This document shows positions 1 to 64,000 of a stretch of 64,000 bases of DNA, piece after piece. The notes under the pieces are model-generated. The model was not told the DNA's origin, made no database searches, and saw only the letters and a list, made by a program, of their open reading frames with translations. Where the stretch lies: positions 3,906,001-3,970,000 of the forward strand of contig CATNEN010000039.1 of the NCBI GenBank assembly GCA_950097015.1, read 5' to 3'. Within the stretch, counting starts at the first letter, position 1, and the number at the start of each line of letters is the position of its first letter. The DNA is from Macrostomum hystrix (Eukaryota > Animalia > Platyhelminthes). The position numbers and the translations under genes were made by a program.

Positions 1-2747
1 GTCATTCTAACTGAATCAGGGTCATTCTAACTGGATCAGGGTCATTCTACCTGTATCAGGGCCATTCTAACTGGATCAGGGTCATTCTACCTGAATCAGG
101 GTCATTCAACCTGAATCAGGGTCATTCTACCTGTATCAGGGCCATTCTACCTGAATCAGGGTCATTCTAACTGGATCAGGGTCATTCTACCTGAATCAGG
201 GCCATTCTACCTGAATCAGGGTCATTCTAACTGGATCAGGGTCATTCTACCTGAATCAGGGCCATTCAACCTGAATCAGGGTCATTCTACCTGAATCAGG
301 GTCATTCTACCTGGATCAGGGTCATTCTAACTGGATCAGGGTCATTCTACCTGTATCAGGGCCATTCTAACTGGATCAGGGTCATTCTACCTGAATCAGG
401 GTCATTCAACCTGAATCAGGGTCATTCTACCTGTATCAGGGCCATTCTAACTGGATCAGGGTCATTCTACCTGAATCAGGGTCATTCTACCTGTATCAGG
501 GCCATTCAACCTGAATCAGGGCCATTCAACCTGAATCAGGGCCATTCAACCTGAATCAGGGTCATTCTACCTGGATCAGGGTCATTCTAACTTGATCAGG
601 GTCATTCTAACTTGATCAGGGTCATTCTACCTGTATCAGGGCCATTCTACCTGGATCAGGGCCATTCAACCTGAATCAGGGCCATTCAACCTGAATCAGG
701 GTCATTCTACCTGAATCAGGGCCATTCTACCTAGATCAGGGTCATTCTACCTGTATCAGGGCCATTCTAACTGGATCAGGGTCATTCTACCTGAATCAGG
801 GTCATTCTACCTGTATCAGGGCCATTCAACCTGAATCAGGGCCATTCAACCTGAATCAGGGTCATTCTACCTGGATCAGGGTCATTCTAACTTGATCAGG
901 GTCATTCTAACTTGATCAGGGTCATTCTACCTGTATCAGGGCCATTCTACCTGGATCAGGGCCATTCAACCTGAATCAGGGTCATTCTACCTGAATCAGG
1001 GCCATTCTACCTAGATCAGGGTCATTCTACCTGGATCAGGGTCATTCTACCTGGATCAGGGTCATTCTACCTGGATCAGGGTCATTCTACCTGTATCAGG
1101 GCCATTCAACCTGAATCAGGGTCATTCTACCTGGATCAGGGTCATTCTACCTGAATCAGGGTCATTCTACCTGAATCAGGGTCATTCTACCTGGATCAAG
1201 GTCATTCTACCTGAATCAGGGCCATTCAACCTGAATCAGGGTCATTCTACCTGAATCAGGGTCATTCTACCTGAATCAGGGTCATTCTACCTGTATCAGG
1301 GTCATTCTAACTGGATCAGGGTCATTCTACCTGAATCAGGGTCATTCTAACTGGATCAGGGTCATTCTAACTGAATCAGGGTCATTCTACCTGAATCAGG
1401 GTCATTCTAACTGGATCAGGGTCATTCTAACTGAATCAGGGTCATTCTAATTGAATCAGGGCCATTCTACCTGAATCAGGGTCATTCTAATTGAATCAGG
1501 GTCATTCTAACTGGATCAAGGTCATTCTAATTGAATAAGGGTTATTCTAACTGGATCAGGGTCATTCTAATTGAATCAGGGTCATTCTAACTGGATCAGG
1601 GTCATTCTACCTGAATCAGGGTCATTCTAACTGGATCAGGGTCATTCTAACTGAATCAGGGTCATTCTACCTGAATCAGGGTCATTCTACCTGAATCAGG
1701 GTCATTCTAACTGAATCAGGGTCATTCTAATTGAATCAGGGTCATTCTACCTGAATCAAGGTCATTCTAATTGAATCAGGGTCATTCTAACTGGATCAAG
1801 GTCATTCTACCTGTATCAGGGTCATTCTAACTGGATCAGGGTCATTCTACCTGAATCAGGGTCATTCTAACTGGATCAGGGTCATTCTAACTGAATCAGG
1901 GTCATTCTACCTGAATCAGGGTCATTCTAACTGGATCAGGGTCATTCTAACTGAATCAGGGTCATTCTAATTGAATCAGGGCCATTCTACCTGAATCAGG
2001 GTCATTCTAATTGAATCAGGGTCATTCTAACTGGATCAAGGTCATTCTAATTGAATCAGGGTTATTCTAACTGGATCAGGGTCATTCTAATTGAATCAGG
2101 GTCATTCTAACTGGATCAGGGTCATTCTACCTGAATCAGGGTCATTCTAACTGGATCAGGGTCATTCTAACTGAATCAGGGTCATTCTACCTGAATCAGG
2201 GTCATTCTACCTGAATCAGGGTCATTCTAACTGAATCAGGGTCATTCTAATTGAATCAGGGTCATTCTACCCGAATCAGGGTCATTCTAATTGAATCAGG
2301 GTCATTCTAACTGGATCAGGGTCATTCTAATTGAATCAGGGTCATTCTAACTGGATCAGGGTCATTCTAATTGAATCAGGGTCATTCTAACTGGATCAGG
2401 GTCATTCAAATTGAATCAGGGTCATTCTAATTGAATCAGGGTCATTCTAACTGGATCAGGGTCATTCTACCTGGATCAGGGTCATTCTACCTGGATCAGG
2501 GTCATTCTAACTGAATCAGGGTCATTCTAATTGAATCAGGGTCATTCTACCTGAATCAGGGTCATTCTAATGGAATCAGGGTCATTCTAACTGGATCAGG
2601 GTCATTCTACCTGGATCAGGGTCATTCTACCTGAATCAGGGTCATTCTACCTGGATCAGGGTCATTCTACCTGAATCAGGGTCATTCTAACTGGATCAGG
2701 GTCATTCTAACTGAATCAGGGTCATTCTACCTGAATCAGGGTCATTA
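1..2747. repeat. 20-bp minisatellite (GTCATTCTACCTGAATCAGG)n, truncated at window start; probably intronic to the NHE gene
   Basis: Strict 20-bp periodicity with variant units. Confidence 0.97.
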
Positions 2748-3285
2748 CCTGTTTTAGAATCCCAGATCCCCAGATCAACTAGCTAGAATTGCCCTGATCT
2801 TCAGGTCTTTACCCTGTAGTCGTAAAAAAAGTAAAATTATGGCACACAAAGTCCAAACTAATTCTCTTGGATTTTTTCTAAAATTCCAACAGAAACCAAA
2901 GGTGCATTTTTCGCCCTAATGCTAAAATAACGATAGCCCTTTCTAATCCTTAAGTCATCTATAGTTGCTATATCTTGCAAAGAATTTATTATGCCCTGTA
3001 AGCCGATAAGTCCATGACAGACAGTCCCAATAGATGCCCGAAATGATATCTTATTCATTCTGCTCGCTGTAATTGATTTAGTTCAAGTCATGCGCCTGTT
3101 AATTAGCCAAGAATTATTCGTCCTGATTAAATAAAATTTTGTTAGCGAATGTTCAACAAAACTAAATACAGAATCGAGACAGTCAACATCAGTACTAATG
3201 TTGGTATTTCAGACTACAAGGGAGCGTGTTAGAGCTTAGGACTTAACGAGAAGTCGGGAGTTCGAATCTCAGCCCGTGAAATTAA

Positions 3286-3646
3286 GGGCTGAGTGGCAGA
3301 GCGGTCAACGCGTTTGCCTCTTGCACCAAGGTCCCTGAGCTCGATTCCGCGGCGAGGCCACATTTAAATGAGGCGCAGCAGTGGAGAGAAGGCTTGGGGG
3401 CTTGTCTTGCAATTTTCGCACTTGAGGGCCAACCTCCAAGGCACAGTGAAGTGTTCACCGCCTGACGATGAGAAAGTCAGGACAGATGTACACACCTGCG
3501 TGAGCGTGTGCCTGCGTACAGTATCTGTGTGCGCGTGTGCTCAGAAGTCAGCGAAATGGGCAAAATTGCCTCCTCGCTGGCTGTGGGTCTAGTGTCACCA
3601 AATAATGTGCCGTTGCCTGCAGCCCTCATGCAATTATTATTATTAA
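3286..3646 (+). mobile_element. tRNA-derived SINE, full-length copy
   Basis: A-box-like TGGCAGAGCGG, B-box-like GAGCTCGATTCC and (TTA)n tail; homologous copies at ~15272, ~36790 (-) and ~57487. Confidence 0.85.
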
Positions 3647-4959
3647 TTTACTATAGTATGGGAGTCAAATTTGTGTCCTTAAGCATGATACTGAAATCCG
3701 TAATGCTTAAAGTCACCCAGCTTAAAGCATCAGCTGGGGCAGAAATTAAAACCAAATCAAATCAATTGAATGGTTCTATGGTTCTTTACTGCTCTTATAT
3801 CTTATTATTGTATATGTGCCATAGACAACAAATTCCATTAGAAAAGTAAAGTCGGTTTCTTGTTAAAAAGTCTATGAAAAATTGCTTGAAAAATGAACTG
3901 AGCAAATATAGTACAACCTCGCATACATCCCAGACAAAAATACTGAGCTGAACAGTTGTGGCTCTCAACCATGGCTCACAGTGTGGGAATTTGGCAAAAA
4001 ACTGACACTAGCCAATGTATAGTTAAGCTCAAAGTAGGCCCTTAACTATTCTGCTGCAGTAGTCCATGGTACAAAGCCCTGTGTTAAAAATATCCTGAGT
4101 TAAGAGCCACACAAAAGTTGTCAGCTGCCCGTTCTCTCCAGCACAGAGTTGGGCGATACAAAGTGCATTCATCAAAAGTCACAGTCAGTAGGAAGACCAG
4201 AGGGCAGACACTTCATTTCTTCTTTTGAATTAAAGAGGCCCATGAAAGGAAGTGAGCAGGCATTGGGAACACACCCTGGAAAAAGGGACGGCCAGAAGTC
4301 CAAACCGGCAGCTTGCTCTGCTCATAAGCTGGCCACACCTTTTTCTGGACTAATTGGCAAAAACGAGGACGTCAATGGTTAGAGATGAAGAGGCTTTGCC
4401 TGTTCAAACTCGAACCTCGAACAAATATCGGCGCGAAGTTTGACCTTCAAAAGTGCTTTTGGGATATAGCATTTGAGGTGTTTCGAATGACGAACCAATC
4501 CAGAAAGCGCTATTGGCTAGTTTGTGAGTCAAAGACGCGCAACAAGGAGCGAAAGTAGGTGACAAGTAACGGCCTTAAACAACTAACAAGACCTAATTTT
4601 TCTCTCCAACTAAATTTAGAAAGCCAGTCAGTCCATCACAAGCCCTGACTAGCTGGTGTATTTCGCTAATTAAATTGCTAGCTGTATGCAAGCTGTCAGT
4701 CCTGGAAATGCAAAAAAACTTACTAAAAATAGATCAACGGATAGACAATTTTGTTCCCCTAATAAACAACGGCATAAACAAGACGACTGCTCAAGCAGCA
4801 ATCAATTTGTTTATTAAAAACAATAGGCTATGTAGTCCCACGGCCTAGAGATAGGAATGGGAAACTCACTGGCCAATCCAGCTATCGAATTGATAAGTGA
4901 GGGGAATTCAAAGAGGAGAGGTGCAACAGCAGGTAATTGAAGCCGCAGGGAATTCCAGT

Positions 4960-5070
4960 GAGGGGAGCTAAGGGGATCAGTGAGCACACACGCACACTGA
5001 TACCGTACGCAGGCACACAAAATTGAGCTCGGGAACATTGGTGCAAGAGACAAACACGTAAGACTGCTGT
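4960..5070 (-). mobile_element. Divergent, internally deleted SINE-related fragment
   Basis: TGAGCACACACGCACACTGATACCGTACGCAGGC matches the reverse complement of the SINE body; TTGGTGCAAGAG matches the head. Confidence 0.5.
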
Positions 5071-5239
5071 CAATTATCGCACCGGAAGTCAGTTAAAGCA
5101 TAAATACAATAAAATAATTATTTTTATGTCTACTTTCTATATAGTTTACAGTAAAGTGCATTCGAGTAAGGACCACCATTATTCTATTGAGTAGGTCCAA
5201 ACTCAATCCTACACCATAGCTCCACAACCCGATGCTCAC

Positions 5240-7676
5240 CACAGACACCGCGTCGTTGAGCACGGATTCGCCAAACAGTGTCATATAAAGCGGCTTGTTC
5301 AGGTGCATTCTCTCGAATAGCGCCAGTACGGCCACGGGGTCCACAGCTGAGATTAGCGCGCCGAAAGTCAGCGCTTCAATTTTGGTGATGTTTCTTAGCG
5401 AACTAAACGGGCTAGGATTCATAGCGGCCATGGCGTAGATTGAATAGCCGATGATCAGAGCAACAATTATTGTACCTTGAATGACAAATTATAGATCAAT
5501 ATAGGGGAATAGAAAGTGCTCAGCAACATTATATAATTCGCTGGCTAGAGAGATTATAAAATACGACAAGAGACCGCATTAACTGTGGAGAGATGAGACA
5601 GTAGTAATGAGAGAGTACAGAAACTAGTGGAGAGATGAGACAGTGGAGGGATGAGACTGTGAGGGATGAGACTGTGGAGGGATCAGACAGTGGAGAGGTG
5701 AGACAGTGGAGAGGTGAGACAGGGGGAGATGTGACAGGGAGGAGATCAGACAGGGGGAGATGAGACAGGGGAGGGATGAGACAGCGGAGAGATGAGACAG
5801 TGGAGAGATGAGACAGTGGAGAGATGAGACTGTGGAGTTGAGAGAGTAGAAAGATGAGGCAATATAGAGATGAGACAGCAGAGATCTCTCTATTAGGTAG
5901 TAGAAAGGTGAGACACTGGAGAATAGACTGTAAAATGTAATACACGGGAGAAATGAGACACGGAGGGATGGACTAGGGTAGATATTAGATTGAAAGGTGA
6001 GTCAAGGGAGTGATGATACATATTACATATTTGAGAATGTCTTCGAATTGGCGGATTAAGGAGCTTCGAGGGCCGCATCTGGCCAGCGGTCGAGGGCATA
6101 GTTACAGGGACAGCAAGACTGGGCATTGCTCACCAATCACTGCGTAGGCCAGGATTGCCGGCAGGTTGAAATAGAAGTGCCGCTTCTCAACGCCAAAGCC
6201 GGCATTGATGATGATGATGGGCAGAAGGAAGTGGAAGAACAGGCTCGGGTCCAGCTTCTCCAGGTGGTCAATGTGGTAGCCGGACAGCTGAAAGGCGCCG
6301 GCGAAGGCCAGACCCAGCAGGATCTGCAGGCAGCTCGTTGGCAGGTACTCCTTGATGCCGTGGACTAGCACTTTGCTACAGAAGCGGCGCACCTTTTCAT
6401 AAAATGGGCACATGGGGATAAATCTGGGGTTCAAGCTAGTTGATCAGAGAATCTGGGATTCTAGCTAGTTGATCAGAGAATCTGGGATTCTAGCTAGTTG
6501 ATCAGAGGATCTGGGATTCTAGCTAGTTGATCAGAGGATCTGGGATTCTAGCTAGTTGATCAGAGAATCTGGGATTCTAGCTAGCTGATCAGAGGATCTG
6601 GGATTCTAGCTAGTTGATCAGAGGATCTGGGATTCTAGCTAGTTGATCAGAGGATCTGGGATTCTAGCTAGTTGATCAGAGGATCTGGGATTCTAGCTAG
6701 TTGATCAGAGGATCTGGGATTCTAGCTACGAGTAGTTGATCAGAGGATCTGGGATTCTAGCTAGTTGATCAGAGGATCTGGGATTCTAGCTAGTTGATCA
6801 GAGGATCTGGGATTCTAGCTAGTTGATCAGAGGATCTGGGATTCTAGCTAGTTGATCAGAGGATCTAGGATTCTAGCTAGTTAATCAGAGGATCTGGGAT
6901 TCTAGCTAGTTGATCAGAGGATCTGGGATTCTAGCTAGTTGATCAGAGGATCTGGGATTCTAGCTAGTTGATCAGAGGATCTGGGATCCTAGCTAGTTGA
7001 TCAGAGGATCTGGGATTCTAGCTAGTTGATCAGAGGATCTGGGATTCTAGCTAGTTGATCAGAGGATCTGGGATTCTAGCTAGTTGATCAGAGGATCTGG
7101 GATTCTAGCTAGTTGATCAGAGGATCTGGGATTCTAGCTAGTTGATCAGAGGATCTGGGATTCTAGCTAGTTGATCAGAGGATCTGGGATTCTAGCTAGT
7201 CGATATGGGGATCTGGGATTCTAGCTAGTCGACATGGGGATCTGGGATTCTAGCTAGTCGATATGGGGATCTGGGATTCTAGCTAGGTTAATCAGCAAAT
7301 CAGGCCGTCTGCTCTGACATCTGAGCTCGCTTACCTGGTGCATCCGGCTGCGAATATTACCGGACACATCACTGGAGCCGTCGATAGACGAGCCGACATT
7401 GACGGCCGGGTGCGGGTGCTGCGGGTGGTGCTGGGCGTGCTCAGTTCTCTCGAACACGAGCAGCAGCACCACTAGGAACAGCAGCCAGAGCGCTGTCAAC
7501 AGTAGCGGCTTCAAATCTGGGTGAAGGCAGATTAGAGTGCCCAGTACGCACTCCTCGTGCCCACTGCTAGCCGGGTGGTCTTTGGTGCCATTGCTTTCGC
7601 TGGAGTTCGGACTGAGCGTCGCAGTCTCGGGCTCTTTAAGAGCTGCAGACGCTGCAGTCGTGTTGACCAGAATAGC

Positions 7677-7709
<33 letters not shown>

Positions 7710-7742
7710 AGGTTGAAGAAACAATTTTCGCGATGCCGCCAT
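5240..7742 (-). CDS. Na+/H+ exchanger (SLC9A/NHE family), 5' exons 7742-7335, 6392-6134 and 5475-5240; remaining exons not found in the window
   Basis: Signal peptide; LPTSCLQILLG, FFHFLLPIIIINAG, FGALISAVDPVAVL and LFGESVLNDAVSV are hallmark NHE motifs; GT-AG junctions keep the frame. Confidence 0.92.
5545..6095 (+). mobile_element. Decayed copy of the hAT MITE at 30325-30839 with an internal 16-bp minisatellite, in NHE intron 2
   Basis: Shares CCGCATT(A/G)ACTGT at the left end, GGAGCTTCGAG(G/T)GCCGCATCTGGCC at the right end and a GGAGAGATGAGACAG array; TIRs eroded. Confidence 0.65.
6425..7285. repeat. 29-bp minisatellite (TAGCTAGTTGATCAGAGGATCTGGGATTC)n filling NHE intron 1
   Basis: Direct periodicity. 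Confidence 0.95.
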
Positions 7743-8894
7743 ATTGGCTTGTTAGCCTTGTCGCGCCAGGCAATGGAGCAAAGCTAGCGAAGCAACGCAA
7801 AGCAATGCTGCAAAACAATGCGAACTAGATTGAAGCAGCAGACAGAATAAGCTAGTTTTCCTGCACGAATTCTCTATCTTATGCGCTAGCTAAACTGCTG
7901 AACTTTCGTAAAACTTGGTAAGGAAAGAACAACAGCGATCTGCGGCAACGGAAAGGCAAGCGAGAATCGGGAGGGGGCTCAGCCAAGAGAGTTTGAGAAG
8001 CAAAGATGCGCCAATTGTTTTTCCTTAGTTGCGCAGAGCAGGGAGAGAGAGAAGAACTGTAGTGTCGACTTCAGGGCAATGGGTTTGTGCGAACTCTGCG
8101 CGGACAGGCCCAAGTAGGTGAAGAAAGCTTGACTTGGCTGCTTTCGCTATTATAGAGGAGGAGGAGGAGAAAAATGGGCGCGCAAAACTAACTAGACAGC
8201 TAAGACGTGCACTGCAGCCTGGCCAATCAGAGAGAGCCAGCCCCCGTCCCCATCCAGGGCGACAGCCGCATCATTACACTGGGCCTGCGCACACGCGAAA
8301 TTCATGCAGTGGAGCTAGCAGGTAAATTATAGAACACTTTGCCCTTCAACTATTCAATAGAACTATCACAGCCAACAAAATATTGTGGGTACTTGAGTAC
8401 TTTTGCCTGCACAGGTTTAGACCGCAAGATTACATAGCTTTCTATTCTCATCTGCACTAACAGCAGCAACTAAAACCCCACCCTGTTTGGTTAATTTCAG
8501 ACAATGATAGTGTCATTGTATAGACTTTCAGCTGCCCAAGCCCCAGCCGCACTTGTCAGTTGGAGGACTTCAAGTGAGTTTATTGAGCACAAAATAATTT
8601 CAATTAACAGCTGATTGGCCATTGTTAAAGAAATAAATCACGTTGATTTAACATTTTCACTATATAGACAATGTATTTTTAATTATCATACTACAAAAAA
8701 GATGTGCTCACATAATAATTAGAAGAAAAAATATAACTTTTTATAAATTAAAGTAGGTTTTAATCAATAAGTTATTAGTTTTCCTAAGAAAAACACACAA
8801 CGTTATCATATGGCAATAGCCTTGCATAATCCATTGAAGAAAGAAAACTAAACTAAAAAATGAAGGTTTTCAAACATGTCAAAATTTTTCAATC

Positions 8895-10010
8895 TGAAGG
8901 GATAATATTTAAACCTGAAGGGATCATATTTAAACCTGAAGGGATTATATTTAAAGCTGAAGGGATCATATTTAAACCTGAAGGGATTATATTTAAACCT
9001 GAAGGGATTATATTTAAACCTGAAGGGATTATATTTAAACCTGAAGGGATTATATTTAAACCTGAAGGGATCATATTTAAACCTGAAGGGATCATATTTA
9101 AACCTGAAGGGATCATATTTAAACCTGAAGGGATCATATTTATACCTGAAGGGATTATATTTAAACCTGAAGGGATTATATTTAAACCTGAAGGGATTAT
9201 ATTTAAACCTGAAGGGATTATATTTAAACCTGAAGGGATCATATTTAAACCTGAAGGGATTATATTTAAACCTGAAGGGATTATATTTAAACCTGAAGGG
9301 ATCATATTTAAACCTGAAGGGATCATATTTAAACCTGAAGGGATCATATTTATACCTGAAGGGATTATATTTAAACCTGAAGGGATTATATTTAAACCTG
9401 AAGGGATTATATTTAAACCTGAAGGGATTATATTTAAACCTGAAGGGATTATATTTAAACCTGAAGGGATTATATTTAAACCTGAAGGGATTATATTTAA
9501 ACCTGAAGGGATCATATTTAAACCTGAAGGGATTATATTTAAACCTGAAGGGATTATATTTAAACCTGAAGGGATCATATTTATACCTGAAGGGATTATA
9601 TTTAAACCTGAAGGGATTATATTTAAACCTGAAGGGATTATATTTAAAACTGAAGGGATTATATTTAAACCTGAAGGGATCATATTTAAACCTGAAGGGA
9701 TTATATTTAAACCTGAAGGGATCATATTTAAACCTGAAGGGATTATATTTAAACCTGAAGGGATCATATTTAAACCTGAAGGGATTATATTTAAACCTGA
9801 AGGGATTATATTTAAACCTGAAGGGATCATATTTATACCTGAAGGGATTATATTTAAACCTGAAGGGATTATATTTAAACCTGAAGGGATTATATTTAAA
9901 CCTGAAGGGATTATATTTAAACCTGAAGGGATCATATTTAAACCTGAAGGGATTATATTTAAACCTGAAGGGATCATATTTAAACCTGAAGGGATTATAT
10001 TTAAACCTGA
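8895..10010. repeat. 21-bp minisatellite (AAACCTGAAGGGATTATATTT)n
   Basis: Direct periodicity; produces the spurious KPEGIIF ORF. Confidence 0.95.
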
Positions 10011-10049
10011 AAGAGTGAATAAAACAGTTTTCTTACTGTGGTGGGGCAG

Positions 10050-11790
10050 CTACAATTGAACAGCATCCTTGAGTAGCATGGCATTCACACTGCTAACAAG
10101 CCAGCCTAGGTCTCTGTATTCGCTGCCATCGGGCAGTCGGATGCTGTCCGAGCCGCGCGGTAAAATGATAAAATTTCGCCGCAATTCCAGATTCCAACCG
10201 AAGCCGTTCTGCAGCACCTCCGGCATGCGCGGCTGCTGACGAGTCAGCTGGATGACCGTCAGTAGCAACTCTTCGGCTTTGGGCTTATGAAGGGAGCCTA
10301 GCATGTTGACTCGGGCCTGCACTTGCACGGCAGCGATGCCGCTCTTTAGATTGAAGAATTCTGTAGGTGGGAACACCGGCTTAGCGACCAGCGCCTGCCG
10401 AGTGGTGGGTGGGTGGGTCGGCTTCTGAATCGAGGCTGGATGATCAATTAGAAACTGAGTTGAAGCTGGATGACCAATTAGAAACTGAGTTGAGGTTGGA
10501 TGACCAATTAGAAACTGAGTTGCGCTTGGATGACCAATTAGAAACAGGGTTGCGCTTGGATGACCAATTAGAAACAGGGTTGAGGCTAGATGACCAATTA
10601 GAAACAGGGCTGAGGCTATTTGACCAATTAGAAACAGGGTTGAGGCTGGATGACCAATTAGAAACAGGGTTGAGGCTGGATGACCAATTAGAAACAGGGT
10701 TGAGGCTGGATGACCAATTAGAAACAGGGTTGAGGCTAGATGACCAATTAGAAACAGGGTTGAGGCTAGATGACCAATTAGAAAAGTGAGTTGAGGTTGG
10801 ATGACTAATTAGAAACTGAGTTGAGGTTGGATGACCAATTAGAAACTGAGTTGCGCTTAGATGACCAATTAGAAACTGAGTTGAGGTTGGATGGCCAATT
10901 AGAAACTGAGTTGAGGTTGGATGGCCAATTAGAAACTGAGTTGAGGTTGGATGGCCAATTAGAAACTGAGTTGAGGTTGGATGGCCAATTAGAAACTGAG
11001 TTGAGGTTGGATGGCCAATTAGAAACTGAGTTGAGGTTAGATGACCAATTAGAAACTGAGTTGAGGTTGGATGACCAATTAGAAACTGAGTTGAGGTTGG
11101 ATGACCAATGAGAAACAGAGTTGAGGTTTGATGGCCAAATTGAAACTTAATTGAGGCTCAATGAACTTGATGATCAATGCAAAGGAGCTTATAGCATTAG
11201 AATTCTGATGGAGAGTTCGAACCCCAGACCCATTCTACGGACTGAAATGCTGTACACAATAACTGAAGACGCTTTACAAAAAAAAATAAGCAACTGTTTG
11301 CTAGAGTGCAAACCTCAATGCTGGACACAATTAGGCTGCCGGTCATGCGACTCAGGATGTCCCTCTGCTCGTCGCTCATTTGACTATAATGATCTCTGGC
11401 CACAGCCAGGCAGTCCGGCGTCAGGAGGCCGCTGAGGGACTCCGCATCTGGAGAAGCCAGGCCGTCAACAATTACTGGCAGCAGGCTGCGGCAAGCGTCA
11501 ACAAAGCCGCGAGTTGTAAGCTGCTCATCCTGACTGATTGATCTCAAATAGGCCAGCGTCAGCCAGTTGCCGATATTGCGAAATGGATTTCCAGTGGAGC
11601 GAATGAGAGGATTGCGATTTAGACGGAGAATCGGAAGGCCAGGTCCAGGGCGATCCTGAGCCGATGACTGCTGCTCCTGAGCTTGAGAATTGGCTGCATT
11701 ATCGTTATCCGTAGCACTGCTACAGCCACGGTGCAAGCCTGTGAGTTGTTGTATCGGAACCAAGCGGCAACGGTTGCTGCAGCAGCGCAA
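10050..11790 (-). CDS. MAIP1: MAIP1-like (m-AAA protease-interacting protein 1, Tim44-like fold); exons ~11790-11314 and 10394-10050; start codon not located
   Basis: NPFRNIGNWLTLAYLRS..FVDACRSLLPVIV..LSGLLTPDCL and C-terminal LELRRNF..WLVSSVN resemble MAIP1; the phase-0 intron joins in frame. Confidence 0.65.
10430..11150. repeat. 30-bp minisatellite in the MAIP1-like intron
   Basis: Unit TTGAGGTTGGATGACCAATTAGAAACTGAG. Confidence 0.93.
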
Positions 11791-14358
11791 AGTGCCAGCA
11801 ACGAAAATCGATGTGAATTGCTGTGAATCAAATTTCCGAACTAATTATCAAATTATTAATCCAGAAAGCAACAGTTCTTTGAACAATTCAAACTACTCTA
11901 CTTGAAGTAGGAGCTAGACTATTATTGGATATAAAGACTGACAAATCGTATTTTGTTATTGAAATAAAAGTCCAGGTAAAAACAAAGTTGTGATCAAGTT
12001 GTTACATGCTGTGACACACATAGTTAGTATGATAGGGCCATTGCAAACAGAGGCATATAAATGCACATAATGATCAGAAACAGGCCCAGGTTGATTGCTG
12101 TGATGCTATGGTTGAAATTTTTGAAAAGGGGAGGTCAACAAGCACCTGTGAGATAAGACTGAAGTATATACAAGCGTAGTTATACTTACAATCCCAAAAG
12201 CAAGCAACAGTCAGTTGAGTGGACCCCAATTGGCATCCGTTTGCCCTCAAAGCTGGTCTAGTACCAAAAATATCACCAAAATATAATACATTGTTTCTAC
12301 ATTTGTGGCTTGTAACTTTCCAGAAGGCTATAGTCCTAAAGGTAACTTAATGGACAGTTGGCTTACATATAAACAAATGTATCCCCTACCCTAGGTTTTA
12401 TAGCTAAGCCATCAAAAAGACATCAAATGACTCACATTGGCCTGTTACTTTACCAGAACCATACCCCAAGTTGCAACCAATCCAAAAGTACATAAAAACT
12501 ATTGGTTAAATAGCAAAACTGCATCCAATATCTAGCTACATCTAGCCATATTCTATAGTCTAGACATAGCCCCATACAACTTATTATTTTTTATTTGCTT
12601 CAGCTAAGCTTTAAAAAAAATCTACAACTCACTTTTTGTAAGGCCTACATTGTAGTAAAGAAAGAAAATGAGAAAAAATAAATGAAAGTAAATTAACATT
12701 TTATATAATGTCTTAAATCTTAAACTTTAGTCTAAAGCCTTAAGTCTTAAATCTAAAAAAGTAGCCAAAAAGGCCTAGCTGACAATACTTGTTTAAAAGG
12801 AAATAAGCAATTAAGTTTCAGGCTAATAATAAGCCTGGTTTGTAGGCCACAGGCCAGTCTGTAGACAGTGTATACACATAGGCCTAAGAAACTAGATCCT
12901 AGTAGCTAGTAGTGTTGGTTACAGCTGAAATATTTATATTCTAAATTGTCATATGTAGATTACAAATTACAAATTACAAATCTGTCAACAGACAAGTTGA
13001 TTTATTTGAAGGCAATGAAATTCATGAGCAGATGAATTGCAGATGATTGCATTTTATTTGATGGCCATAATAAAGAGTCTTTTAAATAAGTATAATCTTG
13101 TTTGACTCATGTGCTGCAGACTAAAGTGATGCAGATATAATAAAAACATTTAAGCAATACAAACTTATGCATCACATACATTTTATTGATATGATCATGT
13201 ATTTTGTGATGACCAAAGTGGTAGCAGATTACTTTGTTTCAATTGTTTGTGACGCAGACAAGTTAGTATGAAGTTTTTAAGACTGGAAAATAGCAGAAAA
13301 AATTGTAGCAAACAAAAAAGCTGAAAACATGTAACTTTATTTAAGTTACTAGCATTGGAAAGTCCAAAAAATACAGAAAGACTTGAGGTGGAGTCAAGCC
13401 AATCAGGGCAAACCAATTAGACATATTCTGTTCATGATAACTTTGGAACAAAGTAGCCTATTAAATTTGATATGACAAGTTTACCTAACTTAGAAAAATG
13501 TTTATGTACAGACTATGATGAGGCAATGTCAATGATGAGGCAATGATGAGACAATATATATAGTAAGATAAAGATCTTAGTTGGAGCCATAGTGCTATAT
13601 CTATCAATAAGTTAGAGAGTAGCTAGCTACTAGGAGAAGTAAAGATAGAGGTATAGGCTAATAAAATATTTGTCAGAAGATTTAGGCCCTAGCAAACTTT
13701 AAACTAAGCATAGTAACTGGACTGAAATAATTAATCATTTGAGGATCAAGCCAGTAAGGCCGCTCACCCACTGACCTTAGAAATACTTGTTTAGAAAGAA
13801 GCTAGTCATAGTTTAGGTTTCCCGCTCAAAATTATTAAAAATAAATAAAATAACTTTAAAACAAACGATATATTTCTTTGAATACAAAGGCGGTTGCCAA
13901 TGGCCAATGCTACTGCCATCCATGTCGATAAAATATAAATTTTAGAAAAAAAATAGCGAAGGTTTTGAATAACATAAACATGATTCAGATTAAAAAGACG
14001 AACAAACAGACTAACAAGAAAACCTGAAAAAACTGCATTTTTTTAAAAACAACATGACCGATTATTAACTAACTGTCTGCAAGTGAGGCAGGCCTTATCT
14101 GTGGCATTGTCCCGTTATAAAAAATTTGAATGCTTATAAAAACATAACAAAATAGTTTTGCTAATTTATCTAAATATCAATTAAATAATAAGAATATTAT
14201 TTTAAATTTATCATTTTATTTTCTTTAATTATTTTTAACCAGGCTTTGAAACCATGCAATCTGTTTTAAAAACTTTAGTTTTGTAGACATATGCGGTTTT
14301 AACTTGGACAACGAAATGCATTTTTAACTTGCGATTTGGTTAAGATTGTGCTTTCAAG

Positions 14359-17300
14359 ATGATGAAACTTTTTTCCAAAAGCAAGTCGAAGGAAGGAGCG
14401 GCTGCAGCATCAACTGGCTCTAGCGGTAAAGAGTCCACGGCATATCATGCTATAAAAGAAAAGTCTCTTGATAAAATATATAAAGCTGCTTGGAATGGAG
14501 ATATTAAGAAGCTTAGTTCCTTTCAAAATGACATAAACACACCAGATGCAGAAAAACGGTAAGTTTTATTAACTTTAACACTTCAGTATTTCCTATGAGG
14601 TAATGAGCATTAAAGTGAAAATTTCGTTTTCGGTTCGTATAACAAAGCTTACTGCAATATAATGTAGGTATTATTTTGGTCGTCTGAAATTCAGCTCTTA
14701 AGTTTTAACTCAAATATGCATAAGCTTCGAAGAAAGGGCCCAAATCATCACAAATGGCTACGGCGAGGCTATAGCGAAATAGATCGTAGAAAAGCTTCTG
14801 TGAATTTGAATTTAATTACTTCTTTGAAACTGTCGTGTTTGATCTGTTTGTATAGTGCCAATCGTTTTCCAGCTGCAGCTGTAATTTTACAGCAGATAGT
14901 TCAATTCTGTTATTAGACTTGTTCGATATCAGTTGTCATAAAACATTAGGAAAAAAGTAGAGTCTTGATTCATGCCGGGTACCTAAAATGCATGTTGTTA
15001 TTTAAGGACGGCTTTGCATCTGGCCTGCGCGAACGGACAGGAGAGAGCAGTCGACGTTCTGCTGTCTATGGGTGCCGACGCAAGAGCGCGTGATAGAGAG
15101 GATAAAACTCCCTTGTACCGAGCTGTGCAGGCTAGTCAGGCTCTGTGCATCAGGCTTCTGCTGAAGAAAGTTCCGAAGCTGGCTAAGGATGAGCCGGTAA
15201 GAATTATCTGTGACATTGGGGCATTGCATGTGCCCTCTACTACAGCTGACCCCAGGTTCAGCTTAAGTAATTTGGGGTCGGTGGCAGAGCGGTTTACGCT
15301 TTTGCCTCTCGTGACAAGGTCCCTGAGATCGATTCCGCGGCGAGGCTACATTGAATTGGGGCGCAGCCGCAGAGAGAAGGCTTGGGGGCTTGTTTGCAAT
15401 TTACGGCCTTGAGGGCCAACTTGCAAGGCACTGAGAAGTGTACACTGCCTGACGATGAGAAAGTCAGGGCAGATGTACACACCTGTGTGAGCGCGTGCCT
15501 GCGTACAGTATCTGTGTGCATGTGTGCTCAGGAGTCAGCGAAATGGGCAGAATTGCCTCCTCGCTGGCTTCAGGTCTAGTGTCACGAAATAATGTGTCAT
15601 CATGCCCTCAGCCCTCCTGAAATTATTATTATAATTAATATTATTATTATAACGTCGCTATTACTTTCTCAGCCCTGGTACCAGTAATGGCCTTTAAAAT
15701 GGCAACTAAGTTGTCCCCGAAGTTCAGGATTTTCCTGATTCTTATTCCGTGCACTTCCAACGCAGCCGAACTCTCTGCTGCTGCACATGGCCGTGCAAAA
15801 CGGCAGCACGGAGACGCTGGCGGCTCTGCTGACTGCTCTAGCCGACCATGTTGACGCTGCCGATTCTGGCGGCCGGACCGCCCTCATGCTGGCCTGCGAG
15901 GCTGGCCGAGCCAGCATGGCTGCCGCCCTGCTGGACAAGGGAGCTAGCATGGAGACCGCCGACTCTGCGGGTGAGGACTGGCCGGGTTTGGTATCGGAAT
16001 AGGCTTCGTCTGTATGAAAAATGTCACAAAAACGAAATCTACGAGCGTAGAAGACACAATTCTGATTTTAAAGAAGGCTCACAAGGCAAAGAAGAATACC
16101 TAAAATTAATGAAATGAAATTCCACTGGAAAGGAAAATAGCGCTCGGAAGTAAAATCCTTCTGAAAATAATAATTTAACAAAAAAGGAAATCCCACTTGA
16201 AAGGGTATTCCCCCCGGAAAGGGAAACTCCGTTTAAAATGGAAGTCCTAAAAAATCCCACTTGAAAGTATAATCCCACTTGAAAGGGAAATCCCACTGGA
16301 AAGGGAAATCCCACTGGAAAGGGAAATCCCACTGGAAGGGGAAATCCCACTGGAAGGGGAAATCCCCTGAAAAGGGAATTCCCCCTCGAAAAGGAAATCC
16401 CGCTGGAAAGAAAATCTTAATTGAGATAAAAATCCCAGTTAAAATGAAAGCCCAATCGAGAGGGAAATTTTGACGGAGAATTCAATCCCGAATAGAAAAA
16501 ATTTCACTGAAAATAAATGAAACAAACAAGCAAATCTATATGGAAATATCTCCAATACAAATGGCAGGCCACACCAGTGCTGACTTAGCCAAGGCTCACC
16601 CGGACTGCTTGAAGATTCTGGAATCTCGCCGGGGTGGCGGTCGATCGTCGACGGTCAGCAAGCCGGTCACGCCCAGTGAGAGCTGATGACCGCCTCGAAA
16701 TCTCTATACAAATGCATTCTCTATTAAAGTACATCGACTTGTTTTGCCCTCCGCAGGAAATCGAACCAGCAGCGACTTTGAGGACGATGAGTCAAAATCC
16801 ACTGACTACGACATCCCGGTGGTGAGTAGATTATACCACAGCTTCACGACATGAACCTCCTGGTGTCTTATTTTGTATTGATCTGTATTTCAAAAGATTT
16901 TTCTTTTAAGTAGGAAATTTAGTAATTCGTATTCGCAACACGCTACTCATAGCAGCTGGCTGCTGATAAGCGAAAGGCTCGAGCTGCCACAGCCGTTGCT
17001 GCTGCAACAGCGGCTGACCAATCGGACAAGTCCAACTCTTCGGAGACGCAGCCGGTAAATAGGACGCATGCAGAGTGAAGCTGCTGGTGTTTCCAGGACT
17101 CTAAGTGTGCTTTACTAGATTTTCTACTGTACGCGCAGCTTCAGTAGAAATGGAGGGAAATCGATTTGTTTTTACTTTTCAGCATTTATTTGTACATTTT
17201 CACGAATTGTTAAAAACATTTTTGCATGCATTTCTACTAACAGTAGACTTGCGCATATTTTGTGTAAACAAATCGTCGAAATCTAAACTGAAAAGCATTG

Positions 17301-20300
17301 AAACCACTGAGAATTGAGGAAGCTACCTGGCAAAATGATGCGGAAAATGCTTATTTTAGCCGAAGGCTGTCAGCTCCGCCGGCCGCAGCAGGTCTCCCGT
17401 GGTGAGCCTGGCTGGCGGTAGAAAAGCCATCAGCCTGAATGAACTCCGACAAGGCGAGACTTTGGTGCAACTTTTCGATCCGGGTGAGTGAGGCGCCAAA
17501 TTAGAGCACTCGAGTTAGTCGTTTCGACGGAAACTCAGTTCCCTCAAAACAAGTTCATAAAGCCTAGTCAAGTTCATTAAGTCAAGTGGCATTAGTCAAG
17601 TTCATGTTCGGCAAACATTCGTGTTAAAAGAATGTGTGCAGTAGCATTTATTATAGAGAGAGAGAGAGAGTGGCATTAGTCACAGATGCGAAGAGAGTGG
17701 CATTAGTCACAGATGCGAAGGGAGTGGCATTAGTCACAGATGCGAAGAGAGTGGCATTAGTCACAGATGCGAAGAGAGTGGCATTAGTCACAGATGCGAA
17801 GGGAGTGGCATTAGTCACAGATGCGAAGAGAGTGGCATTAGTCACAGATGCGAAGAGAGTGGCATTAGTCACAGGTGCGAAGAGAGTGGCATTAGTCACA
17901 GATGCGAAGAGAGTGGCATTAGTCACAGATGCGAAGAGAGTGGCATTAGTCACAGATGCGAAGGGAGTGGCATTAGTCACAGATGCGAAGAGAGTGGCAT
18001 TAGTCACAGATGCGAAGAGAGTGGCATTAGTCACAGATGCGAAGGGAGTGGCATTAGTCACAGATGCGAAGAGAGTGGCATTAGTCACAGATGCGAAGAG
18101 AGTGGCATTAGTCACAGGTGCGAAGAGAGTGGCATTAGTCACAGATGCGAAGGGAGTGGCATTAGTCACAGATGCGAAGAGAGTGGCATTAGTCACAGAT
18201 GCGAAGAGAGTGGCATTAGTCACAGGTGCGAAGAGAGTGGCATTAGTCACAGATGCGAAGGGAGTGGCATTAGTCACAGATGCGAAGAGAGTGGCATTAG
18301 TCACAGATGCGAAGGGAGTGGCATTAGTCACAGATGCGAAGAGAGTGGCATTAGTCACAGATGCGAAGAGAGTGGCATTAGTCACAGATGCGAAGAGAGT
18401 GGCATTAGTCACAGGTGCGAAGAGAGTGGCATTAGTCACAGATGCGAAGAGAGTGGCATTAGTCACAGATGCGAAGAGAGTGGCATTAGTCACAGATGCG
18501 AAGAGAGTGGCATTAGTCACAGATGCGAAGAGAGTGGCATTAGTCACAGATGCGAAGAGAGTGGCATTAGTCACAGATGCGAAGAGAGTGGCATTAGTCA
18601 CAGATGCGAAGGGAGTGGCATTAGTCACAGATGCGAAGAGAGTGGCATTAGTCACAGAGTGGCATTAGTCACAGGTGTAACAAGAGCGGCATTAGTCACA
18701 CGAGTGAAGAGAGTGTTAAATAAAACGATAGCCAATTCTCTAAACGTGACCAGAGACGCACAAGATCAGCTCCCTGAAGGTGCCAGTCGTGAAGGACAAG
18801 CGAAAGCGCTCCAGGTCCCAATCGCCAGCCGTCTCGCTGACCGTTTCAGTCGACAGCCTGGGCAGTGATGACGAAGCTGAGCAGAATAAAACTGCATCGG
18901 TACTTGCTGTCATAATTTCTAACCCGAAATTTCACCCCCGGCTTCATCGCAGTTGAGCCGAATTCCAAGAAATCACCGTAGATTTTTGTTTCAAACAAAT
19001 CTCATTAACAATAGTTTGTGGGTAACGAAGCAGTAATGATTTGCGCAGTGTGCGGTGGCGATAAACAATGCTAATTGCCAGTCGGAAACTCAAGATTGCT
19101 TTGCTGCTTATAGAATCATTTAAAAGATTCGGTTTGAGAACGCTGCTCGATTGATGGAAAACCAATTTTATAACTTCACTGAATAATTGCCTATGTATAC
19201 GAGCGTAGATTTAAAAAAACCATACTTTCAAACAAATTTTTATGCTGTGCAGTGCGTAAAATCTTTCATCTGAAGTTCATGATTGCAAGTTATGATTTTC
19301 GCTTTTATATGCCAACCTTCGTTCTGTTTGTGCTGATATTGCTGATATTGTGCTGATATTGTGCTGATAGCAATATCTTGGGTAGAGATTAATGTGTTTG
19401 TTAAGTGTTACAGTTAATAATGAAGTGGCTCGGTATCAAGGGGTGACTGGGGTAGAGAATGAGGTGGCTCGGTTATCAAGGGGTGACTGGGAGTAGAGAA
19501 TGAGGTGGCTCGGTTATCAAGGGGTGACTGGGGGTAGAGAATGAGGAAGCTCTAAATCAAGGGGTGACTGGTTGTAGAGAATGAGGTAGCTCTAAATCAA
19601 GGGGTGACTGGATGTAGAGAATGAGGTGGCTCTAAATCAAGGGTTGACTGCGGGTAGAGAATGAGGTGGCTCGGTTATCAAGGGGTGACTGGAGGTAGAG
19701 AATGAGGTGGCTCTAAATCAAGGGGTGACTGGGGGTAGAGAATGAGGTGGCTCGATATCAAGGGGTGACTGGGGGTAGAGAATGAGGTGGCTCTAAATCA
19801 AGGGGTGACTGGGGGTAGAGAATGAGGTGGCTCGGTTATCAAGGGGTGACTGGAGGTAGAGAATGAGGTGGCTCGGTGTCTTAAATTATCTCTCCCCTTT
19901 CAATTGCCGCCATCCAGAGAGCGGAGCCCCCGCCATTGCGTAAGTCCTTAGCCGCCGTGCCGGAAGCTCCAACGTCGTCGCATCCAGCGGCTGTTGCGCC
20001 TAAAAAGGCGACACCAATGAACTCCCAGCCGGCGCCGACAAAAGCGCCAGCCGCTGCTGCGGCGGCCAGCGGGAACGAGTCAGATTCGGACTGGAGCAAT
20101 TCGCAGAGCGCCGCTGCTCCGGAGTCTGGGGCGAAAATTAACCTCAAATTGGCACTGGAACAACGAATGGCAGCGAAGACAGCAACAGCCGGGCGGGGTG
20201 ACAATGGTCAGGACAATGCTCCCGACGATGATGACGACGACGATGATGATGATGACAACACTGTGGCATCGGATTTTCCTCCGACAACGGCACCTACGCC

Positions 20301-23300
20301 AAGATCAGTTGGAAAGGCGACGCCGAGGGACGTTGTGAGTGATCTCTTGAGTTGCAGTGGAAGCGATTGAGTGTGTGTGGAATGAGGTGTTGAAGGAGGA
20401 GACAGGGCGTGAGGTAGCTGTGGAATGAGGTGTTGAAGAGGAGACAGCGCGTGAGGTGGCAGTGGAATGAGGTGTTAAAGCAGGAGGCAGGGTGTGAGGT
20501 GGCTGTGGAATGAGGTGTTGAAGCAGGAGGCAGGGTGTGAGGTGGCTGTGGAATGAGGTGTTGAAGGAGGAGGCTGGGTGTGAGGTGGCTGTGGAATGAG
20601 GTGCTGAAGGAGGAAGCAGGGTGTGAGGTGGCTGTGGAATGAGTGAGGTAGGTAGTGCCACCGGTTCCTGATGAGTGTATGTCAGAGTAGAAAACTATAA
20701 AACTGAATTGCAGTACCAGCGACAGGACTCAGACTGGGAGGCGTCAGAAATTTCGGAAGCGCCTCTGGCTCCGAAAGCGAAGGTAACCAATCTGCAATCT
20801 GATATTAGCATTGATATAAAACAGTTTTTGACTGTGTGAATCACCATCACACCTAGGAGACAACGGCAACAAAAGCGGAAGACGAAGAGTCAGACTGGGA
20901 CGAGTCTGTGGCTGTGTCCGCCGCGTCTAAGCCGGCTGACAAGATTGGCAAGGTTCGTTGCCTAAAATGCCCGCCTTGGGACGCACGGTTGCCTGTCAGA
21001 ACTATTAGTAACGCACGGTTGCCTGTCAGAACTATTAGGAACACTCGGGTTGCCTGTCAGAACTATTAGGAACACTCGGGTTGCCTGTTAGAACTATTAG
21101 AAAAACTCGGGTTGCCTGTCAGAACTATTAGGATTGTCAGAACTATTAGGAACACTCGGGTTGCCTGTCAGAACTATTAGGAACACTCGGGTTGCCTGTC
21201 AGAACTATTAGGAACACTCGGGTTGCCTGTCAGAACTATTAGGAACACTCGGGTTGCCTGTCAGAACTATTAGGAACACTCGGGTTGCCTGTCAGAACTA
21301 TTAGGAACACTCGGGTTGCCTGTCAGAACTATTAGGAACACTCGGGTTGCCTGTCAGAACTATTAGGAACACTCGGGTTGCCTGTCAGAACTATTAGGAA
21401 CACTCGGGTTGCCTGTCAGAACTATTAGGAACACTCGGGTTGCCTGTCAGAACTATTAGGATTGTAAGAACTATTAGGAACACTCGGGTTGCCTGTCAGA
21501 ACTATTAGGAACACTCGGTTTGCCTGTCAGAACTATTAGGAACACTCGGGTTGCCTGTCAGAACTATTAGGAACACTCGGGTTGCCTGTCAGAACTATTA
21601 GGATTGTAAGAACTATTAGGAACACTCAGGTTGCCTGTCAGAACTATTAGGAACACTCGGGTTGCCTGTCAGAACTATTAGGAACACTCGGGTTGCCTGT
21701 CAGAACTATTAGGATTGTAAGAACTATTAGGAACACTCGGGTTGCCTGTTAGAACTATTGGGAACACTCGGGTTGTCTGTCAGAACTATTAGGAACACTC
21801 GGGTTGCCTGTCAGAACTATTAGGAACACTCGGGTTGCCTGTCAGAACTATTAGGAACACTCGGGTTGCCTGTCAGAACTATTAGGAACACTCGGGTTGC
21901 CTGTCAGAACTATTAGGATTGTAAGAACTATTAGGAACACTCAGGTTGCCTGTCAGAACTATTAGGAACACTCGGGTTGCCTGTCAGAACTATTAGGAAC
22001 ACTCGGGTTGCCTGTCAGAACTATTAGGATTGTAAGAACTATTAGGAACACTCGGGTTGCCTGTTAGAACTATTGGGAACACTCGGGTTGTCTGTCAGAA
22101 CTATTAGGAACACTCGGGTTGCCTGTCAGAACTATTAGGAACACTCGGGTTGCCTGTCAGAACTATTAGGAACACTCGGGTTGCCTGTCAGAACTATTAG
22201 GAACACTCGGGTTGCCTGGCAGAACTATTAGGAACACTCGGGTTGCCTGTCAGAACTATTAGGAACACTCGGGTTGCCTGGCAGAACTATTAGGAACACT
22301 TGGGTTGCCTGGCAGAACTATTAGGATTGTCTGTCAGAACAATTAGGAACGCACGTTGGCGAGCCAGAACGAACAAAAAGACACGGTAGCTGTGAGAACA
22401 TTCAGGATAAATGACGTGCTCCCACCTAAGCAACTACTCACCTGCTCAATCGCTGCTCTTCGACAGGCCGCGGCAGTCAGCAAGTTGTCAGCTGCACGTG
22501 AGGACGAATCTGACTGGGACAATTCCGTCACGGAGGCTCCCAGCAGTGCGGCCGCGGTCAAGCCGATGTCGAAGTCCAGGCCAAATCTGGGTGACACTGG
22601 CCCGGCCTCAGCCATTAGTCTGGAAGCTTCTGCGAGGTCATTGGCGAAGGACGAAGTAATTGCTGGTCCCATTGTGTGAAACACTGAATTAGAGTAGTTG
22701 CAGTTTTTTCTTTATGCAATCTGATTTAAAAATAACATTTTCATCTGGTTAGATCAGCGACTGGGACTCGGCCACAGAGGAGGTTGCGAGCAGTGCCACT
22801 GCTGATTTGCCTTCACTGCGCAAGCAGCAGCAGAAGCAGCAGGAGAATCAGCAGCTGACTGAATCAGCGCGCAATCAAAACGGCCTGCAGTCTATTGAAG
22901 AGGAGGCCGCCATTGTGGCAGCGGCTATCGCCGCCGCTGCAACCGTTGACTCAGTAAGTTCGAGATCCATTTCCACCAAAAACTGCTGGACAGCCACCAC
23001 GCTAGATCTACTGGACTGTAGCGGGTTGCCGAGTTGGCTGCGAGTTCAAGTTTATTTAAGTTCTGTGCCCCAGACAAAGAGCCTTATAAAGGCCAGCGTG
23101 ACTTCTCCATGTCCCCAGCCCCACTGAATATCGCAAACTAATGCGACTGCGCGAGCAGGGGTGACGCATCCGCCCAGATAGTGGCGTGATGTCTGGGGCC
23201 GGCTGTTTGGGGTAGTCTGGCTTACTCTCCGCCACAGGACAGCCATCCCGCTAGATCTATTGGGCAGCCATCCCGCTAGATGTATTGGGCAGCCATCCCG

Positions 23301-26023
23301 CTAGATGTATTGGGCAGCTATCCCGCTAGATGTATTGGGCAGCCATCCCGCTAGATCTATTGGGCAGCCATCCCGCTAGATCTATTGGGCAGCCATCCCG
23401 CTAGATCTATTGGGCAGCCATCCCGCTAGATCTATTGGGCAGCCATCCCGCTAGATCTATTGGGCAGCCATCCCGCTAGATCTATTGGGCAGCCATCCCG
23501 CTAGATCTATTGGGCAGCCATCCCGCTAGATCTATTGGGCAGCTATCCCGCTAGATCTATTGGGCAGCTATCCCGCTAGATCTATTGGGCAGCCATCCCG
23601 CTAGATCTATTGGGCAGCCATCCCGCTAGATCTATTGGGCAGCCATCCCGCTAGATCTATTGGGCAGCCATCCCGCTAGATCTATTGGGCAGCCATCCCG
23701 CTAGATCTATTGGGCAGCCATGCCCAAGATTTTTCAGATAGATAGTTGTGTGAGCCTACTTTTCCTCAAATGGACTTCTATAATCGATCTGTTGAATAAT
23801 ATATTATATTCTTTTCTGCAGCAGAAACAGCAGCAGCAGCCGCCACAGGAGTTGAGGGTCGACGCCACAGACTCTGGCAGAGCTGCGGAGGCCCTCGAGT
23901 TCTGGGATTCTGAAGCCTCCCTTGCCGCCTCTGATGGACCGCCGTCGCATAGACCGGAGGAGGAGACAAAGCCACCGTCACCGAAGCAGCAGCAGCCACT
24001 AAAGTCCCAAAAACAGCCTGAGGAAAATTCGAAAAAAGTCGAAAGCCTGGTGGAATCCATTAGTGATGAAGAAACGGACAATGCGGACACTGATGAGGAT
24101 ATTGACTTTGCTCGCGACGGAGGCGGTAATGCTACTGTGAGCACGGACTGCTCAATGAAGCAGCAAGATTAATAAAGCCATAACTATTGAGACATTAAGC
24201 TATAAGTTTCTGATCTAACAAATTTCAGATAAAATTCGCCGGTAACAACAATGGCAATTCTGATCATGAGGTTCGCAAGCCCGAAGACAGGTGAGTTTTT
24301 CTGCATATTTATCTGCCAAGACAAATTTACTCGTAGCTCAATTGCTTAGGTAAAAGTCATTGGTCACTTTAGGCCCAAAGTTGTGTCACTGGAAGCCGAG
24401 CCGCAAAGCAAGTCTACAGGTGCCATAGAAGCTCGAGTCCAGTCCAACGAGGTTGAACCGGAATCTGCAATTCGAACTGCTCCAGCTGCGGTTACACTGT
24501 GAGTAGAATAGTGAGACGGATCTCAACTGGGGAGATTTGAGATTAATTGGAAATGCTGACGCCCACCTGTTAGAAACAGGTGTCAGCCTGTTAGAAACAG
24601 GTGTCAGCCTGTTAGAAACAGGTGTCAGCCTGTTAGAAACAGGTGTCAGCCTGTTAGAAACAGGTGTCAGCCTGTTGGACACAAGTGTCAACCTGTTAGA
24701 TAGACGTATTAGCCTGTTAGTTGGACGTATCAGCCTGTTAGATACTGGTGTCAGTCTGTTTTGACACAAGTGTCAACCTGTTAGATGCAGGGTCAACCTG
24801 TTAGATGCAGGGTCAACCTGTTAGATGCAGGGTCAACCTGTTAGATGCGAATCTGAAACTCTAAAAAAAAATCAAGCCTCCAATTTTTTCCAGTAGCAGC
24901 AAGCCCAGCAGCCCCAGAGAGCAGCCGCTGCAGCCGCAGCCGCAGCCGCCAGTCCCGGACCAATCGGCGCTGATCGCCCGCCTGCAGTCGGACCTCGCCA
25001 TTGCGGCTGACAGCCTCGCTGAAAGTCGTGCAGAGGCGGGTCGCCTTTCAGCGCAACTCGAACTCGCGACCAATCAACTAGCCGACTCGCGTCACCGTCA
25101 AGCCGATACCGAGGCAAACCTGGACGCAGCGCGCCGTCGTCTTGAAGCCGAGCAGGCCGAGGCAGCGCGCCTCACTGAGCGTCTGCGCGCCGATGCCGCC
25201 GGCGCCGAGGAATTGGTGCGCGCCGATCTGCGCCGGGAGCGCGCCGTGAGCCAGGAAGCCTCGCTGGCATTGGAGGCGGCGCGCGACAAACTGGCCGACC
25301 TTCGACGACGGCTGGAGCTTGAGCGAGAGGAGACTGCAAGGTGATTTTATTAAGGAGTTCGTAGGCTACTCGAATCTTGAGCGCAGAATGACGTCTGAGT
25401 GGCTACTGATTTGAGTTTCAAAGTGCTTGCTCTTCGCTTTCAGACTAAGAGCGGAGCTGCAAGCCAGGGCATCCGCGGTTACCACTACTGGAATCAACGG
25501 CGAGGCATCTGGAGCTTCGGCTGCCGCCGCAGCCGCCGACGCCCTAGCGGAGCTGCGCGAGCGACTATCGGAGACTCGAGCCGAGCTCGCCGTTGCGCGC
25601 AACGCACGCGACGAGGCGTCGGCTGCCGCCGAAGCCGCAACGCGGGCTGCTCGGGCCGACGGCGAACGCGCGGGCATCGCTGAAACATCTCGTCGCTTGG
25701 CTGCGGCGGCGGCTGAGGCGTTGGCAGAGAGCGCGGCTGCGGGCGAGTCAGCGCCTGCGCTGAGGACGAGAATGCGGAAGCTGCTGAGGCTTGTGAGCAA
25801 ACAAGCGCTGAGTTTTAATTAGGCCAACAGCCAATGAATTTTGAAGGCTGATTTCACGATGATTTCTATGACCTTCGGCTGCTCTGACTTAGACTCATTG
25901 AAATGATTTCAGGCGGACCTTGGCCCCGAATTCGAGCCAACCTCCGCTGTCCAGAACCAATCCGAGCCGACCGCTTCTGAGACTGTCTCCGCCAATCAGA
26001 AGGCAGCGTCGTCACCTCCGCCT

Positions 26024-26060
<37 letters not shown>

Positions 26061-27166
26061 CTAACGAGGAACGCAATGGCCTAACTCTGGAGTTTACCAA
26101 TGGTCACGATGTCCTCGATGTCAATGAATCTGTCACGATTGATGCAGTGCGGCATGTGAGTGTTAATCAAGGAGATAATCTTGTCAGGTCTGGCTTTCCC
26201 AGCTATTCATAAGTTTCTATCGAAGCTCTAGTTCTTTACAGTAGAAAGACAGCGAGAATATTTTAAATAGCCTAACTTTTTCAGTATCGCCTAAAATATT
26301 GAACCGATCGCAATGAAAATGCAGAACACAAGCAAAAAGTTTCCGCTTTATCCGATGAAACGACTTCCAGAATGAAAGACACCGGCATCGTCGAGATATT
26401 CACTGATTGTTATCGGGTATGGTGGCAAAAACCACCAATGTAGGCTTTTTTTCTGCTCGCAAAATTTCATTATGCAATCGTGTCGGCTATTATTAAATAT
26501 TATATTTCTGAACCAGTATGGATTCGCCATAGAGGCTTATACAGAACAATGTTATTTGTCTTTGCCATCTGGGGTCTTCGATGAGAATCGCTGACTTGAA
26601 CGGCTTTGCAAGTTGGTTCATTGTAAAGAGCGGAAAAACGTGATCGTCATGGCGCGAATTTGAAAATCAATCATTCGGTTTGGGAGCTACGGTTAAGTAG
26701 GCAGTGGGTACTGTTGAGTTTCATGCGCCCTGAAGTACTCGCAAGCGGCCTGAAGGGTGCAGTCGAGAGTTTTTTGGGGATTATTCAAAACCAAGATCCA
26801 GGTCGACGGCCTCTGAAACCCTCTCGATGCCCGATCCTGATAATGCCAGATGAGCGCGGACCAGCTCCGCCAGGCCTGCCTGCAGCTCAGCGCCGCCTGC
26901 GATCATCACCGCCAGGGTCACGACCAGGAGCGGCGGCTACGAAGGAAGCTGACGGAGGAGCTGCAGCGGCTGAGCAACGCGGAGGCGCACGCGGCTGCGG
27001 CGCTCAGCCTGGAGAAGGAGCGTGCCAGGGCCATCGCTTCGTCGCGCGCTTTCCTCGCCGATGCGCACCTGACAGGTGTCTCCCGGCTGCCGCCGCCGCC
27101 GCCGCCACTCCAGCCACCCGCTGCAGGACAGATGGCACCGTTGCTACCGCTACAAGGACAGTCTAC

Positions 27167-27201
<35 letters not shown>

Positions 27202-27881
27202 TAGATGCATACCTGCTCGAGAGGCTGCGCGCTGAGCTAAATCGCAGCATCTCCAAACACCTGGAGTCTGGTGAGACCTCTGCACAATCACCTACAAAGT
27301 CCAATCGGAATTGCACTAATAATCCAAGCAAAAATTGTCATTTTACCAAACCATCCAAAACTTATAAACCTGTAGTCAACGGCGTTTCAGGCAAGCTTCT
27401 ATTTAGCTTGACGATTGTCCTTAGTCGAGGCCCCACGAACAGTTCGACACTCAACCCAGTTATCCCCAAGGCCTCACAAACAGGTCCATACTCAACCCAG
27501 TTATCCCCAAGGCCTCACAAACAGGTCCATACTCAACCCAGTTATCCCCAAGGCCTCACAAACAGGTCCATAGTCAACCCAGTTATCCCAGGCCTCACAA
27601 ACAGGTCCATAGTCAACCCAGTTATCCCCAAGGCCCCACAAACAGGTCGACACTCAACCCAGTTATCCCCAAGGCCTTAAACACATCGATAATCGACTAA
27701 TGACTTGCATGGAAACCCTCTGAACCACCTGACCGCACAATGACCCTCAGAGGACGCAGCCAGGCGGAACCTGGCAATGGCAGGCCGGGCGAGGTCGGCC
27801 ACTCGAGTCCCAGAAGCCGGGATTGCCAGCGAAAGTGACTTCTCCTATTTGACCTACCTGAAGAGGAAGTATCTGGTCTGA
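14359..27881 (+). CDS. ANKRD26: ANKRD26-like ankyrin and coiled-coil protein, about 20 exons (e.g. 14359-14558, 15007-~15196, ~15766-15970, ~19918-20334, ~23822-24136, ~24894-25341, ~25444-25792, ~26850-27270, ~27752-27881)
   Basis: N-terminus MMKLFSK..YHAIKEKSLDKIYKAAW..RTALHLACANG matches ANKRD26; Ala/Glu/Arg coiled coil; C-terminal LDAYLLERLRAELNRSISKHL and YLKRKYLV-stop resemble the ANKRD26 C-terminus. Confidence 0.85.
15272..15650 (+). mobile_element. tRNA-derived SINE, full-length, intronic
   Basis: Aligns by eye over its length with 3286-3646; (TTA)n tail. Confidence 0.85.
16190..16415. repeat. 18-bp degenerate tandem repeat (AAGGGAAATCCCACTGGA)
   Basis: Direct periodicity. Confidence 0.75.
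17665..18700. repeat. 27-bp minisatellite (GAGTGGCATTAGTCACAGATGCGAAGA)n
   Basis: Direct periodicity; intronic. Confidence 0.95.
19420..19876. repeat. 40-41-bp minisatellite
   Basis: Unit GAGAATGAGGTGGCTC..ATCAAGGGGTGACTGGGGGTA. Confidence 0.9.
20375..20645. repeat. ~43-bp tandem repeat
   Basis: Unit GAGGTGGCTGTGGAATGAGGTGTTGAAGGAGGAGGCAGGGTGT. Confidence 0.85.
20982..22350. repeat. 31-bp minisatellite (GAACTATTAGGAACACTCGGGTTGCCTGTCA)n
   Basis: Direct periodicity with occasional short units. Confidence 0.95.
23240..23720. repeat. 25-bp minisatellite (CAGCCATCCCGCTAGATCTATTGGG)n
   Basis: Direct periodicity. Confidence 0.95.
24565..24848. repeat. 20-21-bp tandem repeat (CCTGTTAGAAACAGGTGTCAG)
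   Basis: Direct periodicity. Confidence 0.88.
27450..27678. repeat. 41-bp tandem repeat in the last ANKRD26-like intron
   Basis: Unit TCAACCCAGTTATCCCCAAGGCCTCACAAACAGGTCCATAC. Confidence 0.88.
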
Positions 27882-28494
27882 CACCATGGTTACTAATTAA
27901 ACAGATCTATCTACCACACAGCTGTTAAAAATAAAAAACTACTTTTAAGGAAGGGCATTTTAATGGGATGGTTTTCCTAGATTTTGTACTTTTTGCCGAA
28001 TGTCTTGAAGAAGCTCCATATAGAAACCGAATCTGAATTAGTTTCGTTTTTTGCCTCTTTTGTTTTCTTTTTCTTGCTCGAGCTTGATGCTGCAAACTTT
28101 GCCCTCACATGTCCTGAAGCTCTGCGGCAGTTTCTCAGCTTTAGTCTTTTTTTAGTTGTAAATTTCCAGCTGGTTTTCTGGTCTCCATGCGCAGCTTTCT
28201 GTCTTGTGTCACGTTGTGAACTTATTGTTAGTAAATACGTCAAATATAAGTATAAAAAACTATTTTTCTGTTGTCGGATAAGCCTTCATCAAAAGCAATG
28301 TTCTATGTTCTCTTTTATATTCTTTGCTTTGAGGGCAGAATTCGAGTGCAGACAGCACAGCGGCAGCTTTTGAGTACGACTGAAGGCTGCGTACGGCTGT
28401 TCAGTCCATGGACTGGGGTGGGTGCCTTAATTACTCCAAATCAATTAAACAGCTAAGGTAATTATCTTCCAAACGCACACAAGTCGTTCTAGTC

Positions 28495-28560
28495 AAGACG
28501 GAAATCGAACCCCCTTCAAGCCGTGAGTCCGATGCTCCGCCCATTCGGCTACAACGACCA
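28495..28560 (-). mobile_element. tRNA-like head, either a second SINE family or a tRNA pseudogene
   Basis: Minus strand reads GTAGCCGAATGG (A box) ... GGGTTCGATTTCC (B box); no convincing full cloverleaf. Confidence 0.5.
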
Positions 28561-28782
28561 TGCAACTCACAAGCCTCCTATTTTCTCGGGGTTAGGTTTC
28601 CGAAAAATAATAGTATTTTAAAGCGTCATTGTCTGTCTCTCTGTCTCTGTGGCGGTTGAAATAGAGCTGTCAGTTGACCAGTCGCAATGTCCTGTGACAC
28701 GAATGCATGACGTATATTTTCGGACTGTTTTTCTCTTCCAAGAGGCAACAAAGAGCTGGTGAGTGTGGCCGCATTGCATTGC

Positions 28783-29454
28783 TCATGACACAGTCCTGGC
28801 ACTCAGGTAATCCACACAGAGCTGCTTAAAGCGGCCAAGCTCAGTGGTGTAGTCCACGCTGGGGTCCTTGCCGGCCTCGTCCCAGGTGCGCATCTCAAGG
28901 TAGGCGCAGTGATCCGGCAGGCTCTCAAAGTAGTCAGCCTCCGCCGGAGTCATGGCGCCTCCCTGGTGCTCCAGGGTGACTTTGCTGGCGTCGGACAGTT
29001 GCTCTCGGTAGCCTGGCCGCCTAGCAACCAGGTAACGCTTCGCTTGTACATGATTGAGCACGAAGGCGGTAATCTCTGGCGGGAATAGCAAGGACTCCAG
29101 GTAGCGGGCGCCGAGAACGTCGTGATCCACCGTGCCATAGTCTACACCGTCGGTGATCATGCGCGGCACATCCGGATCAACGCCGCTCAGGTGGTGCCCA
29201 ATGTCATGCAGCAGAGCGCCCAGCACAATGTGACTTGGCCGCTGCAGACCCTCGGCAATGAGCGCGCACTGCACCGCGTGCTGACACTTGGAAATGTCCT
29301 CGCCCAGGTAGTTGTCGCTGCCGTGCTTCTCTAACAGATGGAAAACTTCATCAACTCGAGCCTGCAGGCTCAGGTCGGCGGCTGGAGTTGAGCGAGGTGG
29401 CAGCTGGTAGCCGTTGCTGCCAGCACTTTGCTTTGTGTTTTCTGACGCTTTCAT
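28783..29454 (-). CDS. phnZ: PhnZ-like HD-domain diiron oxygenase (2-amino-1-hydroxyethylphosphonate dioxygenase family), single exon
   Basis: YLGEDISxxQHAVQCA, ALLHDIGH, DHDVLGA, HVQAKRYL, LSDASKVTLEHQGG and MRTWDEAGK are the PhnZ/TmpB signature motifs in the expected order. Confidence 0.88.
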   Translation of the reverse strand: MKASENTKQSAGSNGYQLPPRSTPAADLSLQARVDEVFHLLEKHGSDNYLGEDISKCQHAVQCALIAEGLQRPSHIVLGALLHDIGHHLSGVDPDVPRMITDGVDYGTVDHDVLGARYLESLLFPPEITAFVLNHVQAKRYLVARRPGYREQLSDASKVTLEHQGGAMTPAEADYFESLPDHCAYLEMRTWDEAGKDPSVDYTTELGRFKQLCVDYLSARTVS

Positions 29455-30324
29455 TCTCTGTACTGGTTTTTGTGCTTGCTAAATGCTGCCACGCAAAGCT
29501 TATAAATATACGAGCGTAGAAGTAAGATCGCTACTAGAGATAAGTTTATTGTGTACATCTGGCTAAATTCACAAGCCGACTGTCGCTCGAATGATAACAC
29601 GCTTTACTAGGAGTTTAAAACTGTCTGACGGTATGCTGTGCGATAAGTGAATTGAAACAAGCAGCCAAATATAGTACCGTAGAGTGTCATTTGAGATATT
29701 CGGCGTACGTTAGAATAATGCAGCGAGTATTTATCAGCGATCCAGTTTGAAGTTCATTTAAACGAACAAGTAGTTTGTGTGCTATAAAAACAGTATGAAA
29801 AAAGTGCCACACCCTGACACATAATATTACACGTACTACCAATCTGATGAAATCCAAAGCAAAGAAAACTGTTTCGTTTACATCTCTGATACGACTACAA
29901 TGCATAAAAACGATCAGACCCGTGAATGGCTTGCTTTTATAGTCGGGATGCGTGATACAAGAATATCGTACGAGCTCCATGAGCGTGTATGTGTGTACAT
30001 GTGTGTGTGGCTTGACGAGCACTAATTCATGTTCTATGGTACCCAAGTATGTACCGTCTATGGTTCGAAGGTACCACGCCTCGCATTTGGATACGACGCG
30101 CACGACAAAGCTTATAGTTATTGGACCACAAAACGCTTATCAAAACAATATGGCTTTGGGGGAGAATTGTCTGTGGTCAAACCTCTAAAAACTAAAACTG
30201 AAAGCTGACTACAGTCTTTTGCAGCCTAGTTGACACGCTCTCCCAGATGTCTATGGCACAGAATGGTGCCAGGCCGGCAAGCAATAGCGTAGGCCATAAA
30301 AAATTAAACTGTCATAGTCTATGG

Positions 30325-30839
30325 CAGGGGTGGGCAAACTTATTTGCTGGCGGGCCAAAGAGAGAGCCTAAAAGATGACAGCGGGCCGCATTGACTGTAT
30401 AAATATGAGATAGGGGAGAGATGAGACACGGGAGAGATGAGACACAGGAAAGATGGCACACGAGAGAGATGAGACACAGGAGAGATAAGACAGGGAAGAT
30501 ATTAGACACGGGAGAGATTAGACACGGGAGAGATTAGACAGGGAAGAGATTAGACACGGGAGAAATTAGACACGGGAGAGATTAGACACGGGAGAGATTA
30601 GACACGGGAGAGACTAGACACGGGAGAAATTAGACACGGGAGAGACTAGACACGGGAGAGATTAGATACGAGAGCGATGAGACACGGGAGAGATTAGACA
30701 CGGGAGAGATAAGACAGGGAAGAGATTAGATACGAGAGCGATGAAACAGGACACTGTAGATGTCAGAAGGGGCAACGGGCCGGATTTGGGAGCTTCGAGT
30801 GCCGCATCTGGCCCGCGGGCCGGAGTTTGCCCACCCCTG
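30325..30839. mobile_element. Non-autonomous hAT (Charlie-like) MITE with an internal 16-bp minisatellite
   Basis: Perfect 16-bp TIR CAGGGGTGGGCAAACT/AGTTTGCCCACCCCTG; perfect 8-bp TSD GTCTATGG at 30317-30324 and 30840-30847. Confidence 0.93.
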
Positions 30840-32256
30840 GTCTATGGTGAAACCGGCTTTAAACGCATTTGCTGCCCCATTCAAAATATTTTTCATCATG
30901 CATATAAAATCCGATCGCTTGTTTACCGGCCGTTTGATGGGTTTCTTCTAAGTTTGGAATCCGTTGTCTATGGTTGAAACACTACATTCCTTGCCCATTA
31001 AACCATTTAATGAGCTACTCAGGGTACTAATGATTACTAATGAAGTACTAATGAAGGATCTAATGATTTAATCGGATTTCATATAATATAATCGCAATTT
31101 ACTTCATCTTTGCCCGCCTTATTTCAGGCCGGCTTGGTTGGCCTTGGCCGAGCTCTCTCGCCCTCTTCTCCCCGTCCCTGCTTTGTGTGCCCTGAGCCGC
31201 CACCTGATTGGCTAGACGCGGGCGTTGTTTGTTAACCCTGATCCTAGACCTGCGTGGCTTTGCCCCTCCCGCCAATCAGCTCTACGTAGCTTTGCCCGTC
31301 AACCCGGCCAGCCCGTACAACCCTACCCCATGCGTGCTGTGGGCTTGAATTTGGCACACCGCCTCCCCTGTCTGCTCCACTCCCCCAGGTAGCTGCCCTG
31401 TTTTCAGTGATTATCCGCAGCTTACTTAATGGTACTGTAGGCTCGTAAATTGGTACTTCGTCTATACATGCTGCATTTATAGCCTTCAAGGCATCATAGA
31501 GAATAAAAGTTAATAATAATAATAATTTATCACACCTGTCCCAACCGGGCCAGATGTACAGCCGACAGCATGCGAATTGCTATTCGCACGAACTCACTTA
31601 GAGAAATTTAATTCAGCGTACGAACATGGGACAAAAGGCACTGCGTCGAAATCTGATTGCATATTTGGAGACAATTACTTAATCGATACAGAACCTAAGC
31701 TGTATGCCATAAGGGCGAGCTTCCAAGGGGGGGGAGTCTTGCCCAGTCTGGTTAGCCAGATCGATAAGGGAACTTCCATGGTGAAATACCGAAGGTAAGA
31801 CAAGTTGTTTGTGTGACAGAAAAGCAGTACGATTAAATCTACTATGTTCTTGTGCGTGTTGTACTGATTTGCTATCTGCTTGGTATTGAAAGTATACCTG
31901 CAGATAAATACGAGTATAAGACGCAGATCAACGAGTTAAAGTTGGATTGGAAAGACCTTCATGTAGGGTGACTGGTCTTCAAAACGGGGGTGGGTGGGAC
32001 ACTGAACTCGATACGTTTGTCTGCGCCGATTCAGTAGAGAATGAAATTTTCTCCTCTGCTAGCTACAGTTGTCAACTGCGAAACCGGGTGCTGCTACAAA
32101 AGTCACTGAAGCGACTATTTCGTTATCAGCAGGCGCAGAAAAAAGAAAAAACGAACTTGGCGATACGTAAGCAAGCCAAGGCACAGGCCGATGCAGAAGT
32201 GCAAAAGCAGTCAAAGAGCCAGTGGCAGTGTGATAGCATTACAAGCAGCACACGCG

Positions 32257-35200
32257 ATGCTCTCTGAAGCAGTTTCTACCGAGCGAGCAGTCAGCAGTCT
32301 CAAAGAGGTGTACCAGCAAGCCTGCTCACAGGTCGAATCAGAGGTGGCCGAGCCTGAAAAGCACCAGCTGCAGCTCCTGGGCCATCGGCTGTGCGACAGT
32401 GTGGACGATGCCAAGATCAGCCGCATCCGTCGACTCTACGCTGAGTTCTCAGCCGACCCTCGGAATGCCGGACTGCAGGGCGGCTGCGGCGAGATGTGGA
32501 CCTTCAGAGATGGCGGCGACCTGGACATCAGCTTCCCCATGCAGCTGGCGCCGAGAACTCACGAGTCGCAGGTGAAGCTGCGAGATCGGGGAGAGAACGG
32601 AGAGTTCCAACTGGCTATTGAACCGAACGGGAACGAGTCTGAGCTGTGGTACCTGCGAACATTGTGGAGTTGGCGGAAGTCCTACAGCTTGCAGCTTGAT
32701 ATTGTTTATGCCTCCTTGCTTGTCTTCTTCCACATCCTGTTCATCAGCAATGGTGACTGGAAGGTTTGTTGCAGTACTCGTATAAATATTTTTTTATTCA
32801 TTATTCAATAGCAAATCAATATGAACTAAAGTACGAGTATTAAAATCACCCTCGACAGAGATGGATAACGTCAGCCATAGTGATTCCTAATGATTCAGTG
32901 ATCAGCGCCATGTTATCCAGAATGAAAACATCAGCAATCAGCATACCACGATGGCTAGATGGCATTCCAGCCTTGCCAATCCTCAGAGGAATTTCATTTT
33001 TTACGAGAATTCTATCGCCAGTTACATTGCTAAGCAGAATACCAGGGGTGCGAAATCTGCTCGTGAAGCTCAATCCATCGGAGAGTCACGGCCCGGCTGA
33101 TACGGACGATGACATTCGACAGCGCTACGGCAGTATCAAAACAAAGGGCGTGGACATTGTGAGCTTCGTGCCGGCTCCGCCCGATGTCGATCAGCTGCTG
33201 GTCGAGTGGCGGTGCCGACACCAGCGCAGATTCGTCAACTCCCAGCACTTCGACCGACTCGTGCCAGCATGCGGAGATCTCGGAATGGTCATGTTCGACA
33301 CAATGCACCAGCTGTGGCGACTGTCGCTCACCGAGTTCGAGTGCCAGTGGATCAGGAACCTCCCCAAGGAGCAGGGTCTCGTGCTCAGCGTCGCGAAGCT
33401 GCTCGCCAAGGACTCTCAGCTCACCGATGGTCACCCAGTCACCAGCTACCCGATAAAGATGTCATTCTTCTGGTTCGTGTACTTTAGTGCTGACAGCGAC
33501 TGGACTCCACAGAGGGTGTGCTTGAATGCGCTGAAGGTGCTTCGCTTTCTGGAGATTTGCTTCGACAAGAAGAGCTTGCCGAACTACTTCTACCTTGACG
33601 AGAATGTTCTGTGGAAGTACAAGAAGGACGCGACGATTCTGGCTAAAATCCCAGCGACAACAAAGGCAGTGGGTCATTTTCTGAAAAATAATTTGCTCGA
33701 AGAAAAACAGGTGCAAAATAAAATCCACGGAATTGAGAAGCTGTTGGATGTCTTCTGCTCGGGAAAGTTGGAGGCATGGAATCCGTGGAGGACTGGCAAC
33801 TTCTTGGCCACACGAATATACAATTTGGAGTCGTCTCAGGAGACTCGAGTCGGCTTGGCGGCAGTGACGCACGTCTGCCTGATCGTTCTGGTTCAAGTGC
33901 TTATTGTGCCTGTAGCATTGGTGACAAGTAAAGATGCACACTTTAAGCTTCTTGCAAAACTAGGCCTTCTAGCCATTCTAGAATCGCCTATAATTTTGAT
34001 TTCGTTTGCGCTGCTAACTCTGATCCACAGACATTCTCCCTACATTGTTCTGAGTCTTGTAGAAATTCGGAAGCGCCCGCATAACACCAAGTATAAACCG
34101 TATTGTTTTTCTAAGGACGAAATGAGAGAAATATTTTTACAGGTACAAAAAGACTTGGACATTTTATTGACGAAAATTAAGGAAGAAAATAATGCCGCTT
34201 TTGCCAACCAAGCTACCTGCGCTTTAGCTAAACTCAGTGGACTGTTCTCAGCTGAGATAGAGGAAGTGAGCAGACTCAGTGACCATTCGTCTCTGATCTG
34301 TTTTAACCTGCCGGGTGAGAGCCAAATAGCTTCTCCCGTAGATGTGAAAGCATTCAGAGTGCCTGGCAGCGACCTGGTCAGCAGATTGCTCCGCATTCAC
34401 GGAGCGTGGTTCGATGTCGCCTTCACTTTCACTTGCATGGCAGCTGAAGCTATTGTCCTTCATGCGCTAGCTTGTGCTGCAGCACTATCCCAGCGCTATC
34501 ATCATTCCGTTGTCACTTGTTCTGCCTTTTCTGGCAGTGAACTATGACTATTACCGGCGAGACGATTTACGAATAAATATTCTGCGTAGCTTGGGCTCAG
34601 CGCTCTCGAAGCTGCCGATCCGACTGCCGACCCGAGTGGCGAGACTCGCCCACTGCCTGCTGGCTGGGGAAGCCCGCCTGAGAGTTCGCACCGGTCAGCC
34701 AGACGAAACTCTCGTCCTGCTCGATGCGAGGCGGCTCACCTGGAGGCTCTGCACCGACCTGCGTGAGAGACGCGCCCTCGCCTGCATGAGCGGGGGACAC
34801 AAACTGAGCTACTCCGCTGTGCTCAGTCTGGCGAGGAGGCTCGGCGTCACTCGCTCCAACTTTGAGCCGCTCCGAGTGGCATTTCACTGGACAGCGAGCC
34901 TCATGCCCGATCCGCAGCACTGGACTGTGCAAAATTCTCTCCGCAATGCACTGCTGGTGCTCGAGCTGTGCCGCAGGTGCCACCGACGAGCCAGTCTGCC
35001 GAACTTCTTCCATCCTGCAGAGAATGTGGCCCTCGTCCGACCGGAGACATTCAACGGTGTGCCAAATTGTCACGTGATTCTCGCGCACCTGCTGCAGGCA
35101 GACTCATCTGCTGCCCACCGAGCTGAGCTGGTGTCTCGGCTGCGGTGCGAGCTCGAAGCAGTCGCAGAGGAGGAGGAGGTCGCGAACGCGGCTGCGTGGG

Positions 35201-35328
35201 GCGTCGGGATGCTGGCCGCTCGAGTCATCATGCTGGCCGGTGACTTGGCCTTCCATGCTGTCTTCGCTACTGCAATATTCGCATGTGTGACTCCGTTGAT
35301 TCATATGATTAATGCGCCAAGAAGCTGA
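32257..35328 (+). CDS. cGAS-like (Mab-21/cGLR) nucleotidyltransferase with hydrophobic segments, copy A; exons 32257 (or 32191)-32763 and 32859-35328; +1 frameshift near 34470
   Basis: NTase motif LQGGCGE-x8-DLDISF; third acidic residue in GVDIVSF; Mab-21 C-lobe WRLSLTEFE..SYPIKMSFFW..W..LPNYFYLDENVL; second lobe WRLCTDLRE..LPNFFHPAENV. Confidence 0.8.
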
Positions 35329-35717
35329 AATGAGTTCAGGGTCGACTAGGCCTTGCATGTTTTTTCATGTACCAAAACGTTTCCCCGATTTCCTTGCACT
35401 TTCTTGGAAGTGAGTGCCAGACCTCATGTCTAGTAGTTTCAGTTTGCCAACGGCAAGCAAATCTGGAGTGACTTTGGAGTTTACTGATTCCTTTCGTGTT
35501 CGTAGCATTCGTGGCGTTCCCCCGTCTCATTTTTCATAGTATTTGGTCTTCAACAAAGCCACTTCTGTCTGCAATCGCAGCGTGTTTGCATACCTGCTCT
35601 TCTCCCTGGATACAAAGCCTCACACCAATGTCTTGGTTTCCTCAGCGTGGGTCTATTGTCTTGCGACAGACTTCACATTTTTAGGCCATCGGCAGTTAGT
35701 TCTTTAACCAAAACAAA

Positions 35718-37684
35718 ATGATTTGCAAAGCTGGATTATACTTTGCGATCTGCATTGTATTTTACATGATTGGTAAGATTAAGATGGCGTATAATTGATT
35801 ATTGATTGCTTGAAAGCATTCAGATTCATGAGAACCGAATTCAAATTGATTCCTACTGTATATTTGGATGTTTTGCTCATATGAGTAATAAAGCAATGTA
35901 AAACATCTGCCACTTCAGCCAGATTACTAAAAGTGGCAATATTATTTTTGTGCCTGACAAATGTTTTCCTTTGCACAAATTGCTCAAAGTTCGCTGCTGC
36001 GGTCCCGCTGCAGCCACCAGCGGCGTCAGCATTCAGTTACATCGCAGTGGCCCAGTTGAGGTGAACGAGACAGCGATCAGCTGCCTGCTGAATGAGACCG
36101 GACTGCGATCAAGCATCAGGTGTGCAGCCAGGTGTCGCGCTATCAAAACCTGCTCAGCCATCAGTGTGAACAGCATCAGCGGCCTCTGCCAGCTGCTGCT
36201 GCTTGGTGGCTTCGGCTCATCCTGCTGGAGTCGCGTTCGCCGGCTTTTCGGAGCCACGCCGCGGGATCTGGTTTGGAAGGCCACCGATTTCGACTTGCGA
36301 CTGTTCGACTCCATGCCGCTGCCTGAGCACTTTGAAGCTTCGTTCATTAGTAAGGCCTAGAAATTACTTAGACATCACTCAGACATCTGGTGACAAACTT
36401 TCGGGAATTGCAAAGAGATCAGTTTTCTATTTTGCGCACAGATGTCAGCACTGGAAGACTCGGCGCAATCCAATTCTTCACGGTGCCTCGGACCGCTTGC
36501 TACTTCATTGAAGCCCGAGGAGCGAGCGGAGGTGCTTGCGGAATTCAGAGCTCGAAATCTTACCCAGGCGGCAAAGGGGCCAGAATGAATGGCAGTTTCT
36601 TGTTGGACATCGCCGCGGAGTTGTCGGTTGTTGTTGGCCAGGCTGGCACTCAGGCCTCACTAATGGATAATGACGCAGGCGGCGGTGGCGGTGGAGGCAC
36701 TTTTGTGTACCAGACAGCGGACAGGGTTCTACTGTTGGCGGCCGGTGGAGGCGGCGGCGGCAGCGACCATGCTGTTGGTAGGAGAGTTGGTTAATAATAA
36801 TAATAATTGCAGGAGGGCTGCGGTCAATGGCACAACATTTGGTGACTCGAGACCCGCAGCCAGAGAGGAGGCATTTCTGCCCACTCCGTTCACTCCTGAG
36901 CACACTCGCACACGGATACCGTACGCAGGCAGACGCTCACACATCTGCCCTGACTTTCTCATCGTCAGGCGGTGTACACTTCACAGCCCCCAAGACCTCC
37001 GCGGCTGCTCCTCAAATGAATGTGGCTCACCGCGGAATCGAGCTCAGAGGCGCCAGAGGCAATCACGTTATCCGCTCTGCCACCGAACACCTGATCGCAC
37101 CATTCCTTGGTAACTATCTAGAACTCAAAGGTGCAGGTAGAAGCAGGACGCAAATTTGCAAAATTTGTGATTTATCTGAACGAGTGAAGAACCAACTTCC
37201 AGGTACCGATGGTCAGAGCGGCACAAGCGGCTCGGACACCGTGTCTCGGACATTCATCAACAACGCCCTGCTGGACCACGGAGGTGCTAATGGCCGGCCG
37301 GGATTCACCAACGTCTCGGGCACGCCGGCCAATTACAAGCATGGAGGTCCCGGCGCCGGCTGGCTCGGCAAGGCCCCGATGGCACGAAGGGACGCCAGGT
37401 GCGGAGAGCAGGGCGGCGGCATCGACGACGTCTGGGCAGGCGGTCTCGCTGGCACCGGCGGCGGCGACGGTGGCTTTGGTGGTGGTGGTGGCGCCTCTGA
37501 TCAAGAGGGTCCCGGAGGCGGCGGCGGCGGCTACAGCGGCGGTGCCTCTGGCGTCAGAGAGGACACAGCAGGAGGCGGCGGCGGATCCTACTGCTCCGGT
37601 CGCGGCTGCAGAGGAGCCATTGGTGGCAGCAGCGGGCAGCATGGCTCCGTGACGATCACTCTGACTGGAAGGAATTGTAGCTGA
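35718..37684 (+). CDS. Secreted PAN/Apple + ALK/LTK-type glycine-rich domain protein; exons 35718-35772, 35990-36349, 36442-36777 and 37203-37684
   Basis: Signal peptide MICKAGLYFAICIVFYMIV; CAARC..C..C PAN pattern; [57 protein letters not shown] glycine-rich signature; all three introns are phase 1 and in frame. Confidence 0.82.
36792..37087 (-). mobile_element. tRNA-derived SINE in intron 3 of the glycine-rich gene
   Basis: Reverse complement of the 3286 element, including the (TAA)n tail and GGAATCGAGCTCAG. Confidence 0.82.
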
Positions 37685-38347
37685 CTGGCCACTGAAAAAG
37701 CTGCCTGACAGTCGATTCTCATCCATACCTAACATTTCGAACGCGAATTACAAGCGAATCAAGTTATACGAATTATACGAAATTCTAGCTATGTTCGTAG
37801 AATTTTGCGAGCTAAGTTTTGGATTTTAAGACTTGGCTTTGGGTGTTTACTGCTCAGAGCTGCCGAATTCTTTTATACGCCTTATTCTCTAGTTTGATGC
37901 CATGCATCGCATTAACTCACGATGCTTTGCAATGTGTTCCTACTTTGGCTTTGAGATGGACGCTAACCATAGGCCATATAATTTATTTAATTTTCCGCAT
38001 CGCCCGGTTGTCTGCGAAAGTTCGCGTTAATTGCACTATTGCGTCAATTCGTTCTTCCATTATCTTTCTATAACAAAGTTATTTCATAGTCGTTCATCCT
38101 TTCGTAATGCTCGCTTTGAGAAAGATTCTACGTACGCGTCATGCAAACAGGGTATGCAAAAGTGATGAAAGGACGGTCTAGCTGTCTCAAACCAAACAAT
38201 AGAAGACCTGAGAGTTATTGGGTGCTTTTTTTGGTCCTAGCAGGGGTGGAGACAGGTCTTTAGAAGGCTTTGAGACCTAAATAAATGCTCTGAGAGCCTT
38301 CGGACACCGAGCGAATAGTTAGTATTTTATTTCCGCCACTGCTAGCC

Positions 38348-39757
38348 ATGGCTCACTTGGCCTACAAAGTGATCTTCTTCAAGGTGGTTTTCTACCTGGT
38401 GGAATGCATGAAAAACTACCAGCTGCTGCCGCAGGACTTCGCTGACTCGCTCTCAAGCCACCTGTCCGCGACTCTAGCCAGTTTTCTATTCATGTTGCTC
38501 ATGACCAGAATGTTCTTCTTCGGTATCATCGAGTGCCTCACGCCGCCGGAATGGCCGGAGCCCTGGGAGAAGGCAACGGAGGCCATCTGTTTCACCGACG
38601 GCACCTACGCCCTGCCGCACGGCGCTGACAACGTCACCGACGGCAGCGAGTGGCAGCACAAAATTCACCTGGGTGAGACATCAGTGCGCCCACAGTCCAA
38701 GCCTGACCACGACAGCGTCTCTTTCACTGCAGTTCCCTCTGAGCGTTTGTCTCAGTCTCAGTCTCAGTCTCAGTCTCAGTTTCTTTCTCAGTCTCAGTCA
38801 GTCTCTGTCTCTATGTCAGCCCTCTGTCTCTGTCCGTCTTCTTGTCCAGATGCCCCAAGTACAAGCGAATCATCCCACCCACCCCGGTATCCAGGCTACT
38901 ACTACTGGATTCCTTTCATCTTCATCGGCCAGGCGATCATTCTGAAGGCGCCAGATTTCTTCTGGCACTTCCTCTGCGACCTGCACCCGAAGAGGCCGAT
39001 AGAGACATTGAGGGCCTTCGCCTGCCTCATCGGAAGCCAGGAGCTGATGCAACACTCCGACAATGCCCACGTTGAGCCGGAAAATCTGGCGAAATGCACC
39101 GAGCAGCAGCGGTGGACAGACTGGCTGGCCATCCACCTGAGAAGCAACAACCGGTTGATCAACTTCGACAACTGGCACCTGTTCGCGCTGTACATGCTCT
39201 TCAAGCTGCTCCGGCTAGCAGCCCTGCTGGGCTCGCTTTTTTACCTGCAGGCCTCGTTCGGATTGGAGTCGCCGCTGTTTGGCCTTCAAATGGCCATTAA
39301 TCGTCTGCAAGGTGTGCCATGGGAGCAAGCAGACCTGTTTCCCAGGTGGGCCTACTGCGACGTGCACACCAGAATGCTGGGCAGCTGGAACACCCGAGTG
39401 ATGCAGTGCGCGCTGCCCTTGAACCTGCTGCTCGAGCAGCTACTGCTGTTCTTCTGGTTCTGGCTGACCATCTGCACCGCCTGCCTTCTGCTCTCCGCTG
39501 CCGCCTGGGGCGTCGCCATGTTACCCGCCAGACGGCGACAGTTCGGCCTCGCCTTTCTCGCCGTCGGCGGCTCCGCCAGCTTAGTCAAGACTGTGCGCGA
39601 CCGAAGGCGACTTATGAGCAATGAGGACCTGGTTGAAATACTCACGGCGGTTGACCGGGCCTTCATGCTGCGCCTTGTGGAGGAGAGGCTGGGACTGGCT
39701 CCCGCTTACTTGGCCATGGAAAAAATCGTCTACGATGTGATGCATCCTGTTGTGTGA
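38348..39757 (+). CDS. Innexin; exons 38348-38672 and 38895-39757
   Basis: IECLTP..EAICF, GYYYWIPFIFIGQA..P..FW, FPRWAYCD and QCALPLNLLLEQLLLFFWFW are innexin motifs. Confidence 0.92.
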   Translation: MAHLAYKVIFFKVVFYLVECMKNYQLLPQDFADSLSSHLSATLASFLFMLLMTRMFFFGIIECLTPPEWPEPWEKATEAICFTDGTYALPHGADNVTDGSEWQHKIHLGETSVRPQSKPDHDSVSFTAVPSERLSQSQSQSQSQFLSQSQSVSVSMSALCLCPSSCPDAPSTSESSHPPRYPGYYYWIPFIFIGQAIILKAPDFFWHFLCDLHPKRPIETLRAFACLIGSQELMQHSDNAHVEPENLAKCTEQQRWTDWLAIHLRSNNRLINFDNWHLFALYMLFKLLRLAALLGSLFYLQASFGLESPLFGLQMAINRLQGVPWEQADLFPRWAYCDVHTRMLGSWNTRVMQCALPLNLLLEQLLLFFWFWLTICTACLLLSAAAWGVAMLPARRRQFGLAFLAVGGSASLVKTVRDRRRLMSNEDLVEILTAVDRAFMLRLVEERLGLAPAYLAMEKIVYDVMHPVV

Positions 39758-39765
39758 CTTCAGCC

Positions 39766-39796
<31 letters not shown>

Positions 39797-40369
39797 ATAT
39801 TACCCTGGTCTTATTAGAAAACTGTCTTTAACTGCCTAGCTTCCTAATTGACAGCCTTCAAACCGAACGCTGAATGCAAAATATAGAGATTCGTGTTTGT
39901 ACGAGTATTATGCTAGCTACATGAGCAGAGGCCAAAAGTTTTTTTCTTCTCAAACCAAAGAAAGAGACTGGAAGTGAGCTGTTAAGTGCTGAAAGAATAA
40001 TTAATTGTGCAGCCTGAGTAATTCTGCTCGACCTTGCTCGAGTAATCTTCAAAGAACTCACAATCTATTGAAATAAGAGTTTGATTTGACACAGATATTT
40101 TAAGGATTAGAGACCTTATTATCTTTTATGCAGTGAATCATGTATCATAAAATTTATATTTTTGCGTCGCGTACAACAACATAAAGTCAAACTAGTGGGT
40201 GGTGGAGCTCTGCAAGATGGACCTGATTGGCTGAGGGAGCGCAAGGGGTAGAGAGAGAAAAAGGAGACAAAAATGGCTTAGCCAATCAACTGCCCCCCCA
40301 GAGCCGTGCAAAATGAAAAACCAAATCGGAAGTGAAACCCCAGAAAACTAGTCGGTGACTTCGCAAGAT

Positions 40370-43300
40370 CTACGCAAGATCTGCTGTCCAAAGAAAAACC
40401 ATCACCCGATTCAACAAAAAAATTAACATCAGATATGGAAAATCACACCACAGAAAGAAGGCCAAGTCACCGGCCAGCATGATGACTCGAGCGGCCAGCA
40501 TCCCGACGCCCCACGCAGCCGCGTTCGCGACCTCCTCCTCCTCTGCGACTGCTTCGAGCTCGCACCGCAGCCGAGACACCAGCTCAGCTCGGTGGGCAGC
40601 AGATGAGTCTGCCTGCAGCAGGTGCGCGAGAATCACGTGACACTTTGGCACACCGTTGAATGTCTCCGGTCGGACGAGGGCCACATTCTCTGCAGGATGG
40701 AAGAAGTTCGGCAGACTGGCTCGTCGGTGGCACCTGCGGCACAGCTCGAGCACCAGCAGTGCATTGCGGAGAGAATTTTGCACAGTCCAGTGCTGCGGAT
40801 CGGGCATGAGGCTCGCTGTCCAGTGAAATGCCACTCGGAGCGGCTCAAAGTTGGAGCGAGTGACGCCGAGCCTCCTCGCCAGACTGAGCACAGCGGAGTA
40901 GCTCAGTTTGTGTCCCCCGCTCATGCAGGCGAGGGCGCGTCTCTCACGCAGGTCGGTGCAGAGCCTCCAGGTGAGCCGCCTCGCATCGAGCAGGACGAGA
41001 GTTTCGTCTGGCTGACCGACGCGAACTCTCAGGCGGGCTTCCCCAGCCAGCAGGCAGTGGGCGAGTCTCGCCACTCGGGTCGGCAGTCGGATCGGCAGCT
41101 TCGAGAGCGTAGTGCAGACAGTCCTGAGCGTCGCAGCTCTGATGCCTGCCAGGCGGTAAATGTTGCCATTCAGAACCACTGCCGGTGTTACAAATGTTAC
41201 TGCGATAACCACAACATTTAAGTCGTCATTTATAAGCTGCGAGTCAATGGCTCTGCAAATTAAAAGTACAGACGTCATCAGGCACGCAGCAATAAGTGCA
41301 TCGTAGAAGGCACCCCAGAGCAGCATGAGGTGCTCAGTTAGAGTTTTTCGTGACGCGATATCAATGCTGACTCGAAATGAATTGTTTGAGAAATCGCCGA
41401 CGGATGCTTTCGGCCAATCAAAGGCGATGTCAGCCGATGCGCAATTATTGACGTCCTGCACGCAGTCGCCTCTCTCAATTCCGAGCTCATTGAAGGTGTT
41501 GCTCAATTCTTCGATAGAGTGTTCGTGCTCTGAAATTATTTCTCTAACGTCGCTCCGGACTTCCTGAAAAATTTCGCTTACGCAATCAACCAGTGGAGTC
41601 GAACGATGCTGGGAGTCGTAGAGACTCTTCAGCTTCTCCACAGAGCTCAGCAGGACATTGGGGACTTCTGTACAGAAAAAGCGCGCGAACAGAGGCAAAA
41701 ATGCCGTTGCTGAACTTTTGAGAAACATTGCGTACATGTAGCTTATGCTTGTGTCCCGACTCGTTGAAGCTATTCGCCAGATTATGTACAACAACTCCGC
41801 CACTGAAATTAGAGCTATGTGAACCACAGAAGCTGCCCACGCCGCGCGATTCCATTCGGCAGTTTCCGCAGACAGAAGGCGAGCCGATAAGAAGCTTGTT
41901 GCCGGAAGGTAATTCCATGCAGACAGCTTACCACTGCAGAACTTCGCCAGGAGAACTTCCATTCCTGCTATGTTTCCAATGACATTGCCGACCGAGACAT
42001 CATTTCTATCAATCAGACTCGTCAGCGAGATTGACGTTTTCGGAATTTTAACCAGAATCGTCGCGTCCTTCTTGTACTTCCACAGAACATTCTCGTCAAG
42101 GTAGAAGTAGTTCGGCAAGCTCTTCTTCTCGAAGCAAATCTCCAGAAAGCGAAGCACCTTCAGCGCATTCAAGCACACCCTCTGCGGAGTCCAGTCGCTG
42201 TCAGCACTAAAGTACACGAACCAGAAAAATGACATCTTGATCGGGTAGCTGGTGACTGGGTGACCATCGGTGAGCTGAGAGTCCTTGGCGAGCAGCTTCG
42301 CGACGCTGAGCACGAGACCCTGCTCCTTGGGGAGGTTCCTGATCCACTGGCACTCGAACTCGGTGAGCGACAGTCGCCACAGCTGGTGCATTGTGTCGAA
42401 CATGACCATTCCGAGATCTCCGCATGCTGGCACGAGTCGGTCGAAGTGCTGGGAGTTGACGAATCTGCTCTGGTGTCGGCACCGCCACTCGACCAGCAGC
42501 TGCTCGACATCGGGCGGAGCCGGCACGAAGGTCACAATGTCCACGCCTCGAATGCGCACTTTTTCTTTTAAATTTATCGCTACGAATTCGTCAGTGTCAG
42601 CTGGTCCATGTCTGGTCGAAGGGACAGTTTGCGTTAACATGTTGGCACTTGTGAATGACATTTTATTTCTTATTCTTGTTAAAAGAGTTGCTACCCTTCT
42701 TGTGAGACAATTGTCGTGCGCGTTTACATACACGCTTGCAGCAATGACTAGCGCAGCCGAAACTCCTCGCTGAAATCGTAATTGACAAGAGAATTTTATG
42801 CATGACAGTTACTTGTTGTTTCGCCTTTTTGATGAACCAGAAAGAAGACGTGCAGGTAGCTACTTACCTTCCAATCAGCGAAATGTCTCCAGAGAAAGTA
42901 TTCCACCGCCGCATGGACGCAGCACAACATAATATTGAACACTATCGCAAGAAAATACTTTTGAATCCGCAGCCGTTTCCAGGTGGCCCGCAGGTACCAC
43001 AGCTCAGACTCGTTCCCGTTCGGTTCAATAGCCAGTTGGAACTCTCCGTTCTCTCCCCGATCTCGCAGCTTCACCTGCGACTCGTGAGTTCTCGGCGCCA
43101 GCTGCATGGGGAAGCTGATGTCCAGGTCGCCGCCATCTCTGAAGGTCCACATCTCGCCGCAGCCGCCCTGCAGTCCGGCATTCCGAGGGTCGGCTGAGAA
43201 CTCAGCGTAGAGTCGACGGATGCGGCTGATCTTGGCATCGTCCACACTGTCGCACAGCCGATGGCCCAGGAGCTGCAGCTGGTGCTTTTCAGGCTCGGCC

Positions 43301-43389
43301 ACCTCTGATTCGACCTGTGAGCAGGCTTGCTGGTACACCTCTTTGAGACTGCTGACTGCTCGCTCGGTAGAAACTGCTTCAGAGAGCAT
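40370..43389 (-). CDS. cGAS-like (Mab-21/cGLR) protein with hydrophobic segments, copy B, intact (~973 aa); exons 43389-42868 and 42769-40370
   Basis: Same motifs as copy A in one continuous frame after a phase-0 intron at DWK; a further upstream exon is possible. Confidence 0.83.
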
Positions 43390-45660
43390 CGCGTGTGCAT
43401 GGCCTAAATGGGGCTACTCATCCGATTGGTATTAATTCTGCTTAATAAACTGCGGGCGCTTTTTATGTAAACTCAAACTTGAAAATAATTGAAAGAAAGC
43501 TTTATCAGTTTTTCCAGGAGCATCATAAAACTTCGAGCTGGCAGTTTGTTAAGATTTATTCAATTCAACACGCTTTTAACTCAGTTGAGATCTGAGCTCT
43601 GATAAGATCGACCGGCCCTGCGCCGAACTTCAAAAGATTTCGGCCATTTCTAGCGCTAAAAAATAATCCAGCGCTGTGACGTAAATTTATTTGCATCTTT
43701 CCATCATATTCCATGTGTATAGTGCCTCGATGCACGCAGAATCTGTTTGGAATTCGATCCGCCCGGAAGCTGTTAAATGTACAATGTATTGCATCAGCAT
43801 CGATTGTTACAGACTGATATGCCCTCTACTGCATGTTTTCTTATATTTTACATGTAAATGAGTTGAGTAATCTGATTTCGTGAAAGAGAAACTATATTAC
43901 TTAAGCTTACCGAAACTAAAAATTACTATGAGCGTACTAACTAGAAATAATTTAACGGATGGATATATTAATGAAAGAATGAGTTAGGTAAAAACCTGAA
44001 ATTTGAATTATAAAAGTTTCATTCATATAATTTTCCGCTTAAAAACTTAACAGGCAATGTTGCTCAAAAACTACTCTAAAAATAGTGAAACGACGATAGC
44101 ATGCAACAATGCCTTTTAGTGGACCATATTTCTAGTAATTAGCATTGGCACTCGTTATTTACTCGTGACGTGTTATTCATTTTCGCGTTATTTGCACGGA
44201 ACTGTGCATTAAGTGTGCATTATGCTTCTGTATGTTAGTTAGAATCATCTAAGCAACTTGTAGTTTATTTCTAATCATCGTCACGTCACTAGATCTCTAC
44301 GCGTCTGCCTTATAATTCTAGGCCTATGGCTATTTCTACTATGTAGTCTTTTAGAGATCTGGTTATGACGGCATGCAAATAACGAGTAACATTAGCATTC
44401 GGTATCAGCAGCATTGATGTCATACCAATGCGAAAGATAAAATTCGAATACTATTAAGAGTTATATTATGAATCTTGCAACTGCTAAATCAGTTTGTTAC
44501 GAAGCCTAATAGAACTTATGGAATATATATTTGTTTAAATAAAATGTTGCGGCACATTAAATATTTAATTTGTCGGTCAGGTGGTCATTATTATTTAAAA
44601 TGGTTATCGTGTGCTGCTGTGGACCTGCTTGAGAGCCTGCTGCTTGAGAACCAGCCTGCTTGAGACTGTTCCGAGTGTAATCGTTCGTATTTTGCATTCA
44701 GGATTTTTTTGTTTTCCTCTAGTTATTTTAGGCTTTACTTTGGGGTATTCTTGCTCACAAATTTTGTGTACAAATGTTACTTTTGACTTGTATGAAGTCT
44801 TCTAATCGCAATTGAAAGTATATAATAGACTTGAAGTTCAAAAGTCTCGATATGTATTTAGTTCTTACGTATAAAACAAGCGCCATATTATTTTTTTACA
44901 TTTTTTGTTTTGAATTGTACTTTTTACATCCCTAACATCAAGAAGAAACTTCCGTTTTCATATAATGGTTTACTCGTTGTCTATCTAATCTCGCTCGCTA
45001 TCAAATTGTCTAATTACTAGCTATTTATTAGATTTTTTTGAAATGTTGGCTAGCTTTAGTATAAATTTATTAGAAATAATGTTTTGTACAACCATTTTTA
45101 TCGTACTTTTAACAGTAACAGTTATGACACAAGCTATCAAGAGTTCTATCAATATTAATGAGTGTTTTAGATTTTTTCTCACTTTGCTATGTACACAAAT
45201 TAAATATTTATTTTCATGTAATCAGTTCGATTTGTAATGGTAAAAGCTGTGCCAAAGTTTGTTTAACTGTTGTTAAATATTAGCTAAATTCCTAGGGATT
45301 ATATTTAAAAAATGTAACTAGCTTAGTGAAGGTGAGTTTAGATAATTTATACGAGTACATAGACATAAAATAGAATATTTTCAGAAAGAATTTTGAAAGA
45401 TTAGCAAGTGTTTGCTATACCCTAGTTTTAAATTGTCCTAAATAAATAAATTATAATAGCCATTATTTTATCAACAAAGATTTCATATTTTATATTGAAT
45501 AATTCATTAATCTTTCGTTTGCAGCCAACCACATTGGCAGCGAACTAAGGCCTAAAATCTGTTATCAGCACCCACCCCATCCCAGATCCCAATTGTTCCC
45601 CCAAACTCCCTTCCCCTGTTCCCTTTATTCCCTGTCATTCCTGCTTTCTGTCTGTCTAGC

Positions 45661-48279
45661 ATGCAACGCCTCAGTGCGGCCAGTCTGTATGACTCAGACC
45701 TGGGCATCGGCCTAGGCACACCGATGGACACGGCTTCCGTCTGCTCCTCTCACACCTCCGACTCCGGCGTCAGTGTCGGCCTTGGCGGTGCCGGCACGGG
45801 CCAGATCCCCGGCCTGCGCCGAATGCAGTTCCCCAGGCCTGTGCGCGTCAGCCAAGCGCCGCCACTTCCTCCACCACCGCCGCCGTCATCATCGTCGGCA
45901 TTGTTGTCTGCGCCAACAAGTCAAGCAGCTGTAGCGGGACCGGCTCGGCCGAGGACGCTGCAGCAGTTGCAGCCGCAGCAACAGCAGCAGCAGCATCAGG
46001 AGCGTCACTTTCAAAGGCCGAATCCCACTCCGCCGTCACTATTTCGGCTACAGCAGCAGCAGCAAGCCCAACAAGCGCTACTGTCGCCCAGCTCCTCGTC
46101 GGTTCCCTCGCCTCAGTCTAGCGTTGCCTCAGGTAGATCGACGCCTCAGTACGCAACTCCTCAGCAGCAGCAGAGATTGTTGCTACTGCAGCAGAGGTCT
46201 CTGCCTCCGCCGCCCACGCAACAGCCGCCTCCGCCGCCTCCGCCTCCACCGGCCTACAGTGCCAGCCACACCCTCTTGACTTCTAGGACTCTGCCCGCGG
46301 CCCCCGCTGCTGCGACGGCTGCGTCGGCTTTGTCAGCCTTCGCTGGCGCGCACTCGTCATTGTCTAGATCATCTAGCAGCATAGGTCAGTGATTTCCGAA
46401 TGCTGAGTCTGGTTTCAGGTACTTTCGGAGGTGCTGAAATTAAAGATAATTAAAGTAGCAATCGTTTTTTATTAGAAATTTTTCGTATGAGATTCGGACA
46501 GTTTTCAGCCTAGAAACCGCTGGGTTTCATTTAGTACTTTAGGCGCTTTGAACTTACGCGCTCTATGTAAGAATAGTACAAAGTGCAAAACATACGCACG
46601 CACAGATCGTTCTGCATGCCAGCACTCAACAACGTTTTTTATATCTACAAGTTTATTTTCAAAATTGTAGTCCCAATATGATAGAATCTATATGCTTATA
46701 ACAGCCTGACCTTTCCCAAGTTTTGAGCTCTGTGCACTTTATCTAGCATGAAATATTTATGTTTTATCAGCAATTTTTTTATTTTTTTAGACTGCTTTGC
46801 TGTACCCCTTTGAATTCTGCAATTAATTCGTCACTTCACCTGCGTGCCTAAAATAATATTCTAATAATTAGTCAGGAATTCCAGAATAAACACCTGACAA
46901 CTGCAGGTCTTGGCCCCTACCCCCTCTATAGCCTCCTCTCTCTCTCCACTCGTTATTCACTGTGTTTCTCTCCTGGAATGCCAGTGCAATGGAATGCCGC
47001 GCCGAATGTTAAACCTTCTAAGTAATTTTTTCTTTAATTTAATAAAAGATGCCAAGAATGCACTTAAATTGAGTTGACGAAATTGACCACATCTGACTAG
47101 TCACTTTGCAAAGCTAGCTCGTTAAGCAGTGTCCCACGCATTGGAAAGACACTGGCGCTATGCATTTACTCTCGTAGCTCTATAGCCTGTTTTAAGAAAA
47201 ATGTGGGCACTAACTTGATTCCAAGTTTAGCTGCTGTCTCTCGTTTTTTGTCTGAAGCGGAAACGGCTCGCGAGAACGAGGCTTCTGTGTGGGCTGCTGT
47301 AATAAAGCACCGGCGTGAATCTACCCCGTACTATTTGCCTGCTCTTCTCCTCGCCTCTACCCGCTTCTAAACCGTTTGCCCCTTCGAACCAAACCCAGTT
47401 CTTCTACCTCCTACCTTCTCCCGTTCTATCCCATTCTGCTACCCTATTCTACCCCGTTCTATCCACTTCTGCTATCATATTCTATCTTGTTCTATCCCAT
47501 TCTGCTACCCTATTCTACCCCGTTCTATCCCCTTCTGCTACCCTATTCTATCCCGTTCTATCCCATTCTGCTACCCTATTCTACCCCGTTCTATCCCCTT
47601 CTGCTACCCTATTCTACCCCGTTCTATCCCCTTCTGCTACCCTTTTCTATCCCGTTCTATCCCATTCTGCTAACCTATTCTACCCCGTTCTATCCCCTTC
47701 TGACTACACTATTCTATCTTGTTCTATCCCCTTCTGCACACTATTCTATCCCGTTCTATCCCCTTCTACTACACTATTCTATCCCGTTCTATCCCCTTAT
47801 ACTACACTATTATATCCCGTTCTATCCCCTTCTGCTACCCTAATCTTTCCCGTTCTATCCCATTCTTCTACCTTCTTCTACCCCATTCTATTCCCATCTA
47901 CCCTATTCTACCCTCTTCTAATCCTTCCCTATTGTAATCCCAAATGCCCTGCCCCCAGTCCTCAGTCTTGTCTAATACACAGTTTTGCACCTTTAATTTC
48001 AAGGCGCCTGCGGCAAATGCGCCAAAGCCATAGCGGCTCCTTCAGAGGCTTGCCACGCTCTTGGCAAAGTTTTTCACACCGTCTGCTTCACCTGCAACTG
48101 CTGCGGTCGAGAGCTAATCGGTTAGTTAACTTTTTCTTTCTGTTTTTCTAGTAGGCGGAAGTCCAGTTGGGTCACGTGATGCTTCGCCTCCAGGTTGTCA
48201 CTCGCTGTAGCGCAGAACATCGATTTTTTAGTACCAATTACCCTGGCCTTTTCAAGTTTTGGCCCGTTCCCGTCTCTCT

Positions 48280-48314
<35 letters not shown>

Positions 48315-48639
48315 TTCATATCCCTCAATGCCCTCTTTCCACTCTGACCCATGCACCTTTAGTAAAGGCCAGAGAATCTAACAAAGCTGTTTGGATGGAA
48401 TTCTGGAAATTTTTGGTGCCGCAATCCTCAGCGAAGCTGTCCTTGTCACAAATGTTCAGACAAAACTGTCAGAGCGAATCCCCTCCTTCCCTCCATGTTC
48501 TTTCCCTAAACTCCCTGGAGGCCAGGTAGGCATGCGCAGAGATGGATGGGGCTGCTGGGTGCTGCTGCTTGGCCCACCTGTCCGTCTGTGTGTTAGGGGA
48601 ACTTCGGTGATTTTTCTCTCTGTCTCTGTGTCTGTGTGT

Positions 48640-48676
<37 letters not shown>

Positions 48677-50873
48677 TGTGTGTGTGTGTGTCTGTGTGTG
48701 TGTCTGTGTGTGTGTGTGTGTCTGTGTGTGTGTCTGTGTGTGTGTGTCTGTGTGTGTGTGTGTGTCTGAACTCTTCGGCGTCCTTGCCTCTTTCCGTATT
48801 TCTTATCTGAATAGCAAACAAATCTACGGAATGGCTAGCTATTGATTGCAGTTAACGTACTAAATAGTAAATTAGCTCAGCTTATTTTTTTACCCTGTCG
48901 GAGACTACGATCATAGTAAAAATCCCAGCAACCATCCCTACAACCTACCCAGCAACCATCCCAACAACCATCCCAGCAACCATCCCAGCAACCATCCAAA
49001 CAACATACCCAGCAACCATACCAGTAACCATCCCAGCAACCATCCCAGCAACCATCCCAACAACCATCCCAGCAACCATCCCAGCAACCATCCAAACAAC
49101 ATACCCAGCAACCATACCAGTAACCATCCCAGCAACCATCCCAGCAACCATCCCAGCAACCATCCCAGCAACCATCCCAGCAACCATCCAAACAACATAC
49201 CCAGCAACCATACCAGCAACCATCCCAGCAACCATCCCAGCAACCATCCAAACAACATACCCAGCAACCATACCAGCAACCATCCCAGCAACCATCCCAG
49301 CAACCATCCAAACAACATACCCAGCAACCATACCAGCAACCATCCCAGCAACCATCCCAGCAGCCATACCAAAAACCATCCCAACAACCATCCAAACAAC
49401 ATACCCAGCAACCATACCAGCAACCATCCCAGCAACCATCCCAGCAACCATCCAAACAACCATCCCAGCAACCATCCAAACAACATACCGAGCAACCATA
49501 CCAGCAACCATCCCAGCAACCATCCTAACAACCATCCCAGCAGCCATACCAAAAACCATCCCAACAACCATCCCAGCAAACATCCCAAAAACCGTCCCAA
49601 TAACCATCCCAAAAACCGTCCCAGCAACCATCCCAACAACCATCCCAGCAACCATCCCAGCAAACATCCTATAGACCATCCCAGCTACCTAGTCAAACGT
49701 CTTCGAACGATTTTGCAGGTGAAACCTTCTACGCTGTTCCGTCGCCCGGTGAGGGCAGCCCACCCAGCGTATTCTGCGCTCAGGACTTCCTCTACACCGG
49801 CTTCCAGCAGGCCTCAGAAACCTGCTCAGCCTGCGGCCACCTCATCACCGACCAGATCCTACAAGCCCTCGGTCGGCACTTCCACCCGGCCTGCTTTCGC
49901 TGCTCAGTCTGCCAGCGCTGCCTAGACGGCCGACCCTTCACGGTTGACGTGTCCGGCTCCGTGTTCTGCGTGCCCGACTATCACAGAGTGTACGCGCCGC
50001 GCTGCTACAAGTGCGCCCTGCCAATCGCCCCGGAGGCCGACGATCAGGACGAGGTGCTGCGCATTGTCAGCATGGGCAAGGATTTTCACCTGGCCTGCTA
50101 TCGTTGCGAGGTGAGGCTCCATTGCAATGCTTCAAGCCAAAGTTCCACAATTTGGCCTTAGCAACAATTCCACAATTCAGCCTTAGCAACAGTTCCACAA
50201 TTCAGCCTTAGCAACAATTCCACAAATCAGCCTTAGCAACAATTCCACAATTCAGCCTTAGCAACAGTTCCACAATTCAGCCTTAGCAACAATTCCACAA
50301 ATCAGCCTTAGCAACAATTCCACAATTCAGCCTTAGCAACAATTCCACAATTCAGCCTTAGCAACAGTTCCACAATTCAGCCTTAGCAACAGTTCCACAA
50401 TTCAGCCTTAGCAACAGTTCCACAATTCAGCCTTAGCAACAGTTCCACAATTCAGCCTTAGCAACAATTCCACAATTCAGCCTTAGCAACAGTTCCACAA
50501 TTCAGCCTTAGCAACAGTTCCACAATTCAGCCTTAGCAACAGTTCCACAATCTAGTCTTAGCAACAGTTCCGCAATTCAGCCTTAGCAACAGTTCCACAA
50601 TTCAGCCTTAGCAACAGTTCCACAATTCAGCCTTAGCAACAGTTCCACAATCTAGTCTTAGCAACAGTTCCACAATCTAGTCTTAGCAACAGTTCCACAA
50701 TTCAGCCTTAGCAACAGTTCCAAGGTTATATCAACATGAACATGGAACATGAACAGGACTGCGGCATTCAATTGTCCAATGAGAGCCACAGGCGCTGCTA
50801 TCCTTTGGTTGACAAGGTGCTGAACTCGGTGCACCTTTTCTGCTACAGTTGCCGCATTCGAAGAGATGACTGA
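45661..50873 (+). CDS. Ajuba/LIMD1/WTIP-family triple-LIM protein; exons 45661-46384, 48004-48120, 49719-50110 and 50757-50873
   Basis: Pro/Gln-rich pre-LIM region with PPAY; LIM text [64 protein letters not shown] matches WTIP/LIMD1. Confidence 0.92.
47415..47885. repeat. 33-bp minisatellite (CTATTCTACCCCGTTCTATCCCCTTCTGCTACC)
   Basis: Direct periodicity; intronic. Confidence 0.9.
48615..48768. repeat. (TG)n / TGTC microsatellite
   Basis: Seen directly. Confidence 0.95.
48922..49686. repeat. 12-bp minisatellite (CAACCATCCCAG)n
   Basis: Direct periodicity. Confidence 0.93.
50141..50721. repeat. 25-bp minisatellite (TTCCACAATTCAGCCTTAGCAACAG)n filling the last LIM intron
   Basis: Direct periodicity. 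Confidence 0.94.
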
Positions 50874-51449
50874 ACGACCGCACTATGGACTCATTGAACT
50901 CGAAAATTCGTTCGTTGAAGCAAATCAGAATGTGCTTTATACGCACAAGCGCCCAAGAAATTCAGGTGTGTAAAGTTATAAACAATTTGCGCGATTGTAT
51001 TATTCTATTTGCTGTAGCTATTTTATTTTTTTACTGATCAGAGTATAAATATAGATATATTTATTTATTTTCATACGCATATTCAGTTTCTTTTATGAAT
51101 TTTACACACTATTTCTAAAAGCTCTTCCGCTCTCTTCTGTTTTTTTGGGGGTACACTATTGCTGACCTGTTTTTGCTTCCAATTTTACTGCAGCAACCAC
51201 TGGGCGCCTTTTCGCGAATGCCTTACTGACTTCGTTATCGTATGTAATAGGAGATATTTCCTGGCGGCTTTTTTAACTGTCTAATTGTAAAGTTCACAAG
51301 TGATTTACAGAACTAGAAGATCACATGTTCAGCAAAAGTAACTGAATGCCAAATAATCTGAGCATGTATGTTAGTTGCACTATTATATATCTATTCATTA
51401 CAAAGAATCACAGTTTACTATAGTGAAAATTAAATAACTATTGAGTTCA

Positions 51450-51790
51450 CAATGTACATTTGCTTCCCTACCCCTGTCTCCCGGCTAGCGAAGCTTCGCA
51501 ATGTACATTTGCTTCCCTACCCCTGTCTCCCGGCTAGCGAAGCTTCGCAATGTACATTTGTTTCCCTACCCCTGTCTCCCGGCTAGCGAAGCTTCGCAAT
51601 GTACATTTGCTTCCCTACCCCTGTCTCCCGGCTAGCGAAGCTTCGCAATGTACATTTGTTTCCCTACCCCTGTCTCCCGGCTTGCGAAGCTTCGCAATGT
51701 ACATTTGTTTCCCTATCCCTGTCTCCCGGCTTGCGAAGCTTCGCAATGTACATTTGTTTCCCCACCCCTGTCTCCCGGCTAGCGAAGCCT
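51450..51790. repeat. 49-bp tandem repeat, about 7 copies
   Basis: Unit CAATGTACATTTGCTTCCCTACCCCTGTCTCCCGGCTAGCGAAGCTTCG. Confidence 0.93.
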
Positions 51791-53994
51791 CACTGCACAT
51801 CAAATTCCCGACCCCCTCCCTGAAAGCGAAGTCTCACGATGTACTTCGTGAAGTACATGAGTTAACTTATCCCTCCTAGGAAAATGAAGTCGAAAGACTG
51901 CATCAATGGACTTCTTAATGAAATATTTCTTAAACCCTTTCTAGCTAGAGAAGTCACACAATTCACGTTTTTAATCCATCGTACGAGTCAATAATGTTAA
52001 TAAGAGATAATTAACATTAGCATATTAACTTTGTTGTTCAAGGCTTAGCTTCACTGTCTTCTTTTGGTGTCACACTTCTTCAGTTTTCGTTGTGCCCTAT
52101 TCGCGTGTCAAAATATTGCGCAAAAATGCAAGGAAGCAACTGTTTGCTTTTTATGTGTACACATATTAGCATGTACATTTGATTAAATATACTCGCACAT
52201 GTCATTAAGCCTGTTGGAACTTGGAATGCATAAATAATAAGGCTTGAGTCATGGCGCATCCGACGCAATTATATGCAAGTCCTGCTATGCCAGTTGCTCA
52301 TTTTATTGCTCTTTTGCGAGTTCTGGGAGCTTTCACCGTTTTTGCAACGATGAAGCAAAGCTAATAATTGGAGTTCATTAATATTAATTAGCTTAAACAG
52401 CCACAATGCGACCATCTCCATGACAGAAAAACTGCTTTAGTTTTGCGCACCCAGGCAGCACAGCAGGATGTCAGATGAAGCCACAATGCTTGCTCTTGAG
52501 GCCCCATTGTGAAGGGTGAAAGCATCTGGTGTGTTTGAACAACTGCATTATCCTAAACACTGTGAGTTTGGGGTGATGCACGCGTCAATTGTCTGCAGGC
52601 GGCTTAAATATGCATAAAATGTAATGCAACTCCCGTACCTAATGAGCATATTGTGGCATTAATTGCTTCGCATACATTGGGCTACACTTGTTTGCAGCTG
52701 AAATGAAGACGGAGGGTGTGCGTGTATAAATAATCTTAAATGTGAAAGCAATGTTGTTCTCGTGTGCAGCAAAACTGGGGCTATACTCAATAGTTGTGTG
52801 AGCAGCCTTCACTGCGCACACAGGGCTGGGGCTGGGGCAAAGGAATGCGGCTGGCAAAAATTATTTACAACCCACCCCACCCGGACTGGGTGGGTGTGTA
52901 CACAGCGCAGTGTACTTTGTCCCTGCCTGCATAGCTGCGCAGTGCTTCAGCAATGTGAATTCTTAGAATAGCCGCTCTCTAGGCATGGCATTAACTGCGT
53001 GTGCAATCTGAGTCTGCGCTTGTGTTCGTGGGAAAATTACTTTTTTTAATTCCCTGCATTAAAAATGCAATCTAAAACCAAGGACTACTAGGAGAAGAAT
53101 AACGGAAAACTAGGGTTCTTGAAAAAAAAATTGAGGGGCTCAACAGGAAAAAAATTTCGCGAAGATAAATTAGTTTCGAATATTATTTATAGCTTCATAG
53201 ATTTCTGCAAAGCTTCATTTGTGAAAACATCCATTTCATTTCCTTTTCTTGATTTTTTTCTCGAAAGTGCCTAAAATACATTGAAGGCCATGAAACTAGC
53301 TTTTTTCTTCATTCTCTGATCATTTATCGAGTTAGTTAATTTATTATTTTGTGCTTGTAATTAATATATAGCCCTAGTAAAAACAACTTTTCGGGTATAA
53401 CGATCAGTAAGCCTCATTGAAGAAACATGTTAGGAAAGTCATATAAAAAAGCTTTGGATTTGTTATAAAAACGATCATCATTTTAATGAGAAACAATGAG
53501 AAAATCTCCGTAGAATGTATTTTTCGACGATAACAACCAGCCTCTTCAACATTTGTCTAAGAAACGTATTTTCCCGTCATTCTCCTAGTAGTCCTTGTGT
53601 TTAAAATGCTAGAAAATAAACGAGCTTTTATTTTAAGTGCGAGTGCCGATGCATCGAGACTGTAGCGAGAATGCAAATTTCTTCTATAAATGTATGTTAA
53701 AGTAATTTCACAGTTTTTTGTTCGCAGACAAAAATATATGGCTCTTTTTGCCAGCACAAGGAGTTAACAACTGCAACATGCATAGCAATGTGAACTTTTC
53801 ATTCTTGCAAACATTGTGGAAAGTGGCTGACATGAACCCAGAACAGGTTGTAGCACTGCTGCATATACCAGCTTTCCCATAGACTCGCACGCTTACTGGG
53901 CGAGGAATTCCGGTTGTATCGAAAACAGAACACAACAATTGGAGATTTAGCATTTCTGATATTCTGAAGCTAAAATTTGTGCTTGACACCAAGG

Positions 53995-54885
53995 AGTGAT
54001 GAGACATGGGACAATGGAGATGGGACTAGGGAGATAATACTATAGGGAGATAATACTAGGGAGATGAGAAAGGGAGGAAATAAGACAGGGAAGAGATGAA
54101 ACAGGGGAGAGATGAGACAGCGGAGAGGTGAGAGAAGGGAGAGATGAGACAGTGGAGAGATTAGACAGAGAAGAGATGAGACAGTGGAGAGATGAGACAG
54201 TGGAGAGATAAGACAGCGGAGAGATAAGACAGCGGAGAGATGAGACAGCGGAGAGGTGAGAGAAGGGATAGATGAGACAGTGGAGAGATTAGACAGAGAA
54301 GAGATGAGACAGTGGAGAGATGAGACAGTGGAGAGATGAGACAGCGGAGAGATAAGACAGCGGAGAGATGAGACAGCGGAGAGATAAGACAGCGGAGAGA
54401 TGATACAGCGGAGAGATGAGACAGCGGAGAGATGAGACAGCGGAGAGATGAGACAGGGGAGGGATGAGACAGCGGAGAGATGAGACAGTGGAGAGATGAG
54501 ACAGTGGAGAGATGAGACAGCGGAGAGATAAGACAGCGGAGAGATAAGACAGTGGAGAGATGAGACAGCGGAGAGATAAGACAGCGGAGAGATGAGACAG
54601 CGGAGAGATAAGACAGTGGAGAGATAAGACAGTGGAGAGATGAGACAGCGGAGAGATGAGACAGCGGAGAGATGAGACAGCGGAGAGATGAGACAGCGGA
54701 GAGATAAGACAGCGGAGAGATGAGACAGCGGAGAGATAAGACAGCGGAGTGATGAGACAGCGGAGAGATGAGACAGTGGAGAGATGAGACAGAAGTGAGG
54801 AGTCAGAGGAGAGATGAGACAAGGGAGATGCGGCTCGGGAGACATAAGACAGGGGAAAAATGACATAGGGGAGAAATGAGACGAA
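53995..54885. repeat. 16-bp minisatellite (GGAGAGATGAGACAGC)n, same family as the array inside the hAT MITE
   Basis: Unit shared with 5590-5890 and 30405-30750; no TIRs seen here. Confidence 0.92.
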
Positions 54886-56052
54886 AGCGACGGGAAAGGG
54901 CAGAGCCAGTGAAAGGGGGCAAGGGCCAGAGCTTGCTTTCGGAGCTCGTCCGCAAGTTGCCGGAGTAAAAAGAGATTTAAACAAAAGTTCATTGCCGTAA
55001 TTGTGATAATCCAGCTATAACAAGGAACAAACTCAATAGAACTTGAGCCTGCACACGGAATGTTTAGATAAATATGTATTTGTGAAAAGTAAAACATCCT
55101 GATGGTCCTGTGTGATATAGTAGGAAAACAAAAGTGCTCCGCAAACACAATAATATGAAGAAAAGGTTAGAAGTTGATGGAAGACCCAGTCTATTCATAT
55201 GGCTCCAGCCAATCAGACCACGCGAATACAACCTCATGTACAAAGAAGCACATTTTGATTGGCCAGAGTAAAAAAGATTTGATTGTTAACAGGTAATATT
55301 AAATTACAGAGGAAAATACTGATTAGTTAAAACAAGGTAAATGTGGTTTAAATAAAATAAGTTTTTTCGGGCACACAGTGCCATGCGCTGAGTAACTAGA
55401 GCAGCCATTAGAAAATAAACTAGATTAAGCAATGCGTAACAACTGTGAGCGATGGGTGAGGCATGGAATCAAAAGATTTTCACAAAAACGTTTCTTTATT
55501 TTCCATTATTTCACTCGAGTGCAATGAAATCCATGCCTCGAACTGAACTAAACAAAGGAAGGACGAATTAAAAATGGATGAAACTGTAGCAATAAATAGA
55601 ATACTGTACAAAAAGCCGACAGGAAATTTGCAAACTATACTACTGGGCGACCATGGAAGTAGTCTGTTGGAGAAAATGTTTCCTGAATAAAGAAAATCGG
55701 CCTATAGATGAAATGAAGAGCAGTTTGGGTGAAGGGAAGGATCCGATTGCCTCTCCAGCGCCTCCGCAGACAATCTGAAAGAGTTTAGAGGAAATTAATT
55801 GTCTTAACAAGCCTTAGAATACTCTTTTGAATTATCAAATATGGAAGTTAGCAGACTAGCTACCTGGTTGCGGGGTTAAGGCTGGCAAAGCGTTCGGCAC
55901 ACAAAGCGAGCAAAAAGCTTTCCTATTTTGATACAGTAGAATTATGTCACACGAAAGCGTCCTGTTGGTTAAGTCGTCACTAAGCAGATGATTGGTTAGA
56001 AAAAATTCTCTTAAAATATTCAACCAATCGCCATGAAGATCCAGAACACGGT

Positions 56053-57868
<1,816 letters not shown>

Positions 57869-60378
57869 TTATTATTTTTGTTTAAACTTGCTGCTACACT
57901 TACGGCTGCTAAATCTTTTTTATTTAGCCTTAAACTTGTTGGAGAAAATTATCACTTTTTAACTGACTTCGTTAGGTTCATTTTTATTGTTTTAAAGTAG
58001 TTTAAAAATTAAAAAAGAAATGTAAAAGTTCAAAAATAAACATCCAAGTCCGATATAGAAAATATTGTTTTACTTGGGAGTACAAAACAAAATTTTTATT
58101 CAACACTAAACGTCTATTTAGTAGTCCCTGTTTTTTGCAGTGCAATAATTCCTGTTATAATTGTTAGACATAATTTATATCCAAACGCAGGACACTATAA
58201 TACAAAAAGTTACCTTAAAAAAAAAATAAATATTTGAAGCTAAAGTCTCAATTTTATAGCTTTTGTTTAAACAATTATTTGTACACTTATATTAGGAAAA
58301 TCCATTCAGTTATATACATTTATAAATGACACTCTTACATTTAACATAGGTATTTGACAGATGATTCATATTTAACAGTGACAGTGACTTAATATTTCGC
58401 CCGTTTCTATTTGACATATGATTCAGAAGTTTATATACTACGTGGACAAAATGTTACAAAATAAAATATTTGAATATAGATTGTTAAAGTTTCTGTACAT
58501 ACAACTTTTTTATCGAAAAATCGAAAACGAAAAGTATGAATAATGTATATAATGTATTTATTCTTAGACACCATTTTTAGTCATTTTTGCATTAATTTTC
58601 TCTTTTCCCAGCCTGTCTGAAATTGCTCAATTGTACAATACATAGGCCTACTGCTAAGACAGATTGTATCAGAAATATAAAACACAAAGTACATGAACAT
58701 GATAGGTTTATAAAAATACTATAAATATTCGTCCAAGCCAATGCTCGGTGGTATTGATAGGTTCATTAATATAATGTAATTCAGAAAAAAAGATTTTGCC
58801 TAATTTTTAAACCAATTTAATGACAAAAATCATAATGACAAGATGCCTAATTAACAGTCGGCAAAAAACACAAAATTAAGTTCTGATACCGTGAACAAAA
58901 AACTTATATATTTAATCGAAACGAAATAGCGAGTTGAATTTTTCGCACGCTTTTGTCACAAAGATTGTCCAAAGCAAACCTCAAATCTCTATGGAAACAA
59001 GTTTCGTGATAACAATTCCGGAACCTTTTTATCTGTGCAGAAGTTTTGAATGAGTGTATGAGTGTTTCGTTGGAAATGAATTTCCAGCTTGTGTTCCAGC
59101 AACGTATTACCAACTAAGTCGACCGCAATAAACTAATTTTAGCAAATTACATCTATACGAAATCGGTACTGTATCAAGCGTGCAAAATCATTAATAAGCT
59201 TTTACAAAGCCATTGAAAGTTGACTTCGAGCCATTGACTTCGAACAAACTGAACTATAAAACTATTGCAAATATTTTAAATAGTTACCGCGAATCGCTGG
59301 TTTGTTAGTAAAACCTTTGATCTAGTGAAACAGCTATATATTTATAATGTCTATATTGTCACTAATGCTAGCCGTTTTAATTCCGCGTTTGAACTCGCGA
59401 AAACCATATATGACGTGAAAAGTATTGATTTACTGCCAATTTCCCAAATCTGAAGAAAAACGACAAGCAACGTAAAACAATTCACCAAAGTAATAAAATT
59501 GGCCAGCTTAAATAAACAAACGCAATAAAAACGCTGAATAAGAACAATGAGTATATTTACTTTCAGCTCAACTCGAAATCGCTAAAATTGCATGAACACG
59601 ACAAATTTAGATGCATCTATATAGCACTGGGTTCACAAATATATACATATATATAGATACGTATATAAAAATGTATATTACAATATATAATATGGTAACA
59701 TGTAAACACAAACAAACAAAATTTAAATTCAGAGAGAACAGACAAAGCTACAATAAAAAAGCATGTTTTGAGGGTGACGTGAAAAATGACAAAAGCAGAA
59801 AATGTTGCTAGATACGCTCGTAAAAATGTTGTCACAAAAACAAGCTGGCAGCTAAAATTTCAGGCCAGTTCTGAAACAAACAAACCTATGGCCCGGGGAG
59901 AGTGAGAGAACAGAGCAACTGAAAAAAGGTAATCACTGGCGCTAAGAAATTCAAATGATAAGTAAGAAAAACCGACCTAAAATACCTAAAGATGTACTAA
60001 ATAAAATTGCCAATTATAGAGGCCAGGTTTTGTTAAACAAAATGCCTCCCATGCCAGACAGGGCACAACAGAGTGGTAAAAAAGCACTGCAAGCTAACAT
60101 TGAAAGCCAAGAAAGTTAAAAGCAAAAGACGCACACAGACGCGTAAAAGTCGGCAGATAGCTTGAAGCCTACCGGTGAATAAGACAACATTAATTACAAA
60201 GGAGATGCTGTCTAAAGTGCAAACTGCTGCAAAAACTGTGCAATACAATATCATGACTGGTCAAAATAAAGGCAGGTGAGAACTTTCAGAAAAGAGAATT
60301 GCATTTAATTAAAACAAATAAAACAAAAAAACTTTTTAAAACAAATTAAAATGGGTCCTCATTTGTTGATCCTCACAA

Positions 60379-60785
60379 CCCAGTAAAAAATTCGGCTGCT
60401 TCTTCGGCGGGTTTTCTGTGCAAAATAGGAGTGGAATCTACCGAAATCCCCCCTATCTCGCAAGAGTTAAAGAAACCACCCAGGAAGCAGCCGATGTAAC
60501 CGTAAATTGTGCGGAAACCGCCGAAGAATCACCCGAACTAGTGGCCCATGGGACAACCAGAGAATTATTTACGGGCGATTCTGAGCATGGAATCTTCCGA
60601 ACTGGAGGATTCTTTGGGTGATTCCATTTCGCCACCAAGAAGCTCCGAGAAAACGCCCAGTTGGGTAGATTCTAAGCATGGAATCATCCGATTGGTATGT
60701 TTCCAGCGTTCGGCTGTTTCTTTTTCTGGAAACACCGCAGATTCCAACTGGAATCACCCAAAGAAACATCCCTATTTTTAGCGGG
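60379..60785. mobile_element. Putative CMC/EnSpm-like MITE
   Basis: Imperfect TIRs CCCAGTAAAAAAT / ATTTTTAGCGGG, flanking AA on both sides, and internal direct and inverted motifs. Confidence 0.45.
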
Positions 60786-61147
60786 AAAAGTACACAATTT
60801 TCTTATAAAGGCATGCAGACGGTGCTACACATTAAGATAGGCAGCAAATAAAAAAATTGCATATAACACATCAAGGCGAATAAACAGAATACTATGCAGG
60901 TAAATTGTCAGTGCGCGATTAAACCTCAACAAAAATTAAAAAAAAAATCGATGCCCTTTTTAGGGCGGTGAAATAAAAGCACAAATACTAGCTGTCTTTC
61001 GTGAATCTTCAAAACTATTAATTTCAAAGCTATCCATATCAGATTATCTTTCGAATGTGTCCATATCGCAACAGGTTCAAAATTTGTATTTATATCGTAT
61101 CGACAGGGCATGGAGACAGTATTCTTTGGCTTGAGGTCAACTTGAGC

Positions 61148-63731
61148 TCAGCCAGTGTGAGTAGAGTAGCATTTGGCAGCGCCTGGCGCCGAAGACACCG
61201 ATGACGCCGGGGTGGCATGCAAATTGGCGCCCACGCAGAAGCTGCCATGCGCGCTGCGGCTGGCGGAGAGGCGCCGCCGGCCGTTGGCGAAGCGAATGAC
61301 GGGTGCCTTGTCCTCGCTGCCATCTTCCATGTCAACAACCGAGCCAGTGGTTGTGGTGGTTGTAACCGGCTGCAGCTGCAGCTGCTGCTGTTGCTGGGCA
61401 ATTTGGCGCAGCGGGAGAGACTCTGGCGGCGATGATGCGCGCGGCATCGGCTCGTGCGAATCGTGCGACTGTTGAGTAGTTAATGATCCGTTGCCATGGT
61501 GATGATGATTAGGATTATTGCGGCGCAGGGACAGGCTGTTGCTAGGCGAGAAATACTTGGCGTGGAAGGAGATGACGGCGTAGATGAATTCTAAGTCGGC
61601 CTTGGGGAAAGAAAATTTGTTTTGAAATTGTACTTTATTGTAATTTAGCCGGCTTAAATTAATCATTAGATCCTCCATTCTCACCTTGCTGTTAAACATG
61701 CCCGGCCTCTGCAGGTGATACATCTTAAACAATGAATATACATCAGCTGTGCCCTCTATCATTAGCTGCCTGAACAGCACGAACAGCGAGCAGATTATGC
61801 CAGCGTAGCTGCCGCCGTACCTGTGAGATAGGGTGGAAGCCTAGCTGGTTGAATGAGGAGGTTGCGGAGTGGGGTGGGTGCCTAGCTGGTTGAATGAGGA
61901 GGTTGCGGAGTGGGGTGGGTGCCTAGCTGGTTGAATGAGGAGGTTGCGGAGTGGGGTGGGTGCCTAGCTGGTTGAATGAGAGGACAAACGAAGGTTGCGT
62001 AGTGGGGTGGGTGTTTGGGTCAATAAATGGAATACAAATGGAGGTCACAGGTGTCAATGACATATCACTCACATATCCATAACGATAATAGGCGACAAGG
62101 TAAACATGCTCCTAGTGTTGCGGACAGCCTTGACAAGTTCGATTAGGCAGATAGATTCGCCGAAGGTCTCAGGCCACCGCTTTAGAGTCCATACTGAGGT
62201 GAGCACGCTGTAGTCGTCCTTGCTGCTGGCCAGAAGGAATTCTCGGCACTCACCAAAAGAATATTCTTCGCGCGATCTAATTTTTTAAGAAATAGAATAA
62301 ATGATCAGGAATAATAAATCCTTAGGTACAAATTAGCTGCTAAAGTTAGAGTAATTGGCGGCATCTCTAACCTCTAATTGTCAAAATCACACAATCAAAG
62401 ATAATTTAGGTCGCGTTTGAAAAAATGTGAAACCTTAATTTCACCCTGACTTGAGCACACCCTAATTCTCCTCCTGACTTGAGCACACCATAATTCTCCT
62501 CCTGAATTGAGCACACCATAATTCTCCTCCTGAATTGAGCACATCCTAATTCTCCTCCTGACTTGAGCACACCATAATTCTCCTCCTGAATAGAGCACAC
62601 CATAATTCTCCTCCTGAATTGAGCACACCCTAATTCTCCTCCTGAATTGAGCACACCCTAATTCTCCTCCTGAATAGAGCACACCCTAATTCTCCTACTG
62701 ACTTGAGCACACCATAATTCTCCTCCTGAATTGAGCACACCATAATTCTCCTCCTGAATTGAGCACATCCTAATTCTCCTCCTGACTTGAGCACACCATA
62801 ATTCTCCTCCTGAATTGAGCACACCATAACTCTCCTCCTGAATTGAGCACACCATAATTCTCCTCCTGAATTGAGCACACCATAATTCTCCTCCTGACTT
62901 GAGCACACCATAACTCTCCTCCTGAATTGAGCACACCATAATTCTCGTCCTGAATTGAGCACACCCTAATTCTCCTCCTGAATTGAGCACACCATAATTC
63001 TCCTCCTGAATTGAGCACACCCTAAATCTCCCCCTAAATTGATCACACCATAAATCTCCCTGATTTGAGCACACCCTAAATCTCCCTGACTTGAGCACAC
63101 CCTAATTCTACTACTGACTATAACACACCCAAAATCTCATAATGACTTGAGCACACTTTAGTTCTTATCCTGACCCAAGCAAACTCTTGACTTCACTCTT
63201 ACTTGAATTTAAATGAACAAGTCAAATTTCACCAGTGACTTAAAATGAACCATAATGTTTCATCTGATAATAAAGGTCACTAATTCTCACCTGAACCAGA
63301 CTTGCAGATAGCCGGCAGTTAGCGCCTCCGACTCATTTTTAGGCCAAATATCCGGCAAATTTCTGCTTTCGCTGTCCTGCTGCTGCTCAGCCGCGGAGCC
63401 AGTCGCAGTCGCGTCGCCTCCCTCGCCTCCCTCTGAGTAAAGGTTGGGATGCACGCAGACAACGCAAACGCAGTTCTGATCCCAGATCATTTTGTAAAAA
63501 TCGAACAGAGTGTCGCGCATAGGCAGTTGGGTGATAATGAACTCGTTGACAGACTGGTAGCCCTGCGTATAATGAGTGGTTAATTAGGTCATTAGCTGCC
63601 TAGACTCCGATGCACTGTTAGAATAGTCAAGACAAAACATTCAGCTTAGCATACGTGAACGTGCGACGCGTTGATGTAGTCAGATCCTTCGACGCCCGGC
63701 TCGCTCGTCAGCTTTACTCGACGAGACTCGA
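61148..63731 (-). CDS. Receptor protein tyrosine phosphatase, D2 domain and tail (PTP99A/PTPRG-like); exons 63731-63655, 63562-63291, 62276-62073, 61820-61685 and 61600-61148; 5' part outside the window
   Basis: RVKL..PGVEGSDYINAS, EFIITQLP..DFYKMIWDQN, IIVMDMYGG (Cys replaced by Asp) and DVYSLFKMYHLQRPG; splice phases are consistent. Confidence 0.88.
61830..62015. repeat. 41-bp tandem repeat
   Basis: Unit CCTAGCTGGTTGAATGAGGAGGTTGCGGAGTGGGGTGGGTG. Confidence 0.85.
62445..63170. repeat. 28-bp minisatellite (GAGCACACCATAATTCTCCTCCTGAATT)n
   Basis: Direct periodicity; intronic. Confidence 0.93.
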
Positions 63732-64000
63732 CTGAATATGGGAGGGCGGACAGGCAGATAGAAAGGGAGGCGGACGGGAAGGCATGTAGATGGGCAGATG
63801 GACAGGCAGGCAGACAGCTAATACAAACTAACAGACAGGAATGAAAGACAGCCTTGACAGCCAATGCAGACAGACAGAAATACAGACAGACAGCCTTAAC
63901 AGTCAATACAGACAGGAATACAGACAGACAGAGCCAAGACAATTGACTAAAAAGGGGGGCAGAAAAAATGGACAGCAAATACAGACAGACAGCCATGACA

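Follow-up and report, generated by a model that had tools for sequence, protein, structure and literature searches.

The 64,000-nucleotide window analysed here carries two genes, A and B, which are lineage-specific paralogues of the animal Mab-21/cGAS-like receptor (cGLR) family in a flatworm-type genome. Their core and C-lobe belong to the Mab-21/cGLR superfamily. Beyond this, we favor, with a rough probability of 0.45, the view that B is a Mab-21/cGLR paralogue with hydrophobic hairpins in an internal membrane and a nucleotidyltransferase (NTase) site competent for a nucleotide signal, and that A is a truncated derivative of it. The paired hydrophobic stretches would form helical hairpins in the internal membrane, while all Mab-21 parts and both NTase halves would remain cytosolic. 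The single NTase site of B would be able to produce a nucleotide signal, and the membrane tether would either confine the site of action or couple the enzyme to a membrane-borne cue. Copy A, also transcribed, would be a derivative that a frameshift has cut short. As regards B, we infer membrane insertion, topology and catalysis; a luminal cue for either gene is pure speculation.

Organisation and expression of the two genes

The genes are inverted copies, arranged as mirror images, with the following features (positions in the window).

43389–40373, minus strand: gene B, two exons, 973 aa in total.
43389–42868, minus strand: exon 1 of B, 174 aa (open reading frame with a GTAAGT donor); N-terminal 'spine' helix, LQGG..DLD NTase motif (aa 73–93) and beta-strand region, then the hydrophobic segment YFLAIVFNIMLCCVHAAVEYFLW; last residues ..ADWK.
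42867–42770, minus strand: predicted intron 1 of B, 98 nt, GTAAGT..TTTCAG, phase 0, read from the sequence and located outside the RNA contigs.
42769–40373, minus strand: exon 2 of B, 799 aa, open throughout; it starts with the short hydrophobic GVSAALVIAASVYV, followed by GPA / GVDIV (third Asp, D77), WRLS..E and SYPIK.
Exon-2 aa ~126–251 of B: Mab-21_C lobe.
Exon-2 aa 312–330 and ~338–360 of B: first hydrophobic pair, with a helical linker after it.
Exon-2 aa 487–505 and 519–537 of B: second hydrophobic pair.
Exon-2 aa ~588–700 of B: module 2 (C-lobe repeat).
Exon-2 aa 755–798 of B: C-terminal hydrophobic pair.
32191–32763, plus strand: exon 1 of A, 191 aa, ending ..GDWK.
32764–32858, plus strand: intron 1 of A, 95 nt, GT..AG, phase 0.
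32859–34547, plus strand: exon 2 reading frame of A, 562 aa plus stop; remainder of the insert, GPA/GVDIV core and Mab-21_C lobe, then strongly hydrophobic helices (aa 339–357 and 371–389), a helical linker and a hydrophobic helix (525–543).
34468–34495 (approximate), plus strand: frameshift of A, placed by three-frame translation against B in the loop that joins hydrophobic helix 5 to helix 6.
34474–35328, plus strand: downstream frame of A, with the sixth hydrophobic helix, the C-lobe repeat and the C-terminal hydrophobic helices.

The length of spliced copy B agrees with the original prediction (973 aa), as does the order of elements in both copies, with LQGGCGEMWTFRDGGDLDISF in exon 1, then GVDIV and the Mab-21 C-lobe in exon 2. 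Intron 1 of B is predicted because its sequence fits and because RNA confirms the corresponding intron of A, a contig having 394 letters between the shared blocks vs 489 in the genome. From the DLD motif to the third Asp, this 95-nt intron is the only piece spliced out of A, and the hydrophobic insert is present in the mRNA.

Both genes are transcribed. B-specific RNA contigs cover positions 42923–43124, 42240–42608, 40823–41255 and 40327–40602, and those of A reach upstream of 32248 with A-specific letters. The 951-nt variable block of A is unspliced in its RNA contig, so the hydrophobic stretches of A are exonic; the RNA contig of A retains the hydrophobic insert, and an origin of this insert by intronic read-through was rejected on that account. 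Over the 951-nt block the contig is as long as the genomic sequence, and the frameshift is therefore also found in the mRNA of A. The frame of A closes at 34545, after 753 aa and ahead of module 2; the downstream frame is shifted relative to the upstream one and lies in the same transcript. Forty combinations of GT..AG introns that would repair the frame on paper were rejected, as they all lack a good splice consensus and the RNA contig shows no splicing in this region. The two genes had been described as a pair of enzymes. This was an overstatement, copy A being frameshifted and module 2 containing no second NTase.

Comparison of A with B reveals a mosaic of three DNA blocks that are 98–100% identical, separated by unalignable stretches (28–45% protein identity). 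Exon 1 of A is identical to that of B from M23 to ..ELWYLR, and continues with its own hydrophobic segment, LQLDIVYASLLVFFHILFI; the DNA of the C-lobe repeat is 99.5% identical. An assembly artefact was rejected, since separate RNA contigs span both A-type and B-type block borders. It is most simply explained that gene conversion between the inverted copies holds the soluble-domain blocks of A at 98–100% identity to B.

The nucleotidyltransferase core

Membership in the Mab-21/cGLR superfamily, as first proposed, is borne out by Pfam and by structure. The Mab-21_C profile (PF20266, cut-off 24.1 bits) matches B with 39.4 bits (7e-10) and A with 29.5 bits (8.6e-7). The AF2 model of the C-lobe (pLDDT 88–94) superimposes on MB21D2, cGAS, Cv-cGLR1, MAB21L1 and MiD51 with Z values of 10.7–12.3 and rmsd of 2.2–3.9 Å over 108–121 residues (VIA). 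In the PDB, a sequence search with exon 2 gave only a weak match to cGLR1 (E 0.14). An exhaustive phmmer search retrieved canonical proteins with Mab-21 plus Mab-21_C, and the matches bearing PF03281 align across the GPA..VDxV..WRxS region. Within an alignment of 33 sequences, G55, P56, D77, R132, S134, E139, Y175 and K178 occupy columns conserved in nearly all, D77 in at least 90%. PF03281 itself, the Mab-21 profile for the NTase domain, matched neither exon product when each was searched separately.

The proposed NTase triad stands as to its three acidic motif positions, which occur in the right order in B: LQGG-x11-DLD in exon 1, then D77 of GVDIV in exon 2. Composition-matched shuffling of exon 1 yields the strict pattern h.G[GS]x9-13[DE]h[DE]h.h in 0.08% of cases and a loose pattern in 2.3%. 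Module 1 keeps all three positions, together with the nucleotide-contacting WRxS and SYxxK. The N-lobe around the motif, for its part, escaped sequence profiles. Exon 1 had no match in Pfam, in the Atlas or in a PDB sequence search; an N-lobe HMM from the P0007 family scored it not above shuffles, and MAFFT misaligned it onto the C-lobe of full-length cGLRs. With hhalign, its motif was set onto those columns of a cGLR profile that hold GS..DxD, at an E value of 0.088 and a probability under 1%.

Exon 1 aligns with its counterpart in a soluble cGLR paralogue of the same genome (L006, G000:C35:690961) up to LQGSLAELWSF (E 2e-4), and L006 carries GSDLDLV in the following exon. When the exon-1 product and exon-2 residues 1–270 were given to ESMFold2 as split chains, the pair reached 0.76, the best control 0.07, with a partner pLDDT of at least 51 and an agreement between runs of at least 28% of contacts. 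Among 78 solved complexes 51 reach the mark of this test, as do 2 of 108 mismatched pairs. In the model, exon-1 residues 8–61 touch exon-2 residues 144–224. The confident interface is the N-terminal helix lying on the C-lobe, as in cGAS, and the contacts of the beta-sheet are without confident placement. From the motif, the paralogue and this model, we infer that A and B have the N-lobe fold.

Module 2, about 112 aa long, aligns only to aa 118–228 of module 1 (internal repeat, E 4e-11). G[GS]..DxD is absent from it, and its SYxxK residues are lost. Module 2 is a C-lobe repeat only, catalytically empty, and not a second enzyme. A duplicated NTase-family module with an inactive copy in one polypeptide recalls OAS2/OAS3. 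However, OAS proteins are soluble and duplicate the whole domain, whereas B repeats only part of the C-lobe; a second complete NTase domain, as in a multi-cGLR tandem or in OAS2/3, is absent from B.

To our knowledge, no activity has been reported for MAB21L1, which retains such triad residues. Thus, triad retention is no proof of activity, and B could be a membrane-anchored, non-catalytic scaffold or adaptor, like MiD49/MiD51 (MIEF2/1) or the ITPRIP-like proteins, in which the fold binds a nucleotide or a partner at the membrane. MiD51 ranks with the top structural matches of the C-lobe model (Z 10.7), and the MiD proteins expose a Mab-21 NTase fold to the cytosol from the mitochondrial outer membrane. 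The N-lobe too divergent for any profile, the NTase fold split by a large insertion, GG replacing GS in the motif of both genes and the loss of SYxxK from the duplicated C-lobe would also fit such a scaffold. So would the lack of a clear STING in the genome, where the best STING_LBD match has 25–25.6 bits vs a cut-off of 27 (G000:C2:9104529–9104996). MiD49 and MiD51, however, are anchored by one segment at the N-terminus and no longer have the catalytic acidic residues. B has a hydrophilic N-terminus, carries its hydrophobic segments inside the chain and at the C-terminus, and keeps the acidic positions, WRxS and SYxxK of module 1; moreover, the MID51-like C-terminal profile (PF21297) was unmatched in A and B. 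A scaffold role is, on this evidence, somewhat unlikely.

Other membrane-associated paralogues of the cGLR superfamily are ITPRIP, ITPRIPL1, ITPRIPL2 and TMEM102 (PMC10732462), whose existence also speaks for a scaffold. A and B are like them in belonging to a Mab-21 superfamily of which known paralogues have membrane segments, and because membrane-bound Mab-21 proteins are known (MiD49/51, ITPRIP-like), A and B are a variant and not a new kind. ITPRIP-like proteins and TMEM102 carry, outside the fold, a signal peptide or segments that cross the membrane once, and we know of none with an insertion in the NTase fold or a tandem C-lobe.

Hydrophobic segments and the membrane

In the favored reading of B as a membrane-inserted paralogue, the hydrophobic segments would be membrane helices. 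Hydropathy and the RNA contig of A place these stretches where they were first seen, and within exons. There are 7 to 8 of them, in pairs. KD19 values reach 2.0–2.7 in five or six segments (maxima 2.7 and 2.33 in A, 2.0–2.1 in B), with a Hessa-type sum of 0.4–2.6 for the best. Strong hydrophobicity marks the segments that follow lobe 1. In B, residues 1–140 are hydrophilic and the first hydrophobic window is at aa 145–163; a signal peptide is absent, and the first insert has basic residues on both flanks. This insert, of about 45–75 aa, comes directly after the canonical post-sheet helix and ahead of the GPA strand, and contains one long and one short hydrophobic stretch. Judged by hydropathy, the hydrophobic helices of A and B are probably membrane-embedded.

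If this is carried further, B would be the first integral-membrane cGLR, an active nucleotide-second-messenger synthase with an NTase fold split by a membrane hairpin and with catalysis gated by the state of the membrane. The gating input might be damage, curvature, lipid or a bilayer partner. The variable hydrophobic and linker blocks would then represent a diversifying 'receptor' part, and the converted blocks a conserved 'enzyme' part. We consider this extended version doubtful.

The hydrophobic stretches may otherwise be buried or oligomerisation helices, or monotopic hairpins at the surface of lipid droplets or of the ER, in a soluble or peripheral protein. The intra-NTase segment and several segments of B do not exceed the most hydrophobic windows of soluble homologues. 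Indeed, the intra-NTase segment has a KD19 of 1.87–2.04 vs maxima of up to 1.95 in soluble Mab-21 homologues, its Hessa-type sum is +3.4 to +3.6 and its second arm has just 14 residues; the insert inside the NTase fold thus appears only marginally membrane-like. In addition, AF2 gave no confident packing, the model of the whole exon-2 product (pLDDT 43.6) being discarded. Against a soluble or peripheral protein, the two best 19-residue windows of A are near 0 by the Hessa-type sum, and the paired stretches are conserved in position at 28% identity: the hydropathy profiles of A and B correlate with r = 0.63, a value reached by 0 of 207 circular shifts. This explanation is accordingly improbable.

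Distribution and significance

A and B are the only copies in this genome (220 Mb searched). Outside it, the only relative found is one 217-aa fragment from another sample, 43% identical (P0001), the only close relative among the 7 matches of the exhaustive phmmer search; one of these (P0003), a repetitive protein, is regarded as spurious. Metagenome scans for the source contig of P0001 were empty, and protein homologue searches with exon 1 and with exon 2 of B had no matches. A decaying, lineage-restricted duplicate pair without conserved function, its mosaic and odd inserts being by-products of rearrangement, would suit the two copies (one frameshifted), the near absence of relatives elsewhere and the 7 of 10 differing codons in the shared blocks that are non-synonymous, but is very improbable given that the 799-codon exon of B is still open, that both genes are transcribed, that hydropathy and motifs are conserved across an ancient divergence and that the 43%-identical fragment exists.

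A and B resemble animal cGLRs, including L006, in the Mab-21 C-lobe, the GPA / VDxV / WRxS..E / SYxxK core, hG[GS]..DxD and the N-terminal spine helix, and domain fusions, multi-cGLR included, are known in that family. In contrast to cGLRs, B has an NTase fold split by a hydrophobic insert, three more hydrophobic pairs and a second module made of a C-lobe only. cGLRs are regarded as sensing nucleic acids in the cytosol, as soluble proteins, and for most of those in invertebrates no ligand is known. Stand-alone architectures account for 87% of cGLRs, the others being fusions to ankyrin, TPR, death or further cGLR domains (PMC9980059). The same survey mentions no transmembrane architecture, and no sequence of its tested set has the motifs of A and B (Li et al., 2023, PMC9980059). 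No transmembrane cGLR was described in the literature searched, where all matches concerned the helices of STING. The view that no family with this layout had been described is upheld by these searches and by those of protein and profile databases.

With two copies, one of them broken, the distribution is narrow, which weakens the case, and the function is predicted from sequence and models. The sharp mosaic of A and B nevertheless offers a clean natural case of block-wise domain homogenisation beside freely diverging linkers. If B is inactive, it would represent a second independent recruitment of the cGAS fold as a membrane scaffold, after MiD49/51. Gating by the state of the membrane, if true, would be a sensing principle undescribed for cGAS-like receptors. 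Finally, a membrane-built cGLR with a hairpin inside its fold, if real, would direct attention to membrane-linked cues other than nucleic acids, and B would be a concrete protein on which this may be tested.

Gene models, transcripts and neighbouring frames

Positions 32191-43400 contain a pair of paralogues facing opposite ways: A is encoded on the + strand, B on the - strand. The cGAS-like pair and the 973-aa B protein (exons 1 and 2) of the original prediction are confirmed, with the corrections that A is frameshifted and that module 2, a downstream repeat, corresponds to a C-lobe only.

Gene models of A and B
32191..32763, + strand: A exon 1, ending ..NGDWK at GTTTGT
32764..32858, + strand: A intron 1, 95 nt, backed by an RNA contig
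32859 onwards, + strand: A exon 2, frame stopping at 34545
43389..42868, - strand: B exon 1, 174 aa, ending ..HFADWK at a GTAAGT donor
42771-42770, - strand: acceptor of B intron 1, TTTCAG
42769..40373, - strand: B exon 2, 799 aa

Between A and B lie a glycine-rich frame similar to ALK/LTK-GRD and then an innexin gene. The innexin, together with spliceosomal introns and the RNA contigs, identifies the genome as that of an animal. The expressed innexin gene (38348-39757, + strand; Pfam 9.3e-47) has an SQSQSQ-rich stretch at 38672-38893 that is an intron removed in RNA contigs. Innexin/pannexin-type channels are related to the LRRC8 channels, which carry cGAMP in mammals; adjacency to cGLR-like genes may be coincidental. 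At 36390-37684 (+ strand), there are two glycine-rich open stretches in different frames, the first matching the ALK/LTK glycine-rich domain (29.4 bits); they probably belong to one gene that is spliced and encodes a secreted Gly-rich protein. Elsewhere in the window, a 223-aa frame with an HD phosphohydrolase domain (30.1 bits) is found at 28786-29454 (- strand). Long frames at 8860-10059 and 17634-18668 are open on both strands at once; their translations are His-rich and of low complexity, which points to repeats instead of genes.

The RNA evidence comes from four small public libraries, X2-X5. They behave as RNA, since coverage is exonic only and the innexin intron (GT..AG) is spliced. A contig linking the first two blocks that A shares with B has 394 letters for 489 in the genome, which confirms the 95-nt intron of A and places all else, including the hydrophobic insert, in the mRNA. 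In a 1845-nt contig, the second and third blocks lie 951 letters apart, exactly as in the genome, so that the variable block of A with its hydrophobic helices is wholly unspliced. Beyond the stop at 34545, a sixth hydrophobic helix, module 2 and the C-terminal helices are read in another frame, from 34474, and comparison of frames with B locates the frameshift to about 34468-34495. Because the contig has genomic length, this frameshift is present in the mRNA, and the A transcript encodes 753 aa. B-specific contigs over four block borders (40327-40602, 40823-41255, 42240-42608, 42923-43124) indicate that B is transcribed as well, more weakly than A in X2-X5; contig coverage of B excludes its intron and 41256-42044.

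The DNA of A and B is alignable in three blocks only.

Blocks shared by A (+ strand) and B (- strand)
A 32248-32657 / B 43398-42989: block 1, predicted N-lobe, 410 bp, 100% identical
A 33147-33649 / B 42547-42045: block 2, core and C-lobe, 503 bp, 98.4% identical
A 34601-35253 / B 41109-40457: block 3, module 2, 653 bp, 99.5% identical

The stretches between them (hydrophobic insert, membrane/linker block, tail) show no DNA alignment, and their protein identities are 28-45% in the longer ones and near 15% in the short tail at the C-terminus. Among differing codons in the shared blocks, 7 of 10 are non-synonymous. An assembly artefact is excluded as the source of this mosaic, since RNA contigs span both A-type and B-type borders; the simplest reading is that old paralogues in inverted orientation have undergone gene conversion block by block. 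A contig from run X3 (40823-41254) that enters B-specific sequence has A-type G and T at 41019-41020, reflecting either polymorphism or ongoing conversion, or a contig chimeric over the identical stretch.

Kinship with Mab-21/cGLR proteins

The Pfam profile Mab-21_C exceeds its cut-off in both copies, as anticipated. Run exhaustively against 1.84 billion representatives, phmmer gave seven matches only, five of them canonical Mab-21 plus Mab-21_C proteins; another, P0001, is a 217-aa metagenomic fragment, 43% identical. In alignments, G55 and P56 (GPA), D77 (GVDIV), R132, S134 and E139 (WRLS..E), and Y175 and K178 (SYPIK), numbered on the exon-2 product of B, are invariant or nearly so. An AF2 model of exon-2 residues 1-270, built from 33 sequences, has a C-lobe pLDDT of 88-94, and its top Foldseek matches are all cGAS, MiD51 or MB21D2 (E 3e-3 to 9e-3). 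The expected structural match to cGAS/cGLR is found for the C-lobe (VIA-align, residues 126-251), with Z of 12.3 for MB21D2, 11.8 for cGAS, 11.3 for Cv-cGLR1, 10.9 for MAB21L1 and 10.7 for MiD51, comparable values that give the fold no power to separate subfamilies. Module 2 repeats aa 118-228 of module 1 within the same protein (E 4e-11, 29% identity); it is a C-lobe that lacks the N-lobe motif and has lost the SYxxK residues.

None of the profiles and searches tried (N-lobe HMM, Pfam, PDB sequence search, Atlas) recognises exon 1. Shuffled sequences reproduce its motif LQGGCGEMWTFRDGGDLDISF in 0.08% of cases for the strict pattern and 2.3% for the loose one, and hhalign places the motif on IAGSTGEGVAKPLTSDYDVIFSPS of a cGLR profile with an E of only 0.088. 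BLASTP aligns exon 1 with exon 1 of L006, the soluble cGLR-like paralogue (E 2e-4), up to LQGSLAELWSF; after its intron L006 reads ..GSDLDLV, and its exon 2 also matches that of A and B. In split-chain ESMFold2 modelling, the pair of exon products reached a score of 0.76 (best control 0.07), with partner pLDDT of at least 51 and at least 28% of contacts agreeing between runs; the mark used is attained by 51/78 solved complexes and 2/108 mismatched pairs. The confident interface sets exon-1 residues 8-61 against C-lobe residues 144-224, the beta-sheet contacts being of low confidence; this predicted contact occupies the position that the spine helix has in cGAS. Motif, hhalign, L006 alignment and split-chain model are evidence that exon 1 would form the N-lobe.

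Hydrophobic segments

Relative to soluble L006 and the canonical homologue P0007, the first insert starts directly after the 'YL..' helix trailing the N-lobe strands and stops ahead of the GPA strand. Within it, a hydrophobic run of 19-23 residues (KD19: A 2.04, B 1.87) is followed, past the intron, by a second, shorter one (GVSAALVIAASVYV in B), with basic residues on both outer flanks; the Hessa-type sum is +3.4 to +3.6. The segments past lobe 1 are stronger, with KD19 of 2.7 and 2.33 in A (Hessa-type sums 0.4 and 0.7) and 2.0-2.1 in B. The hydrophobic stretches are arranged in pairs, so that all soluble parts would stay on one membrane side. The two copies are 28% identical across the second variable block, yet their hydropathies correlate (r = 0.63; 0 of 207 circular shifts as high), which argues that hydrophobicity is constrained. 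The segments originally proposed in and after the NTase fold are present, in the mRNA of A, and strong after lobe 1; the intra-fold insert, however, is within the soluble-homologue range, its KD19 not above the most hydrophobic windows (up to 1.95). Membrane association of the A/B-type protein is likely; the first insert is only marginally membrane-like and may or may not enter the bilayer.

Related genes and known architectures

The genome holds A and B as the only copies of this type, plus the distant L006 (G000:C35:689461-692958), which reads RLQGSLAELWSFQ, intron, ..GSDLDLV, GPAVT, VDYV; with weak Mab-21 and Mab-21_C matches, it is their nearest relative there. L008 (G000:C24:4851713-4855261), presumably the developmental Mab21 orthologue, is the sole match to PF03281 (Mab-21 NTase) at E<=0.01 (128.7 bits), a profile that misses the genome's other cGLR-like genes. 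At L007 (G000:C2:9103029-9106496), a 336-aa open frame (L007:1000-2007, - strand) scores 25 bits against the STING ligand-binding domain (E 1.4e-5), slightly under the Pfam cut-off of 27, and is a candidate divergent STING in a phylum said to be largely without the pathway.

Described cGLRs stand alone or are fused with ankyrin, TPR, death-domain or further cGLR modules, and no membrane architecture is named (Li et al., 2023; PMC9980059), in line with the view that no family so built had been described; the A/B motifs are absent from the Macrostomum proteins tested in that study. Membrane-tethered Mab-21 paralogues (MiD49/51, ITPRIP-like) are already known (PMC10732462). However, their anchor lies outside the fold, whereas A and B carry a hydrophobic insert within the NTase fold. 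Of the proposed membrane-associated cGLR-type enzymes, the kinship stands (Mab-21_C, conserved core residues), but module 2 lacks an N-lobe motif and A is frameshifted. Catalysis by a protein of this type is possible, and A and B are a previously undescribed variant within the Mab-21/cGLR kind.

Follow-up and report, generated by a model that had tools for sequence, protein, structure and literature searches.

Near-identical blocks alternating with saturated segments in an inverted pair of Mab-21/cGLR-like genes of Macrostomum hystrix: probable block-limited gene conversion after an old duplication

Interlocus gene conversion is exemplified by the inverted hsp70 pairs of Drosophila, the human gamma-globin genes, and the palindromes of the Y chromosome; in most textbook cases the entire coding region has been homogenised, and the flanks alone differ. 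Among multigene families, mammalian histone and Hsp70 genes are known for GC-biased gene conversion, and cassette-type diversification of surface and immune receptors through gene conversion is known from the lamprey VLR, chicken immunoglobulin pseudogene conversion, and trypanosome VSG. Conversion between adjacent paralogues, in inverted as well as direct orientation, is well documented, as in the C. elegans hsp16-48 inverted modules, hsp70-7/hsp70-8, and col-12/col-13 (PMC3966223).

The locus described here lies in a window of 64,000 nucleotides from Macrostomum hystrix (the whole stretch of DNA that was analysed, whose positions are used throughout) and consists of two inverted, tail-to-tail copies of a Mab-21/cGLR-like gene, copy A on the forward and copy B on the reverse strand, with arms 5–10 kb apart. 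It resembles known interlocus conversion in that close duplicates share tracts of a few hundred bases, identical even at synonymous sites, beside DNA of old divergence, and in that both inverted and direct orientations are represented; unlike most such cases, it carries three tracts in one long exon, parted by saturated homologous coding DNA and bounded by step-like edges. As in families with GC-biased conversion, converted DNA has a higher GC content at third codon positions (GC3) than unconverted DNA (0.74 vs 0.49 here, and likewise in two further pairs). The predicted products resemble cGLRs and Mab-21 nucleotidyltransferases (NTases) in a Mab-21_C domain above the Pfam cut-off, a second NTase half that aligns with the invariant G-P and D-x-V, and a weak match to cGLR1 in the PDB; unlike cGLRs, they have several hydrophobic segments that interrupt and trail the domains, a second Mab-21_C-like domain, and an N-terminal NTase half that sequence methods do not recognise. 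Constant and variable stretches alternate in one coding sequence, as in cassette-diversified receptors; in contrast to those, there are only two copies and no donor library, it is the constant parts that are converted, and no hypervariability between individuals was seen.

The gene models are collected in Table 1. RNA contigs omit positions 32762–32856 at the copy A intron, with a 2-nt ambiguity that the GT..AG rule refines to 32764–32858. The intron position (DWK|GT) that an earlier, sequence-only reading of this DNA had reported as common to both copies is confirmed by spliced RNA contigs for copy A and predicted, in the same phase, for copy B; the anchors FCSGKLxAWN, GA[WF][FY]D, and HGPADTD, also put forward as shared, are found in both. 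An X4 RNA contig (33373–35217) is collinear with copy A exon 2 and unspliced. An in-frame ATG upstream, at 32191, could add 22 codons to copy A exon 1. The copy A frame of the reference line is broken at 34472, with a stop at 34545–34547, and the X2 allele is open through to a stop at 35326–35328. The extra T at 34472 is present in the reference inbred line, in X4, and in DNA run X1 (0 of 85.6 depth without the T), and is missing from X2; copy A of the sequenced inbred line is frameshifted by 1 nt, and that of the X2 sample is not. An Rfam search over 30000–46000 of the window returned 0 families.

Table 1. Features of the inverted gene pair (window positions; b, near-identical block; v, variable segment)
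Feature	Positions	Strand	Details and basis
Copy A coding exon 1	32257–32763	+	169 codons, C-terminal ...DWK; ORF; splice seen in X2, X4, and X9 RNA contigs
Copy A intron	32764–32858	+	95 nt, GT..AG, phase 0, directly after DWK; spliced RNA contigs and sequence refinement
Copy A coding exon 2	32859–35328	+	ORFs 32880–34547 and 34474–35328; frame arithmetic
Copy B coding exon 1	42868–43389	-	174 codons, C-terminal ...DWK; ORF, translation, donor GTAAGT
Copy B intron (predicted from sequence)	42770–42867	-	98 nt, GTAAGT..TTTCAG, phase 0, same phase as copy A
Copy B coding exon 2	40370–42769	-	799 codons and stop, ORF without interruption; ORF 40370–42733 extended to acceptor
Block 1 (b1), copy A	32248–32657	+	410 nt, 0 mismatches vs copy B; in X1 a 410-nt contig of its own, at 2x depth
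Block 1 (b1), copy B	42989–43398	-	partner of 32248–32657
Block 2 (b2), copy A	33147–33652	+	506 nt, 9 mismatches (4 synonymous, 5 nonsynonymous)
Block 2 (b2), copy B	42042–42547	-	partner of 33147–33652
Block 3 (b3), copy A	34601–35253	+	653 nt, 3 mismatches, all nonsynonymous; in X1 a 653-nt contig of its own, at 2x depth
Block 3 (b3), copy B	40457–41109	-	partner of 34601–35253
v1, copy A	32658–33146	+	one hydrophobic helix, intron, linker with HGPADTD; B counterpart 42548–42988
v2, copy A	33653–34600	+	3–4 hydrophobic helices and helical linker; B counterpart 41110–42041
v3, C-terminal hydrophobic tail, copy A	35254–35328	+	B counterpart 40370–40456
Extra T (one of TT), polymorphic frameshift, copy A	34472	+	read contigs and sequence context
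5-kb spacer between arms, unique	35329–40369	.	Pfam
ALK/LTK glycine-rich-domain gene in spacer	36390–37684	+	Pfam
Innexin gene in spacer	38348–39757	+	Pfam

Three blocks match almost base for base between the copies, at coordinates that hold to within about 10 nt of those first proposed. Across the 518 block codons, dS between A and B is 0 in block 1, 0.038 in block 2, and 0 in block 3, as against saturated pS elsewhere, so that sliding-window identity and dS describe a step function along the gene. Identity falls from 100% to about 30% inside 15 nt at every block edge; over the first 15–90 nt beyond each edge, compared in register, it stands at 30–34%, as against 25 ± 8% for random pairs. Windowed identity and in-register comparison thus both bear out the abruptness that had been described, with no decay zone, and the boundaries do coincide, as claimed, with the switch from soluble-domain to hydrophobic or linker sequence. 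That they lie inside exons is correct for five of the six, which fall within coding sequence; the left edge of block 1 is 9 nt upstream of the ATG. Mismatches in block 2 are only marginally clustered toward its edges (mean edge distance 85 nt vs 126 expected). X2 carries the copy-B letter at 33509, 33566, and 35067; these in-block differences were not counted toward ongoing conversion because copy-B transcripts may have been merged into the contigs.

Outside the blocks, A and B are 26–56% identical per 50-nt window of the gapped alignment, and over approximately 420 aligned variable codons pS is 0.71–0.80, equal to the 0.78 of shuffled codons and hence saturated. Segment v2 retains 28% amino-acid identity over 169 aa (E 9e-15) and v1b 47% over 34 aa (E 3e-7). 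The variable parts, in which all hydrophobic segments are located, are therefore collinear true homologues, and the duplication must be old and have included them. A sequencing run labelled as a different organism, a very close one, contains v1 of the copy-A type, approximately 98% identical, and matches block 2 at 100%; the difference between A and B is accordingly far older than the split from that organism.

The sequence-only reading had regarded the variable segments as hypervariable, as possibly swapped in cassettes, and as part of a constant/variable design resembling a diversified immune receptor family. Among the few samples compared, from contigs only, v2 shows 0 differences over 1006 nt and v1b varies at 7 sites (5 nonsynonymous and 2 synonymous), which points to old divergence and not to ongoing hypermutation. 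A search of the 220-Mb genome recovered no other copies of any block or variable segment; since all are confined to this locus, there are neither donors nor shuffled combinations. The subfamily comprises two members, and the wider Mab-21 superfamily, with at least 90 hits in the genome, does not contain these blocks. Being ancient, unique in the genome, and near-invariant between strains, the variable parts are thus neither hypervariable nor swapped cassettes, and the proposed receptor-like design is not supported.

The product of block 2 comprises the second NTase half and the helical, HhH/H2TH-like Mab-21_C domain (PF20266), the latter detected above the Pfam cut-off at E 7e-10 in copy B (exon 2, aa 155–223) and at 8.6e-07 in copy A. 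Block 3 encodes a second, diverged Mab-21_C-like domain, which is 29% identical to what block 2 encodes (E 1e-11) and has a Pfam E of 0.074. Alignment of copy B exon 2 to Mab-21 relatives with hhalign (97.7%, E 2e-12) places HGPADTD on the family-invariant G-P, while GVDIV aligns with the relatives' invariant D-x-V, in accordance with a second half of the NTase core that includes the third catalytic acid. Exon 1 carries GGCGEMWTFRDGGDLDISF, identified by eye, which hhalign sets on a relative's DxD region at a probability of only 0.4%; searches of Pfam, PDB sequences, and the ESM Atlas gave no usable match for an N-terminal NTase half, with its G[GS] and [DE]x[DE] motifs, in this exon, and the label of catalytic core for block 1 found no backing in these sequence comparisons. 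The best matches to exon 2 among PDB sequences, cGLR1 structures, were weak (E 0.14). A homologue search with the protein of the long copy B exon returned 0 matches at E ≤ 0.001, and a deep HMMER search found only 7 distant relatives at E ≤ 0.001 among 1.8 billion representative proteins, none of these 7 being an orthologue usable for a per-block tree. An AlphaFold2 model of copy B exon 2, built from a 9-row alignment (mean pLDDT 42, pTM 0.26), was too poor for a fold search. Around a distant relative on contig C35 (30% identity, E 2e-4), no inverted repeat was found inside three 10-kb stretches, a search that a partner split over two stretches would escape. Both products are predicted multi-pass membrane proteins that combine an NTase region of Mab-21/cGLR type with two helical domains of Mab-21_C type.

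Base composition follows the same partition, in keeping with the earlier impression that the conserved blocks are richer in GC: GC is 0.59–0.66 in the blocks vs 0.40–0.50 elsewhere. The contrast in GC3, a correlation drawn from three pairs in total and confounded here with soluble versus membrane domain type, amounts to 0.74 in the blocks vs 0.48–0.50 outside, and two other inverted Mab-21 pairs differ in the same sense (0.68 vs 0.53–0.56; 0.71 vs 0.46–0.62). For 20 unpaired family members used as a control, the equivalent contrast was −0.025 ± 0.084, the highest value being +0.09.

These data are best explained, with a probability that we put at roughly 80%, by an old inverted duplication followed by repeated, probably GC-biased, gene conversion limited to the three blocks. 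An ancestral gene for a Mab-21/cGLR-like membrane protein would have been duplicated long ago, inverted and tail-to-tail, as the saturated synonymous sites of the unconverted parts suggest. Non-allelic gene conversion between arms 5–10 kb apart would then have copied three stretches repeatedly from one copy to the other, the latest events being very recent in blocks 1 and 3 and somewhat older in block 2, in line with their respective dS. The converted stretches encode slowly evolving soluble domains, whose similarity may have sufficed for pairing, while the hydrophobic and linker parts would have diverged beyond homologous pairing and so been lost from conversion; raised GC3 in the tracts would be expected of GC-biased repair of heteroduplex DNA. 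The earlier proposal, in which an old duplication was followed by conversion of the soluble Mab-21 parts that is recent or still ongoing, is supported by a block dS near 0 vs saturated variable parts. We infer the recombination mechanism, the GC bias, and the reason for the stable boundaries alike; the missing decay zone at the six edges is sharper than simple neutral erosion suggests and may require that spill-over be selected against or that heterology form a hard barrier. The locus is an unusually clean, read-verified case of a known process, conversion between neighbouring duplicates, and not a new system of immune diversification.

Collapse or short-read polishing could in principle have rendered two diverged paralogues identical in the blocks: the M. 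hystrix assembly went through several rounds of polishing with Illumina reads (PMC10468722), and multi-mapping reads could wipe out small differences within blocks that are already alike. However, identity over 400–650 bp is beyond what polishing can produce from 40%-identical DNA. De Bruijn contigs of DNA run X1 hold each block as one separate contig at a depth of 164–180, twice that of the unique flanks (83–86), with breaks exactly at the edges; X1 is possibly the source sample of the assembly, in which case its independence extends to the assembler and not to the animals. RNA contigs of two studies, with reads placed on copy A only, span the b1-v1-b2 and b2-v2-b3 junctions, and those of the independent 2020 study cross two junctions and match copy A over 1845 nt with 0 differences. 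Given blocks at doubled depth with contigs ending at their edges, the mosaic is genuine, as the sequence-only reading had held, and an assembly artefact is extremely improbable. We give as little credence to a recent duplication whose variable segments were later hypermutated or replaced as cassettes, as happens in diversifying immune receptors. The large Mab-21 expansion in the genome and the high nonsynonymous share of v1b polymorphism would suit such a history, but the near-invariance of the variable segments between samples, their collinear homology at 28% identity, their saturated synonymous sites, and the lack of any donor or alternative cassette in the whole genome all speak against it.

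Template switching during replication (fork stalling or microhomology-mediated copying between the inverted arms), in a few discrete recent events and not through double-strand-break repair, would account for exact step edges without a decay zone, and both the differing ages of the blocks and arms merely 5–10 kb apart are consistent with it. It is nevertheless unlikely: tandem pairs of the same family are equally patchy, which makes the inverted geometry unnecessary, raised GC3 in the tracts indicates long-term heteroduplex repair and not single recent events, and no microhomology signature is evident at the block edges. Selection, too, might maintain a constant/variable design by favouring identical soluble domains and purging spill-over tracts, if the proteins must differ in their membrane and linker parts, possibly on account of differing membranes, partners, or ligands. 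Stable step edges where soluble gives way to hydrophobic sequence, long open frames across the saturated segments of both copies, and retention of FCSGKLxAWN and HGPADTD, the latter on the family-invariant G-P, could be read in this way. Yet loss of homology accounts for the edges equally well, the inbred reference line carries a frameshifted copy A with no obvious consequence, and the 5:2 ratio of nonsynonymous to synonymous polymorphism in v1b is near neutral, so that we consider such selection quite improbable. Slightly more doubtful still is a functional switch, in which the identical inverted blocks would act as recombination sites and selection would preserve both the identity of the blocks and the differences between the membrane modules. 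If this were true, crossing-over within a block would flip the 5-kb spacer with its innexin and glycine-rich genes and re-assort membrane modules between two promoters, so that a pair of innate-immune enzymes would possess the animal counterpart of an invertible switch that swaps modules.

Gene conversion of this kind bears on the analysis of the Mab-21/cGLR expansion in Macrostomum (at least 90 loci), where duplication dates, trees, and selection estimates will mislead unless conversion tracts are masked; the A/B pair appears brand new or ancient depending on which 500 bases are considered. The pair also offers a clean natural case of how conversion can keep soluble domains identical over a very long time with adjacent membrane segments of the same exon drifting to saturation, accompanied by a GC3 signature. 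Proteins with Mab-21 domains interleaved with hydrophobic segments, and with almost no public relatives, are of biochemical interest apart from the mosaic. Two further inverted Mab-21 pairs are younger forms of the same mosaic, with 652 bp at 98.8% identity next to DNA at 77% (C1:23.58 Mb) and 1187 bp at 99.4% next to 81% (C30:1.12 Mb), as are two tandem Mab-21 pairs that are likewise patchy; this suggests that patchy conversion is common between neighbouring paralogues in M. hystrix.

Exactly three inverted pairs were recovered by the inverted-repeat search of the window, and all three (blocks b1, b2, and b3; Table) are shared by copies A and B, the convergent Mab-21/cGLR-like genes. When the arms are aligned with gaps, 50-nt windows are 96–100% identical within blocks and 26–56% identical elsewhere, so that the alternation of near-identical and barely alignable segments described in a sequence-only reading is borne out, as is every sequence anchor it listed. 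Flanks directly beyond all six block edges show 30–34% in-register identity over 15–90 nt, as compared with 25 ± 8% for random pairs of variable DNA; identity therefore falls in a single step, without a zone of intermediate divergence. On its left side, b1 starts 9 nt 5′ of the ATG, and the remaining edges are all within coding sequence.

Coordinates of the gene models, the shared blocks, and comparable inverted Mab-21 pairs (window positions unless a contig, C1 or C30, is named)
Feature	Position	Strand	Length	Detail and basis
Copy A start	ATG 32257; in-frame upstream ATG 32191	+		ORF
Copy A exon 1	to 32763, closing with ...DWK	+		ORF, sequence
Copy A intron	32764-32858	+	95 nt	GT..AG; long exon 2 follows
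Copy B exon 1	ATG 43389; ends after ...DWK at 42868	-		ORF, sequence
Copy B intron	42867-42770	-	98 nt	GTAAGT..TTTCAG; predicted
Copy B exon 2	end 40370	-	799 codons	uninterrupted ORF
b1	32248-32657 / 42989-43398		410 nt	inverted-repeat search; 0 mismatches base by base
b2	33147-33652 / 42042-42547		506 nt	inverted-repeat search; 9 mismatches base by base
b3	34601-35253 / 40457-41109		653 nt	inverted-repeat search; 3 mismatches base by base
Inverted pair, C1:23.58 Mb	2218-2869 / 7203-7854 within C1:23579000-23588999		652 bp	98.8% beside 77%
Inverted pair, C30:1.12 Mb	1623-2809 / 12061-13246 within C30:1117000-1132999		1187 bp	99.4% beside 81% (77-83% across both pairs)

The M. hystrix assembly was built from inbred line SR1 with canu and polished with Illumina data (PMC10468722); the version searched comprises 220,453,370 bases in 42 contigs, and the window corresponds to C39:3,906,001-3,970,000. 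Read contigs were compared with the copy A side of the locus (32001-37900). Contigs from the DNA run X1 (32001-32277, 32248-32657, 32628-33221, 33192-33454, 33613-34630, 34601-35253, and 35224-36818) break exactly at block edges, with depths of 164, 144, and 180 for block contigs and 83–86 for unique contigs, as a de Bruijn graph would show for an exact repeat genuinely present twice. The genome may have been assembled from the same sample as X1, so this run is independent of the assembler, not of the animals. The joint 32761>32857 is carried by three further runs (X2, X4, and X9), which identifies them as RNA and shows that copy A is expressed and spliced. In X4, which comes from a separate 2020 study, a 1845-nt contig (33373-35217) runs from b2 through variable segment v2 into b3 with zero differences from the reference, and a second contig bridges b1, v1, and b2.

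Synonymous and nonsynonymous differences, counted by the Nei–Gojobori method, separate the age of the blocks from that of the intervening DNA. Differences affect 0 of 92.7 synonymous sites in b1, 4 of 108.7 in b2 (dS 0.038, dN 0.013), and 0 of 173.7 in b3, which has three nonsynonymous changes. In the variable segments (v1a, v1b, v2, v2b, and v3), pS is 0.71–0.80, indistinguishable from shuffled codons (0.78), and pN is 0.48–0.72. Between the copies, v2 products nevertheless share 28% identity across 169 residues (E 9e-15) and v1b products 47% across 34 residues around HGPADTD (E 3e-7); judged by alignment, the variable parts are true homologues, with order kept and length nearly equal. Saturation in homologous segments implies an ancient duplication that included the whole gene, and blocks made identical far later, in keeping with the old duplication and gene conversion proposed from sequence.

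The only simple reading of this mosaic is that the arms have repeatedly undergone non-allelic gene conversion with each other; the process would be limited to stretches still similar enough for pairing, and the differing block ages (dS 0, 0.038, and 0) require more than one event. The step-like edges, lacking any decay zone, imply that the boundaries have long been stable. Homology loss alone may be enough to explain this stability. Alternatively, though with low probability, selection against conversion tracts that spill into membrane modules could keep the edges in place. In a Kyte–Doolittle scan, all hydrophobic, membrane-like segments fall in variable parts, only the last starting within b3; edges thus track the switch between soluble-domain sequence and membrane or linker sequence, in line with the domain-edge boundaries noted earlier. 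Base composition bears on conversion as well. GC3 is 0.743 and 0.747 in blocks versus 0.482 and 0.496 in variable parts; the neighboring innexin gene has a GC3 of 0.74, so the block value is unexceptional here for a constrained gene. GC3 is also raised in the near-identical tracts of two further inverted pairs of Mab-21 genes (0.68 vs. 0.53–0.56; 0.71–0.72 vs. 0.46–0.62), and no such contrast separates the equivalent halves in 20 family members without a partner (−0.025 on average, sd 0.084, at most +0.09). The pattern matches the prediction of GC-biased conversion, as a correlation across three pairs.

The sequence-only reading went further, proposing hypervariable segments that diversify or are exchanged as cassettes, in a design resembling a diversified immune receptor family. 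A genome search returned exactly two copies of each block and one of each variable segment, and in protein searches a variable segment's sole relative is the matching segment of the partner gene; a cassette system or diversified receptor family is rejected on these grounds. Nor are the variable parts hypervariable; they are old and stable. Indel aside, v2 shows 0 differences over 1006 nt between samples, and X9, a run labeled as a different organism, carries spliced, copy-A-type v1 at ~98% identity. The most polymorphic stretch of copy A, v1b (32888-33060, 173 nt), has seven polymorphic sites across three samples, five nonsynonymous and two synonymous, a roughly neutral ratio. A distant relative occurs on contig C35 (30% identity, E 2e-4); no inverted repeat was found near it within any of three 10-kb stretches, a search that a partner spanning two stretches would escape. 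The A/B pair adds an especially clean case to a known process, gene conversion.

At least 90 Mab-21_C matches occur in the genome, mostly single long ORFs of 350–600 codons; tandem arrays are present on C1, for example at 12.72-12.82 Mb and 4.29-4.33 Mb. They make up a large expansion of cGLR-like genes in this free-living flatworm. In each of the three close inverted pairs, A/B among them, a near-identical tract stands beside diverged DNA, and the C1 and C30 pairs are younger stages of the same type of mosaic. Tandem pairs are mixed: of four examined, two have a patchy pattern, a third is 94% identical along its whole length, and the fourth is old from end to end; inverted orientation is therefore not essential, in agreement with the literature (PMC3966223). 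Separately, Mab-21 genes ~200 kb apart in opposite orientation (C9:1136800-1143100 and C9:932400-938700) are 97.8% identical across 1398 bp, reflecting either recent dispersed duplication or long-range conversion.

Within the proteins, b2 encodes a Mab-21_C domain exceeding the Pfam cut-off, and the b3 product is a diverged internal repeat of it (29% identity, E 1e-11). A profile of distantly related coral and metagenome proteins with Mab-21 plus Mab-21_C matches copy B exon 2 residues 50–236 at 97.7% probability, with HGPADTD opposite the family-invariant G-P and GVDIV opposite the invariant D-x-V; the NTase core is therefore present in its second half. Exon 1 (b1) carries a G-G...D-L-D string with the expected spacing; none of the methods applied recognized it as an NTase, and the catalytic-core label for b1 is putative. 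Folding copy B exon 2 by itself gave too poor a model to use (pLDDT 42), and protein searches found no orthologues of the pair. The two form an unusual, little-known membrane-associated Mab-21 pair.

Copy A additionally carries a frameshift. X2 lacks one base at 34472, and if either of the two Ts at 34472-34473 is removed, the frame from 32859 runs on into that from 34474; read contigs show no splice near the frame change (34474-34547), so the 1-nt insertion is real in the reference line, X1, and X4. It truncates copy A at 34545-34547, ahead of b3 and the second Mab-21_C-like domain, leaving b3 untranslated in the reference line though 99.5% identical to copy B; the X2 allele is intact (~991 codons).

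The 5 kb of unique DNA separating the copies contains an ALK/LTK glycine-rich-domain gene (36390-37684) and the innexin gene. Within the former, ~36790-37050 reaches an X1 depth of ~4 × 10^5 (vs. ~85 for single-copy DNA), with diverged contigs and loose ends numbering in the hundreds, apparently a very high-copy interspersed repeat inserted in the gene; contigs from related glycine-rich genes jump from 36766 to 37517. In the innexin ORF (38348-39757), a GTCTCA hexanucleotide array (38749-38811) translates into a string of SQ repeats within an extracellular or loop region. On either side of the inverted pair lie strand-asymmetric minisatellites of opposite skew, one purine-rich (30414-30742; 16-nt unit × 20.6) and one pyrimidine-rich (47419-47910; 33-nt unit × 15).
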